Shown here: piece after piece, positions 1 to 64,000 of the stretch | Numbering within the stretch: the stretch's first letter is position 1 | Layout of the letters: each line of letters opens with the position of its first letter | Assembly (NCBI GenBank): GCA_036490175.1 | Contig: DASXEJ010000088.1 | Coordinates: 1 to 64,000, forward strand | DNA length: 64,000 nucleotides | DNA from: Pirellulales bacterium | Lineage (GTDB): Bacteria; Planctomycetota; Planctomycetia; Pirellulales; JACPPG01 | Reading direction: 5' to 3' | Position numbers and translations under genes: made by a program | The notes under the pieces: generated by a model | What the model was told of the DNA's origin: nothing | The model's input: only the letters and a program-made list of their open reading frames with translations | The model's database searches: none

Positions 1-1449
1 AAAGGCGCACGGTACGAATACCGCACACAGCACCAGCGCCACGGCCACCACGGGGCTGGTGACTTCGTCCATCGCCTTGCGGGCTGCATCGCGCGGCGCC
101 AGTCCCTCTTCGAGCCAGCGTTCGACGTTTTCTACCACCACGATTGCGTCGTCGACGACGATACCGATGGCCAGTACGAGCCCGAACAATGATAGGTTGT
201 TGAGCGAGAAGCCCAGTGCCGCCATCGCGGCAAATGTCCCCACGATGGCCACCGGCACGGCGATCAGAGGAATCAGCGCGGCCCGCCAGTTCTGCAAGAA
301 GACCAGTACCACGATCGCCACCAGGATGATCGCATCGCGCAGCGTCTTGAAGACCTCGCCGATCGATTCCTTGATGAAGGGGGTGGTATCGTAAACGATG
401 TTGTATTCCAACCCGTCGGGGAACCGAGCTTTCAGTTCGTCCATCTTCTCGTAAACGCCCTTGGCGGTTTGCAGCGCGTTCGAGCCGGGCAACTGGTAAA
501 TCGACAGCGCGACCGAGGGCTTGCCATCCAGCGTGCAGGATTGATCGTACTGCTGCGACCCCAACTCGATGCGCGCCACATCGCGCATCCGCACGATGCC
601 GGCGGACTGGCTCGATTCGTTCTTGGGCGTGGTACCGCCACTTTGACCTGGGCCCCCCGTGGGTCCCGACACGGCCCCCTGCCCTACCTTGATGATGATG
701 TCGGCAAATTGCTCGGGATCGACCAACCGACCGAGCGTGTTGATCGTCAATTGAAACTGCTGCCCCTTGGGAACCGGCTGCTGCCCGATCTGCCCAGCGG
801 CGACTTGCAAGTTCTGTTCGCTGATCGCGGACACGACATCGTCGGCCGTGAGGTTGAGCGATGACATTTTTTCCGGATCGAGCCAAGCCCGCATGCTATA
901 GTCGCGCTCGCCCATATAGGCCACATTGGCTACGCCGGGCAAGCGGCCCAACTCGTCGCGGATTTGGATCGTGGCATAATTGCTAAGAAAGATATTGTCG
1001 TAACGTCCGTCGGGCGACGTGAGGTTGACGATCATCATGGTGCTGGGGGACATCTTTTTGACGTTGATCCCCTCGCGCTGCACGAGCTTGGGAATCACCG
1101 GCTCGGCCAATTGCACGCGATTGAACGTCAGCACCTGGGCCATGTCGGAATCCATTCCCAGCTTGAACGTCACTGTCAGCACGTAGGCGCCGTCGTTGGT
1201 GCATAACGACGACATGTAGAGCATGTTCTCCACGCCGCTGACCTGCTGCTCGATGGGCGCAGCCACAGTGTCGCGCACCGTTTGCGCGTTGGCGCCCGGG
1301 TACAGGGCCGTGACCAACACCGTCGGCGGCGTAACGTCTGGATATTGCGCCACTGGCAGCCCCAAAATCGCCACGGCGCCCGCCAGCGTCGCCACGATCG
1401 ATAGCACCGAGGCAAAGATCGGTCGGTCGATGAAAAAGTGCGATATCAC
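1..1449 (-). CDS. RND efflux permease (AcrB/MdtC-like), N-terminal ~483 codons; the 3' end lies beyond the window edge
   Basis: Minus-strand frame is open from a GTG at 1447-1449 to the window edge, with N-terminus (V/M)ISHFFIDRPIF typical of AcrB-family pumps. The GTG start overlaps the TGA stop of the upstream RND gene (GTGA). The antisense ORF 59..394 closely mirrors the antisense ORF 3235..3828 of the neighbouring RND gene, which shows the two genes are paralogous. Confidence 0.8.
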   Translation of the reverse strand, partial: MISHFFIDRPIFASVLSIVATLAGAVAILGLPVAQYPDVTPPTVLVTALYPGANAQTVRDTVAAPIEQQVSGVENMLYMSSLCTNDGAYVLTVTFKLGMDSDMAQVLTFNRVQLAEPVIPKLVQREGINVKKMSPSTMMIVNLTSPDGRYDNIFLSNYATIQIRDELGRLPGVANVAYMGERDYSMRAWLDPEKMSSLNLTADDVVSAISEQNLQVAAGQIGQQPVPKGQQFQLTINTLGRLVDPEQFADIIIKVGQGAVSGPTGGPGQSGGTTPKNESSQSAGIVRMRDVARIELGSQQYDQSCTLDGKPSVALSIYQLPGSNALQTAKGVYEKMDELKARFPDGLEYNIVYDTTPFIKESIGEVFKTLRDAIILVAIVVLVFLQNWRAALIPLIAVPVAIVGTFAAMAALGFSLNNLSLFGLVLAIGIVVDDAIVVVENVERWLEEGLAPRDAARKAMDEVTSPVVAVALVLCAVFVPCAF

Positions 1450-4400
1450 GTTTGTGGCTCCTCTGCAGATTCACTCGTCTTGGGCAAAGTCGTCGCAAAC
1501 TGTCGCTTAAGCCGACGCCGCCGCATGATCGCCCAGGTAATAGCCGCGACCAATGCCCCCGCGACAATCGCCCCGCCGCTGCCCAGCCGGCCCAGGGCAA
1601 AGAGTTGCCAGCCGACGATTGCGCCGCCGGCGCACGCCCACAGGGCAGAGCCAATCTGCTGCACGCGGGCATTCGCGAAGAAACGAGTCTCGCCGATACC
1701 TTGGATCACCAAGAAAAATACCGGAGTAAAGAAGATGCCAAAGATCGTCACGCCGAGCATGCCGCTGAACACGGCCGTGCCCAATGCCTGCCGCATTTCG
1801 GCCCCGGCACCCTTGGCAATGACCATCGGAAACACACCCAGGATGAACGCGAACGAGGTCATCATGATCGGCCGCAAACGCAGGCGGCAGGCCTCGCGCG
1901 TGGCATCGCGCAGTGGTTGTCCTTCGTCGCGCAACTGCTTGGCGAATTCGACGATCAGAATGGCGTTCTTGCACGCCAACCCCACCAGCACCACCAGGCC
2001 GATCTGCACAAAGATATTGATCGCCATATGCGCCAGGGCCACGCCCACGATCGAGCACAGCAAGCACATCGGCACGACTAGGATCACGGCCAGCGGCAGC
2101 GACCAGCTCTCGTATAACGCCGCCAACGCCAGAAACACAAACACCACCGCCAAGGCAAACACGTACATGGCGGTGTTGCCAGCGCGAATCTGCATGAGCG
2201 TCAGCTCGGTCCACTCGGTCTTCATCGACAGGGGCAACGTGTCGACAGCCATGCGGTCGATCATCGAAATCGCCTCGCCTGAGCTGAGCGTGGGAAAAAT
2301 CACGCCATTGACCGGCGCGGCGCTGTACAGATTGTAGCGCGTCACCATGATCGGCCCGTTGACGTCGTGCAGGTCGACCAACGTGCTCAAGGGCGCCATA
2401 TTGCCTTGCTTGTTCCGCACCTTGAGAAAGTTGATATCCTCCTCGCGATTGCGGAAATGGCCGTCGGCCATGATGTTGACCTGCCACGACCGGCCAAAGG
2501 CGTTGAAGTTGTTGACGTAGAGCGAGCCCATGTAGATTTGCAGCGTCTTGTTCAGATCATCGATGGTCACGCCCATCGAGCGGACCTTGCTGCGGTCGAT
2601 GTCCATATACAACTGCGGCGTGTTCGAGCGGAACATCGTGAAAACGCCGATCAGCCCGGGCGTCTTGCTCAACGTCTCGATCAGCTTGTCGGTGTACGTT
2701 TGCAACATCGACAGCCCCAACGACCCACGGTCTTCGACCATCAGCTTGAAACCGCTGGCGGTGCCAATGCCAGGCACGGGCGGGGCGCCAAAGACGCTGA
2801 CCGTGGCACCCTTGATCTCGCGCTCGTACAACTCGCGCAGTTTGAACATGATGGCGTCCCCCTTCAAATCGGCCGCGCGCCGTTTATCGAAGGAATCAAG
2901 CACGACGAACATCGAGCCGAAGTTCGAACTGTTGGCCGTCAACAAGATCGACTGCCCCGAGACGGCCACCGTGGCGCTCACGCCCGGCGTCGCGCGGGCC
3001 AGCTGATCCACGCGCTGCAAGATGTTCTGGGTGCTCTCGACCGAGGACGAATCCGGCAGTTGCACGTTAACCAGCAACCACCCCTGATCTTGTTGCGGAA
3101 TGAAGCCGGTCGGCATCCGCGAAAACAAGTAATACGTCGCACCCAGCAGGCCCACGTAGACCAACAGCACGATCACGGCCAGGCGCAGCAACCAGCCGAC
3201 CAGCCCCGCATAGGCGTGCGTCGCGAAATCGAAGGTGCGCTCGAACAAACGAAACAGCCAGCCCAGCGAAAAATCGAGCAGCCGGGCCAGCCAGTCTTTC
3301 GGCGCAGTGCGGGGCCGCAACAGCAATGCGGCCAGCGCCGGGCTGAGCGTCAGCGAATTGAACGCCGAGATCACGGTCGACACGGCGATCGTTACGGCAA
3401 ACTGCCGGAAGAACTGTCCGGATATGCCCGTGATGAAGGCACAAGGTACGAAGACGGCACACAGCACCACGGCCACCGCGACCACGGGGCTTGTGACTTC
3501 GTCCATCGCGCGGCGTGCCGCGTCGCGCTCCGGCAGCCCTTTTTCCAGCCAGCGTTCGACATTTTCGACGACCACGATCGCGTCGTCGACGACGATGCCG
3601 ATCGCCAACACCAATCCGAACAACGAAATATTGTTAAGGCTGAACCCGAACACCTTCATGACGGCAAACGTGCCCACGATTGCCACCGGGACGGCCACGA
3701 GCGGAATCACCGTGGCCCGCCAGTTTTGCAGAAACAAGAGCACGACGATCGCCACCAACCCGATGGCCTCGAACAGCGTGCGGACTACGTCCTCGATCGA
3801 TTCGCTGATGAATGGCGTGGTATCGTAGGCGATATCGTACGCGACCCCCTCGGGGAAGCGCGCACTCAGCTCCCGCATCTTCTGCTGCACGCCCTCGGCC
3901 ACATCCAACGCGTTGGTGCCCGGCAATTGAAAGATCGCCAGACCCACGGACGGCATCCCGTTAAGCGTGCAGCTCTGGTCGTATTGCTGCGCGCCAAGCT
4001 CGACTCGTGCCACGTCGCGCAGCCGCACAACCTGCGGCGCCACGCCGTTCGGGCCTCCGTCAACCGTCTTGATGATGATGTCGCCGAACTGCTCGGGCGT
4101 GGCCAATCGCCCCAGCGCGCTCATCGGAGGTTGAAACGCACTGCCCGAGCTGCTCGGTTCCTGGCCGAGCTGGCCCGGCGCGGCGGGTTCATTCTGGCTC
4201 TGAATAGCGTCGGCAACCTCCGCGGCAGTGATGCTACGCGAAGCCAGCAATTCGGGGTCGAGCCAGGCGCGGATGCTATAGTCGCGCTCGCCCAGATAGT
4301 TGATGTCTGCCACCCCCTCCAGACGAAACAGTTCGTCCTTCACATTGATCGTGGCAAAGTTGCTCAGGTAGATGCTGTCGTAGCGGCCATCCGGCGAATA

Positions 4401-4829
4401 AAAATTGACCGAGAGAAGTATGTTCGGCGATTTCTTCTTGATCGTCAGCCCTTGCTGCTGCACCGAGTCGGGCAGCTGTGGCATCGCCAGCGACACGCGA
4501 TTCTGCACCATCACCAGGGCCGTGTTCAGATTCGTCCCCAGGTCGAAGGTCACCGTCAAGTTGTACGAGCCGTCGTTCCCCGACTGGCTCGACATGTACA
4601 GCATCCCCTCGACGCCATTGACCTGCTGCTCGATCGGCGCGGCCACCGTGTCGGCGACCACCTGCGCACTGGCGCCCGGATAGCTGACCGACACCTGCAC
4701 CGTGGGGGGAGTGATCTCCGGATACTGCGACAGGGGCAGCGTAAAAACCGAGATGCCGCCGGCCAGCGTAATGACGATCGACAGCACGGCCGCGAAGATC
4801 GGGCGATCGATGAAAAATCGCGATATCAT
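1446..4829 (-). CDS. RND multidrug efflux permease (AcrB/MdtB family), 1127 aa
   Basis: Starts MISRFFIDRPIFAAVLSIVITLAGG, has the porter-domain motif PQLPDSVQQQG, and shows the 12-TM RND architecture. It lies 8 bp downstream of a membrane-fusion-protein gene. Confidence 0.9.
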   Translation of the reverse strand: MISRFFIDRPIFAAVLSIVITLAGGISVFTLPLSQYPEITPPTVQVSVSYPGASAQVVADTVAAPIEQQVNGVEGMLYMSSQSGNDGSYNLTVTFDLGTNLNTALVMVQNRVSLAMPQLPDSVQQQGLTIKKKSPNILLSVNFYSPDGRYDSIYLSNFATINVKDELFRLEGVADINYLGERDYSIRAWLDPELLASRSITAAEVADAIQSQNEPAAPGQLGQEPSSSGSAFQPPMSALGRLATPEQFGDIIIKTVDGGPNGVAPQVVRLRDVARVELGAQQYDQSCTLNGMPSVGLAIFQLPGTNALDVAEGVQQKMRELSARFPEGVAYDIAYDTTPFISESIEDVVRTLFEAIGLVAIVVLLFLQNWRATVIPLVAVPVAIVGTFAVMKVFGFSLNNISLFGLVLAIGIVVDDAIVVVENVERWLEKGLPERDAARRAMDEVTSPVVAVAVVLCAVFVPCAFITGISGQFFRQFAVTIAVSTVISAFNSLTLSPALAALLLRPRTAPKDWLARLLDFSLGWLFRLFERTFDFATHAYAGLVGWLLRLAVIVLLVYVGLLGATYYLFSRMPTGFIPQQDQGWLLVNVQLPDSSSVESTQNILQRVDQLARATPGVSATVAVSGQSILLTANSSNFGSMFVVLDSFDKRRAADLKGDAIMFKLRELYEREIKGATVSVFGAPPVPGIGTASGFKLMVEDRGSLGLSMLQTYTDKLIETLSKTPGLIGVFTMFRSNTPQLYMDIDRSKVRSMGVTIDDLNKTLQIYMGSLYVNNFNAFGRSWQVNIMADGHFRNREEDINFLKVRNKQGNMAPLSTLVDLHDVNGPIMVTRYNLYSAAPVNGVIFPTLSSGEAISMIDRMAVDTLPLSMKTEWTELTLMQIRAGNTAMYVFALAVVFVFLALAALYESWSLPLAVILVVPMCLLCSIVGVALAHMAINIFVQIGLVVLVGLACKNAILIVEFAKQLRDEGQPLRDATREACRLRLRPIMMTSFAFILGVFPMVIAKGAGAEMRQALGTAVFSGMLGVTIFGIFFTPVFFLVIQGIGETRFFANARVQQIGSALWACAGGAIVGWQLFALGRLGSGGAIVAGALVAAITWAIMRRRRLKRQFATTLPKTSESAEEPQT

Positions 4830-4837
4830 CGGCGGCC

Positions 4838-6217
4838 CTACCGTTTATCGGTGCCTGCCGTGCCATCGGAATTTTGCGCCGCGGGCGCAGTGTCCGCCGC
4901 TGCTGGACCCGGCTTACCATCTACCGGCTTATCCGCCGGCGGCGCTGTGGGCTTGTCGTCCTCAGTGGCAGCCGGTTTTGCCGGTGGCTGTGCCGGGGCT
5001 GGCGTTTTCGCAGCAGCACCGTGTTCCGCGGCATCAGATTCGGCCGCCGCTGCCGCTTCGGCCACGGGAATCGGCATCGGCAAGCGATCGGGCGTGACCT
5101 CGATCCTCGGGCGGATTTGTTGCAGGCCACTGATAACGACCCAATCGTCGGGCTCCAGCCCCGTGGCGATCACGCGCAACCCATCCTCTTGCAAAGCTCC
5201 CAGCGTCACGCGGCGATACTGCACCTTGTTCTGGGCGTCGACCACGTAAAGAAATTTCAAGCCCTGGTCCGTCCCCACGGCGCGGTCCGTGACCAATAGC
5301 GCCGGATGCGGTTCTCCCAACGGGATTCGCACCCGCACGAAGAATCCCGGCGACAGCAGACGAACGCCGCTGGCCGGCTTCGGATTCTTGAACATGCCGC
5401 GGAGCGTGAGCGTGCCGGTATTGGGATCGACTTTGTTATTGATGAAATTGACAACCCCTTCGTGCGGATAGCCGTCTTCCCCCTGCAATCCCATCATGAT
5501 CGCGATTTCGCCTTGCTCTTTAGGAAACAACTTACCTTCGTTGATCGCGTTGCGAATGCGCAACAACGTGCGTTCGTCGACGTCGAAGTAGGCGTACATC
5601 GGGTCAAGCGAAACCACCGTGGTCAGCAGAGTCTGATCCTGATTGACCAGGTTGCCGAGTGTGAAATAGTAACGGCTCACCATGCCGTCGATCGGCGAAG
5701 TCACTTCGCAAAACTGACGGTTCAGCCTGAACGTTTCCAAGTTCGCCGTCGCGGCATCGACCGCGGCCATGGCCTCTTCTTCAGAGGCCTCGTACTTGTT
5801 GAGGTCTTGCACGCTCACAGCGCCCGGCGTCTTCGAAGTCTCTTTCGCCAGGGCGTTGTCGGCCTGCGCCAGCTTGAGCCGGGCTTTGGCCAGCTTCAAT
5901 TGCCCCTCGGCCTGATCGAGCTGTGCCTGATATGGCCGCACGTCGACCTCGAACAGCAGTTCGCCCGCCTTGACGTCGCTTCCTTCCGTGAACGGCATCT
6001 TGGTCAGATAGCCCGTCACACGCGGACGGATGTCTACCGAATTCGGGGAATCGGTCCGCCCCGTGTAGTCGATGTAATCCACAACATCGCGGCGAATCGG
6101 CTGACTGACGCTGACCACGGGCATAGCCGGTCCCGCGGGCAGGGCCGGCGCGTGGCCGCATCCCGGCGCGAACACCAGCGCAAACGCGATAATGGTCCCT
6201 AACGGACGGAGAATCAT
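4838..6217 (-). CDS. RND efflux membrane fusion (periplasmic adaptor) lipoprotein with an Ala/Pro-rich C-terminal tail
   Basis: Translation shows the HlyD/AcrA-like coiled-coil plus beta-barrel pattern. Likely start is the ATG at 6215-6217 (MILRPLGTIIAFALVFAPGCG, lipobox Cys), with GGGAG 8 nt upstream. The longer ORF reaching 6403 is probably an upstream over-extension. Confidence 0.85.
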   Translation of the reverse strand: MILRPLGTIIAFALVFAPGCGHAPALPAGPAMPVVSVSQPIRRDVVDYIDYTGRTDSPNSVDIRPRVTGYLTKMPFTEGSDVKAGELLFEVDVRPYQAQLDQAEGQLKLAKARLKLAQADNALAKETSKTPGAVSVQDLNKYEASEEEAMAAVDAATANLETFRLNRQFCEVTSPIDGMVSRYYFTLGNLVNQDQTLLTTVVSLDPMYAYFDVDERTLLRIRNAINEGKLFPKEQGEIAIMMGLQGEDGYPHEGVVNFINNKVDPNTGTLTLRGMFKNPKPASGVRLLSPGFFVRVRIPLGEPHPALLVTDRAVGTDQGLKFLYVVDAQNKVQYRRVTLGALQEDGLRVIATGLEPDDWVVISGLQQIRPRIEVTPDRLPMPIPVAEAAAAAESDAAEHGAAAKTPAPAQPPAKPAATEDDKPTAPPADKPVDGKPGPAAADTAPAAQNSDGTAGTDKR

Positions 6218-6438
6218 GCCCAATAAACTCCCGACGGAAGGCAGGCAGAGGCGGAGCGTCTGGCAGGAAAACGAGGGCGGAGCAAGAAAAATATAGCTCC
6301 GCGATTGCGCGCAAAATCCCGGATAAGCCGCCAAAATAGGCTCAAGTAGCCGGCCGTCGTGTGCGGCCCTCATGCGCCGACGCGTACCCAGGGGGGTGGG
6401 CATAGTGCCCCTCCCCCTAGTCGCGCCGTCGCATATAG

Positions 6439-8649
6439 CTACTGCTGGTCCTTCGTGCCGGATTGCACCGATTCGATGACCTGCTTCGTCATCCGCGCGG
6501 CGAAATCTTTGAACTCCACCGTCGCCGGATCATTCGCCTCGGACTGAAAGCCCGATTTCTCAGCCACTAGCAGGCTGATCAACAGCCCCAGCAACCCCGT
6601 CGCCTGACCAGAGGGGGCTGCGCTCGCGCCATCTCCGCCGGCGACAAAAACGCGTTCCGGCACCAGCGGCTGCGTGCTCTTGGACAACTGCTCGGCCAAG
6701 AGCGACATGGCATATAGCCGTGGATCGCGATACGAGGCGATGCGCTGGAACAAAACTGCCGCCTCCGACAGACCCACGTGCGCGATCCGCTGCGCTTCGC
6801 CTCGGCCAGCCAGCTCGCGCTGACGGGCGTCGGCTTCGGCCAGCACGATGGTTTGCTCGGCCTGTCGTCGCGAGCGCGACAACTCGCCGTCCGAGACCAC
6901 GACCACCTGCTCGGCCTGCTTGCGGGCACGTGCCAGGTCGGCTTCTCCATGGCTTTCCGAAATCTGAATCTGCACTCGGGCGTTCGTCAACTCGGTTTGC
7001 ATATTGGCCTGGGCCTGCGACTCGTTAAGGATCCGCAGCTTGTCAGCCGCGGCCCGCTGGCGCTCGTAGGTCTCTAGTTGCTCGAACGATAACTGGCGTT
7101 GCCGTAGCTGTTCGAGCAGCGTCTCGATCTTCAGATCCCCCTTCTCCGAATCGGGCTTGCCGATCAAGACATCGACGCATTCGATGTCAAATTCGCGAAA
7201 CCTCTTGCGCAGCACTTCGCGGGCTTCGGCCTGGATCTCATCGCGCTCGTGCAACAGGGCAAGCATGGTCTTCTTATGCGCCACATCGCGAAAGAAAGCC
7301 GAGAGCATCGGATCGAGCGTCTGAGTGATCAGTCGCTTAACGTCGCCGAAACGCTGGATGACGCTCGGCGCCCGCTGATAGTCGATATGCACGACGACCG
7401 ACAGCGGCAACAACGGTTCGTAGGCATCCTTCGTCACCAAATCGATCGATCGCAGACTCTCGTCGTAACGATGCGATTCACTCTTGCCCGTGATCCAGTG
7501 CAATACGAAGTTCGTCGTGGGCACCAACACGATGCTGCCGGCGAAGGTATTAAATGGGTATTTTCCGGGGCCTAGAGGCCGCTCCCACACACCGCGCTCT
7601 CCTTCGGCCACCCGCTCACCGTGACGGAAGGCATCGCCCGAAACGTCCGTTCCCTGGCGACCGTAATAGCTAACCACCACGCCGACATAGCCGATCGGCA
7701 CCACGGTCTTGGGAATCAACTCGACCGCTGCAAACCAACGGTTGATAAAGTACGTGCCGTCGGTCAGTGGCAGGTACTGACGACCGCGCCGGCCGCCGGC
7801 CCGCAACATGGCCTCGGGATCCTGATAGTTGTTGTGATAATTCTCATCGGCCGGATCGGTACCGACCGCCGGTGCGATGATTTCTCCCGGCGCAAGGGAC
7901 GGTCCGTCATGCACTGTGACAATGCCGATGCTATCGACTTCTTCGACACTGTCGGGGTCGAGCGGATGAGGCGTGGGCAACGGACGCCCGACGATGACCG
8001 GCTCGAAACCGTCGATTTCGAGCAGATCTTCCCGCCACTTGGCCACGATCTGCACTTCCTGCGGGTCCATCAAATGCCGCAGCGCATGAACCCGTGCTTC
8101 GGTAATGACGATAAAGGTCGCCGCGTTGATGGCGTACACACCTTCACGCAGAATGGCGCGCTGGCGACCACGCTGACCGTGCGAATCGTTCCCTGATCCG
8201 TTGCCGGCCAGGAACCGTCGTGCGTCTTGAAAGTAATTGCAGTCCACGATTCGCCCCAACGTCTGTCCCGACGAAAGCGGGGCTCCGTCGCGGGCGTAGA
8301 CGTAGCCGATCTTGCCCTGAGCGATCGTCACCAGTCTCGATTTATGGATACGGTATTGCCACCGCCAATAACCGAAGTGGATGCCACCGCGCAGCAATTC
8401 GGCCTGATAGCCGGCCTCGCGCCCTAGCGCCACGATGCGTCCCTCGGGCACCGATCCGGCCGCCGACCATAGCTTCTCGACGATGCCTACCCGATCGTTG
8501 GGAATAAAACGCAGCGTCAGCCAAGAGAACAGCAACAGCGCCGCGAATACTGCCAGCACGATCAAACCTACCCCCGTCCACCCCTGAAGTAATGAACCCG
8601 CAGTAACAGCAAACAGAACTTCCGACCCACCAATCACCCAGGTAGTCAT
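6439..8649 (-). CDS. Flotillin-like SPFH/band-7 domain protein (YqiK/FloA-like) with a long EA-rich coiled coil
   Basis: N-terminal TM segments are followed by an SPFH-like region and a long charged coiled coil (EAREVLRKRFREFD...ELTNARVQIQISESHGEADLARARKQAEQ). Likely start is MTTWVIGG at 8647-8649, with AAGGAT 6 nt upstream. Confidence 0.8.
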   Translation of the reverse strand: MTTWVIGGSEVLFAVTAGSLLQGWTGVGLIVLAVFAALLLFSWLTLRFIPNDRVGIVEKLWSAAGSVPEGRIVALGREAGYQAELLRGGIHFGYWRWQYRIHKSRLVTIAQGKIGYVYARDGAPLSSGQTLGRIVDCNYFQDARRFLAGNGSGNDSHGQRGRQRAILREGVYAINAATFIVITEARVHALRHLMDPQEVQIVAKWREDLLEIDGFEPVIVGRPLPTPHPLDPDSVEEVDSIGIVTVHDGPSLAPGEIIAPAVGTDPADENYHNNYQDPEAMLRAGGRRGRQYLPLTDGTYFINRWFAAVELIPKTVVPIGYVGVVVSYYGRQGTDVSGDAFRHGERVAEGERGVWERPLGPGKYPFNTFAGSIVLVPTTNFVLHWITGKSESHRYDESLRSIDLVTKDAYEPLLPLSVVVHIDYQRAPSVIQRFGDVKRLITQTLDPMLSAFFRDVAHKKTMLALLHERDEIQAEAREVLRKRFREFDIECVDVLIGKPDSEKGDLKIETLLEQLRQRQLSFEQLETYERQRAAADKLRILNESQAQANMQTELTNARVQIQISESHGEADLARARKQAEQVVVVSDGELSRSRRQAEQTIVLAEADARQRELAGRGEAQRIAHVGLSEAAVLFQRIASYRDPRLYAMSLLAEQLSKSTQPLVPERVFVAGGDGASAAPSGQATGLLGLLISLLVAEKSGFQSEANDPATVEFKDFAARMTKQVIESVQSGTKDQQ

Positions 8650-9386
8650 GTGCCCGATCCTTGTTTTGTCTGTGCTGTGCGTTCGACGCCTGAGGGCTCT
8701 GCACCCTGCGTTAAGCACTACTTTTCCCAACAAGCCACGATTTGCAGGGCTGGTACTCTGCCGCGCAGACACACCCCTGCCGAGCATCACCGGCGATCAT
8801 AGATCGCGCGCGAACGCAATCCAGCCGATCAATCGTGGAGATGGGTTAAGTAGTCCCTGCACCCGTGAGAGCCTGCCGAACAAGCGCGCAGCCAGAATTG
8901 GATACACGCCAGAACACCGAGAGGATGCGCTCACCGTCTACGCAAAAGACGAGAAAGTGTCCTTTCAACGCTTGGCCGGGATCACATCTCCCGGCGGGCC
9001 TACGAGGTTAGCTGTCGGGCTAGGGCTTGAAAGTGCCCTGGTTCGCAATCAGGCGAACCTGCGCCCCGTGAAATCAGGCCAGAATCAAAACTGGCAGCCT
9101 GATTTCGTTTGGGTCCCCCGCTACCGCGTCTGGCGACGCGTTATTAGGCTACACACTGTAATTATACAATGCCGCCGAAGGTCAACAATCTTTCGCGCTC
9201 CCGATTCGATCGCAACTCGAATCAGCGCTTCGAGATTGGTTTCGTTTCCTGTTACCACCCGAGTGGTGTCGAGTGACGAACGTTCCGTAAAGGCATCGAA
9301 GTTTCAGGAACGTGTTCGCGACGTTCCTACTGTTTGTATCGCACAAAGAAGAGTTCGCGACGCATTGCACCTTTTGAGGGACCATC

Positions 9387-11168
9387 ATGCGAGCGGCGAT
9401 AAGTGTTCTGCTGACCGCGTTCGTCTTAGTCGAGACCGCGCACAGCGCCACCGCGCCAGCCAAGGCGCGGCCGAACGTGATCGTGATTCTCACCGATGAT
9501 CAGGGGTGGGGCGACCTGAGCGTGCATGGCAATACGAACCTGCATACGCCGCACATCGATTCATTGGCACGCGACGGGGCGCTGTTCGAGCGATTTTACG
9601 TCCAGCCCGTCTGTTCGCCGACGCGCGCCGAGTTTCTTACCGGGCGCTACCATCCGCGTGGCGGGGTCTTCAGCACGTCGACCGGCGGCGAACGACTCGA
9701 CCTCGACGAGCGCACGATCGGCAACGCCTTTCACGATGCCGGTTACGCCACGGGCGCATTCGGCAAGTGGCACAACGGCGCCCAATACCCATACCATCCC
9801 AACGGCCGCGGCTTCGACGAGTTCTACGGTTTCTGCTCGGGCCATTGGGGAGACTATTTTGATCCTCCGCTGGAACACAACGGTGAATCGGTGCGCGGCC
9901 GGGGCTATATCAGCGACGACCTGACCGACCACGCGATGGCATTTATCGACGAGCATCGCGCTAACCCGTTCCTGTGTTACCTGGCTTTCAATACGCCGCA
10001 CTCGCCGATGCAGGTGCCGGATCGCTTCTTCGAGCCATTCCGAGACGCCGAAATTCCGCTGCGGCACAAAGGGCCACAGCCCGAAGACCTGGGCACGACG
10101 CGCGCGGCTCTCGCCATGTGCGAGAACATCGATTGGAACGTGGGGCGCGTGCTCGAAAAACTCGCCGATCTGAAGCTCGCCGACAACACGATCGTGGTCT
10201 ATTTTTGCGATAACGGTCCCAATAGCTGGCGTTGGAACGGCGGGTTCAAAGGGCGCAAGGCATCGACCGACGAAGGGGGCGTCCGCTCCCCGCTGCTGGT
10301 GCGCTGGCCGGGACATATTCCCCCCGGCACGCGCGTAAAACCGGTCGCCGCCGCGATTGATCTGCTCCCTACCTTGGCAGGTCTGTCGGGCGTCGACAGC
10401 AAAGCCGACAAGCCGCTCGACGGAGTCGATCAAACCGAGTTGCTGCTCGGCGCGCGAGCGACCGCGCCGCCGCGACTCATCTTTTCGCATTGGAATGACA
10501 AGGTCAGCGCGCGGGACGATCGTTACATGCTGGACCACACCGGACATGTTTACGATTTGTCGGTCGACCCGGGCCAAACCACCGACAAACGACAAGTACT
10601 CGCCGCCGAGGCGACCCGACTCTCGAGCGCTCTGAACGAATGGAAAAGCACGGTACTCGCCGAGCTGACGATGGACCCACGTCCCTTTACGGTAGGCTAC
10701 CGCGAGTTTCCCAATACGGTGCTACCGGCCCGTGACGGCATGCCACACGGCATGGTGCAGCGCAGCGCCCGGGCGCCCAATTGCTCGTTCTTCACCAACT
10801 GGAAAAGTCCAGATGACTACATCACGTGGGACATCGACGTGGCGACGACCGGACGCTACGAAGCAACCCTCTATTACACCTGCCCGGCGGCCGATATTGG
10901 CTCTGCGTTTGAATTGCGTTGCGGTAGCAATCAGGTAACGGGCAAGGTGACCGAAGCCCACGATCCGCCCCTCGTGGGCGCGGAACACGATCGCGTGCCG
11001 CGCGAGGGGGAGTCGTTTGTCAAGGATTTCAAGCCTCTCTCGGTCGGCGTGATCGAACTACCGAAAGGACGAAGCGAGCTCCGGCTCGTCGCCACCAGCG
11101 TTCCAGGACAGACGGTGATGGACCTGCGCGGTATCACGCTCAAGCTCCTGGGTGAGACGGGGCGGTAA
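9387..11168 (+). CDS. Sulfatase (formylglycine-dependent aryl/choline-sulfatase family) with a C-terminal extra domain
   Basis: Signal peptide, [15 protein letters not shown], and the C-S-P-T-R formylglycine motif ([14 protein letters not shown]). Confidence 0.85.
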
Positions 11169-11203
11169 CCGACTTTTGGTGACCGGTACAAGACCTGCGG
11201 CGT

Positions 11204-11217
11204 CCGTCGATCGACGG
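11204..11217. promoter_or_regulatory. Perfect 14-bp palindrome CCGTCGATCGACGG, 36 bp after the stop of the first sulfatase
   Basis: The sequence is its own reverse complement. It could be a hairpin, a terminator stem, or a dimeric regulator site. Confidence 0.4.
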
Positions 11218-11247
11218 TAGAATACGAGTCATGTCGTGGCCCATGAC

Positions 11248-11267
11248 AAACGGACAGAAACGGACAG
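11248..11267. repeat. Tandem direct repeat AAACGGACAG x2
   Basis: Direct reading: caaacggacagaaacggacagaat. Confidence 0.6.
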
Positions 11268-11341
11268 AATTTGGGACGAAACTCATTATTTCCCGGGAAA
11301 TGCGCTAGATCGTCCGGTCACGACGTCAATTTTCGGACCGT

Positions 11342-11368
11342 TGAATAATGTGAATAATGTGAATAATT
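11342..11368. repeat. Three tandem copies of the 9-bp unit TGAATAATG (the third is TGAATAATT), AT-rich, ~60 bp upstream of the second sulfatase start
   Basis: Direct reading: ttgaataatgtgaataatgtgaataatt. Confidence 0.7.
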
Positions 11369-11428
11369 CCCCGCAGCATGGTAGCGCCGCTGGGGGGTAA
11401 TCACACCAGTGTCGGCGGAAATTAACAA

Positions 11429-13126
11429 GTGACAACCATGATGTGGATCGTTCGCCTGACGTCGTTTCTTGGTCGACAGCTTTATGTGCCGCGACTGGCA
11501 GCCGCGAGGATCCTCGCCTTCGCAGTCATCGCAACATTCGCAGCCAACGCGCTGGCCGCTCAATCGCAGCCGCCGAATATCGTGCTGATCGTGGCCGACG
11601 ACATGGGCTGGTCGGATCTGGGTTGCTATGGATCCGAAATTGCGACGCCCAATATCGACAGGCTGGCCGCCGGCGGACTGCGATACACGCAGTTCTACAA
11701 TGCGGCCCGTTGCTGCCCCACACGAGCCGCGTTGTTGACGGGCCTTTATCCTCACGCGGCGGGCGTCGGGCATATGTTGCAGGATTGGCGCGTGCCGAAC
11801 TACACGTCGGGCATCCTGCCCACGACCGCCACCTTTGCAGAGATTTTGCACGAGGCCGGGTATCGCACGTACCACGTGGGGAAATGGCACGTCGGCGGAG
11901 CAGGCAAGGCCGATCACCCCAATCATCCGTTAAACCGCGGGTTTGATCACGCTTTTGGCACCGCGGGCGGCGGAGGTTATTTCAACCTGCAACCGCTCTA
12001 CCGCGATCGCGAATACATCAAACCCGGTGAGAATTTCTACGCGACCAATGCCTTCACAGAGAACGCGATCCACTTCCTGGAAGACTACGGTCGCACAGGC
12101 GAAGGAAAACCGTACCTGCTGGAACTCTGCTACACGGCTCCGCACTTTCCCCTGCACGCGTTGCCCGAAGATATCGTGAAGTATCGTGGACGCTACCGCG
12201 ATGGCTGGGACGCGCTGCGAGCCAAACGTTTCGCGCGGCAACAAGAGATCGGCCTGCTGCCGGCCGACACCAAGCTCTCGCCCCGCGACCCGGTCGCCAA
12301 GGCCTGGGAGGATTTGCCGGAATCGGAGCGTGACGAGTGGGATTTGCGCATGGCGGTTTATGCCGCCATGATTGATCGGATGGATCAGGGCATCGGCCAG
12401 GTTCTGGCTGCGGTCGATCGCCTGGGATCGCGCGATAATACTCTGGTACTTTTTCTTTCCGATAATGGCGCGAGCGCCGAGGCACTCGATACTTGGCCTA
12501 ATCCCGCCCGCGGACATCGCCCCGGAACTCAGACAGGCGAACCGGGCTCGCACCACTGCCTGGAAGTAGGCTGGGCCAACGCGGCCAACACACCCTTTCG
12601 CGAGCACAAGATGTGGGTCAACGAAGGCGGTATTTCCACGCCGCTTGTGGCAAGCTGGCCGGCCGGCATCGCGGCCCGCGGCGGTCTTTGCCATGACGTC
12701 GGGCACGTGATCGACATCATGCCGACGCTGCTGCAAGTAGCCGGCGCAAAATATCCCGCCGCACTGCACGATCGCCAGCTGTTGCCGTTGGCCGGACAGA
12801 GCCTGGCAGGCACATTTGCAGGCGACAAATCGAGCGAGCGGACATTGGCGTGGGAGCATGAGGGAAATCGCGCCATTCGCGTGGGCGATTGGAAGCTGGT
12901 TGCCGTCTATCGTGGCCCCTGGCAACTCTTTGACCTGGCGCACGACCGTTCGGAAACCAATGATCTCGCCAGCCAACAACCAGAAAAATCCCAAGAATTG
13001 GCCGTCGCCTGGCAAAGCTGGGCCGACAAGGTCGGCGTCGTTCCCTGGGAGCAATTGCCCGGAGCCAACTACAAACCATCGGCCGGCTACCGCAAAAAGT
13101 CCGAACCGGTAACGCCGGGACCATGA
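11429..13126 (+). CDS. Sulfatase (arylsulfatase family)
   Basis: Signal peptide, IVLIVADDMGWSDLGCYGS, and C-C-P-T-R (ARCCPTRAALLTG), the sulfatase active-site signature. Confidence 0.85.
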   Translation: MTTMMWIVRLTSFLGRQLYVPRLAAARILAFAVIATFAANALAAQSQPPNIVLIVADDMGWSDLGCYGSEIATPNIDRLAAGGLRYTQFYNAARCCPTRAALLTGLYPHAAGVGHMLQDWRVPNYTSGILPTTATFAEILHEAGYRTYHVGKWHVGGAGKADHPNHPLNRGFDHAFGTAGGGGYFNLQPLYRDREYIKPGENFYATNAFTENAIHFLEDYGRTGEGKPYLLELCYTAPHFPLHALPEDIVKYRGRYRDGWDALRAKRFARQQEIGLLPADTKLSPRDPVAKAWEDLPESERDEWDLRMAVYAAMIDRMDQGIGQVLAAVDRLGSRDNTLVLFLSDNGASAEALDTWPNPARGHRPGTQTGEPGSHHCLEVGWANAANTPFREHKMWVNEGGISTPLVASWPAGIAARGGLCHDVGHVIDIMPTLLQVAGAKYPAALHDRQLLPLAGQSLAGTFAGDKSSERTLAWEHEGNRAIRVGDWKLVAVYRGPWQLFDLAHDRSETNDLASQQPEKSQELAVAWQSWADKVGVVPWEQLPGANYKPSAGYRKKSEPVTPGP

Positions 13127-13288
13127 TTTGGCTTTGGCAACTCGCGGCAGCTCGCGATCCTGAATCGCGTGCGCCGGTGCGTTGCGAGCCACAGTTTCCC
13201 CAGTTATGCTTCGCCCCATCGCGACAGTACTCCGTTTGTGGCCAGGCACGGCCGGGCTCGTCGTTCACTTTCGTTGAGGATTCTATTA

Positions 13289-14014
13289 ATGAAATCTGTC
13301 AGCTTGCTGGGAGTGCTCGTGGTTGCGTTTGCGGCCCTGGGCGGCGCGGGAATATCGCGGGCTGCAGAGCCACTGCCCAAGGCCTTTGTCGACGGCACCG
13401 GCCTGGGCTGGAAACAGCTAACCGAGGCGGACTTCGTAAACGTCAACTGCAACGCCGACACTTGGACATGGAAGGACGGCGTCGCACATTGCACAGGCCA
13501 ACCGGTCGGCGTGATTCGATCAAAAAAGGAATACATTAACTTTGAACTGGTTGCCGAGTGGCAGCATCTGAAATCGGCCGGTAACTCGGGAATATTTGTC
13601 TGGACGATCCCCGCCTCGCTCGATGGACTCAAGCCCGGCAGCCTGCCGCAGGGGATCGAGGTGCAGGTGCTCGATCATGGCTACAAGGACCAGTACGAGA
13701 AACAGTCCAAGAAACAGGCCGATTGGTTTACGACCAATGGTGACGTGTTCCGTGTCGGCAAGGCGCGGCTGACCCCCTTTCCGCCCATCTCGCCCGACGG
13801 CTCGCGCAGTTTCCCGCGCAAGGAACTAAGCAAGGGAATCAACCAGTGGAACCACTACTATGTGCGAGCCATCAACGGCGAGATCCGCCTGTGGGTCAAT
13901 GGCGAGGAAGTCTCGGGCGGACAAGATGCAGATCCGCGGACGGGTTTCCTCTGCCTCGAATCGGAGGGTTCGCCCGTCGAGTTCCGCAACCTGCACATTC
14001 GCGAGCTACCTTAA
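13289..14014 (+). CDS. Secreted DUF1080 (LamG-like jellyroll, 3-keto-disaccharide hydrolase family) protein
   Basis: Signal peptide MKSVSLLGVLVVAFAALGGAGISRA, and the typical end ...GFLCLESEGSPVEFRNLHIRELP. GAGGA lies 8 nt upstream of the ATG at 13289. Confidence 0.7.
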   Translation: MKSVSLLGVLVVAFAALGGAGISRAAEPLPKAFVDGTGLGWKQLTEADFVNVNCNADTWTWKDGVAHCTGQPVGVIRSKKEYINFELVAEWQHLKSAGNSGIFVWTIPASLDGLKPGSLPQGIEVQVLDHGYKDQYEKQSKKQADWFTTNGDVFRVGKARLTPFPPISPDGSRSFPRKELSKGINQWNHYYVRAINGEIRLWVNGEEVSGGQDADPRTGFLCLESEGSPVEFRNLHIRELP

Positions 14015-14116
14015 GGCACCTCTCTCGACGAAGAGTGGCGAGCGTGACATGAAAAACGCTGATGCAAAGGCCTCAATACTTCCGCTTTGCAATCAACGTT
14101 TTGTGATCTGTCTTTC

Positions 14117-14734
14117 CTACAGGTGGATGATTCCCCGTGCCAGGGCGATCGTTACGGCATGCGTACGATCCGTCGCATCGAGCTTTGCCAGGATGTTCTG
14201 AATGTGCATCTTGACGGTGCCGCTGGCGGTGCCGAGGCGGGAGGCGATCTCTTTGTTGGCCAGGCCTTTGGCGACCCAGGACAATACTTCGACCTCGCGC
14301 GCCGTGAGGGCGACTTGCGGGAAGTATCCGCTCAGCCGCTCGACGACTTCTGGCGGGAGCAGACGCTGGCCGGAATGGACAATGCGGATGGCCTTGAGAA
14401 TCTCGGTGTGGACCATCTCCTTCAGCAAATATCCGCGCACACCGGCCTCGAGGGCGCGGTAAATGTCCTGATCGCCGTCGAAGCTGGTGAGCGCGATAAT
14501 TTTGGCTTCGGGATACTCCTGGCGAATCAGGCGGCTCGCTTCGATTCCATCGACGTCGGGCATTCGCAGATCCATGAGCGTAACGTCAGGCTTATGCTGC
14601 CGAAAAAGCTCGACGGCCATACGACCATTGGCGGCCTCGGCAACCAGCTTGATATCGCTTTCGTTGGCCACGATCGACGAGATCCCCTTGCGCACCAGGG
14701 AATGATCGTCGACGCAAAGCACGCGAATCGGCAT
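14117..14734 (-). CDS. Two-component response regulator, NarL/FixJ (LuxR C-terminal HTH) family
   Basis: REC domain (VLCVDDHSLVRKG..., conserved D and K) followed by a LuxR-type HTH (LTAREVEVLSWVAKGLANKEIASRLGTASGTVKMHIQNIL). Start MPIRV at 14732-14734. Confidence 0.85.
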   Translation of the reverse strand: MPIRVLCVDDHSLVRKGISSIVANESDIKLVAEAANGRMAVELFRQHKPDVTLMDLRMPDVDGIEASRLIRQEYPEAKIIALTSFDGDQDIYRALEAGVRGYLLKEMVHTEILKAIRIVHSGQRLLPPEVVERLSGYFPQVALTAREVEVLSWVAKGLANKEIASRLGTASGTVKMHIQNILAKLDATDRTHAVTIALARGIIHL

Positions 14735-14854
14735 CGTTGGCGGAGCGGTTGGCATTAGTGACCTGTGTGCGCCATGCGCACCCTTTCCTTGTCTGCTAGA
14801 GTGATCGAGGATCGCCAATAAACGGGTGCCGCGTGGCGTGGAAAACGATCATGC

Positions 14855-17800
14855 TCAGGCCTCCCTGGTGGCGGGATGACGCGACGTGACGGGAACGCCG
14901 TGCGCAGAGTCCGACAGGGGCAGACGAACCGACACGGCAGTCCCCGCACCCGGCTCGCCCGCCATGCGGAATTCGGCACCGATTTGCGTGGCCCGTTCCT
15001 TCATACCGATAAGGCCGTAATGCCCCGGCCGCGCCCAAGGCCCTTCCGCGATTGCAAATCCGACCCCGTCATCGGCAATGGTCAACAGAATCTGCTGCTG
15101 CGTGCAAGCCAGCGAGACGTCGATCGTTCGTGCGCCGGAGTGCTTCACGGCGTTGGTAACGGCTTCCTGCGCAATTCGCAGCAAGTTGTACTCGACTTCC
15201 ACCGGCAATTGCCGGGGGCTGTCGCTAAGCTCCAATCGCAGGCGCACTTCCCGAGTTTCGGTAAGTTGTCGGGCCGCCTGGGCAATGGCGCCGGCCAGCC
15301 CCGACCGATCGCCAGGGCCGCTGCGCAATCCGGCCACCGAACGACGTGCGTCCCGCAAGCAGCTAGCGGCGTCGCGAATGATTTCATCAAGGGTGCCACG
15401 TTCGTTCGAAGGCGAGAGCCTCGCGGCGAGGGCCTGCATCTCCATTGTCACCCCAGAGAAACCTTGGATCAGCGTATCGTGCAACTCGCGGGCGATGCGG
15501 CTTCGTTCGGCGACGACCGCTCGCATTTGCTCCTTGATACGGCGGACGCGCAACCGATACACCCCCAGGCCTGCCAGCCCCAATGTCATGCCGACGAGCG
15601 GTAGAAACCACGACGTCTGGTAGAAATGCGGCTCAATCGTGAAGGCCACCGGCTCCCCCTGGTCCCAGTCCGCATTGTCCGATTTGCGGGCCATCACACG
15701 GAACCGATAATTGCCGGGCGCTAAATTGGTGTAGAAAGCCTCGCGCCGCGCGCCGGCGTCGATCCAATCGTTGTCGAAGCCTTCCAGTTTGTAGCGGAAT
15801 GTAATCCGCATGGGCGTCAAAAGGCTAAGCGCCGTGTACTCAAACGCCACGTTGGAAGAACCCGGCGGCAGAGTGCCGATTTCCCGCGGATTACGGATTT
15901 GACCATTGACCACGACCCCCTCGACGACAACGGGCGCCGGGGGAAGAACGCGCACCAGGCGCGCCGGATCGATGACCAACAGGCCGAGCGTGGTCGACAT
16001 CCACAGGCGTCCGTCGCGGGTCTTGCACATGCTCGCTTGAATGCCTTCACGTGCCTCGAACGTGCGCATGGCGTCGGTCATCCGGAACGGCGTGCTTTTC
16101 AGCTTGGCGAGATTGCCGCCGGCAAACTTGAGCAGATCAGCCCGCGGAACGTAGGAGATTCCGCTGCTAGAGGCCATCCACAACCGATCTTCGTCGTCGA
16201 CCACCAGGCCGGAAATATCGTCGTCGTAAAGACCAGTCCTCGTCGTGAAGGTGATGACCTTCTCGCCGTCGAGCAGCAACAGCCCGTCCGCTTCGGTGCC
16301 GATCCACAGTCGGCCGTCCACGTCCTCGTAGAGTGTGTCGACGTCACGATTTGCCAGTGCGCCACTGGGAAATGGTCGATACTGCTGATCGGCGTAAGAG
16401 TACAATCCGTCGCGTGTCGCCGCGATAAGTGTGCCGTCTCGGCGTTCCAACACCGCGCGAACGGGCGCGGCAAGATCGCCGGCATTTCCGGGGGGCAGTA
16501 CGATGCGTCCCTCATGCAGCTTGGCGATTCCGGCCGAAGTCCCTATCCACAGGCATCCGCGGCTTCCCTGACACAAGCTGGTGACGAGGTTCGCAGGCAG
16601 CCCGTCTTCGACGGTAAATTTCTTCTCGATTCGTCCTTCGCGCATCGAGTTTAGACCGCAATCCGTACCAATCCACAGCTGTCGGTCGTTGTCAGCAGCG
16701 AGCGCGTAAATGGTGTCACTTACCAAGCCGTCGCTCTTGGTCAAGTTGACGAACCGTCGGCCATCGAAACGCGCCAATCCGGCACCGAGCGTGCCGACCC
16801 AGATGTTTGCATCGGCATCTTGGCAGATCGGCCCAACTTCGTTGCTGGGTAACCCCTCACGGACCGTGAAGGGGAGAGTTCTTCGGTCACTAAACTGATT
16901 CAGTCCGTGCTTGGTGCCGACCCATAGGCTGCCTTCGCGATCTTCGCATATTGAATAGACGGTACTTTGCGACAGTCCATCGGCCGCGGTGAGGCTTTCG
17001 AACTCGCCATCGCGCAGGCGACTAAACCCGTCTTTGGTACCAACCCACAAACTGCCGTCTCGTCCGGCCGTTAAACAGAGGATCGAATCGTCGGCCGGCG
17101 AGCGCGCGCTCGACAGTCGATTGTCCCGACCATCCTTGACTCGAATCAGACCGGCTGAAGTTCCAACCCAGACGGTTCCGTCCTCGGCTTCGGCGATAGC
17201 GCGCACGCGTGCACCGGCAGGCATACTGGCCAGCTCGCGTGTGGTCCATGCTTTGCCGTCGAAAATTCCTAACCGATTTCCTTCGCCACCGACCCAGATA
17301 TTGCCGTCTTGCGTTTCGGCCAGTGCGTGAATGTCGACCAACGGCAACCCCTGGTCTCGACCAAAGGCCGCAACTCTGTCGTCCGTAAGCCGCACAATGC
17401 CGGCCGAGGTGCCAGCCCACACCGCGCCTTTTTTATCAGCAATGACGCATTGCACAGTCTCTGACGGAAGGCCGTCGGCCAAAGTAAAGCGTCTCGGCGT
17501 CGGGCAGCGGTAGCGGATCAATCCCTGTCGATCCGTCGCGATCCACAAGCTATGTGACTGATCCTCACAAAGATCGTGAACCCAGAGGTCTTCCGGTTTA
17601 ACACCCGCGCATTCACGAACCGTTGTGAAGCGCAATCCGTCGAAGCGAATCAGTCCGGCCGGCGATCCCAACCACAGATAACCGTCGCTGGTTTGCGAGA
17701 CGACAAAAATCTTGGGATCTGGCAAACCTTGCGGTACCTGCCACACGCGGTGAAACGCCTGCGTTAATGCTCGCGCTGCGTCGAGCGCGTTGGCCGACTC

Positions 17801-17920
17801 AGTTATGCCAACGATCGCGATTAAGAGGGTTAATAGGAATACAAGCACGGCCGGTCGGCGCGCGGGTTTCAAATACGAAACGATCGCACGATTAAGGCCG
17901 GATTGAATCTCGATGTGCAT
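14855..17920 (-). CDS. Sensor histidine kinase with a large periplasmic beta-propeller (two-component regulator propeller, Y_Y_Y-like) sensor, a HisKA_3 dimerisation domain and an HATPase_c domain
   Basis: Repeated W/LG...GL motifs typical of regulator propellers are followed by a TM segment (WFLPLVGMTLGLAGLGVY), an H-box (ARELHDTLIQGFSG) and an ATPase domain. The gene pairs with the NarL-type regulator immediately downstream. Start is uncertain between 17920 and 18028. Confidence 0.8.
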   Translation of the reverse strand: MHIEIQSGLNRAIVSYLKPARRPAVLVFLLTLLIAIVGITESANALDAARALTQAFHRVWQVPQGLPDPKIFVVSQTSDGYLWLGSPAGLIRFDGLRFTTVRECAGVKPEDLWVHDLCEDQSHSLWIATDRQGLIRYRCPTPRRFTLADGLPSETVQCVIADKKGAVWAGTSAGIVRLTDDRVAAFGRDQGLPLVDIHALAETQDGNIWVGGEGNRLGIFDGKAWTTRELASMPAGARVRAIAEAEDGTVWVGTSAGLIRVKDGRDNRLSSARSPADDSILCLTAGRDGSLWVGTKDGFSRLRDGEFESLTAADGLSQSTVYSICEDREGSLWVGTKHGLNQFSDRRTLPFTVREGLPSNEVGPICQDADANIWVGTLGAGLARFDGRRFVNLTKSDGLVSDTIYALAADNDRQLWIGTDCGLNSMREGRIEKKFTVEDGLPANLVTSLCQGSRGCLWIGTSAGIAKLHEGRIVLPPGNAGDLAAPVRAVLERRDGTLIAATRDGLYSYADQQYRPFPSGALANRDVDTLYEDVDGRLWIGTEADGLLLLDGEKVITFTTRTGLYDDDISGLVVDDEDRLWMASSSGISYVPRADLLKFAGGNLAKLKSTPFRMTDAMRTFEAREGIQASMCKTRDGRLWMSTTLGLLVIDPARLVRVLPPAPVVVEGVVVNGQIRNPREIGTLPPGSSNVAFEYTALSLLTPMRITFRYKLEGFDNDWIDAGARREAFYTNLAPGNYRFRVMARKSDNADWDQGEPVAFTIEPHFYQTSWFLPLVGMTLGLAGLGVYRLRVRRIKEQMRAVVAERSRIARELHDTLIQGFSGVTMEMQALAARLSPSNERGTLDEIIRDAASCLRDARRSVAGLRSGPGDRSGLAGAIAQAARQLTETREVRLRLELSDSPRQLPVEVEYNLLRIAQEAVTNAVKHSGARTIDVSLACTQQQILLTIADDGVGFAIAEGPWARPGHYGLIGMKERATQIGAEFRMAGEPGAGTAVSVRLPLSDSAHGVPVTSRHPATREA

Positions 17921-18247
17921 GTCCTGATAGCCCTCCGGCAGAGTCCGAAAAAGCGCGACGGCTAGCGAAAACCGGGACTGCACACCCCGTCGCAGCACGG
18001 TAATTATCCGACGCTCCACCCACCTCATCTTCCACTATATCCGTGTTCCCAGGGGGGCGGAAACTGGCGTTGTCATGAATCCTCTTGCACGCTATGCCAA
18101 ATGGCATAGCGTTAATCTGGCCACGTTACGATTGCCGTGAGGCTGAATAACGTACATGATGGTGGAGGGTGCTGACGGTCACGCTACGTCTTGAGTGGGG
18201 CGCCCGCAATCCTTCATCACGCCTGACCAGCCGGCAGGGGCGTCGAG

Positions 18248-19543
18248 GTGGCCAGTATGATCTCGAAAGTCCTCGTCAAGTCGCCCGAGCATAGACAGCA
18301 GCCGACAACGGCGCTGCCTCCGCTTGGGCATCCGCCCAAGGCTCGCCGCCGCATGGGCAGATGGCTTGCCTTGGCCGTCTTGGTTGGCGCTGCTGCGGCC
18401 GCCTATTTCACCGTACCTTGGGAGACCGTCGCAGGGTTGCTACCGTTAGGCGGCGCCAAGCCTGTCGCCACACGCGAAGTGCGGGCCATTCCGGTCGTAG
18501 CCGTAGCCGCCCGGCAGGGCGATATGAGCTTGTATCTCAACGGCCTCGGGTCCGTGACAGCGCTCTACACGGTCACGCTCCGCAGCCGGGTTGATGGCGA
18601 GCTTCTGAAGGTCGCATTTTCGGAGGGTCAGGTTGTCGAGAAGGGAGACCTACTAGCTCAGATCGATCCACGTCCCTACCTGGTTCAACGCCTGCAAGCG
18701 CAAGGGCAATTGCTCAAGGATGAAGCGGCCCGGCAAATCGCCCAACTCAATCTGGATCGCTTTTTGGCCCTGCTCCCCAACAGGACAGTAACCCAGCAAC
18801 AAGTGGACGAGCAAATAGCACTCGTCAAACAGGCCGAGGGTGCTATCGAGGCTGACCAGGCGTTGATCAAGAACATTGATCTGCAACTCGAATACTGCAA
18901 GATCGTGGCACCGATCCCCGGCACCATCGGGCTGCGTCTAGTCGACCCCGGGAACATGGTTAAGGCCAACGATCCGACCGGCATGGCCGTGATCAATCAA
19001 TTGCAGCCCATCACAGTTGTCTTCACCATCCCGCAAGATGATATTTCCCGGCTGCAAAAACAAATCAACTCGGGACGCGAACTCGGCGTTGATGCGTTCG
19101 ACCGCGATTTCAAAAATAAGCTTGCCAGCGGCACGCTCAAGGCACTGGATAATCAGGTCGACGTCACGACCGGAACGGTCAAATTGAAGGCGATCTTCCA
19201 GAACGAAGATCACATGCTGTTTCCCAATCAATTCGTGAACGCCCGGTTGTTGGTCGATACGATGCACGACGCGGTAATCGTCCCTGCGGCGGCAGTACAG
19301 CAGGGGCCCACCGGCACGCTGGTTTACGTGGTGGGGCCGGATTCTACGGTGGAAGTGCGACCCGTGACCGTCGGACCCACCGAGGCAGACGAGACCACCA
19401 TTGCCAGCGGGTTGTCGCCGGGTGATGTGGTCGTGGTGGACGGCGTCGACAAGCTTCAGCAGGGAACCAAAGTCGCACTGCGAGAGCGTGTGTCGCCCGC
19501 CGGCGGCGTGCCCACTGCCGGACGCCCCGCGCAAGGTTCCTAA
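18248..19543 (+). CDS. RND efflux membrane fusion protein (MdtA-like adaptor)
   Basis: TM/signal segment, a lipoyl-like region and coiled-coil hairpin ([26 protein letters not shown]), then a beta-barrel. Its stop overlaps the start of the next RND gene (TAATG). An alternative start is MGRWLALAV at 18353. Confidence 0.85.
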
Positions 19544-22500
19544 TGAATCCCTCTCGGCCATTCATTCTGCGGCCCGTCGCCACGGTGCTGTTGATGGCCG
19601 CCATTCTGCTGACGGGCATCGTCGCCTATTACCAGTTGCCGGTTTCGGCGCTGCCGCAGGTCGATTACCCGACGATTCAAGTCATGACGTTTTACCCCGG
19701 TGGAAGCCCCGAGGTCATGGCGTCGTCCGTTACGGCCCCCTTGGAGCGGCAATTTGGCCAGGTACCCGGTCTGAACCAGATGACGTCAAGCAGCTCGGAA
19801 GGCTGCTCGGTGATCACGCTGCAATTCATTCTCGATCTGAATATCGACGTGGCCGAGCAGCAGGTGCAAGCCGCGATCAATGCCGCGGCGACGTTCCTGC
19901 CGCGCGATCTGCCGGTCCCTCCCATCTACAGCAAGACAAATCCGGCGGACGCACCGATTCTGACACTGGCCCTCACCTCGTCCACGCTCCCCCTGTCCAA
20001 GGTGCAGGATTTCGCCGATACCCGGCTGGCCCAGAAGATCTCGCAGCTCTCCGGCGTCGGGCTGGTAAGCATCAGCGGAGGGCAAAAGCCCGCCGTGCGC
20101 ATCCAGGCCAACCCGACGGCATTGTCCGCACTTGGCATGAGTTTGGAAGATGTCCGCATGGCGGTTTCGCTGGCCAACGTAAACCAGGCCAAGGGCAGCT
20201 TCGATGGCAGCCGCCAATCGTTCACCATCAGCGCCAATGATCAACTGCTCACGAGCGACCAATACCGCAAGCTGATTATCGCCTACCGCAACGGCGCTCC
20301 GGTGATCCTGTCGGATGTAGCCAGCGTCATCGACGGCGTTGAGAACGCCCGGCAAGCTGCGTGGATGAACGAGATTCCGGCCGTGATTCTCAACATTCAG
20401 CGGCAACCCGGGGCAAACATCATTGACGTGGTCGAACGCGTCAAAAAACTGTTGGTCCAGCTCCGCGCCTCGCTGCCCGCGGCGATTTCGATTTCAGTGC
20501 TGACCGACCGTACCACTACGATTCGGGCCTCGGTCGAAGACGTGCAGTTCGAGTTGGTCCTGACCATTGGGCTGGTGGTGCTGGTCATCTTTTTGTTCCT
20601 GCGCAGTCTGACGGCCACCGTGATTCCGAGCGTGGCTGTCCCGCTGTCCTTGGTCGGAACGTTTGCGGTGATGTACCTGCTGGGGTACAGCCTGAACAAC
20701 CTTACGTTGATGGCGTTGACGATCTCGACCGGCTTTGTCGTCGACGACGCCATCGTCATGATCGAGAACATCGCGCGCTACATCGAACAAGGCGAAGCGC
20801 CGATGGCGGCGGCGTTAAAGGGTTCGTCCGAAATCGGTTTCACCATCGTATCGCTCACGATCTCGCTCATCGCGGTACTGATACCCCTGCTGTTCATGGG
20901 CGATATCGTCGGCCGGCTCTTTCGCGAGTTCGCAGTTACGCTGAGCGTCACCATTCTGGTGTCAGCGCTGGTGTCACTGACGCTCACCCCCATGATGGCC
21001 GCGCGCATCCTGCAGCATCAGCCCGAGTCGCAGCAGGGGATGATGTACCGCCTGTCCGAGAGCTTTTTCAACGAGGTGATCCGCTGGTACGGCGGCACAC
21101 TGAGATGGGTGCTCCGGCATCAGGTCATGACGCTTGTGGTCGCGATCGCCACGCTGCTGGCCACCGTGTACCTGTACATTGTCGTGCCCAAAGGCTTTTT
21201 CCCCGTTCAGGACGGCGGCGTGATCTTGGGCATCTCGGAAGCCCCGCACACGGTTAGCTTTGCAGCCATGTCCGAGCTGCAACAGAAGTTGACCCACGTC
21301 ATCGTAAAAGACCCGGCCGTCGAAAGCTTGTCGTCGTTCATCGGCATCGACGGCACGAACTCGACGCTCAACAGCGGCCGGATTTTGATTAACCTCAAGC
21401 CGCTCGAAGATCGTCACATATCGGCCTCTACCGTCATCCGCCGCCTGCAGGGCGAACTCGAACATGTTGACGGCATCACGCTCTTCATGCAGCCGGTGCA
21501 GGACCTGACCGTAGAAACCAGGGTCAGCCGCACGCAGTTCCAGTACAGCCTGGAAGATCCAGATGCAAAAGAACTGAGCCTGTGGGTTCCCCAGCTGGTA
21601 AGCCGTTTGAAGACATGCCCTCAACTGGTCGATGTGACGAGTGATCAGCAGGACATGGGACGACAGATTCGCGTCGTCATCGATCGGGACTCGGCGTCAC
21701 GGTTGGGCATCACGCCGCAAATGATCGATGACGTGCTGTACGACGCGTTCGGTCAACGGCAGATATCGATGATGTTCACGCAACTGAACCAATACCGGGT
21801 CGTGCTGGAGGTTAAGCCCGAGTTCCGCGATAATCCACAAGACATCAGCAACATTTACATTCATTCTCCGCTGGCGGGAAAAGTACCACTTGGCACGTTC
21901 ACGCGCATCGAAGAGTTGAATGCGCCGCTGGCCGTTAACCATCAGGGCCAGTTTCCGGTGACCACGATCTCGTTCAACCTGGCGCCGGGGTCGTCTTTGG
22001 GTGACGCAGTGCAAGCGGTGGAACAGGCTAAAGAAGAACTCGACCTGCCGCTGAGTATCAATGCTACGTTCCAAGGCACGGCGAAGGCATTTCAGGCGTC
22101 GTTGCGCAATGAGCCGTTATTAATTCTGGCGGCGCTCGTTACGGTATATATCGTACTCGGCGTACTCTACGAGAGTTACATTCATCCGATCACGATTCTC
22201 TCGACGCTGCCGTCAGCTGGCGTCGGCGCATTATTGGCGCTCATGCTCTTCGGCATGGACTTGGATGTGATCGCGCTGATCGGCATCATCCTGCTGATCG
22301 GCATTGTGAAGAAGAATGCGATCATGATGATCGACTTTGCACTCGAGGCCGAGCGGCACGAGGGCAAGCCGCCGGGAGAGGCCATCTACGAAGCCTGCCT
22401 GTTGCGCTTCCGGCCCATTATGATGACCACCATGGCCGCGCTATTGGGTGCACTGCCGCTGGCGCTGGGAAACGGCGTCGGTTCCGAGCTACGACGCCCC

Positions 22501-22659
22501 TTGGGCATTACGATTATTGGCGGCCTATTGGTAAGCCAGGTACTGACGTTGTACACAACCCCGGTCATCTATTTGGCCTTCGACGGTATTGCCAAACGCC
22601 TCCGCAAGCGGTCGTCCTCGGAACCTGCGGCCACGCCCGTGGGGGAGGATTGGACATGA
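19543..22659 (+). CDS. RND efflux permease, MdtB-like (heteromeric RND pair, subunit 1), 1038 aa
   Basis: Starts [47 protein letters not shown], an MdtB/MdtC-type N-terminus with 12-TM architecture. Confidence 0.9.
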
Positions 22660-25600
22660 GTCTCTCGACTCCGTTCATCTATCGCCCGATCGGCACGACC
22701 TTGATCACCGTGGCGATCACGCTGGTCGGAGCCCTGGGATATTTTCTGCTGCCTGTTTCGCCACTGCCGCAGGTCGAATTCCCCACGATCCAAGTGAATG
22801 CATCGCTTCCCGGTGCCAGCCCCGAGACGATGGGTTCGGCGGTTGCTACTCCGCTTGAGCGGCAATTCGGTCGTATCGCCGGTGTAACCGAGATGACGTC
22901 GATGAGCTTCTTGGGCTCGACTTCGATCACGATGCAATTCGATCTGAATCGGAACATCGACGCGGCAGCTCGCGATGTCCAGGCCGCCATCAATGCCGCC
23001 AGAAGTCAGTTACCTGCCAATCTGCCCAGCAACCCTACTTATCGCAAGGTGAACCCGGCCGATGCGCCGGTGATGATATTGGCGTTGACGTCAGATACCT
23101 ACGAGAAGGCCCGTATATATGACGCAGCCTCGACGATCCTGCAGCAAAAGTTGTCGCAGGTGCGCGGGGTCGGGCAAGTGATCGTCGGCGGTGGCGCACC
23201 ACCGGCGGTCCGCGTCGACGTGAATCCTACCTCATTGAACCATTTGGGATTGGTCCTGGAAGATGTGCGTACCGTACTGGGCACGGCCAACGCCAATCGC
23301 CCCAAGGGTCACATCGCGGATGACGATCGAGCCTGGTCGATCACGACCACGGATCAGCTTCTGAAAGCCGACGAATACCGCCCCCTGATCGTGGCCTATC
23401 GCAACGGCGCACCCATTCGACTCCAGGATATCGCCACCGTTACGGACGGGGTCGAAGACATCTTTGCGAAGGGGCTCTCTGACGGCAAGCCGGCGGTGCA
23501 GATCATCATCTTTCGCCAGCCGAACGCCAATATTATTCAGACTGTCGACCGTGTGCGTGCACTGCTGCCGCGACTGCAGGCCGAAATTCCCGCCGGCATC
23601 GAATTGGCCGTGGCGCTCGATCGCACGACGACGATTCGCGCCTCGGTCGAGGATGTGCAGTTTACGCTCGTGATTTCGATCGGCCTGGTGATCCTGGTTG
23701 TGTTTTTGTTCCTGCGCGATTTGCGCGCGACCTTCATTCCCAGCATCGTCGTCCCCGTGTCGCTGATCGGCACATTCGGCGTCATGTATTTGATGGACTA
23801 CAGCCTCGATAATCTGTCGCTCATGGCACTTACCGTCGCGACGGGCTTCGTCGTGGATGACGCCATCGTGGTGATCGAGAACATTAATCGACATCTCGAA
23901 GAAGGGATGAAACCACTCGCTGCCGCCCTGCACGGCGCACAGGAAATCGGCTTTACCGTACTCTCGATCAGCGTCTCGCTTGTTGCGGTATTCATACCGA
24001 TCTTGCTCATGGGAGGAATCGTCGGGCGCTTGTTCCGTGAGTTCGCCGTGACACTGTCTGTCGCCATCGCAGTCTCGATGTTGATCTCGCTGACGACGAC
24101 GCCAATGATGTGTGCCACGTTGCTAAAAAGCCATGGCAAAGATAGTCATGGCTGGTTCTATCGGGTGAGCGAATGGTTTTTTGATGTCGTTTTGCGGGCC
24201 TACGAAATCACGCTCGGATTCGTCTTGCGCCATCAGCGGATTACAATGCTGGTCACGCTGCTGACGCTGGCTTTTACCGTTTACCTGTACGTCATCATCC
24301 CCAAGGGTTTTTTTCCTCAGCAAGACACCGGGCGTCTGAGTGGTTCGATCGTGGCCGATCAAAACACGTCGTATCAGGCGATGGAGCACCTGTTGACGCG
24401 ATTCGCCAGCACCGTCAGCGAGGATCCGGCCGTCGAGGGCGTTATCGCCTTCACCGGCGGTCAAGGCGGAACGGCCAACGCCGGACGCATGTTCGTCAGT
24501 CTGAAGGCGCTGGAAGAGCGAAAGATGTCCGCGGACGAGGTGATCGGAAGATTGCGTGGAAAGCTGGCCCGTATTCCAGGGGGCACCCTGTTTCTACAAG
24601 CCGTGCAGGACCTTCGCATCGGCGGTCGATCCAGCAGTTCGCAGTACCAGTTCACCCTGCAGGGTGACAACCTGGACGACCTGGTCGAATGCGGTCCTGT
24701 CGTGCTGCGCGAGATTCGCAAGCTATCGACCGTGGTTGACGTCAGCACCGATCAACAGAATCGCGGATTGCAAGCATCGCTCGACATCGATCGACTGATG
24801 GCGGCGCGGCTGGGCATTACGCAGCAATCGATCGACGACACGCTGTACGATGCATTTGGGCAGCGAATGGTGTCGACGATGTACATGCCACTCAACCAAT
24901 ATCACGTCGTGATGGAGGTCGACCCCGGTTTTCGTCAGGATCCTACAGGCCTGAAGCACATCTATGTCGCCGGCGCCATGCAAGCGGAAGTTCCGCTTAG
25001 CGAGTTTTCCAAGTCCTCGACCAAGACCACAGCCTTGGCCGTCACGCATTCCGGCTTTTTCCCCTCGGTCACGATCTCGTTCAACTTGGCGCCGGGAGCT
25101 TCACTAGGTGAAGCGGTCGAACAAATCCAGGACGTGCAGCGCGAGCTGGCGCTGCCCGCCACGATCCGCAGCAGCTTTTCCGGTGCCGCCCAGGCGTTTC
25201 AGGCCTCGTTGCGAAACGAGCCGATTCTGATTCTCGCGGCCTTGGTCACGGTGTACATCGTCTTGGGAATACTCTACGAGAGCTTCATTCACCCGATAAC
25301 GATTCTGTCGACGCTCCCTTCGGCCGGCGTAGGCGCGCTACTCGCGCTGATGCTCTGCCGGACGGAATTGAACGTGATGGGCTTGATTGGCATCATTTTG
25401 CTGATCGGCATCGTCAAGAAAAACGCGATCATGATGATCGATTTCGCGCTCGAAGCGGAGCGCAAGGATGGCACGCCTCCGGACGAGGCCATATTCCAGG
25501 CTTGCATCCTGCGATTTCGCCCGATCATCATGACGACCATGGCCGCTCTATTGGGCGGTCTCCCCTTGGCCCTGGGAACGGGCAATGGAGCCGAGTTACG

Positions 25601-25766
25601 GCGGCCGCTGGGCATCGCCATCGTCGGAGGCTTGATCTTCAGCCAGGTTTTGACGCTCTACACGACACCGGTTGTGTATCTGTACCTCGACCAATTCCGC
25701 CTATGGTGTGCACAATGGCGGCGACGCGCGCCGCATGCCGCAGTCGAGGAACTCGTCGAAGTGTAG
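22650..25766 (+). CDS. RND efflux permease, MdtC-like (subunit 2), 1038 aa
   Basis: Starts [47 protein letters not shown], and is paralogous to the preceding gene. Its start overlaps the upstream stop. Confidence 0.9.
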
Positions 25767-25932
25767 CACCGGCCTGGCGGCAATGGATAGATTTTGCCCT
25801 TTAGGCCAGACTAAACGCTGCCAGACGCCTTGATAAGTCCCGGTCCACATTCGTATACTGGCGGGTCTTGGCCGGGCCCGCAACCGTGTGAGTGGGCCGT
25901 GCGTTGCTATTTGCGAGTCGGAGAGATTTGCC

Positions 25933-26253
25933 ATGACGATGGATAAGAGTTTGCGGATTCAGCTCGGCCTGGTCCGTGCCCGCGGGGTGCTCACACGCGG
26001 CGAACGAATCACGAAGCTGCAAGAGGGGGACCGCTGGGCCGACGGACGCAGCCCACTCGGCCTGCCCAAGGTGCGCGTGCTGAAGCTCTCGATGAAAAAG
26101 AAAAAGAAAGCCAAGGAAGAGGGTGCCGACGCAGCTGCACCAGGTGCGGCTGCTGCTGCGCCAGCCGCCGGTGGCAAGGCCCCCGCAGGCGGAAAGGCCC
26201 CAGCCGCAGCCGCTGCCAAAGCACCGGCCAAGGGCGCCGCAGGCAAGAAGTAA
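25933..26253 (+). CDS. Small basic protein: ~55-aa N-terminal domain plus a Lys/Ala/Pro-rich C-terminal tail reminiscent of histone H1/AlgP tails
   Basis: GGAGAG lies 9 nt upstream of the ATG. The tail reads KKKKKAKEEGADAAAPGAAAAAPAAGGKAPAGGKAPAAAAAKAPAKGAAGKK. Confidence 0.5.
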   Translation: MTMDKSLRIQLGLVRARGVLTRGERITKLQEGDRWADGRSPLGLPKVRVLKLSMKKKKKAKEEGADAAAPGAAAAAPAAGGKAPAGGKAPAAAAAKAPAKGAAGKK

Positions 26254-26361
26254 GGCATTCCTCGGGCGTCTTTCCCATCCGTACTCTGCCGCGCGCTGGC
26301 GGTACAATAACGGGTCGGTCTACGGCCTACCGCGCCGCAACAACATCCAGGCAATCCTCGC

Positions 26362-27639
26362 ATGCGCGTCACGCTTGAATATGGCAAGACTGGGCTGGCC
26401 GTTGAATTGCCGGCGGACCGTGTCGTTCGCTCCTTAGGGTACAAGAACGCTCCGCCGCTCGCCGATCCGGCAGGCGAATTGGCCGCCAAGCTTGCTGCGC
26501 CGACCGGGACGCCCCCTTTGCCAGAGCTCGCACGCGGTCGCACAAGCGCCTGTGTCGTAATCAGTGACATCACGCGCCCCGTGCCGAACCGCCTGATCCT
26601 ATCGCAAGTTCTGCCGATTTTGGAAGCCGCCGGTATACCGCGCGAAAAGATCACCATCCTAGTCGCCACCGGGCTGCACCGCCCGAACGAAGGCGCCGAA
26701 CTGGTCGAAATGGTTGGCCAAGATATTGTGGATCGCTATCGGATTGAGAATCATCACGGTACGGTACTGGCCGAGCACACGTACTTGGGAGATAGCCCTC
26801 GCGGTGTACCGATCTGGATCGACTCGCGCTACGTCGAGGCGGATCTAAAGATCACTACCGGCTTGATCGAACCACATCTGATGGCGGGCTTCTCTGGCGG
26901 TCGTAAGCTGATCTGCCCAGGCATCGCGGCACTGGAAACCGTCAAGGTCTGGCACGGGCCGACTTTCCTCGAGCACCCCAAGGCCGATTGTGGCATTCTT
27001 GATGGCAACCCTGTTCACGAAGAGAACACCTGGATCGGCCGCCACACGGGCTGCGATTTTATCGTCAATTCCGTGATCGATACGGAGCGCCGCCCACTGG
27101 CGCTCGTCGCAGGCGACATGGAACAAGCCTTCCTCGAAGGAGTGGCATTCGTCCGCAAAGTCGTCGTCGACACTGTGCCGGAACCGGTCGACGTGGTCGT
27201 CACAAGTTCGGCCGGCTACCCGCTCGACACTACTTTTTACCAGGCAGTGAAGGGACTGACGGGAGCCCTGCCGATCGTCAAGCAAGGAGGCACGATCGTG
27301 CTGGCGGCGAGCCTTTCCGAAGGAATTGGCAGTCCCGAATTTCAGCGGCTGTTTGACGAAAACCCCAGCCTGGACGTTTTCGTCGAACGGATCTTGGGGA
27401 AGGACTATTTCGTGATGGATCAGTGGCAGCTCGAAGAACTGGCCAAGGTCTGCCGCAAAGCACGTGTCAAGATCGTCAGCCATGGCCTGCCGGCCGCGAC
27501 GATCAATCGCCTCTTTGTCGAAAGTGCGCCAAGCGTCGAGGCTGCCGTCGCGGAATCGCTGGCCGAGTACGGTCCGAACGCGACCTTGGCCGTGATCCCC
27601 AAGGGGCCCTACGTGTTGGCGCAAGTTGCGACGGATTAA
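26362..27639 (+). CDS. LarA-family protein (nickel-pincer-nucleotide-dependent lactate racemase-like; DUF2088 N-terminal domain)
   Basis: VISDITRP motif and the GGRK motif ([14 protein letters not shown]), which in LarA carries the NPN-tethering lysine. Conserved His residues (GLHRP, ENHHGT) are present. Confidence 0.75.
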
Positions 27640-27693
27640 ACGCCTGACACCGGCGGTACGTCGAAGTCAGTTATCCAGCCTGCTGGTTAAGGT

Positions 27694-28347
27694 ATGAGCG
27701 AACGCCTGCTGCCGCCACGATTCCTGTTTCGCTTTTCGGCGCCGTGCCATCATCACGAGCCGCTTTGGTCGGCCGCTGGCGCACAACTTGGCCCTCAGCA
27801 TCGGCTGCCCAGCATTGCCGACTTGGACGACAGCCCCACGTTCGCCGAGGTGCGGGCCGGCTGGAGCGCCGCGGGCCTGGCGTTTTTCGTGCAGGTGTCT
27901 GGCAAACGCCGCCCACCGTGGTGTCGCGAGTCGCGGCCCGACGAGAGCGATGGTTTACGCATCTGGATCGACACCCGCGACACGCACAACATCCATCGAG
28001 CGAGCCGTTTCTGCCACCAGTTCATCTTCATGCCGTCCGGCAGCGGGCGCAATCTGGCCGACCCCTACGGCGAGTTGTACTTCATTAATCGCGCACGAGA
28101 AAATCCCAAAGCCATCCGCCCCGAAGCACTCAAATCGCGCAGCGAGAAACGGGTCGATGGCTACCTCCTCGAGGCCTTCATTCCGGCGGCCACCCTAACG
28201 GGCTGGGACCCAGCCGAACATCCGAAATTGGGCTTCAATTACGCCGTAATCGACCAAGAACTCGGCGAGCAATCGTTCAGCTGCGGCAGGGAGTTTCCTT
28301 ACCGCGACGATCCCAGTGTGTGGGGAACGCTGGAACTGGCGAAATGA
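27694..28347 (+). CDS. Hypothetical protein, possibly with a carbohydrate-binding (CBM9/DOMON-like) fold
   Basis: Non-repetitive ORF of 217 aa with ordinary codon usage, e.g. LRIWIDTRDTHN...LGFNYAVIDQE. The functional guess is weak and the start is uncertain. Confidence 0.45.
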   Translation: MSERLLPPRFLFRFSAPCHHHEPLWSAAGAQLGPQHRLPSIADLDDSPTFAEVRAGWSAAGLAFFVQVSGKRRPPWCRESRPDESDGLRIWIDTRDTHNIHRASRFCHQFIFMPSGSGRNLADPYGELYFINRARENPKAIRPEALKSRSEKRVDGYLLEAFIPAATLTGWDPAEHPKLGFNYAVIDQELGEQSFSCGREFPYRDDPSVWGTLELAK

Positions 28348-28386
28348 TCGAAGCCCGTGAGGAAGCGCGCAATCAGCGGTAGCGGA

Positions 28387-28635
28387 CTACGACGATTCGT
28401 CCCCTTTGATGATTCCCAGCACCTGTCCGACATGCACTTCGTCCTCTTCGGCCACGAGCGTCTCGATGAGCGTTCCGCTGGCAGGTGCCGGTAGGTCGAC
28501 TGTCACGCTATCGGCGGCTAACTCGACTATCCGGTCCCCTTCCGTGACTCGGGCGCCGCGTTTGACTAACCACATACTGAGCGTAATTGGCCGAGTGCCT
28601 AATCCAAGTTCCGGCACGACAAGATTGTGGCGCAT
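28387..28635 (-). CDS. Lipoyl/biotinyl-domain-like small protein lacking the modifiable lysine
   Basis: The 82-aa sequence fits a lipoyl-domain fold (..GDRIVELAADSVTVDLPAPASGTLIETLVAEEDEVHVGQVLGII), but the position normally occupied by the lipoyl-Lys in E-x-D-K-A reads A-D-S-V. It lies immediately downstream of lipA. Confidence 0.6.
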   Translation of the reverse strand: MRHNLVVPELGLGTRPITLSMWLVKRGARVTEGDRIVELAADSVTVDLPAPASGTLIETLVAEEDEVHVGQVLGIIKGDESS

Positions 28636-28685
28636 GGCGTCGACTGCGGAGTATGCGGATCGCTGTGCTGACCGATTGCTCGCGA

Positions 28686-29615
28686 TCAGTTGGTCGCGAC
28701 TTGTCCGGCCATCTCACGGGCGTGATAGCTCGACCGCACGAATGGCCCGCTGGCTACCTGCGAGAAACCCATTCGCCGCGCGGCCAGCCCCAATTCGTCG
28801 AACTCTTCCGGCGGCACGTAACGCACCACAGGCAGATGCTCGGGCGACGGTTGCAAATACTGCCCCAATGTCAGCAGGTCACAGCCCGCGTCGAGCAGAT
28901 CGACCAAGGTGTCGAGCAATTCGTCATGCGTTTCGCCGAGTCCCAGCATCAGGCCGCTTTTGGTCTTGATCGATGGATCGAGTCGCTTGACGCGCGCCAG
29001 CAGTTCGAGCGTCCAGCGGTAGTCGCTTTTGCGGCCACGTACGTCGCGGTACAGCCGCGGCACGGTCTCGGTATTGTGATTGAACACCTCGGGCCGACTG
29101 CTTACGACTCGCTCAATGGCCCCAGACTTGCCGAGAAAATCGGGCGTCAAAACCTCCACCGCCGCCCCCGTGCGCTCGCGAACCGCCAGCACGCAGCGAT
29201 AAAAATGTTCGGCTCCGCCGTCGGCCAGATCATCGCGCGTTACCGACGTAATCACCACGTGTGCCAAACCAAGTCTTGCGGCCGCCTCGGCCACCCGCTC
29301 GGGCTCATCATCCACGATCCCCAGCGTTTTTCCCTTCGCGACGGAGCAAAATCCGCATGGCCGGGTGCAGACGTTTCCCAGGATCATGAACGTGGCCGTC
29401 TTCTGCGAATAGCACTCCATGCGATTGGGGCACTTGGCGTTATCGCAAACGGTCTCTAACCGTAATTCTTCGAGTAGTCTCGCTGTGAAATGGTTAGCGT
29501 TCCCTTTGGGAACGTTACGTTTCAACCACGGCGGTAAGCGCGGACCCGCCGCATCAGGACCCAGATCCGACGGCGTGATGATCGGCAGGTTAACTAGCGC
29601 GGGCGGATGTGCCAT
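28686..29615 (-). CDS. lipA: Lipoyl synthase
   Basis: Auxiliary-cluster motif CDNAKCPNRMEC and radical-SAM motif CTRPCGFC. The ORF is full length. Confidence 0.9.
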   Translation of the reverse strand: MAHPPALVNLPIITPSDLGPDAAGPRLPPWLKRNVPKGNANHFTARLLEELRLETVCDNAKCPNRMECYSQKTATFMILGNVCTRPCGFCSVAKGKTLGIVDDEPERVAEAAARLGLAHVVITSVTRDDLADGGAEHFYRCVLAVRERTGAAVEVLTPDFLGKSGAIERVVSSRPEVFNHNTETVPRLYRDVRGRKSDYRWTLELLARVKRLDPSIKTKSGLMLGLGETHDELLDTLVDLLDAGCDLLTLGQYLQPSPEHLPVVRYVPPEEFDELGLAARRMGFSQVASGPFVRSSYHAREMAGQVATN

Positions 29616-30339
29616 GTCGTGTACGAGCGTGCGCCAACAGCGCGTGCCCGGTATGAAGGTGATAACGTGGACAGTCGAAGGCCTCGGCCAAATGCCGCAC
29701 CAATCCTTCGCGAACCCGGGACATTTTAACAGGCTGTTGTCGCTCGATCGCCAATGAACTCATCGCGACGGGCTTCAACGCGCCATGCTGCACCGCCGAA
29801 AGGATTCGCCGCGAAGGAGATACGTTCACATAAGCGCCGTAATACGTAGTCCAATTCTTCACGGCCACTCCCACCGCGACAATCTGACCTGTCCGTCCCC
29901 ACATGCCCAGTTGTCCGTCGGGGGCTTGTCCCTGAAAGCCTACCTCGGACAACGCCGCCGCGATGCCCTGCTGCAAGCGGTCGAGAAATCCGCCCACGTT
30001 CCACCCGCAGGCCGCCAAGGGAACGATCGGGTAAATCGCCAATTGACCGGGGGCATGAACCAATGAGCCGCCACCACGATTCACCCAGCGGACGGTCAAT
30101 CCTTCGCTGGCCAACGTGCGCGGGCTGTAACGAATGTCGATCCGCGAACCATGGCGCCCCATCGTGATGGCGGGCGGATGTTCGCAAATGAGTAGCGAGA
30201 TGTGCCCATCGCGGCGGGCTTCGGTTTCGTACACCAGCCGCTGCTGCAATGCCAGGCAGGTGTCGAAGTCGACCGAGCCTAACAGGTAGGCAGCCAAGGC
30301 TGGCACGGCGGAAACCGGTTGGCGATCAGCAGGTGTCAT
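29590..30339 (-). CDS. lipB: Octanoyltransferase (lipoyl(octanoyl) transferase)
   Basis: LipB-like sequence (LLICEHPPAITMGRHG ... RGGGSLVHAPGQLAIYPIV ... conserved K in AVGVAVKNWTTYYG). It overlaps the lipA start by 26 nt. Confidence 0.8.
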   Translation of the reverse strand: MTPADRQPVSAVPALAAYLLGSVDFDTCLALQQRLVYETEARRDGHISLLICEHPPAITMGRHGSRIDIRYSPRTLASEGLTVRWVNRGGGSLVHAPGQLAIYPIVPLAACGWNVGGFLDRLQQGIAAALSEVGFQGQAPDGQLGMWGRTGQIVAVGVAVKNWTTYYGAYVNVSPSRRILSAVQHGALKPVAMSSLAIERQQPVKMSRVREGLVRHLAEAFDCPRYHLHTGHALLAHARTRHGTSARAS

Positions 30340-30619
30340 GGGGGACGCAGCGCGCTAGCCGAGAAACCTATGCGTCAAACGACAATTGCGCGACCTCCGT
30401 CACGACTTGAGTCCCGTTTTGCCAGAGAGTAAAAGGAACTTGCGTATCCGCCGGTCGGCATCTTGGCTACTCTAACACCGGACGCGCACCTGTAAAAGAC
30501 GGAACGACTGGCCAGGCCTTACAGGGACAGACAACCTTAAGGGGACACCGGTTTCGTAACGCGTGCGGCACACCGCAGATCGCAGTCGTCCTACTGACTG
30601 CAAAACAGTTCGCTACCTC

Positions 30620-31105
30620 ATGTCAAAGCAAAAACCGACCACCGATCGCGAGCACGACAACGAGCGGGTTGTCAGCCAGAACCGCTCGGCTCGCCACGAG
30701 TATGAGGTGATCGATACGCTGGAATGCGGCATCATGCTGGTCGGAAGCGAGGTGAAGAGCCTGCGCACGGGCCATATTTCGCTGGATGAAGCATACGCGC
30801 GCGTGAAAAACGAGGAAGTCTGGCTCGTCGGCTGCGACATCCCCGAATATGTGCAGGCCAATCAATTTAATCATGAACCTCGTCGTCCGCGCAAGCTGCT
30901 ACTGCACCGTCGCGAGATCAAAAAATTCGCCGGCAAGGCCTACGAAACCGGACTAACCCTGGTCCCCTTGAAGATGTATTTCAAAAAGGGAAAGGCCAAG
31001 CTACTACTGGGGATCTGCCGTGGCCGCAAGCTGCACGACAAACGCGAAAAGCTCAAAAAACAGTCCGTGCAACGCGACATTCAGCGCGCATTGCGCGGTC
31101 GCTAA
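30620..31105 (+). CDS. smpB: SsrA-binding protein
   Basis: The translation (VVSQNRSARHEYEVIDTLECGIMLVGSEVKSLRTG ... LLLHRREIKKF ... LVPLKMYFKKGKAKLLLGICRGRKLHDKRE) matches SmpB throughout. Confidence 0.9.
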   Translation: MSKQKPTTDREHDNERVVSQNRSARHEYEVIDTLECGIMLVGSEVKSLRTGHISLDEAYARVKNEEVWLVGCDIPEYVQANQFNHEPRRPRKLLLHRREIKKFAGKAYETGLTLVPLKMYFKKGKAKLLLGICRGRKLHDKREKLKKQSVQRDIQRALRGR

Positions 31106-31363
31106 GGGTAAGGCTGTGCTCCGGACGGTGATCTGAATCCCCGGTGCCACGATTTCACTCCTATTGCTCACGGGGCGAACTCGATTCGGGTCGGCCTCGT
31201 AAGTACAACCGTGTATCCGCGCGCACGATGCCGACACTGGCTGAGTTCGGGCCGGCAAACTCAGCTTGTCGGATCGAGGTAACATGTTATCTTCAAAGAC
31301 CTTGTTTCGATCTGACCGACGCGACGTACAGTCTCAGCACTAGGCGAAAAACGAGTTTCCGGC

Positions 31364-32035
31364 ATGCTGCAAGTCAAAGATCTCAAAAAGTCGTTCCCCC
31401 AGCCCGACGGCACGCGGCTGCCGATTTTGGACATTCCCGAGTTCAGTGTCGCCGCGGGTGAGCAAATGGCCCTGATGGGGCGTAGCGGCTGCGGCAAGAC
31501 GACATTGCTGCACATCATCGCCGGCATAAGCCGCCCCGACTCGGGACTGGTTCAATTGGGCGGCTGTGACATTCATCGCCTTTCGGAACATGGCCGGGAC
31601 CGTTTTCGGGCCGACAACATCGGCTACGTCTTCCAAACCTTCAACCTTTTGCCCGGCTTCTCGGCCTTGGAAAACGTCCTTTTGGGCATGAGCTTTACCG
31701 GTGGCCGAGTGGACGAACCCCGTGCCCGATTGCTGCTTTCCCACGTCGGTCTCGCACATCGGCTGACGCACAAGCCGGCCATGCTGTCGGTCGGGGAACA
31801 GCAGCGCGTGGCCGTGGCCCGGGCGATGGCCAATCGGCCGAAGCTGCTGCTGGCCGACGAGCCCACCGCAAACGTCGATACTCGCCATCAACAACAAGTG
31901 ATCGATCTAATACGCACTTCGTGTACCGAGGAAAACGTAGCACTGGTGCTGGTCACGCACACTCCCGAAGTGAGCGAGCAATTCGCGCGTGTGGACCATC
32001 TCGATCAACTCAACCAGGCCGTGGTGACAGCATGA
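31364..32035 (+). CDS. ABC transporter ATP-binding protein (MacB/LolD/FtsE-like, type VII ABC)
   Basis: Walker A (GRSGCGKTT), signature (LSVGEQQRVAVARA) and Walker B (LLLADEPT). The stop overlaps the start of the permease gene (ATGA). Confidence 0.9.
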   Translation: MLQVKDLKKSFPQPDGTRLPILDIPEFSVAAGEQMALMGRSGCGKTTLLHIIAGISRPDSGLVQLGGCDIHRLSEHGRDRFRADNIGYVFQTFNLLPGFSALENVLLGMSFTGGRVDEPRARLLLSHVGLAHRLTHKPAMLSVGEQQRVAVARAMANRPKLLLADEPTANVDTRHQQQVIDLIRTSCTEENVALVLVTHTPEVSEQFARVDHLDQLNQAVVTA

Positions 32036-33690
32036 GCTTGTGGAAGATTGCCTGGCGCAGCATCCAGCAACGAGCATTGGCTTCGACCCTGACGGCACTG
32101 AGCATGGCGCTTGGCGTGGCGCTTGTCGTCGCCGTGCTGGTGGCTCAGGGGGTGATCCGCGATTCATTTACGCGCGGCGCTGGTGGCTACCACCTGGTGG
32201 TCGGCAAGAAGGGGAGCCAGTTACAACTGGTCCTCAATACGGTCTATCACTTACAGGACCCGATCGAGAATGTGCCCTACTCGTTCTACAAAGAATTCGT
32301 CAACACCCCGGGCCATTCCGGACGTTTCGCACCCTATGTGCAAGTGGCGATTCCCTATTGCCTGGGTGACAACTATGAGGGCTTTCGTGTAGTCGGCACC
32401 GTGCCCGCCTTGTTCGACGAGTTCGAATATGCTGGAGGCAAGAAGTACGAATTCCAGTCCGGCGGCCGCAACTTCGAGCAAGAGCACTTCTTCGAGGCGG
32501 TGATCGGTTCAGCCGTGGCCCACAAGACTGGTCTTAAGGTAGGGGATGAGTTTCAGCCCACCCACGGTTTGTCCAACGAGGGGGATGGGCACAAGCACGA
32601 TGCGTTTAAGATCGTCGGCATCCTCAAGCCGACAGGTACGGCCAACGACCGCGCGCTGTTCATCAACATGGAGGGTTTCTTTTTGCTCGACAAGCATGCC
32701 AAGCCGGTCGACGAAGTCGCGGCCGCGCATGGCGACGAACACCATGACGCCGAAGACGCCCATCATCACGACGAGCACGCCGAACACGATCACGATGATG
32801 GAGCAATGCCTGCCGCTGACGTGGGCGAACAAGACGCCAACCATCCGGCCCACGACGACCACGAGCATTCAGACGCCGCGAAGCCGGACGCTGATCATCA
32901 TCATGACGAGCAGCCGGGCGAAGCCCATTCGCCCCACGATGCCGTGGGCGGAGGAGCAGAGCATTCCGAGCATGATCATGCCGCCCACGACCCTGCCGCC
33001 CCGGATCATGACGCGCATGCTGGCGATGATCACGATCATGATGCCCACTCCCACGTGCGACATGATCACGATGCTCATGACCACACAGGCCACGATCACG
33101 AGGGACACGATCATCACCACGAACCTCTGCCAGACGATCAGCGCGAAGTGACGGCCATTTTGGTGCTGGCATCCGACGACTTTAGCGCCGAAGGACTGCG
33201 TACTACAATCAACGAGGGCGAGGTTGCTCAGGCCGCCTCCCCCATTCGAGTTATCAACGACTTCTTTAAGACGATGGTCAGCGGAGTAACAATCGCCCTG
33301 TTGGCGCTAACCGTGCTGATTATCGTCGTGGCCGGAGTCGGCGTGATGGTGAGCATCTATAATTCTATGAACGATCGCCGTCGCGATATCGCCGTGATGC
33401 GGGCTCTAGGGGCGGGTCGCGGCACGGTTTTGTCAGTGATCTTGTTCGAATCGATCCTGCTGTCGCTCGGCGGTGGTTTGCTCGGCTTTGTGCTAGGTCA
33501 CACCTTGGTAGGTGTGCTCGGGCCCATCGTCGAGGCATTTTCAGGCGTCACACTCGGTTTTATGCAGTTCGTCTCGTATGAGTTAATCTTAATTCCAGGC
33601 CTGATCGTACTGGCGGCGCTGACTGGCTATTTGCCCGCGATGAGTGCCTATCGCACCGACGTGGGCAAAGCGCTGTCGGCCAGTCCGTAA
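32032..33690 (+). CDS. FtsX/MacB-like ABC permease with a His/Asp-rich insertion in its periplasmic domain
   Basis: N-terminal TM1 (ALASTLTALSMALGVALVVAVLV), a large extracytoplasmic domain, and the C-terminal FtsX-type three-TM bundle (DIAVMRALGAGRG...). An HxD/HD-rich stretch of ~130 aa (DEHHDAEDAHHHDEHAEHDHDD...HDHEGHDHHHE) sits inside the periplasmic domain. Confidence 0.8.
   Translation: MSLWKIAWRSIQQRALASTLTALSMALGVALVVAVLVAQGVIRDSFTRGAGGYHLVVGKKGSQLQLVLNTVYHLQDPIENVPYSFYKEFVNTPGHSGRFAPYVQVAIPYCLGDNYEGFRVVGTVPALFDEFEYAGGKKYEFQSGGRNFEQEHFFEAVIGSAVAHKTGLKVGDEFQPTHGLSNEGDGHKHDAFKIVGILKPTGTANDRALFINMEGFFLLDKHAKPVDEVAAAHGDEHHDAEDAHHHDEHAEHDHDDGAMPAADVGEQDANHPAHDDHEHSDAAKPDADHHHDEQPGEAHSPHDAVGGGAEHSEHDHAAHDPAAPDHDAHAGDDHDHDAHSHVRHDHDAHDHTGHDHEGHDHHHEPLPDDQREVTAILVLASDDFSAEGLRTTINEGEVAQAASPIRVINDFFKTMVSGVTIALLALTVLIIVVAGVGVMVSIYNSMNDRRRDIAVMRALGAGRGTVLSVILFESILLSLGGGLLGFVLGHTLVGVLGPIVEAFSGVTLGFMQFVSYELILIPGLIVLAALTGYLPAMSAYRTDVGKALSASP
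32725..33125 (+). other. His/Asp-rich low-complexity coding segment inside the ABC permease gene
   Basis: Runs of cac/cat/gac/gat codons, e.g. catgatcacgatgcccactcccacgtgcgacatgatcacgatgctcatgaccac. Confidence 0.8.
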
Positions 33691-33723
33691 AATAGCTGTG
33701 GGCAGCACCGGTCCGCAAAAAGA

Positions 33724-35352
33724 ATGTTTCTCCTCCAGGAGCCTGCCGTGAATACGTCATTCGTTCGCTCGTGGGCACTTGTTTTGATCGCCGCCATCGC
33801 AATTGCTCCCGCGCCGTTGCGAGCGTGTCCGTTTTGCAGTGCGGTGTCGATGACGCTCGGCGAAGAGTTGAAAACGTCCGACGCGGCCGTGATAGCCACG
33901 CTGGTCGATCGGCCAGCTTCGTCTGACCCCGCCGGCGGTGCGCCGGTGAAGAGCAAGTTCAAGATCACCAAAATCCTCAAGGGAGAAAAGCTGCTGGCCG
34001 GCAAGCCGGAGATCGAGATGCTCTATTTCGGCTCGCAAGATCCGGGAGCCACATTCCTGTTGTTCGGCGTCGATCCGAAGGAACTGGCCTGGGGCACGCC
34101 GACGGCTCTCTCTGAGCGCGGCCTGGCGTATATCGAAAGGGTTGCCCAGTTGCAGGACAATTCCACTGAGCGTTTGGCTTTCTTCCAGGAGTATTTTGAG
34201 GACGCGGATCCTCTCCTTTCGAGCGATGCCTTCAACGAGTTCGCCAAGGCGCCCTACTCCGATGTCACGCAGCTCAAAGAGCAAATGCACCGCGACAAGT
34301 TGATCGAGTGGATCAAGGACGACAAGGTGCCGGCCAGCCGGCGTCGACTCTATCTGACGATGCTCGGCACCTGCGGCCAGCCCGACGACGTACCGCTGAT
34401 TGAAGGCATGATCAAGACCGACGACCGCCAGGTGCGCAGCGCGCTCGACGCGATGATCGGATGTTATCTCAGTCTGCGTGGTGCCGACGGCCTGCCGCTG
34501 ATCGAGGACCTGTTTCTGAAAAACGACAAATCCGAATACGTCGACACGTATTCGGCCATTGTGGCCCTGCGTGTGTTGGGTCAAGAGACGACCCTGATCC
34601 CCAAGGATCGGTTGGTCGCCGCCTTGCGGAATATGCTCGATCGACCACAACTGGCCGACCTTGTGATACCGGATCTGGCACGATGGCAGGACTGGGGCGC
34701 AATGGACAAGTTGGTCGATCTGTTCAAAAACGCCAACGAGGAATCGTCCTGGGTCCGCGTGCCCGTCGTCCAGTTCCTGCGAGCTTGCCCTGACCCCAAG
34801 GCTCAGGAATACCTCGTCGAATTGGCCAAGATCGACCCAGATGCCGTGAAGCGGGCGACAAACTACTTGATGTTGCCAGGCGCGTCGGGCGCCCCCGCGC
34901 CGGTAGCCGCCGCGACGAGTGACTCGAAACCAGCCGCCGAGCCCGCAGCATCGGTTGCGACCCAATCGGCATCAGGCGGAGCTGAACAGCAGGCGCCTGC
35001 GGAAGGTGCTGTGACGGCGAACGATGGCGCGTCCGGCAAAAAACCTGCTACGTCAGAATCCTCCGGAATCAATGCCGAGGTTTCGGCGACCAAGCCCGAT
35101 TATGCGACGGGGCCTGCCGCCGAGGCCGTCGCTATTGGTGCGTCGGCGGACGCGAACGGATCCGCATCGAGTCCCAGGGATAAATCAAAGTCCGAAGATA
35201 TCACGCCAGCAGAGAGCGACAAACAATTCCCGGATCGGGCCGCCAGCCGCAGCGCAACGACACCGATCGGCGTGAAATCCGACTGGACCCTAGTGGCGGT
35301 GATCTTTGCCGCGATCGCGGCCGGATCGATTTTCTTGTTCCGCCGACATTAG
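33724..35352 (+). CDS. Secreted, membrane-anchored alpha-helical protein with C-P-F-C at the start of the mature chain (paralog A), an Ala/Pro/Ser-rich linker and a C-terminal TM anchor
   Basis: Signal peptide ending ...APAPLRA|CPFCSAV. Conserved blocks are shared with the paralog at 36734 (YFEDADPL / ARWQDWGAMDKLVDLF). Its start lies 34 bp after the permease stop. Confidence 0.6.
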   Translation: MFLLQEPAVNTSFVRSWALVLIAAIAIAPAPLRACPFCSAVSMTLGEELKTSDAAVIATLVDRPASSDPAGGAPVKSKFKITKILKGEKLLAGKPEIEMLYFGSQDPGATFLLFGVDPKELAWGTPTALSERGLAYIERVAQLQDNSTERLAFFQEYFEDADPLLSSDAFNEFAKAPYSDVTQLKEQMHRDKLIEWIKDDKVPASRRRLYLTMLGTCGQPDDVPLIEGMIKTDDRQVRSALDAMIGCYLSLRGADGLPLIEDLFLKNDKSEYVDTYSAIVALRVLGQETTLIPKDRLVAALRNMLDRPQLADLVIPDLARWQDWGAMDKLVDLFKNANEESSWVRVPVVQFLRACPDPKAQEYLVELAKIDPDAVKRATNYLMLPGASGAPAPVAAATSDSKPAAEPAASVATQSASGGAEQQAPAEGAVTANDGASGKKPATSESSGINAEVSATKPDYATGPAAEAVAIGASADANGSASSPRDKSKSEDITPAESDKQFPDRAASRSATTPIGVKSDWTLVAVIFAAIAAGSIFLFRRH

Positions 35353-35439
35353 AATGAAACGTGGGATAATTATGATGACAGGCGTGGGGCTTGGGAGCCT
35401 TGGTTTGTCGATCAACCGGGTTGCGACAAAGGTTGTGGT

Positions 35440-36114
35440 ATGAGCGTCGATGTAGCGTCCCGCGTGTCTGATGTCACGATGGAAGACTACGCGCACTATC
35501 GTGCGCTCAGCGTGCTGGCCGTCGTCAGCTGCCTGCTCAGTGTATTATCCGTCGCTGCCTTTCTCAGCTGGACGCTGCTGGTAATACCCGCGTTGGGACT
35601 CCTTACGGGCCTCGTCGCCGTGCGTCGCATTCATGTCAACGCAAGTGAACTTACTGGCAAGCGCATCGCGTGGGCGGGCGTGTTACTAAGTCTGTTGATG
35701 CTCTGCGGCGGCGGCGGCTACCTAAGCTATGAATACGCAGCCGAGTTACCACCGGGCTATGAACGATTGAACTACGCTCAGCTTCAGCCCGACGCCGAGG
35801 TTCCAGGTGAAATCTATCCTCCCGACATCACCGAATATGACGGGCACCGTATTTTCATTAAGGGCTATGTCTACCCCGGCAAGCAAACTTCCGGAATCAA
35901 GCAGTTCGTGCTGTGTCGTGATAACGGAGATTGCTGCTTTGGTGGTCAGCCCCGGTTAACGGATCGAATCTTGGTAAATCTTGATGGGCCGCTGACACTC
36001 GAATATACGACACGGCAACGGCATGTGGCCGGTACGTTCCGCGTTGAACCGGGCCAAGCCGTGGATGGGCTCAGCGGCGTGATCTATCACCTCGACGCGG
36101 ATTATCTGAAGTGA
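35440..36114 (+). CDS. Membrane protein: two N-terminal TM helices plus a C-terminal DUF3299-like domain with a C-C motif
   Basis: Hydrophobic hairpin (LSVLAVVSCLLSVLSVAAFLSW...GLLTGLVAV), then IKGYVYPGKQTSGIKQFVLCRDNGDCCFGG...GTFRVEP...GVIYHLDADYLK, which is paralogous to the next gene. Confidence 0.6.
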   Translation: MSVDVASRVSDVTMEDYAHYRALSVLAVVSCLLSVLSVAAFLSWTLLVIPALGLLTGLVAVRRIHVNASELTGKRIAWAGVLLSLLMLCGGGGYLSYEYAAELPPGYERLNYAQLQPDAEVPGEIYPPDITEYDGHRIFIKGYVYPGKQTSGIKQFVLCRDNGDCCFGGQPRLTDRILVNLDGPLTLEYTTRQRHVAGTFRVEPGQAVDGLSGVIYHLDADYLK

Positions 36115-36734
36115 GAATGCCCGGCACGCAAATCTGGTGTGCAGCAATGCTTTTGTCAGCGTTGCTCTTGGCCGTGGGGTGCGAGGAGAATCGCAGCCCA
36201 GCGGCCGTCGAACGCTCTTCCAAACCGACGACCGATTCTGCACCACAATCGACCGCCGGGATGGAGACGGCCGAGGCTGCGTCTGCCGAGGGGGATACCG
36301 TACCGTCGAGTCCTGAGGTTCCGGAACCGAAGGCCGCCCCCGTAGAAACGACGTCCGCGGCACCGCAGAATATCACGTTCGATACGCTGAAATTCCCCTT
36401 GGAAAAGAATGACGATTATCAGCGGTCCTTGCTGACGCCCGCGATCGCATCGCTTGATCACCGTCCGGTCAAATTGCGTGGCTACATCCTGCCCAGCTTT
36501 CAGCAGTCGGGACTCACGCAATTCGTGCTGGTCCGTGACAACATGCAATGTTGTTTCGGTCCCGGCGCGGCCTTGTACGACTGCGTCGTGGTGAATATGA
36601 AACCTGGCAAGACCGCGGACTTCACGGTGAGGCCGGTGGCAGTCGAAGGGACATTTGAATTGCGTGATTACAAGGGCCCTGATGGCAAGTTCCTGGCCAT
36701 CTATCATCTCGACGGCGATGCCGTGCGGTTTTAA
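36111..36734 (+). CDS. Lipoprotein with a DUF3299-like C-C motif domain (paralog of the preceding gene)
   Basis: Lipobox LAVGC, then LRGYILPSFQQSGLTQFVLVRDNMQCCFGPG...EGTFELRDYKGPDGKFLAIYHLDGDAVRF. The GTG at 36111 overlaps the upstream TGA; an ATG at 36117 is the alternative start. Confidence 0.6.
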   Translation: MRMPGTQIWCAAMLLSALLLAVGCEENRSPAAVERSSKPTTDSAPQSTAGMETAEAASAEGDTVPSSPEVPEPKAAPVETTSAAPQNITFDTLKFPLEKNDDYQRSLLTPAIASLDHRPVKLRGYILPSFQQSGLTQFVLVRDNMQCCFGPGAALYDCVVVNMKPGKTADFTVRPVAVEGTFELRDYKGPDGKFLAIYHLDGDAVRF

Positions 36735-37870
36735 TGACATATTCAGTGCTCTCGCCGGCGCTGCTTCTCTTAGGTGTGCAGGTTGTAGTCGCCTGCCCCT
36801 TTTGCACGGCGGTTAAGCCCAGTCTTGGCCAGCAACGCGACGAGGCGACGGTCACATTATTGGCCGACGTCGCCCGCAGCGAGGCAGGAAAGTGGTATCT
36901 CACTATTCAGAAGATCTTCACCGGCGCAGACCGGCTGCCGAATCCGCGGCACCTGACCATTGATGTGGCCAATATTTCTGGCGGTAGTGGTGTCAAGGCG
37001 GGGCAGCTCGCCCTCGTCCTGGCGACGCCCGAGGGCCCCGAGTCGAAGTCGGCATGGCAGATCATACCGCTCGATGAGACCAGCTACGCATACGTGGCGC
37101 GGTCACCTTCGGAGCGTTTGCCCGCGGCCAAGCGATTGCCTTATTACGCAGAATATCTCGAACACGCGAATCCGCTGATCGCCGAGGATGCCTATCGCGA
37201 GTTTGGTAACGCATCGTACGACGAAGTAGCACTTGTCACGGATCGGCTTCCGTTTGCCGCATTGCGACGTGCGATCGAGGATCCGCACGTTCCCGAGGCG
37301 CGTCAGGGCTTTTACGGATTGGCGCTCGGTCTGGCAAAAAGCGCAGCGGACCGCCGCGCCAATGAAACCGTCTTGCAGCGCTTGATCGATGCTGACGCCG
37401 ACGACTTTCGGGCCGGATTCGATGGTGTGTTGGGGGGCTATCTCATGCTCACCGGCACGCCAGGGCTTATCCACGTCGAAAAGCAGTTGCTTGCCAATCC
37501 CCAAGCGCGGTCGGGCGACCTGAGACATGCGGCGACGGCGCTGCGCTTCGTCCACGAGTTTGACCGGGGCGTGATTCCGGACGCAGACCTGCGACGGGCC
37601 ATGCGGCGACTGCTGACGCGACCCGAGACCGCACCAGCGGCAATTATCGACCTAGCGCGTTGGCGAGATTGGGATTGCCTGAACGATGTTGTGGCACTGT
37701 TTAGCCGCGCGGAGTTTACTGATCCTGCGACAACGGCAGCCGTCGTTGGTTATTTGCTTGCTTGTCCACGACCGGCAGCTGTGGCGGCCCTGACGCGACT
37801 ACGTGAACAAGACCCCCAGCGCGTAGCTGACGCCGAAATTCAAGGAATTTTGCCCGCCGCCAGCCATTAG
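36734..37870 (+). CDS. Secreted protein, possibly a lipoprotein, with C-P-F-C at the start of the mature chain (paralog B of 33724..35352)
   Basis: MTYSVLSPALLLLGVQVVVA|CPFCTAV, where VVAC fits a lipobox. Blocks YLEHANPL and ARWRDWDCLNDVVALF are shared with paralog A. Its start overlaps the upstream stop (TAATG). Confidence 0.6.
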   Translation: MTYSVLSPALLLLGVQVVVACPFCTAVKPSLGQQRDEATVTLLADVARSEAGKWYLTIQKIFTGADRLPNPRHLTIDVANISGGSGVKAGQLALVLATPEGPESKSAWQIIPLDETSYAYVARSPSERLPAAKRLPYYAEYLEHANPLIAEDAYREFGNASYDEVALVTDRLPFAALRRAIEDPHVPEARQGFYGLALGLAKSAADRRANETVLQRLIDADADDFRAGFDGVLGGYLMLTGTPGLIHVEKQLLANPQARSGDLRHAATALRFVHEFDRGVIPDADLRRAMRRLLTRPETAPAAIIDLARWRDWDCLNDVVALFSRAEFTDPATTAAVVGYLLACPRPAAVAALTRLREQDPQRVADAEIQGILPAASH

Positions 37871-37967
37871 CGGTCGTCGCCATGCGGCGAGTTATTTCGC
37901 AATCGAGGGAGCATTTCCGCTCGATGCGGTGAATTGAGCCATCGCGGCTTCTCTTTCCGGTTACACC

Positions 37968-38816
37968 GTGAGCGACTATAGTGTCGTTGCCATGCAAAAG
38001 TATGTCGTCCGCTACGGGGTCATGCGCACCTTGGGGGTCTTCAGCACCAGCCGAGGCGATGTCTTTACGCGCGGTGCCCGCGTGATCGTACGGACCGATC
38101 GTGGGCTGGAAGCCGGCGAAGTGCTCTGCGTGGCAACCGAAGAAACCACCGGCCAGTTGCAAGACCCGCAACGCGGACAAATCCTGCGTCTGATGACCAC
38201 CGACGACGAGCACGAGTTGTCGCGGATGCACGGTCAGGAGCGCGCCGAGTTCGAGAGCTGCCGCCGCGTCGTCAACGAGCTGAAGCTGCCCATGAAGCTG
38301 GTCGACGTCGAACACGTGTTTGGCGGAGAGCGAGTGGTGGTGTACTTTTTGGCGGAGAATCGGGTCGATTTTCGCGTCCTGGTGAAAACGCTTGCTAGCG
38401 AATTCCAAACCCGCATCGAGATGCGGCAGATCGGCGTCCGCGACGAGGCCAAACTGCTTGCAGACTACGGCGATTGCGGCAAGCCGGTGTGCTGCAATAC
38501 GCATCTGTCGGAGATGCCGCCGGTATCAATGAAGATGGCGAAATTGCAGAAGGCGACGCTCGACCCGACCAAGATTTCCGGCCGCTGTGGCCGCCTGAAA
38601 TGCTGCTTGCGATATGAGTTCGACACCTATGAGCAATTGCAAAAGGACTTGCCGGCGGTGGGGTCGAACGTAGTTACGGCCAAGGGGCGGATGCGTGTCT
38701 TGGCGCACGAGATTCTCGCCAACCAATTGTTGGTGGAAACTGAGGACCGTTTGCGCGTCCTGATTCCTGCCGGTGATGTGCTGAGCGTGCTCGATTCCGG
38801 CGCTCGCAACAATTAA
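37968..38816 (+). CDS. PSP1 C-terminal domain protein (RicT/YaaT-like)
   Basis: Cys motifs characteristic of PSP1/YaaT: CGKPVCCNTHL and CGRLKCCLRYEFD. Confidence 0.75.
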   Translation: MSDYSVVAMQKYVVRYGVMRTLGVFSTSRGDVFTRGARVIVRTDRGLEAGEVLCVATEETTGQLQDPQRGQILRLMTTDDEHELSRMHGQERAEFESCRRVVNELKLPMKLVDVEHVFGGERVVVYFLAENRVDFRVLVKTLASEFQTRIEMRQIGVRDEAKLLADYGDCGKPVCCNTHLSEMPPVSMKMAKLQKATLDPTKISGRCGRLKCCLRYEFDTYEQLQKDLPAVGSNVVTAKGRMRVLAHEILANQLLVETEDRLRVLIPAGDVLSVLDSGARNN

Positions 38817-39020
38817 TTTTCCCTCGCCTGACCCACGAAGTTCCTCAATCCGCTACATCCTCCGGTCGACGTCCAATATGCTGCGGGATCGACACCCAGA
38901 GATTTAGACACCAACCTCAGGGCCTCACTCGGCCAAGACCCGTCAGGCGGCCCAACAGGGTAGCCTGCGTCAGGCCAAGTTGATAATGCAATAGGCCACT
39001 GGAAAGATATTGGCGACACC

Positions 39021-39437
39021 ATGTCAGACGCTGCGAACACGCTCGCCGAGTTGCTGCGCGAAGACAAGCGATACCAGCGATCGGCGTATTTATTTGTCTT
39101 CGACGCGCTGAACTACGCTCATTCCGTCTTGGAACTGGGCGGACAAAAGGGAGCCGAAGGGGACGAACCGTCGCCAACCTCGGAACGGCACCTGACCGGT
39201 CAGGAACTATGCGAGGCGATCCGCCTCTATGCGCTCGACCAATATGGCTACATGGCCAAGGTTGTGCTCGACAGTTGGGGAGTTCATACCACCGGGGATT
39301 TTGGTGAGATCGTGTTCAATCTCATCCGCGTGGGACTAATGCGAAAAACGGACGACGATCGCCGGGAAGATTTTGACGATGTGTTCGATTTCGAGAGTGG
39401 GCTGAGACAAAGCTTCCAGATCACACCGCCGGAATAA
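39021..39437 (+). CDS. Conserved hypothetical cytoplasmic protein (138 aa)
   Basis: Clean non-repetitive ORF (MSDAANTLAELLREDKRYQRSAYLFVFDALNYAHSVL...). Function unknown; it may belong to a Planctomycetes/Verrucomicrobia-restricted family, which I cannot verify. Confidence 0.5.
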   Translation: MSDAANTLAELLREDKRYQRSAYLFVFDALNYAHSVLELGGQKGAEGDEPSPTSERHLTGQELCEAIRLYALDQYGYMAKVVLDSWGVHTTGDFGEIVFNLIRVGLMRKTDDDRREDFDDVFDFESGLRQSFQITPPE

Positions 39438-39492
39438 GGTTCCCGGCCGTCAGTTAGTAGTACAGAGTACGCCTCACCGGGACCTTCTTCAT

Positions 39493-39738
39493 ATGGCTGC
39501 TAAGCGCAATCGGCGAGGCAAATCTTCCGCAGCCAACCAGAGCGGCCGTGCCAAGGTATCAGCGAAGCCGGCGCTAGTCGCGATTTCAAGCGAGGAAACG
39601 CCCAGCGCAGACAAGCCGTCGTGGATCAGCTCAACACGGCCCAATCCGCCACGGCAGCATTTCTGGTTTCTGGTCGTTAGTGCCGTGGCGTCGGGGTCGT
39701 GGATGGTGTTTCTGCTCGCTATGGCGATGCGTGGTTAG
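39493..39738 (+). CDS. Small basic protein with a C-terminal TM helix (81 aa)
   Basis: ORF with the C-terminal hydrophobic segment WFLVVSAVASGSWMVFLLAMAM. There is no other support. Confidence 0.3.
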   Translation: MAAKRNRRGKSSAANQSGRAKVSAKPALVAISSEETPSADKPSWISSTRPNPPRQHFWFLVVSAVASGSWMVFLLAMAMRG

Positions 39739-39823
39739 TAGTGCCGGACTGTTACATACCCAACGCAAGCCACCGTCATATCACACGCCTTTTCCTCCTT
39801 CTGCCATTTCCGCCTCACGCGAT

Positions 39824-40060
39824 TTAGCGCTTGGGGCCTGAATAATATCGTGACGTGTCGTTGAAAAGCGTCCGATGCCCCGTGCTGCGCAACTGCTGAT
39901 TGCCTTGCGAACTCGACTGCGCACGGACCGGAGCAGCTTGTCGTTGCAACTGGGAAATGGCGCTACTTTGTCGCCGATTGAAATTATTTTGGTCGAGTTG
40001 CGGCCGCACCAGGCTTTGGTAATTCGTGGCGGCTGCTGAGGGATTGTTCACCAAATTCAT
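39824..40060 (-). CDS. Gln/Asn/Ser-rich small protein (78 aa), coupled to the upstream signal-peptide ORF
   Basis: MNLVNNPSAAATNYQSLVRPQLDQNNFNRRQSSAISQLQRQAAPVRAQSSSQGNQQLRS... The -1 frame relative to the upstream ORF is open from ~40103, so a single frameshifted secreted protein is possible. Confidence 0.3.
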   Translation of the reverse strand: MNLVNNPSAAATNYQSLVRPQLDQNNFNRRQSSAISQLQRQAAPVRAQSSSQGNQQLRSTGHRTLFNDTSRYYSGPKR

Positions 40061-40188
40061 ATATAGGGGCTCACCGAGGGGCGACGTGTCGACGCCCCTT
40101 CAAACGGTCGTTGGGGACGATTCTGTCCGCTGGCCGAACGGCTCGCGACAAGCAACATGACAACCGACAACATGAGGGCAATACGCAT
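40057..40188 (-). CDS. Small ORF (43 aa) carrying a Sec-type signal peptide, translationally coupled to 39824..40060 or frameshifted with it
   Basis: AAAAGGAGCACGA precedes the ATG. The product is MRIALMLSVVMLLVASRSASGQNRPQRPFEGASTRRPSVSPYI. Its TGA overlaps the ATG of the next ORF (ATGA). Confidence 0.3.
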   Translation of the reverse strand: MRIALMLSVVMLLVASRSASGQNRPQRPFEGASTRRPSVSPYI

Positions 40189-40655
40189 TCGTGCTCCTTT
40201 TGCGCAGAGAATTTCTAACCGTAGAAAAGCGCACCCTAACCAAAGGTGGACCCAACGCGAGTGAGAGGGTCACGCCCAGCCCGCGAACGAATGTTCGTGG
40301 TACCAGGCGACTGATCCAAACCGACTCTACTCGGCGGCTACAAACACCACTACTGAACGGCGCGTGAGTTTGTGCTGAGCATTCGATGTAGTTTGTATTC
40401 GCTCCCCGTCGAGCGCGTGCGAGTCTGCGCGTCGACCCTGTGGCTTTGTCAAACGCACATCCGTCGGCATGTCACGGGCGGCCGTGCAACCACTCCTGCG
40501 AATCGACCTGCCGGATACCGCTAGCACGTGGCGCCTCGGTTTCTCACGAAAATCTAGCGCGACTCTCATCTCCGGAAAATGGGATCCGCCGATGATTACA
40601 CTAGGCAGGCGATTAGGATGTCGTCGCAAGAAACCCTCTCAAGGAAGCGAGTCTC

Positions 40656-41399
40656 ATGGTGAACTTCGACGCGGTCATCGTTAGCGATTTGCACTTGGGC
40701 GCGCGCAACAGGCGGGGTAATGACTTCCTGCGTTTCCTGCACACGATTCGATGACAGCGATTGGTCCTGGCCGGCGACTTGTTCAACGATTCACGTCTAC
40801 GTGGATTGCAGGAGCGAGACGTGCAGATCGTGGAGTTGCTGAGACGGTACACTAAACACGTTCGCGTTGATTGGGTCGTCGGCAATCATGACCCGTCTCC
40901 AACCTGGTTCGCCGCGTTGCTGGGAATCGAGGCGCAAGAGGAAGTCATCTTGAACGTCGGTGCCGCGCAGTACCTGGTGTATCACGGGCACGGCTGGGAT
41001 CCTTCGCTTAGTTGGCCACAACTCGAAGTCGACACGGCGGACGCTGTTTACTTCGCGTGCCAATGGCTCGACTCTTCGCATCGTCTGGCGCGACGCCTTA
41101 AACGCACGTCAAAGCATTTCTTCCATGTGACCGATGTCCTCCGTCGGCGAGCCATCGACGAAGCGCGCCTGCGAGGCGTGGCCGGTGTTATCCTGGGCCA
41201 CTCGCACCTGGCGTGTGACGTACGTAGCGCGGACGTTCACTATTTGAACTGCGGATGCTGGACAGAAAAGCCTTTGTCGTTTGTTGGCATCTCGGGCTCG
41301 ACAGCGCGAGTTTACGATTGGGATCCTGTGGCACGTACGCCGCTGCCGCGCAGTCTGACGCCGCTTGATGCCGAGACACTTCTGAATTCCTGTGCCTAG
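40656..41399 (+). pseudogene. LpxH-family metallophosphoesterase (UDP-2,3-diacylglucosamine diphosphatase-like) interrupted by an in-frame TGA at codon 33 (40752..40754)
   Basis: ATG at 40656 gives MVNFDAVIVSDLHLGARNRRGNDFLRFLHTIR, then TGA, then the same frame continues QRLVLAGDLFND...VVGNHD...GHSHLACD. The D-x-H, G-D-x-x-D and G-N-H-D calcineurin-like motifs are split across the stop, and the N-terminus resembles LpxH (DLHL...FLRFL...GDLF). Confidence 0.6.
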
Positions 41400-41968
41400 C
41401 GTTCGGCAACGAGACACAAATTACCGCGATCAGGGGAAGGAATTCGACGGGTGATTCGTATTCCAGCGCCTCCTGGATGCCTTGTCCGTCAGGCCCGGCG
41501 GCGCCGTCGCGGGGCGTCCTCCTCTATTTTTCCCATACTGCGCCAACGGACTCCTAGGGCGCCAATGTCACGCACCCCTTTTGCCTAAACGGGGCAAGAT
41601 TTTCGAAAAACCTTATTTCTTAAAAAAGCGTCATGGTGGGTCAACGTACAGCCCACGATGAGGGGTTTTTCATGGGGCCAGTGTGATCACACCCTCCGAG
41701 GTGTGGAGTGAGAGCAGCGCAAAAGCCTTGAAGTGAACACCCCTTACGATAATTGCGTCCATCGCACAGTTCCTTCGCGTCTCGGCGATATCCGTTGCAT
41801 CTTGCGCGCCATAAATGGCTGCCGCGCTGGCGGGCTTGCGACGGCGCGGCTGCCTTGGTGGTTGACGACGAGGATCAAATCTATACCGTGGCACCAAGCA
41901 CTCTACGGGGGATGAAACCCTAGCGCGTCGGGGTTGGAGGACGCGCGCTTCAATGAGGAGTCCTCGTG

Positions 41969-42094
41969 ATGAAGAAGTTCACTGCTATTTGTGCCCTGCT
42001 GTTGGTTCTCGCCATGGCCGTTCAAGCCGACGCTGGTTTGCGCCGTTGCCGTGGCGGCAAGTGTGGCAAGGCTGCCTGCGGCGCGTGCAAGTAA
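41969..42094 (+). CDS. Small secreted cysteine-rich cationic peptide (41 aa precursor; predicted 21-aa mature peptide with 4 Cys)
   Basis: GAGGAG lies 8 nt upstream of the ATG. The product is MKKFTAICALLLVLAMAVQA|DAGLRRCRGGKCGKAACGACK, a Sec signal peptide with a VQA cleavage motif. An intrinsic-terminator-like hairpin follows 18 nt after the stop. The ORF is below the 60-aa cutoff of the supplied ORF track. Confidence 0.5.
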   Translation: MKKFTAICALLLVLAMAVQADAGLRRCRGGKCGKAACGACK

Positions 42095-42109
42095 AGCACT
42101 CGCGCATGC

Positions 42110-42152
42110 CCTGTGCGATCCGGTTGGATCGCGGCGTTCGTGCCGCGATCCA
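42110..42152 (+). terminator. Rho-independent-terminator-like hairpin (14-bp perfect GC-rich stem, 6-nt loop, then a TTTT run)
   Basis: ccGGTTGGATCGCGGCgttcgtGCCGCGATCCAACCcggTTTTcg, read directly from the sequence. Confidence 0.5.
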
Positions 42153-42758
42153 ACCCGGTTTTCGCCCAGGCGCGATCAGCATGCGACGGACCCCTCTGAG
42201 GCGCAGCTCTTGTGCCATTTCGGTCGCTTGAGTTGCAGGCCCACCACAGTCGCTGCTGGGACCCGGTCCCAGAATCCCGATCGCCGAGGCTCCGTGCACC
42301 ATCCCAGGCGAGTGGCCCGCCACCAGGGTCTTTGTTCGAGGCTGGGCACGCCTTGACGGCTTGTGGCGGGCAATTCCTGGCCCCCGTAGCGCCCCAGGCT
42401 ATATCGTCCCACCTGGGCCCACCGGGCCGAAACGCCTAAGAGAGGTCTAAGCTTGCCCACCGCTCACGCGGCACGACCACGCGAAGCGGTGTTAACCCCC
42501 TTGCGGATGGCGTACTTACCACCGAACGAGGATTGCCAACCCGGCCCGCGATGGGCTAGAATCCTGGTTTTCGCCCAAGTTGGCCTACGGCTACCTCTAA
42601 TGCTCGCCCCGGCTGCTGGTTCCGGCCAGCGTCGACGGGTCAGGCACGTATGGTAGGAGTGCGCCAAAACCCCGCTGGGCCAGCGGCGGGGGATGGGCCG
42701 TGGGTTTGCGCGCGGGGCAAGCCCCGTCGTTTGTTCGTTCACACGTAAGAGATCGCGA

Positions 42759-44282
42759 ATGTTCGAGTCGTTGCAAGATGGCCTCAGTTCGGCGCTGCGG
42801 ACTCTGAGCGGGAAAGCCCGGCTCACTGAGTCCAACATGCGCGACGGGCTGCGCCTGGTGCAACAGTCGCTGCTCGAGGCCGACGTCAGCTTTCCGGTCG
42901 TCAAGCAGTTCATGGACCGAGTCAGCGAGCAGGCCGTAGGGGAACAAGTCCTCAAGAGCCTCCGCCCCGACCAACAAGTAGTAGGCATCGTCTACAACGA
43001 GTTGGTCAATCTGATGGGTCCGGTCGACCATTCGCTGCACCTCAAGCCCGATTTGACCGTGCTGATGATGTGCGGTCTGCAAGGCTCGGGCAAAACGACG
43101 ACCTGCGGCAAGTTAGCGCGCCTGTTGATCGAGCGTGGCCGTAAACCAATGCTCGTTGCGGCGGACTTACAGCGTCCCGCGGCCGTTCACCAATTGCAGG
43201 TACTCGGCGAACAGATCGGCGCACCGGTTTACGTGGAAGAGGGTGCGAGCGATCCCGTGGCCGTCTGCCAGAATGCGCTCAAACAAGCCAAATCCCAAGG
43301 CGCCGAGGTTCTGATCTTGGACACGGCCGGCCGTCTGCACATCGACGAAGAGTTGATGCAGCAGCTGCAGCGTATCGATCGCCGGGTCAATCCCGATCAG
43401 GTTTACCTGGTGGTCGACGCCATGACCGGCCAGGACGCCGTCAATAGCGCGAAGGCCTTTAACGAGGCGCTCGAGCTCGACGGCTGTATTATGACCAAGC
43501 TCGATGGCGACGCCCGCGGCGGCGCAGCCCTGAGCGTAAAGGCCGTCACCGGCGTGCCGCTGAAATTCATGGGAACGGGCGAGCATTTGGACGCGCTCGA
43601 AGAGTTCCACCCAGACCGCATGGCCAGCCGTATCCTGGGCATGGGGGACGTGCTGACACTTGTCGAGCAGGCGCAGCAAAAGTTCGACCAGGACGAAATG
43701 CAGGAGCAGGAGGAACGGCTCCGCCGCGGAGAGTTCACTCTGGACGACTTCCGCAAACAGCTCAGCCAGATTGGCCGCCTCGGCCCTCTGAACAAGGTAA
43801 TGGGTCTGATCCCCGGCATGGGCGGCCTACAAAAAATGATGGGGGATGCCGACGCCGACGGCGACATGAAGCGCCTGGTCGGCATTATCGATTCGATGAC
43901 CGCCGAGGAACGTCGCAACCCTTCCAAAACGATCGACCAAAGTCGCCGACGCCGCATCGCCGTGGGCGCCGGCGTCGAACCGGCCGAAGTCAATCAGCTG
44001 GTCAAGCAGTTCGACGGCATGGCCGACATCATGAAGCGGATGGCCGGCATGGGAATCCGCGAACGGATGCGGGAGGTGCAGCAACTGCAGCGAGGTGGCT
44101 TCCTCGACCCAGGTTCGTCATTGGCTCGACAGAAAAAAGGCACCGGCAAGCGCCTTTCCGCCCAGGAACGCACCAACCTGAAAAAACAACGCGAGAAGGA
44201 AATGCGGCGACGCAAACGGGATGGCAAGCGAGAGCGCGGCGGCAGTAGTCCGGAGCAGAACGGAAATCCGCGAGGCTTTTAG
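42759..44282 (+). CDS. ffh: Signal recognition particle protein Ffh (SRP54) with a basic C-terminal extension
   Basis: N domain, G domain ([30 protein letters not shown]), and an M domain with a Met-rich segment ([14 protein letters not shown]). Confidence 0.9.
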
Positions 44283-44419
44283 CAAACTTGTGGGCAATCG
44301 CAGCTGCTTGGGACGAACCCCGGCGAGCCAAGTGCAATTGAGTTGAAATGTGAGGTTTTGCGGTCTCGATCGCAAAATAAAGAAGTAACCAAGGCGACGG
44401 ATTAATTCAGGAGGACCTA

Positions 44420-44860
44420 GTGGCAGTCAGAATTCGCATGAAGAAGATGGGGCGGAAGCATCGGCCGTTCTTCCGCATTTGCGCGGTCGACTCGCGCAGC
44501 CCGCGCGACGGCAAAGTCATTGAAGAATTGGGGACTTATGATCCGCTCGTGCCGGATGTGGACGCCCGCGTGCTATTAAATCCGGAGCGGGTTTCGTACT
44601 GGCTATCCGTCGGTGCCAAGCCAAGCGTCAACGTCAACGTATTCATTAAGAAATACGGCCCGGAAGGCACGCACCTGGAAGTGCAGACGGCCGCCCGCGA
44701 ACGGTTGGCGCTGCCGAAGCAGGTACCTCCTGCGCCGGAACCTGTCTTCGTTTACTCGCCAAAGTCCGCCGAAGAGCCGAGGGCAGAAGCGACGAGCGAA
44801 GAGCCAGCAGCCGCCGAAGCTACCACGGAGCCGGCAGCGACTGAAGCCGCTTCGGAATAG
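44420..44860 (+). CDS. rpsP: 30S ribosomal protein S16 with an acidic/Ala-Pro-rich C-terminal extension
   Basis: MAVRIRMKKMGRKHRPFFRI..., the canonical S16 N-terminus, followed by a low-complexity tail (EPAAAEATTEPAATEAASE). Confidence 0.9.
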   Translation: MAVRIRMKKMGRKHRPFFRICAVDSRSPRDGKVIEELGTYDPLVPDVDARVLLNPERVSYWLSVGAKPSVNVNVFIKKYGPEGTHLEVQTAARERLALPKQVPPAPEPVFVYSPKSAEEPRAEATSEEPAAAEATTEPAATEAASE

Positions 44861-44928
44861 TATTTAGGCGCGACCACATCGCCACGATACAGAGACCGCG
44901 ACACTTTACACCGCAATGATGATGTGCC

Positions 44929-45672
44929 ATGCGTTTCGACGTGCTGACCCTATTTCCGGAGATGTTTCCGGGCTATCTGGGCCAAAGCTTGTTGAATCTT
45001 GCGATCCAGCGAGGGCTGGTCGACGTGCGGCTGCACAACATTCGCGATTGGACGCATGACCGCCATAAAACGGTCGACGATCGGCCGTTCGGCGGTGGGC
45101 CAGGCATGGTGCTGAAGGTTGAACCTGTAGTGGAATGTGTCGAGGCCGTGCAAGCCCAGGCCGAAGAGGCAGGGCACGTGATCATGCTGACGCCGCAAGG
45201 CCGCCGGCTCGATCAAAGCGTTGTTGAGGAGTTGGCCGCCAAGCGGCGGTTGCTGCTATTGTGCGGCCGGTACGAGGGTTTTGACGAACGGGTGCGACAG
45301 ATCCTCGCCCCCGACGAGGTTTCGATCGGTGATTTCGTGCTCAACGGCGGCGAGGTCGGGGCAATGGTGCTTATCGACACCGTGATTCGGCTGGTGCCAG
45401 GTGTGCTGGGAGACGAGGAGAGCAATCAACAAGATTCATTTACCGGGAAGCAACGACTTTTAGAGTTTTCGCAGTACACGCGTCCGCGCGAATTTCGCGG
45501 GTATGAAGTGCCAGAGATTCTGCTCAGCGGCGACCACCAGGCCATCGCTCGCTGGCGCGATCAACAACGTATCGAGCGGACAAATCATCGCAGAGCCGCA
45601 GCCACACGATCGCCCGGCCCCGTAGCCGATCCGATCACCACTACACAGGATACCTCGCCGAGCACCCGGTAA
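44929..45672 (+). CDS. trmD: tRNA (guanine37-N1)-methyltransferase
   Basis: MRFDVLTLFPEMF...DDRPFGGGPGMVL...LLCGRYEGFDERV...VLNGGE, which are TrmD hallmarks. Confidence 0.9.
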   Translation: MRFDVLTLFPEMFPGYLGQSLLNLAIQRGLVDVRLHNIRDWTHDRHKTVDDRPFGGGPGMVLKVEPVVECVEAVQAQAEEAGHVIMLTPQGRRLDQSVVEELAAKRRLLLLCGRYEGFDERVRQILAPDEVSIGDFVLNGGEVGAMVLIDTVIRLVPGVLGDEESNQQDSFTGKQRLLEFSQYTRPREFRGYEVPEILLSGDHQAIARWRDQQRIERTNHRRAAATRSPGPVADPITTTQDTSPSTR

Positions 45673-45761
45673 AACGAACCAAGCCCGGGCAATGAATTCA
45701 GTCTGCCCAGGTCAAGCGCCGCGCTCGGCATAAAGAAATACCTTAGAAAGGACCATTAAAA

Positions 45762-46133
45762 ATGAGCCAACAATTACTCGCCAAGGTGGAAAAAAGCAGT
45801 CTTCGTGAACAAGTCCCCGAGTTTCAGATCGGCGATACCGTGGACGTACACACGCGAATTCTGGAAGGCGACAAAGAGCGTATCCAGATCTTCAATGGCG
45901 TAGTTATCGCCCGTAGTGGATCCGGCACACGCGCAATGTTCGTCGTACGTCGCATCGTGCAGGGGGAAGGGGTTGAGCGGAAGTTCCCGCTGCACTCCCC
46001 GCGGATCGCCAAGGTCGAAGTTAAGCGATCCGGCATTGTGCGTCGTGCCAAGCTGTACTTCCTCCGCGATCGCATCGGCAAGGCCGTGCGCCTGCGTGAG
46101 CGGCGTGGAGCGAAGCAGGATAGCGCGGAATAA
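45762..46133 (+). CDS. rplS: 50S ribosomal protein L19
   Basis: ...FQIGDTVDVHTRILEGDKERIQIFNGVVIARSGSG...RRIVQGEGVERKFPLHSPRIAKVEV... Confidence 0.9.
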   Translation: MSQQLLAKVEKSSLREQVPEFQIGDTVDVHTRILEGDKERIQIFNGVVIARSGSGTRAMFVVRRIVQGEGVERKFPLHSPRIAKVEVKRSGIVRRAKLYFLRDRIGKAVRLRERRGAKQDSAE

Positions 46134-46339
46134 CTTCCGCATCGTCAATCGGCACAAGGAAGCCCGCGACGTCTTTGGCGGCCCTTCAATGCGACGTCGG
46201 GCAGTAACGCGCGATATCGTTGGTTACACGCGGCCAGTTCGTTCGCTCGTCAGCCGAAACTTGGGCAACGATTTCCTCATGGATTCCGTTCATTCACGCG
46301 GCGGGCAGCATGCGTTTTCTGAACTTTCTCCGACGCTTC

Positions 46340-46726
46340 ATGGCCGTGAGAACTCTTGGGCAGCGGGGCGAGGACGCCGCAGCGAGATTCCTGCGCCGTC
46401 GCGGCTATAAAATTGTGGCACGTGGCGACCGCGCGGTCTTGGGAGAATTGGACTTGGTCGCGGTTGACGGTCGCACGATCGTCTTCGTGGAAGTGAAGAC
46501 CCGTGAGTCCCACGACAAGGGGCACCCGGCTGATGCCGTTGACCGGGAAAAACAACGCCGGCTCAGCCGTTTGGCCGTGGCGTACCTGCGCCGCCACGAT
46601 CTATTGGAGCAGCAAGCACGGTTCGACGTTGTCGCCGTTACTTGGTCACGCCACGCTCGCCGGCCGGTGATCGAACATTTCCAGCACGCCTTCGAGGCCA
46701 CGGGCTGGAGCGGGATGTTCAGCTGA
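46340..46726 (+). CDS. YraN-family (UPF0102) predicted endonuclease
   Basis: GQRGEDAAARFLRRRGYKIVARGDRAVLGELDLVAVDGRTIVFVEVKTR, the classic YraN pattern. Start is uncertain (46220, 46310 or 46340). Confidence 0.7.
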   Translation: MAVRTLGQRGEDAAARFLRRRGYKIVARGDRAVLGELDLVAVDGRTIVFVEVKTRESHDKGHPADAVDREKQRRLSRLAVAYLRRHDLLEQQARFDVVAVTWSRHARRPVIEHFQHAFEATGWSGMFS

Positions 46727-48162
46727 GGCCGCGCGGCACGTCCCCGTCCTGCCGCGCGGCGTTATTCTCCGGCAAGCATCTCGTGCCGGACGGGGACATT
46801 CCCGTCCGGATAATTCTGGCGCTGCCATTTCATGGCGGATCCGTGCGTTGGACTCGCTACAGCCGACTACAAGCCGTAATGTCGACGACGGCGATTTTTC
46901 ATGCCGCCAGTCGGCTTGATGACGTTATGCGACGAGGAGCGGGCCGCCACTGGCGCGATTCGCTTTTCAAAGCCCTTTCGCAATCGCTTGGGAACGCGGC
47001 GATCAATCGATTCGTCGTGCGAGAATTCAAACTGGTCCTTTGACATTAGCTTTCTCCTTACTTTCAAAAGCTGTGGTGTTTCCTACCGCCTGTCTGGCCT
47101 TGACCAACCCGGCCAAACGACGGCACTTCGCATTCCGCCCTCCCGAACGAAGCAGCGGACCCGCCAAACAGGTTGCAGGGCCTTCCTAGACGCCAGCCGT
47201 CGCGTATGGGCGTGACGTCTGACGCGATGTCTTGGCTCTGCAGTTCCGATTTGGCTGCCCTTGGTAAAGCAACGAACATGCCAAGCCTGCTGGCGACCTG
47301 AAAGAACCGAGACTTCGCGAAAATGCCGTGAAAACGGGTCATTTTGCGTTCAGATTTGGTCGCAAGACTTGATCGCGCGCGCGAGCGCTTCCGCGTCTTG
47401 GTGAAAGTCACGTCGCATGACGATAAGCGCAGTCTGCGATTTGTGTTAGAGCGGAGCCCAAGGCCGTCCCGCTCAGTCTGGCAAAGGCAATCGCGCGCTG
47501 CCACACGCCTTAAATCACTGCCTGCAAGTAACTTATGGCGCGGTCACAAAAACGGTGATGCGTTTCACCAAAATGGTGAAATCACCGGACCGCTCCGCCG
47601 GCGGTCCCACGTCCTATGTCCGGTTCTGTTCGCACGGCCCACAATCGAGCGAGCGAACGCCGTCACGGATTAAAACTCACCCCGGAACCGTCGCATGCCG
47701 CGGCCTGACGCGTGGGTTGCGCCGATGCCACTGCCGTTTTATTTAGGACGCGATCAGCGCAGCGCGCAAAAAACGCATCCTCTTTAGTTGTCGTTAGTTA
47801 TATATCTAATGTCGAACAACCTTTGAGTGTATTGTGCCATCGCGGCGCGGACCTGGTCCGAACGCCGCGCGTGCCGAGCCTTCGCTCCAAAACAAATACA
47901 AATATCGGCGCGGGCGCGCAATCGAGCGCGAACTTGCGTTTAAAGACTGTTCCGAGTCCCGTGCCGCGCGAGCGACTAACCATTCGTCGCCCGAGTAAGC
48001 GCACGGAGCCGATCTCATATATGCAAGTGCGGTGCCAAAGCCCTGCGTCAATCCACGAACAGCAAGAGTTGAGCCGCCCTTTGGCATGGCCTGACGCCGC
48101 CGCTTGGGGTCAGTTCTGAGTGGCGGTCCGCCATTGAGCCTGCGGAGGGCTGGATCCGCTGA

Positions 48163-48822
48163 TCAGAGCTGATCCTGCCGGGTGTCCAAGAAGTCTTGCC
48201 CGTGAGCATATTGAGTATTCACTGGCACTCCCTGCCCGCAGAGCGGACAGTCGGCCGCGGACCACTCGGGAATATCGGTTTCCAGTGAATAGATGTACCT
48301 GCTGACCCCGATTCCAACGGTGTCAACATTTCCACGGTGAACAAGCGCCGCGACCGTGGTTACATGGCCTCGGGCCCGACGGACCGCCTCAACCGTTTGC
48401 CGTACGGAGTGACCACTATTTACGATGTCGTCCACGACGAGAACACGACGCCCCGCCACAAGATGGTCGTAACCGCGCCGCAAGACGAATCTGCCTCGTA
48501 GTTGGCCGAAATCAGGGGATGCCTCGTGTTCGGCAAAGACCGCCGGCAAGCCCAGGGCGTGCGCCGTCCACTGCGCCACGATTAGTCCCCCCGTTGCCGG
48601 CCCGCAAACGACTTCGGCATCGATCGGTCGCACGGCTTCTGCCAACATAGACGCGAGATGATCCACACGTTTTGGGTCGATGAAAATCGCATCCTTGTCG
48701 ATCCAACCGCTACCGTGATCGCCGGAAATGTAGACGAAGTGATCATTTTCAAGGATAGCGTGGCAAGCCGTCAGGATGCTCTGAGTTTCGTCGGCCCGGC
48801 GTTTGGCAATATCGTCGCTCAT
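48163..48822 (-). CDS. Type I phosphoribosyltransferase-fold protein (OPRTase-like) with a C-terminal C-P-L-C motif
   Basis: PRPP-binding motif VLVVDDIVNSGHS. The C-terminal AADCPLCGQG is atypical for PyrE. Confidence 0.65.
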   Translation of the reverse strand: MSDDIAKRRADETQSILTACHAILENDHFVYISGDHGSGWIDKDAIFIDPKRVDHLASMLAEAVRPIDAEVVCGPATGGLIVAQWTAHALGLPAVFAEHEASPDFGQLRGRFVLRRGYDHLVAGRRVLVVDDIVNSGHSVRQTVEAVRRARGHVTTVAALVHRGNVDTVGIGVSRYIYSLETDIPEWSAADCPLCGQGVPVNTQYAHGQDFLDTRQDQL

Positions 48823-48893
48823 CGATTTAATGGGAACCCGTTTCGCAACAGATCGTCAAAAGTGGTGAGTCGCGATGCGAACCACGTTGCATC

Positions 48894-49502
48894 TCAACTG
48901 CTTGACAGTCGCTCTTCAACCGCGCGAAAGATGTCTGCCTTGACCGCCTCGATCGGCCGGGCGGCATCGATCACCACGATCTGTTCCGGTCGTCGGCTGG
49001 CTTCGGCAAGAAAGCCTTGCCGCAATCGGTGGCGGAACTCGTCCCCTTGCCGCTCCATACGATCCAGCGGCCGTGCCAGGCGCGTGGTCGCCGCCTCGGG
49101 AGGCATGTCCAGCACAATTGTCAGATTTGGTTCCAGTCTGCCCGTGGCCGTTTGTCCGATGCGCCACAATTCCTTGATGTCGAGCCCGCCGGCATGTCCC
49201 TGATAGACGACATTCGCCAATAAGTATCGATCGGAAATTACAATCTGGCCGGCCTCCAGTGCAGGCCTGATGACGTCGTTCACTAGCTGAGCTCGTGCGG
49301 CCATGTAAAGCAGCATTTCTGCTGTCCGTGTGATGGGCACGTCATGCGCGTCGAGCAAGATGCGACGAATCGCATCGCCCAGGGGAGTGCTGCCGGGGTC
49401 TCGGCACGTGACGATGTCGCGCCCCGTTGTCCGCAACCAAGCGGCCAACAGTGCGAGTTGCGTGCTTTTTCCTGCCCCGTCTATGCCGTCTAGGGAAAGA
49501 AA
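48894..49502 (-). CDS. tmk: Thymidylate kinase
   Basis: P-loop LDGIDGAGKSTQ at the N-terminus, and the DRY motif (ISDRY). Probable GTG start at 49500-49502 giving (M)FLSLDGIDGAGKST; the ORF-track start at 49607 looks over-extended. Confidence 0.8.
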   Translation of the reverse strand, partial: FLSLDGIDGAGKSTQLALLAAWLRTTGRDIVTCRDPGSTPLGDAIRRILLDAHDVPITRTAEMLLYMAARAQLVNDVIRPALEAGQIVISDRYLLANVVYQGHAGGLDIKELWRIGQTATGRLEPNLTIVLDMPPEAATTRLARPLDRMERQGDEFRHRLRQGFLAEASRRPEQIVVIDAARPIEAVKADIFRAVEERLSSS

Positions 49503-49603
49503 CACCTGGAATCGAGCCTCGCGACAATAGTGCAGGAATAGCCACTCGGTGTGTCTCGCATTGTAGCAAGATCGCGGTCTGCGGCCGAGGTGGACGCCAG
49601 CTG

Positions 49604-50668
49604 TCATGACAAGCGGGCGCGACGCTTGCTGGTTGCGCGCTTGCGCGCGGCGCGGGGCACGCCACCAGTTCTGCCGCCCGTCTTCGGCAGCGAGCCGGTG
49701 TCTCGATATCGCGTGAGCATTTGCTGGCAGCGACTAATGATCAGATCCCGCAGCGCCTGCGGCTGTAGCACTTCGACCTGATCGCCATAGCCTAAAATCC
49801 ACCAGGCAATTTCCTGAATGCCGGATACCGTGACATGAAAATCGAGACGCCCGTCGTCGCGCCAGACAAGGTGCTGCGTTTTGTGCCACGTCACCTCGCC
49901 CACATTCTTGGCAACCAGCTTTTCAAACCGCACCACGATCTCTTGATCAGGCCCCGGTTCGGGAATCAAATGCCACGCATTCCGCAACTGGCGCTCGATC
50001 GAGAAGCCTCGCGGGAATTGGAACCTCTCGTCGAGTTCTTCCAGGTTGCGGATCCGGGCGACGTTAAAAGTGCGCGTCTGTCGATGTACGGACGAACGAG
50101 CAAACACAAACCAGCTGCGACGGCTGAAGAGAAGGCGGTACGGACTTAGCTTCGTGCGAATGATCTCGCGATCGCTGAAGCTATCGTATTCGATGCGTAC
50201 GCAACGGCGCCTGGCGATAGCGCCGATCAATTGTTGATACACCGGCGCACTGGCGTTCGAGCCACTGGTAGCGCCTAGCCGCAAGTGGATCGCCCCGGCT
50301 GCCTCGCGCAGATACTCGCGCAATCGCTCGGGTAGCGCACTCTCTAGCTTGATCGCCGCCGCACGGGCCGGGGCATGGAAGGGAATTCCAGATCGATCGC
50401 CTAGGTCGTAACATAGCACCAGAAGGGACAGAGCTTCCTCGGGCGTAAAGTTAGTCGGCGGCAGGAAGTTCATCCCTAGAATACGATAACGTTGTTCTTG
50501 CTCGTCGTACTCCAGGGGTACGCCGGCCAGCCGGAGGATATCGAGATCGCGAAAGATCGTCCGCCGGCTCACACGACAGTTAACGGCCAAAGATTGCGCG
50601 TTATGCCCCCTACCGGACTGCAGCAGTCCCACCAGTTCCAGCAGGCGAGTTATTCGGGTCAGCGTCAT
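49604..50668 (-). CDS. WYL-domain transcriptional regulator (HTH-WYL-WCX architecture, PafBC/BrxR-like)
   Basis: N-terminal wHTH (TRITRLLELVGLLQSGRGHNAQSLAVNCRVSRRTIFRDLDIL) and a central WYL-like region (RIEYDSFSDREIIRTKLSPYRLLFSRRSWFVFA). Confidence 0.7.
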   Translation of the reverse strand: MTLTRITRLLELVGLLQSGRGHNAQSLAVNCRVSRRTIFRDLDILRLAGVPLEYDEQEQRYRILGMNFLPPTNFTPEEALSLLVLCYDLGDRSGIPFHAPARAAAIKLESALPERLREYLREAAGAIHLRLGATSGSNASAPVYQQLIGAIARRRCVRIEYDSFSDREIIRTKLSPYRLLFSRRSWFVFARSSVHRQTRTFNVARIRNLEELDERFQFPRGFSIERQLRNAWHLIPEPGPDQEIVVRFEKLVAKNVGEVTWHKTQHLVWRDDGRLDFHVTVSGIQEIAWWILGYGDQVEVLQPQALRDLIISRCQQMLTRYRDTGSLPKTGGRTGGVPRAARKRATSKRRARLS

Positions 50669-52943
50669 TGGCCATCAATACGCGTTCTGGTATCTGCGGG
50701 GCAAACGATGCCTGTAGCAGAGACGAGACGCCGCGTGTCGCCGGTAGCGAGGGGACCGTAGGGGCCTGGATCGGTTTATTCGCGGCCCCCCAATCGTACG
50801 ACAGATTATTAGAGTTGCTTGCTGGCATCCCGGGAACAGGTGCCAGACCGGACCTCGTGGCCCCCCCGTTCGCCGCACCCGGGCGTCGCGGCGGCACGGC
50901 ACCCGTGTCTGATACGCCCGGCATGGCCTGACCAGGAGCGGGCGTGGGCACGGATTCGGGAACCGGCTTCGGCGGTGTATCCTGTCCATCGCCTTTGAAG
51001 ATCATGTCTCCTTCTCCGACCTTTTGATTGACCGGACCGCGACTGAAAACGTTCGGTTGGATGAAACCGTAATTGATCTGGAAGCCGGCATCACGCTCAC
51101 GTGCTCGCTTGCGGGCGTCGAAGTAAGCCTTGCCTGGCCAAGGACCTTCCGCGAGGTAGACGTTGTTGTATTCCAACAGCGATCCCTTGCGGTAATGCAC
51201 CGTGCGAATCGCCAGGTTGTAGTCGATCAGCGACCGGAAGTAATCGCTCATGGCCACGGCCAGCCGGCGTTGGGCATCTAACAACAAGTCGAGTGTTACG
51301 GTGTCCGTCTCGTACGCCGCACGCACCGCTTCCACGTTCACCCGGGCGGCGATCAACCGGTTGAAATTGGTCTCCGTCAACTGATAGGTTCGATCGAGCG
51401 TGCGAATGGCCGAGGACAAGCCGTGCACCATTTCCAGCTCTTCTTCCTGCAAGACGGCCCGCTCTCTGGCCAGTTGCAGTTGGGCATTGCGGACACCGGA
51501 CAAGGCGGCACGGAAACCGATCGGAACGTTGGCCTGGAATCCCATTTGCCATTCCTGGAAGTTGCCACTCGTCAAAGACGCCATTGCGTTCTGAAACTGG
51601 TCGATGCTGCGTCCCTGTTCCCACAGATTTTGGCCGAAGCCCAACCAGCGATACGTGGCGTCGAAGTCCAAGCGGGGCAAAAGGAAGTTCTTCGAGGCGA
51701 TCAGTTGCAGCTCGCGCTGCTTCACGATCCACTTCTGACGACGAAGCTCTGGCATACGGGCCAGGCTTTCGATCTTCACTTCGTCCCAATCGAAATCCAC
51801 GCGGGCCGTTGTCGGATCGTCGGCCGGACGAATCAATCGGCCGTCGGTCGGACTGATACCCATTTGATAGCGAAGCCGGTTCTCGGTCTCGTACACCTGG
51901 CTGACCGCGGCTTCCACCTGGCCGCGGAACAAGAAGTATTGCTCGCGGGCTTGGGCTTCTTTTTCCGCTTCACCGCCACGTGCCCCCGCATCGTAGAGGG
52001 CCTTCACCTTTCTCCAGGTCGACAGCGCGCTGTCGCGGCCGACGACCAGCGCATCCAGGTTGCGATAGGTGAAGTACAACTCCCAATAGGCCAACTCGGT
52101 ATCGTTCACGACATCGCGAATACGACCCTCGAAGTCGGCAATCGCGATGTCGACGTTCGAGCGGGCGATGGCCACGCCGTTATAAACGCCAGGGATGTTC
52201 GTAAAGCCGCCGACGCCCGGGATACCGCTGGGACCGGCGATGCGGTTGAACTGCGTACCACCACCTTGCAAAAAGGGATGGCGGAATTCTGCTTCAAAGT
52301 TAGTCGTATAGTACGCTGGGAAGAGGTTGGACGGGTTGTTGTTCATGTCATAGTTGGTGTTGTTGCGGAAGTAGACGCGATCGCCTGCCGCCGTAACCTT
52401 GGCCAACTGTGTCTGAAACTGCGCCGCGTCCTCTTGGAGAACGTTTGCCAACGCTCCGCCGAAGGTCGTATTCACCGGATGGTCGTTCTTTTGCCAGAAG
52501 ACGCTGGTGCTCCACTGCGTATCGAAGTTCGCCAACGTACCTTCAACGCCGAAACGCGGATCGCTTTCCGTGATGGCCGGTGCATAGACCGTTTGGGCAT
52601 TGAGCGGGGCCAACGACACTTGGAACGTGGGATTCGTCACCTGGCCGCCCAAGGTGCGAAATACCTTGCTATTCTCCAGGGTGACCCGCACGGCCTCTTC
52701 CAGTCGCAGAGGCCAGAACTCCTTGGGCTCGGGATTCTCCAGCGTGAGCGGCCTTTGCGAGCCGCTAACGTCGGGGATGGTATCCGCATTGACATCCGGA
52801 TACTCGACCTCGGTGGCGACACCCTTATAGTGCGAAAGATCGCCATCCTCGAAGAAATAGAATGGCCTGCTGGGCTGGCATCCAGCGATCAGCACCACAA
52901 TGGCGGTCAGCACGGCCCAAAATTTGGCATCTCGCAGGCTCAT
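50610..52943 (-). CDS. Outer-membrane efflux lipoprotein (TolC/NodT family) with a long Pro/Gly-rich C-terminal tail
   Basis: Lipobox (VLIAGC), and repeated OEP-type helices (e.g. ARVNVEAVRAAYETDTVTLDLLLDAQRRLAVAMSDYFRSLIDYNLAIRTV). The tail overlaps the start of the WYL regulator gene by ~58 nt. Confidence 0.7.
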   Translation of the reverse strand: MSLRDAKFWAVLTAIVVLIAGCQPSRPFYFFEDGDLSHYKGVATEVEYPDVNADTIPDVSGSQRPLTLENPEPKEFWPLRLEEAVRVTLENSKVFRTLGGQVTNPTFQVSLAPLNAQTVYAPAITESDPRFGVEGTLANFDTQWSTSVFWQKNDHPVNTTFGGALANVLQEDAAQFQTQLAKVTAAGDRVYFRNNTNYDMNNNPSNLFPAYYTTNFEAEFRHPFLQGGGTQFNRIAGPSGIPGVGGFTNIPGVYNGVAIARSNVDIAIADFEGRIRDVVNDTELAYWELYFTYRNLDALVVGRDSALSTWRKVKALYDAGARGGEAEKEAQAREQYFLFRGQVEAAVSQVYETENRLRYQMGISPTDGRLIRPADDPTTARVDFDWDEVKIESLARMPELRRQKWIVKQRELQLIASKNFLLPRLDFDATYRWLGFGQNLWEQGRSIDQFQNAMASLTSGNFQEWQMGFQANVPIGFRAALSGVRNAQLQLARERAVLQEEELEMVHGLSSAIRTLDRTYQLTETNFNRLIAARVNVEAVRAAYETDTVTLDLLLDAQRRLAVAMSDYFRSLIDYNLAIRTVHYRKGSLLEYNNVYLAEGPWPGKAYFDARKRARERDAGFQINYGFIQPNVFSRGPVNQKVGEGDMIFKGDGQDTPPKPVPESVPTPAPGQAMPGVSDTGAVPPRRPGAANGGATRSGLAPVPGMPASNSNNLSYDWGAANKPIQAPTVPSLPATRGVSSLLQASFAPQIPERVLMANDADPNNSPAGTGGTAAVR

Positions 52944-53613
52944 GAATTCGCGTCCTACACGACGGAGTTGCCGTTGATATTCATTGGCGATTTGCCCGCT
53001 CGAGCCGTTGCCTCACGTTTATGTTAGGCGGCGGAGTCGACGGCAAACTGGGCGCAGCCCTCCGGGGCGCTCCCATCGTCAAACCAGATATCGACCTCGT
53101 AATCGTCAAACTTGCATAAAATCATTTAATCGGCAGTCTCAACGATCGCCACGCAAACTTCGCGTTCATCTTATGCATCGCATTCAACGCAAACTTACGA
53201 TCAAGCGCGAGTTCGGGCGCTCTGGAGTTAAGCTAGCGCCGTCTCCCAGCCGAGTGACTGCTGCTGACTTTCGCGGAGAAGTCGGCAGCAGCCCGATGAA
53301 TCACCGATATGGACGTTGGTCCAACGAAGAACCTAGCCGAGGTGGCTCGCTAGCTGTGCTACCAGGGCGGGCAAAGCGATAGGTAGTCGAGGCAGGGACG
53401 CAGCCAGAAGCCCTCGATCGGCTCGCTGCGAAGACTCCGATAGAATTGGTCCCAATGGCCCCAGAATCGGCTAGTGAGCCGTCAGTCCGCTTCTGGCCCC
53501 GCGCCTATCGCCGCCGGGGACAATTGATGTTCCGACAGCCTGGAAAATCGCCAGTATGCCACTAGCGCAAGCATTAGATGGGCATGCTAGCGTAGCAAGC
53601 CATCAGGCTCGAC

Positions 53614-54090
53614 TTAGAGATACATGCCGACGAATCCGCCGTGGTCGTCACTATCGGCCTGGATTTTTCGCACGCGCTCGACAGTTTGCTGAAGATCACC
53701 GGCGGTAATGTAGCGATCGAACTCGGCGCGCACGGCAACGGGCACGGTCTCGGCAAACCAGTGGACAACCGGCTCTGTCAACCAATCGCAGGTCTCGCGC
53801 GTCAGTTCGACGTGCAGATCGCACACCTCTGTCTTCTGATCCGACGCGCCGGTGATCGCCGTGCCTTCGAACCGAAATTCGATTACCCCCAAATCGGGCA
53901 CATTGAGCAGATGAAACGCGCAGGTTGCGTTATACAGATAATACGAATTCAATGTTCCGTGCTTGGCGATCGCTTCCAGAATGCGCTCGCAACGGGCGCG
54001 GAATTTTGGGGACGCGTCAATCGGGATGTCTGTCCGCTCGATGGAGCGCAGCGGCAGACAATCGAATGAGATGTCGACGTAACGATCCAT
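53614..54090 (-). CDS. Hypothetical protein (158 aa), probably an operon partner of 54106..56271
   Basis: Clean non-repetitive ORF lying 16 nt after the upstream stop. No motif recognised. Confidence 0.5.
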   Translation of the reverse strand: MDRYVDISFDCLPLRSIERTDIPIDASPKFRARCERILEAIAKHGTLNSYYLYNATCAFHLLNVPDLGVIEFRFEGTAITGASDQKTEVCDLHVELTRETCDWLTEPVVHWFAETVPVAVRAEFDRYITAGDLQQTVERVRKIQADSDDHGGFVGMYL

Positions 54091-54105
54091 AGGAGATTGT
54101 TCTCT

Positions 54106-56271
54106 TTAGCGGGCCAGCGCAGCGGCTGCGGGCGATTCGCCTGTCGCATTGGCCATGTTGGCCGCTCGCACCTGATGCCAGCCAATGCTGAGCCATCCCT
54201 GGTCGGCCGAGACGGCCTCGACCCCCAAGGGGCCGGCGGCCTTGAATTCGCCTTTAAGCGCCGTCGGCTGATCCTTGACGATCTGCTCTTCGAAGATTTT
54301 CCCCAAGCGGCGGACCATCAATTGGCGCAGTGTGGTTTGGAGCAGTGATAGCCGCTTTTCGCCCCCCTGTACGAAACCCGGCGGAAAGATCTCGATGTCG
54401 CCGATCCTGGTGGCTTTTATTCCCTCGCCAAACTTCTCGAGCTTGTAGTTCACGGTGAAATTCATGGCCGGAAACGAACGGCTGCCCGAGGTGTACTTCT
54501 TTCCTCGGCCGGTGAACACGAAGCCGCCGTCGGCAACCTTGAAGATCACAGGATCCTCGTCGGCAAAAGTAATCGTCCAGGGTTCCTTGCCTGAGTCATC
54601 CTTGATTCGGTCCGGCACTTCGCCCAAAAAGTCCTTGGCAAACTTTTCCAGTTCTGGTTGGCCGATTGTTTCGCCGGCTAGTGTACCGGCGGTGAAGTTG
54701 TTCACCAACGATTCGTGCAATCGCATGGCTACCTGCGGCTTGCCGGCAATGTCGGGGGCGCGACCTTGGGCGCCCAATTGCGCGCCGTGCGCCTGCAGTG
54801 CGGTCACATACATCCAATCGTCGCTGCTGCTGAAATAGATGTGCGGAAGATGGCCACGGCGCACCAGCGGATTGCGAAAGCGCTCCTGAAACTGCAAGTT
54901 CGAGCGGGCAAGTTCTTTGCCGATCTGATCCTCGAACTGACGATTGAGCCTCGTCTCGGCATGTTGCGCCGCGATCTTTTCGGCGCTCCCTTTTTGCTGT
55001 GCGACACGTTTCGTTGCAACGCGTTCGACTACACACCCCATTACACCAGACTTGGACGAGCCAATGCCCGTGATCTTTGTCGACGTGTCGGCACCGGCCG
55101 TGGCGGGCTGGCCATGTATGCCCTCGGCATCGATAGTCAGCCACTTAGTTGCCAATAATCGAGTGGTGCCGATGCTATGAATCACCGCCGGTCCGTTGTA
55201 GCCCGTGTTGCGAGATTGATTTACCGCTTCCAAAGTCGCTTCGAGCATGGCCACATCCGCGTTGGGCATCAGACGGAACGAAACATCTCCCTGCGTGCGT
55301 CCAGATCCCACGATTCGCGTCCCGAGGATGACATCTCTCACGGGGCTTGTCTCATCGACCTGCCGATTCATGCCGGCAGCCAGGAAGTCGCCTGACACAT
55401 TCACATACAGGTTGGGCTGCGACAGTCGATGCATGACTGAATCGACCAGTGGCAGCACTTGCCGGCGGTCGACGAGCCAATCCAAGTCGACGCCAATCTG
55501 CTTCAACCGTACCTCGGAGGGCTCCTTGACATAGGCCTGCAAATGCTCACCCAGCTGGTCGATTTGCGCGTCGAACTCGGTCCGTGACTTGGGATTACGG
55601 TATACCGAGAGGGTGACCATATAATTGGCCAGGGCCGTAGCAACGTTGGCGAACTGCGATCGATCTAGCCCCCCTTTATCGGAACGAAACTGCGAAAGAA
55701 CCTTGGCAAGCGATTCCAGGGAGGGCGAAGCATTCGGTTGCAGTTGCTCATTGAGCGTATCCAATTGCAGAAATGCCCCCCAGGCACGGCCGTTTGCATC
55801 ACCTCCAAGATAACGACGAAGGGTCGCGGTAGCCCGGGCAACCTCGGCACGATCGGCGTCCACAGCGGCAGCGTCGGCCGGATGGAACTGTTTCTTTCCT
55901 TCTCGGACGATCTCGACTAGCTGGTCAAGCTTGGGAGCCGACAGGACCTGTCGCCACTGGAGCACAGCCTCGCGAAGCTTTACGAAGGGGCCCCGATCCA
56001 GCCCCGGCGCGCCGGTCTCCAACCGCTCTAACACGGCGACAACTTGGTTGACGTCGGCCGCCTCTTTCAGGTCGAGTTGAGCATGAAGATCCTGCAATCG
56101 TAAGTACTTACGCCAGCCCTCGGCCGAAGGTGCGTCAGCTAGCCAAGTCTCGAGCTCGGCCAGAGCCTGACCGACGGCCAAATCGCGACCTGGTTTTTGC
56201 GCGTAAGTGACTGTGCAAAAACAAGTTATCAACGCCCAGATCAGGGCAACCCGCTTGCGGTTATGTGGCAT
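54106..56271 (-). CDS. Secreted hypothetical protein (721 aa)
   Basis: Signal peptide MPHNRKRVALIWALITCFCTVTYA. The body is long and mostly alpha-helical, without low complexity. Confidence 0.55.
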   Translation of the reverse strand: MPHNRKRVALIWALITCFCTVTYAQKPGRDLAVGQALAELETWLADAPSAEGWRKYLRLQDLHAQLDLKEAADVNQVVAVLERLETGAPGLDRGPFVKLREAVLQWRQVLSAPKLDQLVEIVREGKKQFHPADAAAVDADRAEVARATATLRRYLGGDANGRAWGAFLQLDTLNEQLQPNASPSLESLAKVLSQFRSDKGGLDRSQFANVATALANYMVTLSVYRNPKSRTEFDAQIDQLGEHLQAYVKEPSEVRLKQIGVDLDWLVDRRQVLPLVDSVMHRLSQPNLYVNVSGDFLAAGMNRQVDETSPVRDVILGTRIVGSGRTQGDVSFRLMPNADVAMLEATLEAVNQSRNTGYNGPAVIHSIGTTRLLATKWLTIDAEGIHGQPATAGADTSTKITGIGSSKSGVMGCVVERVATKRVAQQKGSAEKIAAQHAETRLNRQFEDQIGKELARSNLQFQERFRNPLVRRGHLPHIYFSSSDDWMYVTALQAHGAQLGAQGRAPDIAGKPQVAMRLHESLVNNFTAGTLAGETIGQPELEKFAKDFLGEVPDRIKDDSGKEPWTITFADEDPVIFKVADGGFVFTGRGKKYTSGSRSFPAMNFTVNYKLEKFGEGIKATRIGDIEIFPPGFVQGGEKRLSLLQTTLRQLMVRRLGKIFEEQIVKDQPTALKGEFKAAGPLGVEAVSADQGWLSIGWHQVRAANMANATGESPAAAALAR

Positions 56272-56652
56272 CCGTCACCTCGCAATCTGGGCGAAGAAGG
56301 GAAAACTAGGGAAATAAAGGCGCGCAATGGCTGTGATACCAGGAACGGCATAAGAAAGCCATCCAATCCGCTATCGGCATGACCCGATTTTCTGCTCAGC
56401 CGGTTGATTCCGGCCATCCGCCCTGGTACACCAATACCTCCCAGATCGCGCAATCGGAAAAGCCGATCACTGGCCCACCTGACCGCAGCGGCTCCTAGGC
56501 GCCCTTGCCGCCGCTGCCTGGTATCCCCATCCAATAAAAAACCTGGCCCAGAGCCTGGACGGAGAGACCCTGTTTCCTTGGTTTGGCCGCTAGCACTGAC
56601 TGCACGGCCCATTGCCAATGAATGGTTCGAGTCGCTTATTTCGGAGGGAACT

Positions 56653-57561
56653 ATGAGTTTGTACGCGACGATCTCACGAGCAGCGGCGACCGTGGCGTGT
56701 GCCGCGGCCATTTTGACCCTTGTCACACCAGCTCCGGCTTACGCCAGCGATTACCGATCCCAGGCTCCGCACTGGGAGACAGACTACGCGCTAGCAATGC
56801 AGCGGGCCGAGCGGCAGCAAAAGATGCTGCTGATCCATTTCTTCGACGAGGCCAAACCGGCTAGTTCAAAGCCCTTCCTCAAGGAAATCGAGAGCAAGCC
56901 CGCGCTGACCGACAAGCTGTCCAAGTTTGTCCTCGCCCGCCTACCCCTCGACACAGAAATCACTGTCAAAGGGCAGCCATCGAAACTGTTGGATCATCCA
57001 GCATTTGCGGAAATGGAGAAGCGGCAAGGCCTTGTAGTTATCGATTACGCTAACGAGCGAAGCGAGTACTACGGTCATGTCGTCAGCGCGCTGCCGTTCA
57101 AGAGCGGGAAGTACTACCATTTCAATCCCAAGCATGTTGCCGTGATCTTGGATCTGCCCCCTGGCACGCAGACGCAGCGGGCCCTAGTCTTTGCCGTCCG
57201 AATTCACCCGGAAAGCCCCAAGAGCGCTAAGGGGGAGTTGGACCCCCATTTGGTGGACGAAGCCAAGAGCCACTCGAATTATCAGGCTAGGATTCACGTA
57301 CAGGGGCATCACAATTGGGAATCCCGATTCCCGCGCATCTCGCGACTGTTACCGTTTGGCCTGCGCCCTCAGGAGGTCGTCGCCGAGAGTTGGCCGCACG
57401 AAAACCTACTCGATGCTGCTGTCGATTGCGTTCATAGCTGGCGGCAGTCCTCCGGCCATTGGGGGGCTGTCAAACAGGACCAGCCAAAATTCGCGTACGA
57501 CATGCGACGAGGAAGCAACGGCATCTGGTATGCTACGGGCATCTTCGGGAACTACCACTAA
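56653..57561 (+). CDS. Secreted hypothetical protein (302 aa); the C-terminal part is weakly reminiscent of a CAP/SCP-like fold
   Basis: GGAGGGAA precedes the ATG. Signal peptide MSLYATISRAAATVACAAAILTLVTPAPAYA. The CAP-like assignment (SGHWGAV, IWYATGIFGNYH) is speculative. Confidence 0.55.
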   Translation: MSLYATISRAAATVACAAAILTLVTPAPAYASDYRSQAPHWETDYALAMQRAERQQKMLLIHFFDEAKPASSKPFLKEIESKPALTDKLSKFVLARLPLDTEITVKGQPSKLLDHPAFAEMEKRQGLVVIDYANERSEYYGHVVSALPFKSGKYYHFNPKHVAVILDLPPGTQTQRALVFAVRIHPESPKSAKGELDPHLVDEAKSHSNYQARIHVQGHHNWESRFPRISRLLPFGLRPQEVVAESWPHENLLDAAVDCVHSWRQSSGHWGAVKQDQPKFAYDMRRGSNGIWYATGIFGNYH

Positions 57562-57988
57562 ACGGTGACCGGCGTTTCGGAGTTACCGGTCGCGCCGGAT
57601 GAAGAAACCAGCGCCGAGCCCTCACCAGTTGCAGCAGATTTGTCTGCTTTGCGACGGGCGAGGGCTCTTTTTTGCGCGGTCATTTGCGGCGCCTTCAATT
57701 GGTGGTGACTCGCAGTCCGTGACGCACAGTTCGTCCTGCAGAGCACGGACGAAATGTCGCACACTCCGAACACATTGCACCGGTGATAACGGTTGCGCGG
57801 TGACGTTGCCATTTTTCGGCGCGACACGTTGAGAAAAGTCACCGTGTTGCAAAAAGTGCGTGGTACGTTTTATCCAGACCGAATCTCTTACCAAGCGCCC
57901 AAAACTGGAACTCCCTGCCGCCGAGACATGGAGTTCGGCGAGCGATTGCAAACGATCGCCCGCGCGTTGAACCGAGGACAATGTTGTC

Positions 57989-60391
57989 GTGAAGCGGTTC
58001 ACTCTCAAAATAATGCCGCTCGTTGCGCTGCTGGTGATCGGCGTTGGCGACCAGCGACATGCCTACGGCACGGTCGGGGCCTTGCCCCGCATCGATCCGA
58101 GCGGCCAGCGGTTGTTTGTATGGGACAATCAGCCCTACTCAAAGTACCAGCCAGTACCAGGGCGTCCACATCCCAGGAACATGATGTTCCTGAAGCTCGC
58201 ACCTGCCAAGGTCATCGCACCAGTCGGCTCGGAAGTTGTTCTGGTGGGAAGCATCTGCGGACCCGACGGTTATATGCATGCCGGCGAGCGCGTCGAGTGG
58301 ATGATCGCGCCGGGCGGCGTTGGACAGTTTGTCTCGTTGGGCGATCGTAGCTTTCTGGATTGCCTGGCGAGCCCCAAGCTACGCCCACAGAAGTTGGACA
58401 ACTCCTACGCAGTCGGCACAACGTCTGCGCGATACATCGCTCTCACGCGTGGCACGCCTACCTACGATGACGACGTGCCCGTGCAAAAGGGACAGGCCTA
58501 TATCACGGTCACGTCCCCTGTCGAAGGGGCCAGCTTCGTTACGGCTTTCGCTCCCAACGTGTACGGTTGGGACCAGCGCCAACGTACCTCGACGATTTAC
58601 TGGGTCGATGCACAATGGACATTGCCTCCGCCATCGACAAACCCAATTGGCACAACGCACGCCTTCACAACCAGCGTGACTCGGCAGACTGACCATTCGC
58701 CGCTTGTGGGTTGGCTCGTTCGATACGAAATCACCGGCGGTCCGGCAGCCAATTTCGCTCCTAATGGTGGCCAGGTCATCGAGGTTCCGACTAACGATCT
58801 CGGCCAGGCCACTGCCGAAATTGTCCAACAGCAGGGAGCGGCCGGCAGCAACGCCATTTCCGTACAAATTATCCGGCCGGCTGAACTATCCGGCAGCTAC
58901 GGCCAACGGCTGGTCGTCGGCAATGGATCCACGATGGAGACCTGGGCTGCGTCGGGCAGCCTTTCGCTTCGTACCACCGGACCCAGCCAAGCTACGGTGG
59001 GTTCCACAGTGACATATCGCATAGATGTCTCAAATCCTAGTCCCTTGTCCGTCCGGCAAGCCGTGGTGACGGATCAGATTCCGGCCGGTTTGACCTTTGT
59101 TAGTAGCACTCCCCCGGCTCAACCCGCCGGTGGACGACTCGAATGGCAGCTTGGCGACGTTAATGCCGGGCAAAGTGTCGTGATCGAGGCCGACTTTCGC
59201 GCAGATAAGGCAGGCACGATCAGCAATTGCGCCGCACTCTCCTCGGCCGAGGGACTGTCGGCGCAAAGCTGCGCCACGACCACGGTGATGGCAACCGCAC
59301 TGCCACCACAAGCCATCTCGGTAACGATGAGCGCGCCACCGACGGCCACGGTAGGTCAAGACGTGGAATTCGTGGCTGTCGTCACCAATCGCAGCACAAT
59401 GCCAACACCACCACTGACGATTGTCGACCGCTTTGATCCGAGCCTGCAAAATGCTGCAGGCCCCAGTCCCATCGAACAAAGCGTCAATCCGATTCAACCC
59501 GGCCAATCGCAGACCATTCGGCTAACCCTGCGCCCGATGCAAGCAGGCCAGTTGTGCAATACGGTCGAGGTGCAAACAAACGATCGCACAATTCTCGGCA
59601 CAACACAGGCGTGCGTCACTGCCGCCGCGCAAGCGGCTGCACCCACCGTGCGACCGACGATAACCGTCAAGAAAACCGGTCCGCAGCAATTAGCCGCCGG
59701 GCAAACGGCAAACTTTCAGATCGAGATTGCCAACGTCGGACAGGTTCCTGCCACACAAGTGCGATTGGCGGACAACTACGACAGTGCGCTTGAGCCGACT
59801 AGCGCGACCGACGGTCACAACTGGGTCGGCAGTGACCTGGTGTGGGTGCTCGATACGCTCCCGCCGGGCAGATCATTTACTTACGAGGTTCGCTGCCTCT
59901 GTAACGCGCCCGCGGCGAGGGCCTGTAACCGGGCGACGGTCACCACGGCCGAAGGCGTCACCGCCAACGATGACGCCTGCCTTGTGATCACGCCTACCGC
60001 GGCCCAGGCGACACCCGCAGTGCCAGGCAAATTGACGATTGATGTGGCCGATCTTGTCGAGCCCGTCGCCGCCGGTCGCAACACGACCTATCAGGTCAAA
60101 GTCACGAATGCTGGCCAGGCAGCCGATAGCCAAATCACGCTTACCGTGACACTGCCACCCGAGATGACTCCGCTAGGCGTCGGACCCGGTGGCATCACCA
60201 ATGCGAACATCAATGGCAAGTCTGTAAATTTTGCCCCGGTGCAAGCTCTGGCGCCTGGTGAAACGCTCACCTTTCAAGTCCAAGCGCGCGCCGATGTAGC
60301 GGGGCAAGCTCGGGTGCAGGCCCAGGTCAAAAGCGCCGGAGTCCCTGCCGGCGTCCTGGGCGAAGAGCTGACGACCATACTTGCTCAGTAG
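57989..60391 (+). CDS. Cell-surface protein with multiple DUF11 (conserved repeat / CARDB-like) domains
   Basis: Signal peptide, then repeated ~100-aa modules with the pattern T..Y.I.V.N.G...A.NV.V.D.LP.GL.....S and paired Cys (NCAALSS...QSCATT; LCNTVE...QACVTA; ACNRATV...DACLVI). Confidence 0.7.
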   Translation: MKRFTLKIMPLVALLVIGVGDQRHAYGTVGALPRIDPSGQRLFVWDNQPYSKYQPVPGRPHPRNMMFLKLAPAKVIAPVGSEVVLVGSICGPDGYMHAGERVEWMIAPGGVGQFVSLGDRSFLDCLASPKLRPQKLDNSYAVGTTSARYIALTRGTPTYDDDVPVQKGQAYITVTSPVEGASFVTAFAPNVYGWDQRQRTSTIYWVDAQWTLPPPSTNPIGTTHAFTTSVTRQTDHSPLVGWLVRYEITGGPAANFAPNGGQVIEVPTNDLGQATAEIVQQQGAAGSNAISVQIIRPAELSGSYGQRLVVGNGSTMETWAASGSLSLRTTGPSQATVGSTVTYRIDVSNPSPLSVRQAVVTDQIPAGLTFVSSTPPAQPAGGRLEWQLGDVNAGQSVVIEADFRADKAGTISNCAALSSAEGLSAQSCATTTVMATALPPQAISVTMSAPPTATVGQDVEFVAVVTNRSTMPTPPLTIVDRFDPSLQNAAGPSPIEQSVNPIQPGQSQTIRLTLRPMQAGQLCNTVEVQTNDRTILGTTQACVTAAAQAAAPTVRPTITVKKTGPQQLAAGQTANFQIEIANVGQVPATQVRLADNYDSALEPTSATDGHNWVGSDLVWVLDTLPPGRSFTYEVRCLCNAPAARACNRATVTTAEGVTANDDACLVITPTAAQATPAVPGKLTIDVADLVEPVAAGRNTTYQVKVTNAGQAADSQITLTVTLPPEMTPLGVGPGGITNANINGKSVNFAPVQALAPGETLTFQVQARADVAGQARVQAQVKSAGVPAGVLGEELTTILAQ

Positions 60392-60543
60392 CCAAGGCCA
60401 CAGTACGGCCTTCCGTCTGGTAGCATGGGCGGAGCGGTTACTGCCGCAGGCGTTGCACCTCGAAGGGGGCGACGTCTCTCGACGGCACGCCAAACTGGGC
60501 GGTGCTCATTTATCGAATCTTCCACTGAGCAAATCGCAAGATC

Positions 60544-60951
60544 GTGGATAGCGCCCGCACCCCCTCGATCCGATTCGTGGTCCTGCGTCACGCGCCGGGC
60601 TCGCGATCGTCCCGCGCGCTGCACTGGGATTTCATGGTCGAGGTCGGCGACTCGTTGCGAACATGGGCCCTGGCCGAAGAACCGACCGCACAGCGATCGA
60701 TCGAGGCGCACGCGTTGCCGCCGCATCGTCTGGCGTATCTGGAATATGAGGGGGCCATTTCCGCAGACCGGGGTATGGTCGCCCAATGGGATCACGGCAC
60801 GTACAGCATGCTGGCCGATTCGGAAGACCTGCTGATCCTGGATCTTGCAGGCGGTCGTCTACGCGGACAAGTCCGCCTGACGCGGCAGAAGGACTCAACA
60901 GGTCATTGGATCTTTAGATTCTCATCAGGCCTGGCGGCAACGTCCGATTGA
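60544..60951 (+). CDS. Standalone DNA ligase D 3'-phosphoesterase (LigD-PE) domain protein
   Basis: RFVVLRHAPGSRSSRALHWDFMVEV...RTWAL matches the LigD PE signature FV.Q.H.A...HYD.RLE...SWA. HRLAYLEYEGAI...GMVAQWDHGTY...GGRLRGQVRLTR matches the distal PE motifs. Confidence 0.75.
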   Translation: MDSARTPSIRFVVLRHAPGSRSSRALHWDFMVEVGDSLRTWALAEEPTAQRSIEAHALPPHRLAYLEYEGAISADRGMVAQWDHGTYSMLADSEDLLILDLAGGRLRGQVRLTRQKDSTGHWIFRFSSGLAATSD

Positions 60952-61736
60952 GGTCTGGCGGGTTCCGAGCTCGGCGAGTCGGGCACTTGCAGTGGCCCTG
61001 TGCGCCCGGCCAGGTAAATCTCCTGGTTTCGCAACTCGAAAGCATCCAGCCGATAGACCGTGGTTTCTGTCTGCGCGGCCGGCAACGTGATCAGCGCCAC
61101 GGGATCCCCGTGCATTTGACGCCATTCGACACGCAGATTCAGCCGCTCGGCTGCCTTCGCCACACCGTCGACGATCGGGGTCATCGGCACGGGCAACAGG
61201 CCGGCACGTGTCGCATGAATTCGTAGCGCTACCACGCGCGGCTCAGCCAGGTACATTTCAAACGTGGCAGTAACGACCGTCGACAGTCCACAATACTGAT
61301 AAGTGCAGGCAACAATCGCACGACCGGGTTCGATATGGACGCGGGGCTCGCCGACCGCAGGCGGAAGTAAGTCCTGATGATTCTGCACCAGATCGACCGC
61401 TAGCCAGCCGTTGATCTGCTGTTCGGTAATCTGGGCGTACCAATTTCCCTCGCGGCGCGACGTGTTGGCAAGCGCGGTGGCCGTCTCCAACATCGCGTCG
61501 TTCCCTTCACGCTGGCCGTCAATATCGGCAAGTTGGCTCTGGGAATAGAACCCTGGCACATACCGCAGTGCACATATGAACGTGCCCAGCGCCAGCGCAA
61601 GAACAAGCACCCCGCCAGCGACGAGGACACAGACAAGCCTGGCTTTGCGGCGATTGGTCGCGGCCTCGCTCACAGACCATTCCCACAGGTGTTGGTCGAA
61701 ACGATAGAATTCGCGCACGCATCGCCCGTATTGCAA
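60903..61736 (-). CDS. Hypothetical membrane protein (one TM), convergently overlapping the 3' end of the LigD-PE gene by 49 nt
   Basis: ORF with TM segment LVCVLVAGGVLVLALALGTFICAL. No recognisable motif, and the overlap lowers confidence. Confidence 0.4.
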   Translation of the reverse strand: MQYGRCVREFYRFDQHLWEWSVSEAATNRRKARLVCVLVAGGVLVLALALGTFICALRYVPGFYSQSQLADIDGQREGNDAMLETATALANTSRREGNWYAQITEQQINGWLAVDLVQNHQDLLPPAVGEPRVHIEPGRAIVACTYQYCGLSTVVTATFEMYLAEPRVVALRIHATRAGLLPVPMTPIVDGVAKAAERLNLRVEWRQMHGDPVALITLPAAQTETTVYRLDAFELRNQEIYLAGRTGPLQVPDSPSSEPARPQSDVAARPDENLKIQ

Positions 61737-61870
61737 TACGGGCTTAGGCCGAAAGTGGGGAGGCCGGATAGTACGGACGAAGTGCGATAGCAGTCAATGC
61801 GGATTGCGCCGGCACATCTTGTGTTAGCACGCGCCGTCGGACGTTTTTCTTCGATACGCCAGCCCTGCTA

Positions 61871-63154
61871 TCAGTCCGCGAACCGCAGTAGCGCGTAGCT
61901 TTTCTTGCCCGAGCGCAGTACCAGCACCGTTTCGCTGGCGAGGTCTGTTACGCCTAAAACCACCTCCGCACCGGCTATACGTCGATTGTTCACGTAGCCT
62001 CCCCCTTGCGTCATGGTGCGGCGTGCGTCTCCCTTGCTCTTGGCTAGACCGGCCGTGACAAAAGCGTCGACGACGTTGAGCCCGGCAGCCAAGGTTGCCC
62101 GCGGCACGGTCTGACTGGGAACGTCGGCAAAAATCTCGCTCAGCTCCGCGTCGGAAAGTGCCTCGATCTCGGCCCCAAAGAGAATCTCCGTCGCACGCTG
62201 GGCTTTGGTCAGCCCGGCGCTACCATGAACGAGTCGGGTGATCTCCTCGGCCAGCCGGCGCTGACTTTCGCGTCGGCCGGGGTCGGCAGCGCGGGCCGCG
62301 TCGAGCGATTCAATTTCGTCGCGAGACAAATCCGTGAAGAAACGCAAGCACTTGCCCGCATCCGCATCGTCGACATTGATCCAATACTGATAGAAGCGGT
62401 AGGGACTAGTCCGTTCGGGCGAAAGCCAAAGGGCGCCCGACTCGGTTTTTCCCATCTTCGTACCGTCGCTCTTGGTCAAGAGCGGGCAGGTAATACCATA
62501 CAACTGTACGGCACGCATCCGTCTTGCCAGATCGATTCCGGCCGTGATATTGCCCCACTGGTCGCTGCCGCCGATTTGCAGCTCGCAGCCAAAGTCTTGA
62601 TTCAGGTGCACGAAATCGTACGCTTGCAGCAACATGTAACTGAACTCGGTGAAGCTCAAGCCGCTGTCGCTGCGCTCAAGGCGGCTGCGTACTGAATCCT
62701 TGGCCAACATTACATTGACCGGAAAGTTCTTGCCCACGTCTCGCAGGAAATCGAGGTAACTGAATCCGCGCATCCAGTCATAATTGTTGACGAGCCGCGC
62801 GCCAGTGGGGCCCGAATCAAAATCCAGGAACGCGCGCATCTGGGACTGCATGGCGGCGACATTTTGCGCTAGTGCTTCCGCCGACAGCAGATTGCGTTCC
62901 TCGCTCTTGCCGCTGGGGTCGCCGATCATTCCTGTCGCACCTCCGACCAACGCGATCGGCGGGTGGCCCGCGCGCTGAAAACGGCGGAGCATCATAAGCG
63001 CCACCATGTGCCCCACGTGCAGGCTATCGGCCGTAGGATCAAAGCCGGCATAGACGGCGCACGGCTGTTCCATCAGCCGACGCCGCAGGTGGACTTCATC
63101 CGTGGTCTGGTGGATCAAGCCTCGCCAGGAGAGTTCTTCGTAAATATCGTACAC
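61871..63154 (-). CDS. tyrS: Tyrosyl-tRNA synthetase
   Basis: HIGH-type motif (SLHVGHMVALMML), KMSKS-type motif (KMGKT), and a C-terminal S4-like domain. Confidence 0.9.
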   Translation of the reverse strand: MYDIYEELSWRGLIHQTTDEVHLRRRLMEQPCAVYAGFDPTADSLHVGHMVALMMLRRFQRAGHPPIALVGGATGMIGDPSGKSEERNLLSAEALAQNVAAMQSQMRAFLDFDSGPTGARLVNNYDWMRGFSYLDFLRDVGKNFPVNVMLAKDSVRSRLERSDSGLSFTEFSYMLLQAYDFVHLNQDFGCELQIGGSDQWGNITAGIDLARRMRAVQLYGITCPLLTKSDGTKMGKTESGALWLSPERTSPYRFYQYWINVDDADAGKCLRFFTDLSRDEIESLDAARAADPGRRESQRRLAEEITRLVHGSAGLTKAQRATEILFGAEIEALSDAELSEIFADVPSQTVPRATLAAGLNVVDAFVTAGLAKSKGDARRTMTQGGGYVNNRRIAGAEVVLGVTDLASETVLVLRSGKKSYALLRFAD

Positions 63155-63546
63155 GTAGGATCCTTGTCGTTTTGATCACACAATGTCGGAAGAAGGTCGG
63201 CGGCGAGCCATCCTAACGGAAGGCCCGCTGGTGGCGGTAGTGCAGCGTCGCAGCGACTTGGCAACTGAACCGGCATTCCCTTCACCTCCGTATCCTGGAG
63301 GGATATTAAGGGGGTCAAACGCCCTTCCGCGGTGAGCGGTCGCCCCGACCCGCAGATCCCAGGCAGGCGGCGTCTCGGACTGTGGCTATCTGCAATTCCG
63401 GACCACTAATCACGTTATGGTATCCCGATTGCTCCGCTCGAAAAGACCAGACGGTTCGGCTCCCCCAGGCCGGTCCGGACGTGACGTATGATTGAATGGC
63501 CGTCCCGTGACGGCACTTCTCAATCCATTGGCAAAGGACTCGACTC

Positions 63547-64000
63547 ATGAGCATTCTCAGCCGATTGGGGGCTGTTCTATTGTTGTGCGTCGCCGGCATC
63601 GTTCATGCGGACGACGCTGCGCCAACCGGCGATCAGGCGAACGCTGCCGAGACAAAAAAGACCGTTGAATTCGATGGCCAGACCCTGGTATTGGCCTATG
63701 AGGCCGACAGCGACGGAGACACGATCCAGGAATTCATACCGGCGGACGAGACGCTCGATTCCTGGACCAGCTTGGCCGCCGTGCGCGAGCATGCCGAATT
63801 AGATGATCCACAAGAATTCGCGGAGAAGGTCGTCGAGCAGCTCGAGAAGCGCGATCCGCCTGCTAACTACGAGTTGCTGGCCAACCCGAACACGGGCGAA
63901 GTCATTCTGAACTTCATCGTCTGGCCCGAAGATCTCGCATATGCCGAGTTCAACCTCTTTCGCTATCGTCCAAAAGAGGGAGGCGGCCTGACCTCATACC
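63547..64000 (+). CDS. Secreted hypothetical protein, 5' partial in this window (continues past the edge)
   Basis: ATG at 63547 with signal peptide MSILSRLGAVLLLCVAGIVHA. The frame stays open to the window end. Confidence 0.45.
   Translation, partial: MSILSRLGAVLLLCVAGIVHADDAAPTGDQANAAETKKTVEFDGQTLVLAYEADSDGDTIQEFIPADETLDSWTSLAAVREHAELDDPQEFAEKVVEQLEKRDPPANYELLANPNTGEVILNFIVWPEDLAYAEFNLFRYRPKEGGGLTSY

What the first reader, a model, noticed from the sequence alone, without database searches (positions are those of the whole stretch)
40656..41399. LpxH-family phosphoesterase gene interrupted by an in-frame TGA between the D-x-H and G-D-x-x-D motifs
The ATG at 40656 gives a 32-aa N-terminus carrying the DLHLG motif and the LpxH-like FLRFL segment. 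The same frame then hits TGA (40752-40754) and continues for 214 more codons through all remaining metallophosphoesterase motifs. The stop therefore sits inside the catalytic domain. It could be a sequencing error, a recent nonsense mutation in a dispensable paralog, or a recoding event; the last would be notable, but I see no obvious SECIS-like hairpin immediately downstream. If this is the only lpxH/lpxI-type gene and the organism makes lipid A, it would normally be essential. The truncated product could only initiate from the TTG at 40761, which would lose the first metal-binding motif.
Basis: seen in the sequence. Interest (0 to 1): 0.55.

Follow-up and report, generated by a model that had tools for sequence, protein, structure and literature searches.

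The report
Recently broken LpxH-like phosphoesterase gene
A Pirellulales bacterium carries a real stop codon early in an LpxH-like phosphoesterase gene, and the evidence points to an ordinary recent gene inactivation that also happened independently in its sister lineage, not to recoding or an assembly error.

Summary
ATG 40656 opens a 247-codon metallophosphoesterase frame that is interrupted only by TGA 40752-54 (codon 33), between the D-x-H and G-D motifs.

- **The stop is real.** It is present in two other, sequence-identical assemblies and in a 99.5%-identical strain from another sample.
- **Intact orthologs exist.** About 100 are known, mostly ~245-265 aa, one of them in the same gene neighbourhood. 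They start at the same ATG and usually have Thr at codon 33.
- **The sister lineage is also broken.** At dS 0.52 it has TGC (Cys) at codon 33 but its own TAG at codon 46, seen in two samples.
- **The damage is recent.** Between the lineages the gene was under purifying selection (dN/dS 0.12), and all 57 near-invariant residues are intact. Among the closest strains, amino-acid changes accumulate at the neutral rate (4 seen, 4.0 expected if neutral, 0.48 if constrained).
- **Recoding is unlikely.** There is no SECIS-like element, the position is variable, and TGA terminates ordinary genes in the window.
- **It is not bona fide LpxH.** The fold is LpxH-like, but it has GNHD rather than GNRD and scores 21.5 bits against a cutoff of 134. 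It is LpxH2-like, so essentiality is unproven.

Verdict: two recent, independent nonsense inactivations of a probably dispensable gene. Low interest.

The parts
40543..40655 (+). Conserved 5' leader or promoter region of the gene. It has four sequence blocks at fixed spacing and ends in the Shine-Dalgarno-like AAGGAAG (40641-47).
   Evidence: The blocks are conserved in the orthologous loci examined (protein identity to the window's product about 68% and above); two loci show only some blocks. There is no Rfam match. It marks ATG 40656 as the ancestral start.
40656..40751 (+). Codons 1-32 of the metallophosphoesterase, including motif I (D11-x-H13, 40686-40694) and helix 21-30.
   Evidence: Over codons 1-47, dN/dS against the sister lineage is 0.098.
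40752..40754 (+). In-frame TGA at codon 33. It derives from TGC (Cys) by a C>A change and is followed by C (UGA-C).
   Evidence: The sister lineage has TGC here and outgroups have ACN (Thr). In 98 intact homologs the position is T 64, A 21, V 6, P 3, C 2, F 1, with one gap.
40755..41399 (+). Codons 34-247 plus the TAG stop. They carry motifs G40-D41 (40773-78), GNHD 76-79 (40881-92), H110-G-H (40983-91), GHSH 181-184 (41196-41207) and a helical lid (residues ~116-173).
   Evidence: None of the 57 near-invariant family columns deviates.
40761..41399 (+). The 212-aa TTG-initiated ORF as called by public annotation (JGI 'LpxH'; NCBI HEY1599190.1 'metallophosphoesterase'). It lacks motif I.

Best explanation
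This is a recently inactivated gene. An LpxH-like (LpxH2-type, COG2908-like) calcineurin-fold metallophosphoesterase of an uncultured Pirellulales bacterium acquired a nonsense mutation, TGC(Cys33)>TGA. Ribosomes starting at the conserved SD and ATG (40656) terminate after 32 codons. Any product restarted at TTG 40761 lacks the D-x-H metal ligands and should be catalytically dead (inferred). The lesion is young: the rest of the ORF and its leader are still pristine, and decay is only just visible as neutral-rate amino-acid polymorphism. The sister lineage lost the same gene independently through TAG at codon 46, which suggests the enzyme has become dispensable in this clade.

Shown: the stop is real, it is shared by strains, the orthologs are intact, the ancestral codon is identified, past purifying selection was strong, and there is a parallel stop in the sister lineage. 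Inferred: loss of function and dispensability.
For: - **The TGA is in several assemblies.** It is in the window, in L003 and L063 (identical), and in the 99.5% strain L062 from a different sample.
- **No intact allele of this clade is on record.** None appears in the 15-billion-protein collection. All six contigs at 87% identity or more are interrupted, and the nearest intact proteins are at most 78% identical.
- **Orthologs are intact.** They start at the same SD and ATG. The intact ortholog P0009 sits in the same upstream gene order, PSP1 ... MPE.
- **The sister lineage has its own stop.** L001 and L002 have TGC at codon 33 and TAG at codon 46, in two samples that differ by SNPs.
- **Past selection was purifying.** Between the lineages dN/dS is 0.119 at dS 0.52, with no indels in 741 nt. 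Deviations at the 57 columns that are at least 90% conserved number 0 (window) and 1 (sister, G181S in GHxH). Both stops must therefore be young. From 33 nonsynonymous differences over 553 sites, the neutral time is at most about 0.06 substitutions per site in total.
- **Recent change looks neutral.** Window vs L062 shows 3 nonsynonymous and 2 synonymous differences (R19S, F156C, C199R). L001 vs L002 shows 1 nonsynonymous difference. Four were observed against 4.0 expected under neutrality and 0.48 under the long-term constraint (Poisson P = 0.0015). The neighbouring ffh shows 0 against 6.2 expected under neutrality.
- **The family is disrupted elsewhere too.** L068 is split by a frameshift into 152 + 121 aa, and P0014, P0015 and P0020 look frameshifted.
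- **The protein is not a bona fide LpxH**, so essentiality is not implied.
Against: - Two sister lineages each carrying a fresh nonsense mutation within the first 46 codons of an otherwise perfectly conserved gene, with a conserved leader, is a coincidence. A tolerated-stop mechanism would explain it more economically.
- The neutral-rate argument rests on only 4 nonsynonymous and 2 synonymous changes. A McDonald-Kreitman-style Fisher test is not significant (p = 0.18).
- pN/pS is generally inflated between very close strains.
- The window, L003 and L063 may derive from the same reads.
- Nothing outside the 64-kb window could be checked for a compensating LpxH, LpxI or LpxG gene.
Confidence: 0.72

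Rival explanations
1. The stop is tolerated and the gene still works. One route is low-level readthrough of UGA (window) or UAG (sister). The other is termination followed by re-initiation at the TTG two codons (window) or one codon (sister) downstream, giving a two-chain enzyme whose N-fragment supplies motif I.
For: - Both lineages keep an otherwise flawless ORF and leader, with dN/dS 0.12 and 57 of 57 and 56 of 57 near-invariant residues.
- Both stops are followed by C. From my own knowledge of E. coli, UGA-C is the weakest termination context.
- Both stops fall in predicted loop or edge positions, between helix 21-30 and strand 35-39, and at the start of helix 45-50.
- A TTG follows each stop within 3-6 nt.
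- No intact allele of the clade is known.
Against: - Amino-acid polymorphism since the stops arose fits neutrality, not constraint.
- The sister lineage also carries G181S in the catalytic GHxH motif.
- There is no SD-like sequence before either TTG.
- TTG is simply the conserved Leu36 and Leu48 codon.
- A +4 C has a 1-in-4 chance at each stop.
- I know of no precedent for a split calcineurin-fold enzyme.
Confidence: 0.15
2. The UGA encodes selenocysteine, as a Sec/Cys pair with the TGC of the sister lineage.
For: - TGA aligns with a Cys codon in the closest relative.
- Some Planctomycetes have complete Sec machinery (PMC4807772).
Against: - Codon 33 is a variable surface-loop position (T, A, V, P, C, F) at the far end of strand beta-2 from the metal site. 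It is not a conserved redox Cys.
- Nothing in 40400-40900 matches any Rfam family, the bacterial SECIS models I recall Rfam holding included, at E of 1 or less.
- The downstream fold is unremarkable (z = -1.0). Its hairpin loop UCUA lies 41 nt after the UGA and has no G.
- The window has no tRNA-Sec and no sel genes.
- The Cys-bearing allele is itself broken by TAG.
- Recent polymorphism looks neutral.
- I know of no selenoprotein metallophosphoesterase.
Confidence: 0.03
3. The stop is an assembly or sequencing error, and the true codon is a sense codon.
For: The window, L003 and L063 are 100% identical and may share reads. Metagenome consensus sequences can carry errors.
Against: - L062 comes from another sample and is a different strain, with 18 differences over 4.4 kb, yet it has the same TGA.
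- The change is a substitution, not a homopolymer indel.
- All large genes in the window are full-length against Pfam.
- The sister lineage's TAG is likewise seen in two samples.
Confidence: 0.03
4. The real gene is the annotated 212-aa protein from TTG 40761, a genuinely shorter protein, and the upstream 32 codons form a separate leader peptide.
For: JGI and NCBI annotate it this way. The N-terminal 32 and 45 codons are called as separate small ORFs.
Against: - About 100 orthologs are continuous from the same ATG.
- The SD and leader are positioned for ATG 40656.
- The short product lacks Asp11 and His13, and in the sister lineage also the G-D motif.
- The two lineages would need different start points.
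Confidence: 0.03
5. The organism reads TGA as a sense codon through an alternative genetic code.
For: None beyond the in-frame TGA itself.
Against: TGA terminates many long genes in the window whose products match Pfam models end to end, for example AcrB 1-1020 of 1021. The genome is 59.6% G+C. The sister lineage's stop is TAG.
Confidence: 0.005

Closest known systems
LpxH (UDP-2,3-diacylglucosamine diphosphatase; PDB 5B49, 5K8K, 6PH9, 8QJZ)
   Same: It is the best match both by sequence profile (5B49, E = 2.5e-7) and by fold: the top 19 Foldseek hits are all LpxH, TM about 0.6, aligned over the full length. Both have a calcineurin-type core with a helical lid inserted between motifs IV and V, and an HRLAR-LK-SK stretch that aligns with LpxH's lid.
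   Different: Identity is only about 20%. Block 3 is GNHD, not LpxH's GNRD. The NCBIfam LpxH equivalog scores 21.5 bits against a cutoff of 134. No lpx genes are nearby. Activity is untested.
LpxH2-type paralogs (Opiyo et al. 2010, PMC3087551)
   Same: It carries the D..GD..GNH(D/E)..H..GHxH signature with His, not Arg, in block 3. That paper calls LpxH2 dispensable when LpxH is present, and cites Babinski et al. that P. aeruginosa lpxH2 failed to complement E. coli lpxH.
   Different: Phylogenetic placement within the IPR010138 cluster was not tested. The family here is confined to Pirellulales and related Planctomycetota, plus one MAG protein that NCBI labels Opitutales (P0106).
Ordinary bacterial pseudogenes formed by a single nonsense mutation
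   Same: There is one premature stop in an otherwise intact ORF, intact orthologs in relatives, and relaxed constraint afterwards.
   Different: Parallel, independent nonsense hits in two sister lineages are less common. The public annotation calls a truncated CDS rather than a pseudogene.
Bacterial selenoprotein genes (UGA plus bSECIS)
   Same: An in-frame UGA aligns with Cys in the nearest relative.
   Different: There is no SECIS, no conserved or redox Cys, and no Sec genes in the window. The Cys allele is itself interrupted.

Membership tests
Calcineurin-like metallophosphoesterase superfamily (PF00149 / PF12850) | Score above the Pfam gathering threshold | tested here: met
   Metallophos_2 scores 40.1 bits (cutoff 27) and Metallophos 32.8 bits (cutoff 21.5) on the conceptual read-through translation.
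Calcineurin-like metallophosphoesterase superfamily (PF00149 / PF12850) | Five motifs: D-x-H, G-D, G-N-H-[DE], H, G-H-x-H | tested here: met
   D11-L-H13, G40-D41, G76-N-H-D79, H110/H112 and G181-H-S-H184 are all present. Motif I is separated from the others by the TGA.
LpxH proper (NCBIfam NF003743 equivalog) | Score at or above the curated equivalog cutoff | tested here: not met
   21.5 bits against a cutoff of 134.
LpxH proper | Arg in block 3 (G-N-R-D), proposed to bind the UDP moiety | tested here: not met
   GNHD here, invariant across the family. P. aeruginosa LpxH has HGNRD in the aligned position. The Arg/His distinction is described in PMC3087551.
LpxH proper | Helical lid (cap) domain inserted in the phosphoesterase core, and an overall LpxH fold | tested here: met
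   The AlphaFold model (pLDDT 86, pTM 0.86) has helices 116-119, 122-138, 143-151 and 153-173. The top 19 Foldseek PDB hits are all LpxH, TM about 0.6.
LpxH proper | UDP-2,3-diacylglucosamine hydrolase activity or complementation of lpxH | not testable with these tools
   This needs an enzyme assay or complementation with an intact ortholog such as P0002 or P0009.
LpxH proper | Genomic association with lipid A genes | tested here: not met
   No lpx gene was found among 30 large ORFs of the window. The neighbours are a PSP1-domain gene, ffh, rpsP, trmD and rplS. Association is not obligatory for LpxH.
LpxH2 type (Opiyo 2010) | Signature D-Xn-GD-Xn-GNH(E/D)-Xn-H-Xn-GHXH with LpxH-like similarity | tested here: met
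LpxH2 type (Opiyo 2010) | Placement inside the IPR010138 LpxH/LpxH2 clade in a phylogeny | not tested
Bacterial selenoprotein gene | SECIS hairpin downstream of the UGA, with a G-containing apical loop at about 16-37 nt (criteria recalled from my own knowledge) | tested here: not met
   The MFE z-score is -1.0. The only strong hairpin has loop UCUA 41 nt after the UGA. No Rfam family matches at E of 1 or less.
Bacterial selenoprotein gene | UGA aligned with a conserved (catalytic or redox) Cys in homologs | tested here: not met
   Cys occurs in the sister lineage and in 2 of 98 other homologs. The column is T 64, A 21, V 6, P 3, C 2, F 1, with one gap.
Bacterial selenoprotein gene | selA, selB, selC and selD in the genome | not testable with these tools
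   None is in the 64-kb window. The rest of the MAG was not available. The trait exists in some Planctomycetes.
Nonsense-mutation pseudogene | A premature stop that is real and is absent from orthologs | tested here: met
Nonsense-mutation pseudogene | Relaxed selective constraint after the lesion | tested here: inconclusive
   Four nonsynonymous changes were observed, against 4.0 expected if neutral and 0.48 if constrained (P = 0.0015). The counts are tiny and the McDonald-Kreitman-type test gives p = 0.18.
Alternative genetic code (TGA as a sense codon) | TGA is not used as a terminator of ordinary genes | tested here: not met
   TGA ends many long ORFs that match Pfam models over their full length.

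The most novel reading that the evidence does not exclude
The two different early stops (UGA-C at codon 33 here, UAG-C at codon 46 in the sister lineage) are tolerated rather than inactivating. In this reading the clade still makes the enzyme, either by stop-codon readthrough or as a two-chain protein formed by termination and re-initiation at the TTG just downstream. That would explain why no intact allele of the clade exists, while the ORF, all catalytic motifs and the conserved leader remain in near-perfect condition.
Probability: 0.1. Interest if true: 0.6.

Novelty: already known. Interest (0 to 1): 0.17.

Why it matters
The practical value is in annotation. The public 212-aa 'LpxH' or 'metallophosphoesterase' CDS (HEY1599190.1 and the JGI calls) is best treated as a pseudogene fragment, and the name 'LpxH' should not be read as evidence for lipid A step 4 in this MAG.

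Biologically, the parallel loss in two sister Pirellulales lineages hints that this LpxH2-like enzyme is dispensable under some conditions. That is a small data point on the still-unknown function of LpxH2-type proteins.

If the minority reading were true, with the stops tolerated, this would be a natural case of a split or read-through calcineurin-fold enzyme.

Tried and rejected
- **Metagenome and genome scans.** Scans of metagenome contigs and genome contigs with the protein found no further members of the window's clade. The closest were 76%, 71% and 63% identical, so they added no population data.
- **NCBI contig.** Looking up the NCBI version, P0122, returned nothing.
- **Conservation test for decay.** I counted deviations at columns 60-90% conserved. 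The window and sister sequences are not outliers, so there is no sign of long-term decay.
- **McDonald-Kreitman-style test.** Not significant (p = 0.18).
- **Rfam.** A scan at gathering threshold and a permissive scan of 40400-40900 found no SECIS, riboswitch or other family at the locus.
- **Promoter and terminator scan.** Nothing found.
- **Repeat search.** I looked for a cause of the contig breaks at 40398 and found nothing.
- **Interrupted ORF pairs.** A mechanical search of the window was uninformative, because long spurious open frames are common at 60% G+C.
- **Paralogs.** tblastn found no second copy in the window.
- **Literature.** A search for the lipid A pathway of Planctomycetes returned only Opiyo 2010.

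Full report
**1. The observation**

The sequence is as described.
- ATG 40656 is preceded by AAGGAAG at 40641-47.
- It opens a frame that reads MVNFDAVIVSDLHLGARNRRGNDFLRFLHTIR, then hits TGA at 40752-54.
- The frame then continues for 214 codons to TAG 41397-99.
- The only long ORF after the stop starts at TTG 40761 (212 aa).
- The conceptual 247-aa product matches Pfam Metallophos_2 (40.1 bits) and Metallophos (32.8 bits), with alignments running across the stop.
- D-x-H lies before the stop. G-D, G-N-H-D, H-G-H and G-H-S-H lie after it.

**2. Is the stop real?**

The window most likely comes from an NCBI third-party MAG contig of a 'Pirellulales bacterium'. The evidence is the 212-aa protein HEY1599190.1 on a 69-kb contig.

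- A JGI contig (L003) and a Logan contig (L063) are 100% identical to the window and carry the TGA. They may rest on the same reads.
- L062, from a different JGI sample, is a distinct strain with 18 differences in 4.4 kb. It carries the same TGA.
- All large genes of the window match their Pfam models end to end, and many end in TGA. The assembly is therefore not error-ridden, and TGA is a normal terminator here.

**3. What the orthologs show**

A search of 5.8 billion protein clusters found about 160 relatives. Almost all are from Pirellulales or other Planctomycetota, and most are 245-265 aa and uninterrupted.

- They begin at the same Met, and most have Thr where the window has the stop. 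Across 98 intact homologs that position is variable: T 64, A 21, V 6, P 3, C 2, F 1, with one gap.
- An intact ortholog at about 70% identity (P0009) sits behind the same upstream genes, PSP1 ... MPE.
- A roughly 115-nt leader with four fixed blocks and the SD is conserved upstream of the ATG in the orthologs examined at about 68% identity and above.
- This rejects the idea that the protein genuinely starts downstream of the stop.

**4. The sister lineage**

The closest relatives are L001 and L002. They come from two further samples that differ from each other by SNPs, and they share about 86% nucleotide and 87-88% amino-acid identity with the window.

- They have TGC (Cys) at codon 33 but a TAG at codon 46, where the window has TCA. 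The window's TGA is therefore one C>A step from TGC.
- The sister lineage suffered its own, independent nonsense mutation.
- No intact allele of either lineage exists in the 15-billion-protein collection. The next relatives are at most 78% identical.

**5. Selection**

*Long term.* Between the two lineages the gene shows dN/dS = 0.119 at dS = 0.52. The value is 0.098 for codons 1-47 and 0.121 for the rest. There are no indels, and the value is within the range of the neighbouring genes (0.009-0.45).
- At the 57 columns that are at least 90% conserved in the family, the window deviates nowhere. The sister deviates once, at G181S in GHxH.
- Looser conservation thresholds show no excess of deviations either.
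- Both stops are therefore young. With 33 nonsynonymous differences over 553 sites, the summed neutral time is at most about 0.06 substitutions per site. It is at least about 0.003, because the strains share the stop.

*Short term.* Among the closest strains the picture reverses.
- Window vs L062 shows 3 nonsynonymous changes (R19S, F156C, C199R) and 2 synonymous changes.
- L001 vs L002 shows 1 nonsynonymous change.
- With local neutral divergence taken from non-coding and synonymous sites, 4.0 nonsynonymous changes are expected under neutrality and 0.48 under the long-term constraint. Four were observed (P = 0.0015).
- The neighbouring ffh has 0 where 6.2 would be expected under neutrality.
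- The numbers are small, and a McDonald-Kreitman-style test is not significant (p = 0.18). The direction is still what a recent loss of function predicts.

**6. Recoding**

A TGA/Cys pair is the classic selenoprotein signature, and some Planctomycetes do have Sec machinery (PMC4807772). I therefore tested this reading, and the evidence is against it.
- The position is a variable loop residue between helix 21-30 and strand 35-39, at the end of beta-2 away from the G-D metal ligand.
- The RNA downstream folds no better than shuffled sequence (z = -1.0). Its one good hairpin is too far from the UGA and lacks the loop G.
- No Rfam family, SECIS models included, matches 40400-40900 at E of 1 or less.
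- The window has no tRNA-Sec and no sel genes.
- The Cys-bearing allele is itself broken by TAG, which no Sec mechanism explains.
- A changed genetic code is excluded by normal TGA usage.

A leaky or re-initiated product cannot be excluded. Both stops are followed by C, both lie in predicted loops, and each has a TTG within 3-6 nt. I keep this as the main rival at about 15%.

**7. What the protein is**

- By sequence profile the nearest solved structure is P. aeruginosa LpxH (E = 2.5e-7).
- By fold, the top 19 PDB hits for a confident model (pLDDT 86) are all LpxH, aligned over the full length including the helical lid.
- It nevertheless fails two defining tests for LpxH itself. The NCBIfam equivalog scores 21.5 bits against a cutoff of 134. 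Block 3 is GNHD rather than GNRD.
- Opiyo et al. (PMC3087551) use exactly this His/Arg difference to separate LpxH2 from LpxH. They cite Babinski et al. that P. aeruginosa lpxH2 does not replace E. coli lpxH.
- No lpx genes are in the window.
- The 'essential gene' premise is therefore unsupported, though it is not refuted, because the rest of the genome was not available.

**8. Verdict**

This is a real, recent nonsense mutation in an LpxH2-like metallophosphoesterase that is probably dispensable. It is mirrored by an independent nonsense mutation in the sister lineage.
- Other family members are also disrupted. L068 is split by a frameshift into 152 + 121 aa, and P0014, P0015 and P0020 look frameshifted.
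- It is ordinary gene decay caught early. It is not an artefact and very probably not recoding.
- The public annotation of a 212-aa CDS should be read as a pseudogene fragment.

Noticed in passing
window 40543-40655 (+); also L001 5747-5859, L013, L065, L066, L067: A roughly 115-nt non-coding leader lies upstream of the phosphoesterase gene. It has four blocks at fixed spacing: CTCACGAAAATCTAGCGC, CCGATGAT, a GGCGAT..GGATGTCGCC hairpin, and CTCAAGGAAGCGA with the SD. The blocks are conserved in orthologous loci down to about 68% protein identity. There is no Rfam match, no sigma-70 consensus, and only weak covariation. It may be an undescribed cis-regulatory element or promoter.
   Followed up: partly
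window 41972-42094 (+); L001 7180-7305; L064 ~1352; L065 2536-2679; L066 ~6637; L013 ~1626: A small conserved ORF of 41 aa lies about 450-570 nt downstream of the phosphoesterase gene. It has a signal peptide (MKKFTAICALLLVLAMAVQADA) followed by a Cys/Arg-rich peptide of about 19 aa (GLRRCRGGKCGKAACGACK). It is 100% identical in the sister lineage despite dS of about 0.5, and it is present in the same position in more distant relatives.
   Followed up: partly
window 8983-9160 (-) and ORF 6439-8790 (-): A c-di-AMP (ydaO-type) riboswitch (62 bits against a gathering score of 38) lies directly 5' of a 783-aa ORF with an SPFH/Band 7 domain.
   Followed up: no
window 40398-40508: Two other assemblies of the same strain (L003, L063) both begin at window 40398/40399. 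Homology with the sister lineage lapses between 40401 and 40508. This looks like a variable or assembly-breaking spot just upstream of the conserved leader. No repeat was found there.
   Followed up: partly
window ~42185; L062 2238-2329: Strain L062 carries an extra segment of about 93 nt, relative to the window, in the non-coding stretch between the small ORF and ffh.
   Followed up: no
L068 1501-2326: A more distant family member (about 55% identical to the window's protein) is split into 152 + 121 aa by a frameshift at ...GCGCGT-A-CTGAAGCGA.... The same 152-aa and 121-aa gene pair is called in an ENA/NCBI assembly and in a Logan assembly whose DNA could not be fetched. This is another disrupted copy of the gene family.
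   Followed up: partly
window 40752-40757 compared with outgroup codons 33-34: The common ancestor of the window and sister lineages changed ACC GAC (Thr-Asp) to TGC CAG (Cys-Gln), four substitutions within six bases. Both later nonsense mutations (TGC>TGA, and probably TCG>TAG) are C>A transversions.
   Followed up: no
window 18248-25766 (+) and 1446-6403 (-): There are three full-length AcrB-type RND pumps, two of them in tandem and overlapping (19543-22659, 22650-25766), together with HlyD-type adaptor genes. Two sulfatase genes (9387-13126) are also present. These are ordinary for Pirellulales.
   Followed up: no

Follow-up and report, generated by a model that had tools for sequence, protein, structure and literature searches.

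A conserved 41-codon gene of Pirellulales encoding a small basic peptide with a predicted signal sequence

Does a reading frame of only 41 codons, lying alone in a long intergenic region of a Pirellulales genome, encode a genuine protein and, if so, what could this protein do? The window that we analyzed (a 64,000-nt stretch of contig DASXEJ010000088.1) carries such an ORF on its forward strand: a CDS of 41 codons followed by TAA (41969–42094), whose product reads MKKFTAICALLLVLAMAVQADAGLRRCRGGKCGKAACGACK. Codons 1–20 (41969–42028, forward strand) are predicted to encode the signal peptide MKKFTAICALLLVLAMAVQA and codons 21–41 (42029–42091, forward strand) the mature peptide DAGLRRCRGGKCGKAACGACK. 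The initial annotation described a 41-aa ORF with a Shine-Dalgarno sequence, GAGGAG, 8 nt 5′ of the ATG (41955–41960, forward strand) and long non-coding flanks. Both descriptions held: the ATG and the Shine-Dalgarno sequence are conserved in the homologues, and the flanks measure 569 nt to the stop of a metallophosphoesterase gene at 41399 and 664 nt to the start of ffh at 42759. An in-frame GTG at 41966 is not kept in the alignment of the homologous loci, and we therefore placed the start at ATG 41969. The peptide is already present in NCBI as the hypothetical protein VGG64_06285 of a Pirellulales MAG, and the gene is thus annotated. We found no paralogue of this single-copy gene within the window, nor any other small ORF there whose product has both a signal peptide and Cys residues. 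A search for tRNA and tmRNA genes gave no match.

The comparison of homologous sequences shows that this 41-codon ORF is a genuine coding gene under purifying selection. Seven independent metagenome contigs encode the identical peptide, in each case with the metallophosphoesterase gene on one side and ffh on the other. In a diverged strain (contigs L001 and L006), all five substitutions in the ORF are synonymous, an outcome with P ~0.001–0.005 under random mutation, and the intergenic DNA that flanks the ORF in this strain presents many substitutions and indels. The peptide is unchanged between strains at dS ~0.2. Among 8 homologous genes, the differences concentrate at third codon positions and pairwise dN/dS ranges from 0 to 0.34 (dS of 0.2–2.0 over 28 conserved alignable codons). 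Across about 12 variants, the ATG, the Shine-Dalgarno sequence and the reading frame are all kept, and indels are always multiples of three. Every homologue presents a Shine-Dalgarno sequence, GAGGAG being replaced by GGGAGG in L010 and by GGAGGAG in L017.

We further analyzed the distribution of the family. Besides the query, an exhaustive phmmer search against 1.8 billion representatives yielded a single true relative of 44 aa (P0003); the two top matches, P0002 and P0004, were rejected as artefacts that translate repeats. Profile searches added P0005–P0013, and a DNA-pattern scan with the conserved 5′-UTR motif added one new locus (L016). A scan of genome contigs with the peptide profile recovered only the already known L010 contig, and a peptide-pattern scan of metagenomes gave no match. 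In total, the family comprises about 12 distinct peptides of 41–55 aa (after removal of mis-called N-terminal extensions), all of them from MAGs or metagenomes of Pirellulales/Planctomycetia, which indicates that it is restricted to Pirellulales-like planctomycetes. Searches of Pfam, NCBIfam and PDB with the precursor, the mature peptide and the homologues yielded only sub-threshold noise: the weak Pfam matches, Defensin_propep (E = 0.14) and Fungus-induced (E = 0.11), lie far below threshold and cover the signal peptide, and the sole NCBIfam match, PRK10040 (E = 0.014), reaches 15.5 bits against a cutoff of 118. A full-text literature search on the RRCRGGxC motif and on small Cys-rich proteins of planctomycetes found nothing relevant. 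The family is best filed as previously uncharacterised, within the well-known class of small Cys peptides that bear a signal peptide.

The members share a common architecture, in which a signal peptide of about 20 residues (MKKF-AA-CA-LLVLAM-VQA) is followed by D/E/Q-A, the basic core RRCRGG[K/R/G/S]C and a variable tail. One type of tail is rich in Cys, Ala and Pro and ends in CxxCK (the window peptide, P0006, P0009 and L016, which has 8 Cys), and the other is acidic and AVSVEP-like (P0005, P0007, P0008 and P0010–13). The four-Cys framework C-x4-C-x4-C-x2-C proposed initially is not a feature of the family. Indeed, the homologues contain 2, 4, 5, 7 or 8 Cys (4–8 in the CxxCK-tail subgroup) with variable spacing and unalignable tails, and the first C-x4-C (CRGGKC) is the only near-universal spacing. 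L016 additionally carries CRRCH and CH motifs. P0005 possesses only two Cys, as do the doubtful relatives P0014 and P0016. P0014 (MKRIFTIAVVLFSIVALFADNADAARRRRRCRGGRCGAQVEVPVELTR, L018 2423–2569) presents an RRCRGGRC core, and its locus lies in a run of small same-strand genes and lacks the conserved promoter and 5′-UTR hairpin; it may represent a distant homologue or a convergent motif.

The ORF, a promoter-like block, a 5′-UTR hairpin and a terminator hairpin travel together into three genomic contexts: behind a metallophosphoesterase gene, beside a Tricorn-type protease gene and beside a Legionella_OMP gene. The unit follows the metallophosphoesterase gene in the window, L001, L008, L012, L013, L019 and L020; it adjoins the Tricorn-type gene in L010 and is surrounded by unrelated genes in L017. 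Depending on the lineage, the downstream gene is ffh, SRAP, Exo_endo_phos or Legionella_OMP, and since these genes differ between lineages the unit is autonomous rather than a leader of ffh. This comparison of loci upholds the description of a standalone monocistronic gene with a strong ribosome-binding site and its own terminator. Within about 8–10 kb in six contexts, the called neighbors belong solely to housekeeping or otherwise unrelated Pfam families (ABC/FtsX, PSP1, Metallophos, SRP54, S16, TrmD, L19, SRAP, RND and Tricorn), and none of the called genes encodes RiPP modification, dedicated export or immunity functions. The earlier argument against a RiPP, drawn from the absence of adjacent modification or export genes, therefore stands across these neighborhoods.

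The neighboring genes present several features of their own. Within the otherwise divergent spacer between the peptide gene and ffh, a block at 42480–42640 (forward strand) is strongly conserved between the window and L001 and contains a promoter-like site, TTGCCA-18-TAGAAT (42533–42562, forward strand), which is likely the promoter of ffh and would leave this gene a leader of about 200 nt. The metallophosphoesterase gene of the window (40656–41399, forward strand) is interrupted at codon 33 by an in-frame TGA (40752–40754), as it is in L002 and L003. At that site, the strain L001 (8681–9424) has TGC (Cys), but its frame is interrupted independently by a TAG 13 codons farther on, at a position occupied by TCA (Ser) in the window. 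The reading frame of the interrupted genes is otherwise fully preserved, and the orthologues of L008, L012, L019 and L020 are intact (247–258 aa); this looks like independent recent pseudogenisation in two sister strains, or possibly recoding. The best NCBIfam matches of this gene, PdeM and then LpxH-type, are weak and far below cutoff. Just past the terminator of the peptide gene (window position ~42171–42178), L003 (2230–2337) and L004 carry a 100-bp insertion flanked by the 8-bp direct repeat ATGCGACG, which looks like a small mobile element with its target-site duplication. Elsewhere in the window, we detected a c-di-AMP riboswitch of the ydaO/yuaA type (8983–9160, reverse strand; 62 bits, E = 5e-12) upstream of a long minus-strand ORF (6439–8790, up to 783 aa), whose product, judged by eye, looks like an SPFH/flotillin-type membrane protein.

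Upstream of the peptide gene, the promoter-like block GGTGGTTGACG-N16-TACCGT (41857–41889, forward strand) comprises a −35 element TTGACG (41862–41867, forward strand) and a −10 element TACCGT (41884–41889, forward strand), and would place the transcription start near 41897. The sequence GGTGGTTGAC is invariant in the 9 lineages with the Metallophos or Tricorn context whose contigs reach this position. The block takes the form GGTGGTTGAC(G/A)-N16-TA(C/A)(C/G)GT with a conserved 16-nt spacer, and TACCGTGG is kept even in the distant L017. The block is the putative promoter of the peptide gene. A sigma-70 scan made no call at the block, whose −10 element matches at 3 of 6 positions. By eye, we also tried sigma-54 (TGGCAC-N5-TTGC) and ECF (GAAC-N17-CGT) readings and rejected them as inconsistent across homologues.

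The 5′ UTR contains a hairpin that is unique in the window, GCGCGTC-GGGGTTGGAG-GACGCGC (41923–41946, forward strand), with a 7-bp stem and a G-rich 10-nt loop. Across 11 lineages, 97% of the cells of the stem alignment are paired, and L017 keeps a 5-bp core. We observed one compensatory change from G-C to A-U (L020) and three one-sided transitions; because the latter all give G.U on the forward strand, an RNA structure fits better than a DNA palindrome, with modest statistics and modest covariation. Two further proposals for this region were rejected: sequestration of the Shine-Dalgarno sequence is predicted in the window sequence only (z = −1.7), and a CCCC:GGGG pseudoknot with the hairpin loop, drawn by eye, is unsupported in L017 and L019. 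Farther upstream lies a conserved non-coding element (41635–41746, forward strand) composed of a G/C hairpin and three forward-strand motifs: GGGGTTTTT (41662–41670), the perfect 12-bp palindrome GTGTGATCACAC (41681–41692) and the conserved box TGAAGYGAAMACCCCTTA (TTGAAGTGAACACCCCTTA; 41728–41746). It is unique in the window, occurs once per locus and is missing in L010 and L017, which are more distant. The distance of the box to the peptide ATG is nearly fixed (box end at −219 to −223 in the loci of eight lineages), GGGTTTT starts at −287 to −317 from the ATG (−304 to −307 in five loci), and the distance of the element to the preceding gene varies in the metallophosphoesterase-linked lineages. 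Its alifold consensus structure is weak, with an invariant closing helix. The element could be a regulator-binding region or a structured RNA. We searched Rfam with 41380–42780 at gathering and permissive thresholds and obtained no gathering-level match, the best being ryfA with 20.8 bits against a threshold of 80.

Downstream of the ORF, a small hairpin (42100–42118, forward strand) precedes a terminator hairpin of about 16 bp with one bulge (42120–42158, forward strand), followed by UUUU (42159–42162). The terminator stem includes a perfect 14-bp inverted repeat (42122–42135 and 42142–42155) with a 6-nt loop. The perfect 14-bp stem and T-run of the initial annotation are thus present, and only its distance of 18 nt from the stop departs slightly from our analysis: the large stem starts 25–27 nt past the stop, and 18 nt leads to GCGATCC at 42113, which is part of the small hairpin. 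The 72-nt 3′ region has an MFE of −40.4 kcal/mol (z = −5.3 relative to shuffled sequences). A simple terminator scan did not call the site because its T-run consists of only four T. L001 retains the stem of the window: a single C to U change in it gives G.U, and the other changes fall in the loop. Every homologue presents a GC hairpin of different sequence after the stop, in most cases with a T-run, and the 3′ flank of the gene is not conserved among distant homologues.

We then examined the features that bear on the fate of the precursor. By inspection of the sequence, the features of a Sec signal peptide claimed initially are present in the n-, h- and c-regions: the N-terminus consists of MKK, FTAICALLLVLAMAV with a hydrophobic core of about 15 residues, and V-Q-A before D. 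The −3/−1 pair is V/A, L/A or A/A in 12 of 12 members and the +1 residue is acidic or Gln. A lipoprotein was rejected as no lipobox was found: the only Cys of the N-terminal region, C8 in T-A-I-C, comes after 7 residues, and this position of the putative h-region has I/L/V at −1 and is occupied by F or G instead of C in L016 and P0010–13. Calculation confirms the net charge of about +5 given for the mature peptide of the window, which also has a pI of 9.6, 4 Cys among 21 residues, 5% bulky hydrophobic residues and an average mass of 2081.5 Da reduced or 2077.4 Da with two disulfides. Across the family, the net charge of the mature peptides ranges from +2 to +6 and their GRAVY between −0.08 and −1.04. 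They contain no aromatic residues and 0–17% bulky hydrophobic residues, and no Pfam, NCBIfam or PDB match was obtained; the suggested likeness to defensins or conotoxins did not survive these observations, and the composition differs equally from that of beta-hairpin antimicrobial peptides.

In our preferred reading, which we consider somewhat more probable than its negation, the gene is monocistronic and its precursor is Sec-exported and processed by signal peptidase I, which yields a basic peptide of about 2.1 kDa with disulfides. Transcription from the gene's own promoter-like block would give an mRNA of about 265 nt (~41897 to 42162) with a 5′ UTR of about 72 nt that contains the conserved hairpin, and the strong Shine-Dalgarno sequence would drive translation of the 41-aa precursor. 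The N-terminal 20 residues (the MKK n-region, the 15-residue core and the V-Q-A c-region) would act as the Sec signal. Targeting would have to be post-translational, given that the complete protein scarcely exceeds the length of the ribosomal exit tunnel. Signal peptidase I would cut after Ala20 and deliver the 21-residue, +5 peptide to the planctomycetal periplasm or to the exterior, where Cys would be oxidised, at minimum closing the CRGGKC loop. The functional core would be the basic RRCRGGxC common to the whole family, where we place the function because of its conservation; the tail would be lineage-specific, being in the window rich in Gly, Ala and Cys and ending in CxxCK. Most likely, the peptide would bind an anionic or thiophilic ligand, either at the envelope or extracellularly, such as envelope polymers, the surface of another cell or metal ions, rather than lyse membranes in the classical manner. 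We consider lysis doubtful because hydrophobic residues are scarce, a metal cluster common to all members doubtful because no more than two Cys are conserved, and a classical bacteriocin doubtful because the gene is single-copy, vertically inherited and not accompanied by an immunity gene. The cleavage site, like export, disulfide formation and activity, is a prediction from the sequence.

Several alternatives to this exported peptide need to be considered. The ORF could be no protein gene at all, but either a frame that arose by chance within a regulatory region or non-coding RNA, or a leader peptide/uORF with a regulatory effect on ffh. Its very short length, the extensive nucleotide conservation of the 5′ UTR and its position upstream of ffh in the window would fit, but substitutions are synonymous-only and at third positions, the ATG, Shine-Dalgarno sequence and frame are kept in about 12 variants, no Rfam match was obtained, a strong terminator and the separate promoter-like site at 42533–42562 precede ffh, and the gene downstream is not ffh in relatives. 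The comparative data effectively refute this explanation, which we regard as extremely improbable. An arrest peptide regulating ffh was likewise rejected, 41 aa being too short for co-translational force sensing. Alternatively, the product could be an uncleaved small membrane protein, with a signal-anchor/TM helix and a cytoplasmic basic Cys tail, that regulates a membrane protein in the manner of MgrB or AcrZ or resembles a type I toxin, its translation being controlled via the conserved 5′ UTR. In E. coli, basic residues just past the cleavage site impair Sec translocation, and according to the positive-inside rule basic residues at this place would favor a C-terminus that stays in the cytoplasm. 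Clusters of basic charges do lie right past the hydrophobic segment: the first 12 mature residues carry a net charge of +3 to +7, and a neutral or acidic early mature region was not observed. This basic cluster, which disfavors Sec export, keeps the membrane protein under consideration and lowers our confidence in efficient export. The hydrophobic segment is also strongly conserved, about as much as the "mature" core, and might have a function of its own. From an alignment of 5 sequences, AlphaFold predicts residues 2–28 as one helix (pLDDT ~70), unbroken across the putative cleavage site, and an unstructured tail. The conserved 5′-UTR hairpin and the long intergenic region, common for type I toxins, would suit the toxin variant. 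On the other hand, the core spans only about 15 residues and is followed by a conserved V/L-x-A and then D/E/Q, as is typical of cleaved signal peptides. The gene is also single-copy in the window, its Cys-rich CxxC tails are atypical of type I toxins, and a repeat search of 41560–42180 revealed no antisense or divergent sRNA candidate, as no direct or inverted repeat there gives a conserved segment complementary to the UTR or the ORF. We therefore regard an uncleaved membrane protein as unlikely.

The two remaining alternatives retain export and differ in function. As a sub-case of the exported-peptide model, the product could be metallothionein-like, with Cys (and His in L016) binding Cu, Zn, Cd or Hg in the periplasm. 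Its composition (Cys, Gly, Ala, Lys/Arg and Pro, without aromatics) and its CxxC, C-x4-C and CxxCK motifs resemble those of metallothioneins, as do the variable Cys number of the CxxCK-tail subgroup and the CRRCH and CH motifs of L016. We nonetheless judge this reading quite unlikely: the two Cys of P0005 imply that metal clusters are not the function of the whole family, known bacterial metallothioneins are cytosolic, in the oxidising periplasm thiols are prone to pair into disulfides, and we found neither conserved metal-resistance genes in the neighborhood nor a Pfam metallothionein match. Alternatively, the peptide could serve in competition, as a bacteriocin or other antimicrobial peptide that is exported via Sec without modification. 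A short cationic peptide with Cys residues behind a signal peptide would suit such a role, and a conserved signal region with hypervariable C-terminal tails is indeed found in many precursors of toxins and antimicrobial peptides. Several observations nonetheless make an antimicrobial role very unlikely in our view. No immunity or export gene is adjacent. The gene occurs as a single copy in a conserved syntenic position, is passed on vertically and is neither mobile nor variable from strain to strain. Strains separated by a dS of ~0.2 have identical peptides, and the peptide lacks the hydrophobic or amphipathic residues that membrane activity would require.

To place the peptide among known systems, we compared it to those that we take to be its analogues: enterocin P and hiracin JM79; tachyplesin, protegrin, hepcidin, defensins and conotoxins; SmtA/BmtA and MymT; and MgrB, Hok and TisB. 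The Sec-dependent class II bacteriocins of Gram-positives (enterocin P, hiracin JM79) are likewise ribosomal and unmodified, with a Sec signal rather than a double-glycine leader and a small, cationic, disulfide-containing mature peptide (the disulfides being predicted here). In contrast, their mature peptides measure 40–50 aa, carry a YGNGV box, end in a hydrophobic or amphipathic stretch and are encoded next to an immunity gene, often on mobile DNA, whereas the planctomycete peptide has a predicted mature part of 21 aa, no immunity gene, no hydrophobic face and a conserved chromosomal position. We detected neither a YGNGV box nor a conserved small downstream ORF among the compared lineages, and Pfam and PDB searches revealed no sequence similarity to bacteriocins. 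Cationic disulfide host-defence peptides (tachyplesin, protegrin, hepcidin, defensins and conotoxins) share with the window peptide a size of about 20 aa, a charge of +5 and four Cys, as well as a conserved signal region with a variable mature end, but the present family is bacterial, has no pro-region, no conserved Cys framework (2–8 Cys) and no aromatic or bulky residues. Bacterial metallothioneins (SmtA/BmtA, MymT) are similarly small, rich in Cys, Gly, Ala and Lys, without aromatics and variable in Cys number; unlike the present peptides, they are cytosolic and lack a signal peptide, the two-Cys members described here cannot form thiolate clusters, and there is no homology. Finally, small membrane or periplasmic regulators and type I toxins (MgrB, Hok, TisB) also have fewer than 60 aa, an N-terminal hydrophobic helix, a standalone gene and a structured 5′ UTR, and MgrB also begins with MKKF and relies on periplasmic Cys, but here no antitoxin sRNA was detected and a signal-peptidase motif is conserved. 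The peptide gene resembles these four kinds of small proteins by architecture and largely lacks their testable defining features, with the composition of the window peptide fitting that of a metallothionein.

A more ambitious reading, to which we give little credence, is that the family represents a planctomycete-specific exported effector in which the RRCRGGxC disulfide loop would have a dedicated, hitherto undescribed function, together with a new cis-regulatory RNA/DNA module. The effector would be, for example, an exported metallothionein-like buffer of thiols or metals or a polycationic ligand of the unusual envelope of planctomycetes, and the module would consist of the 5′-UTR hairpin with its G-rich loop and the upstream GGGGTTTTT...GTGTGATCACAC...GTGAAGTGAACACCCCTTA at a fixed distance to the start codon. 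A Sec signal followed by a short basic Cys peptide is an architecture common among unannotated small ORFs, and nothing in the locus points to a new mechanism or to a long-standing question. Our comparative evidence documents a 41-codon ORF as a genuine gene and defines a family of small proteins that comes with its own promoter-like block, 5′-UTR hairpin and terminator. The predicted 21-mer is chemically simple and cheap to synthesise and assay, and the family belongs to the planctomycetes, which are poorly explored for small secreted peptides.
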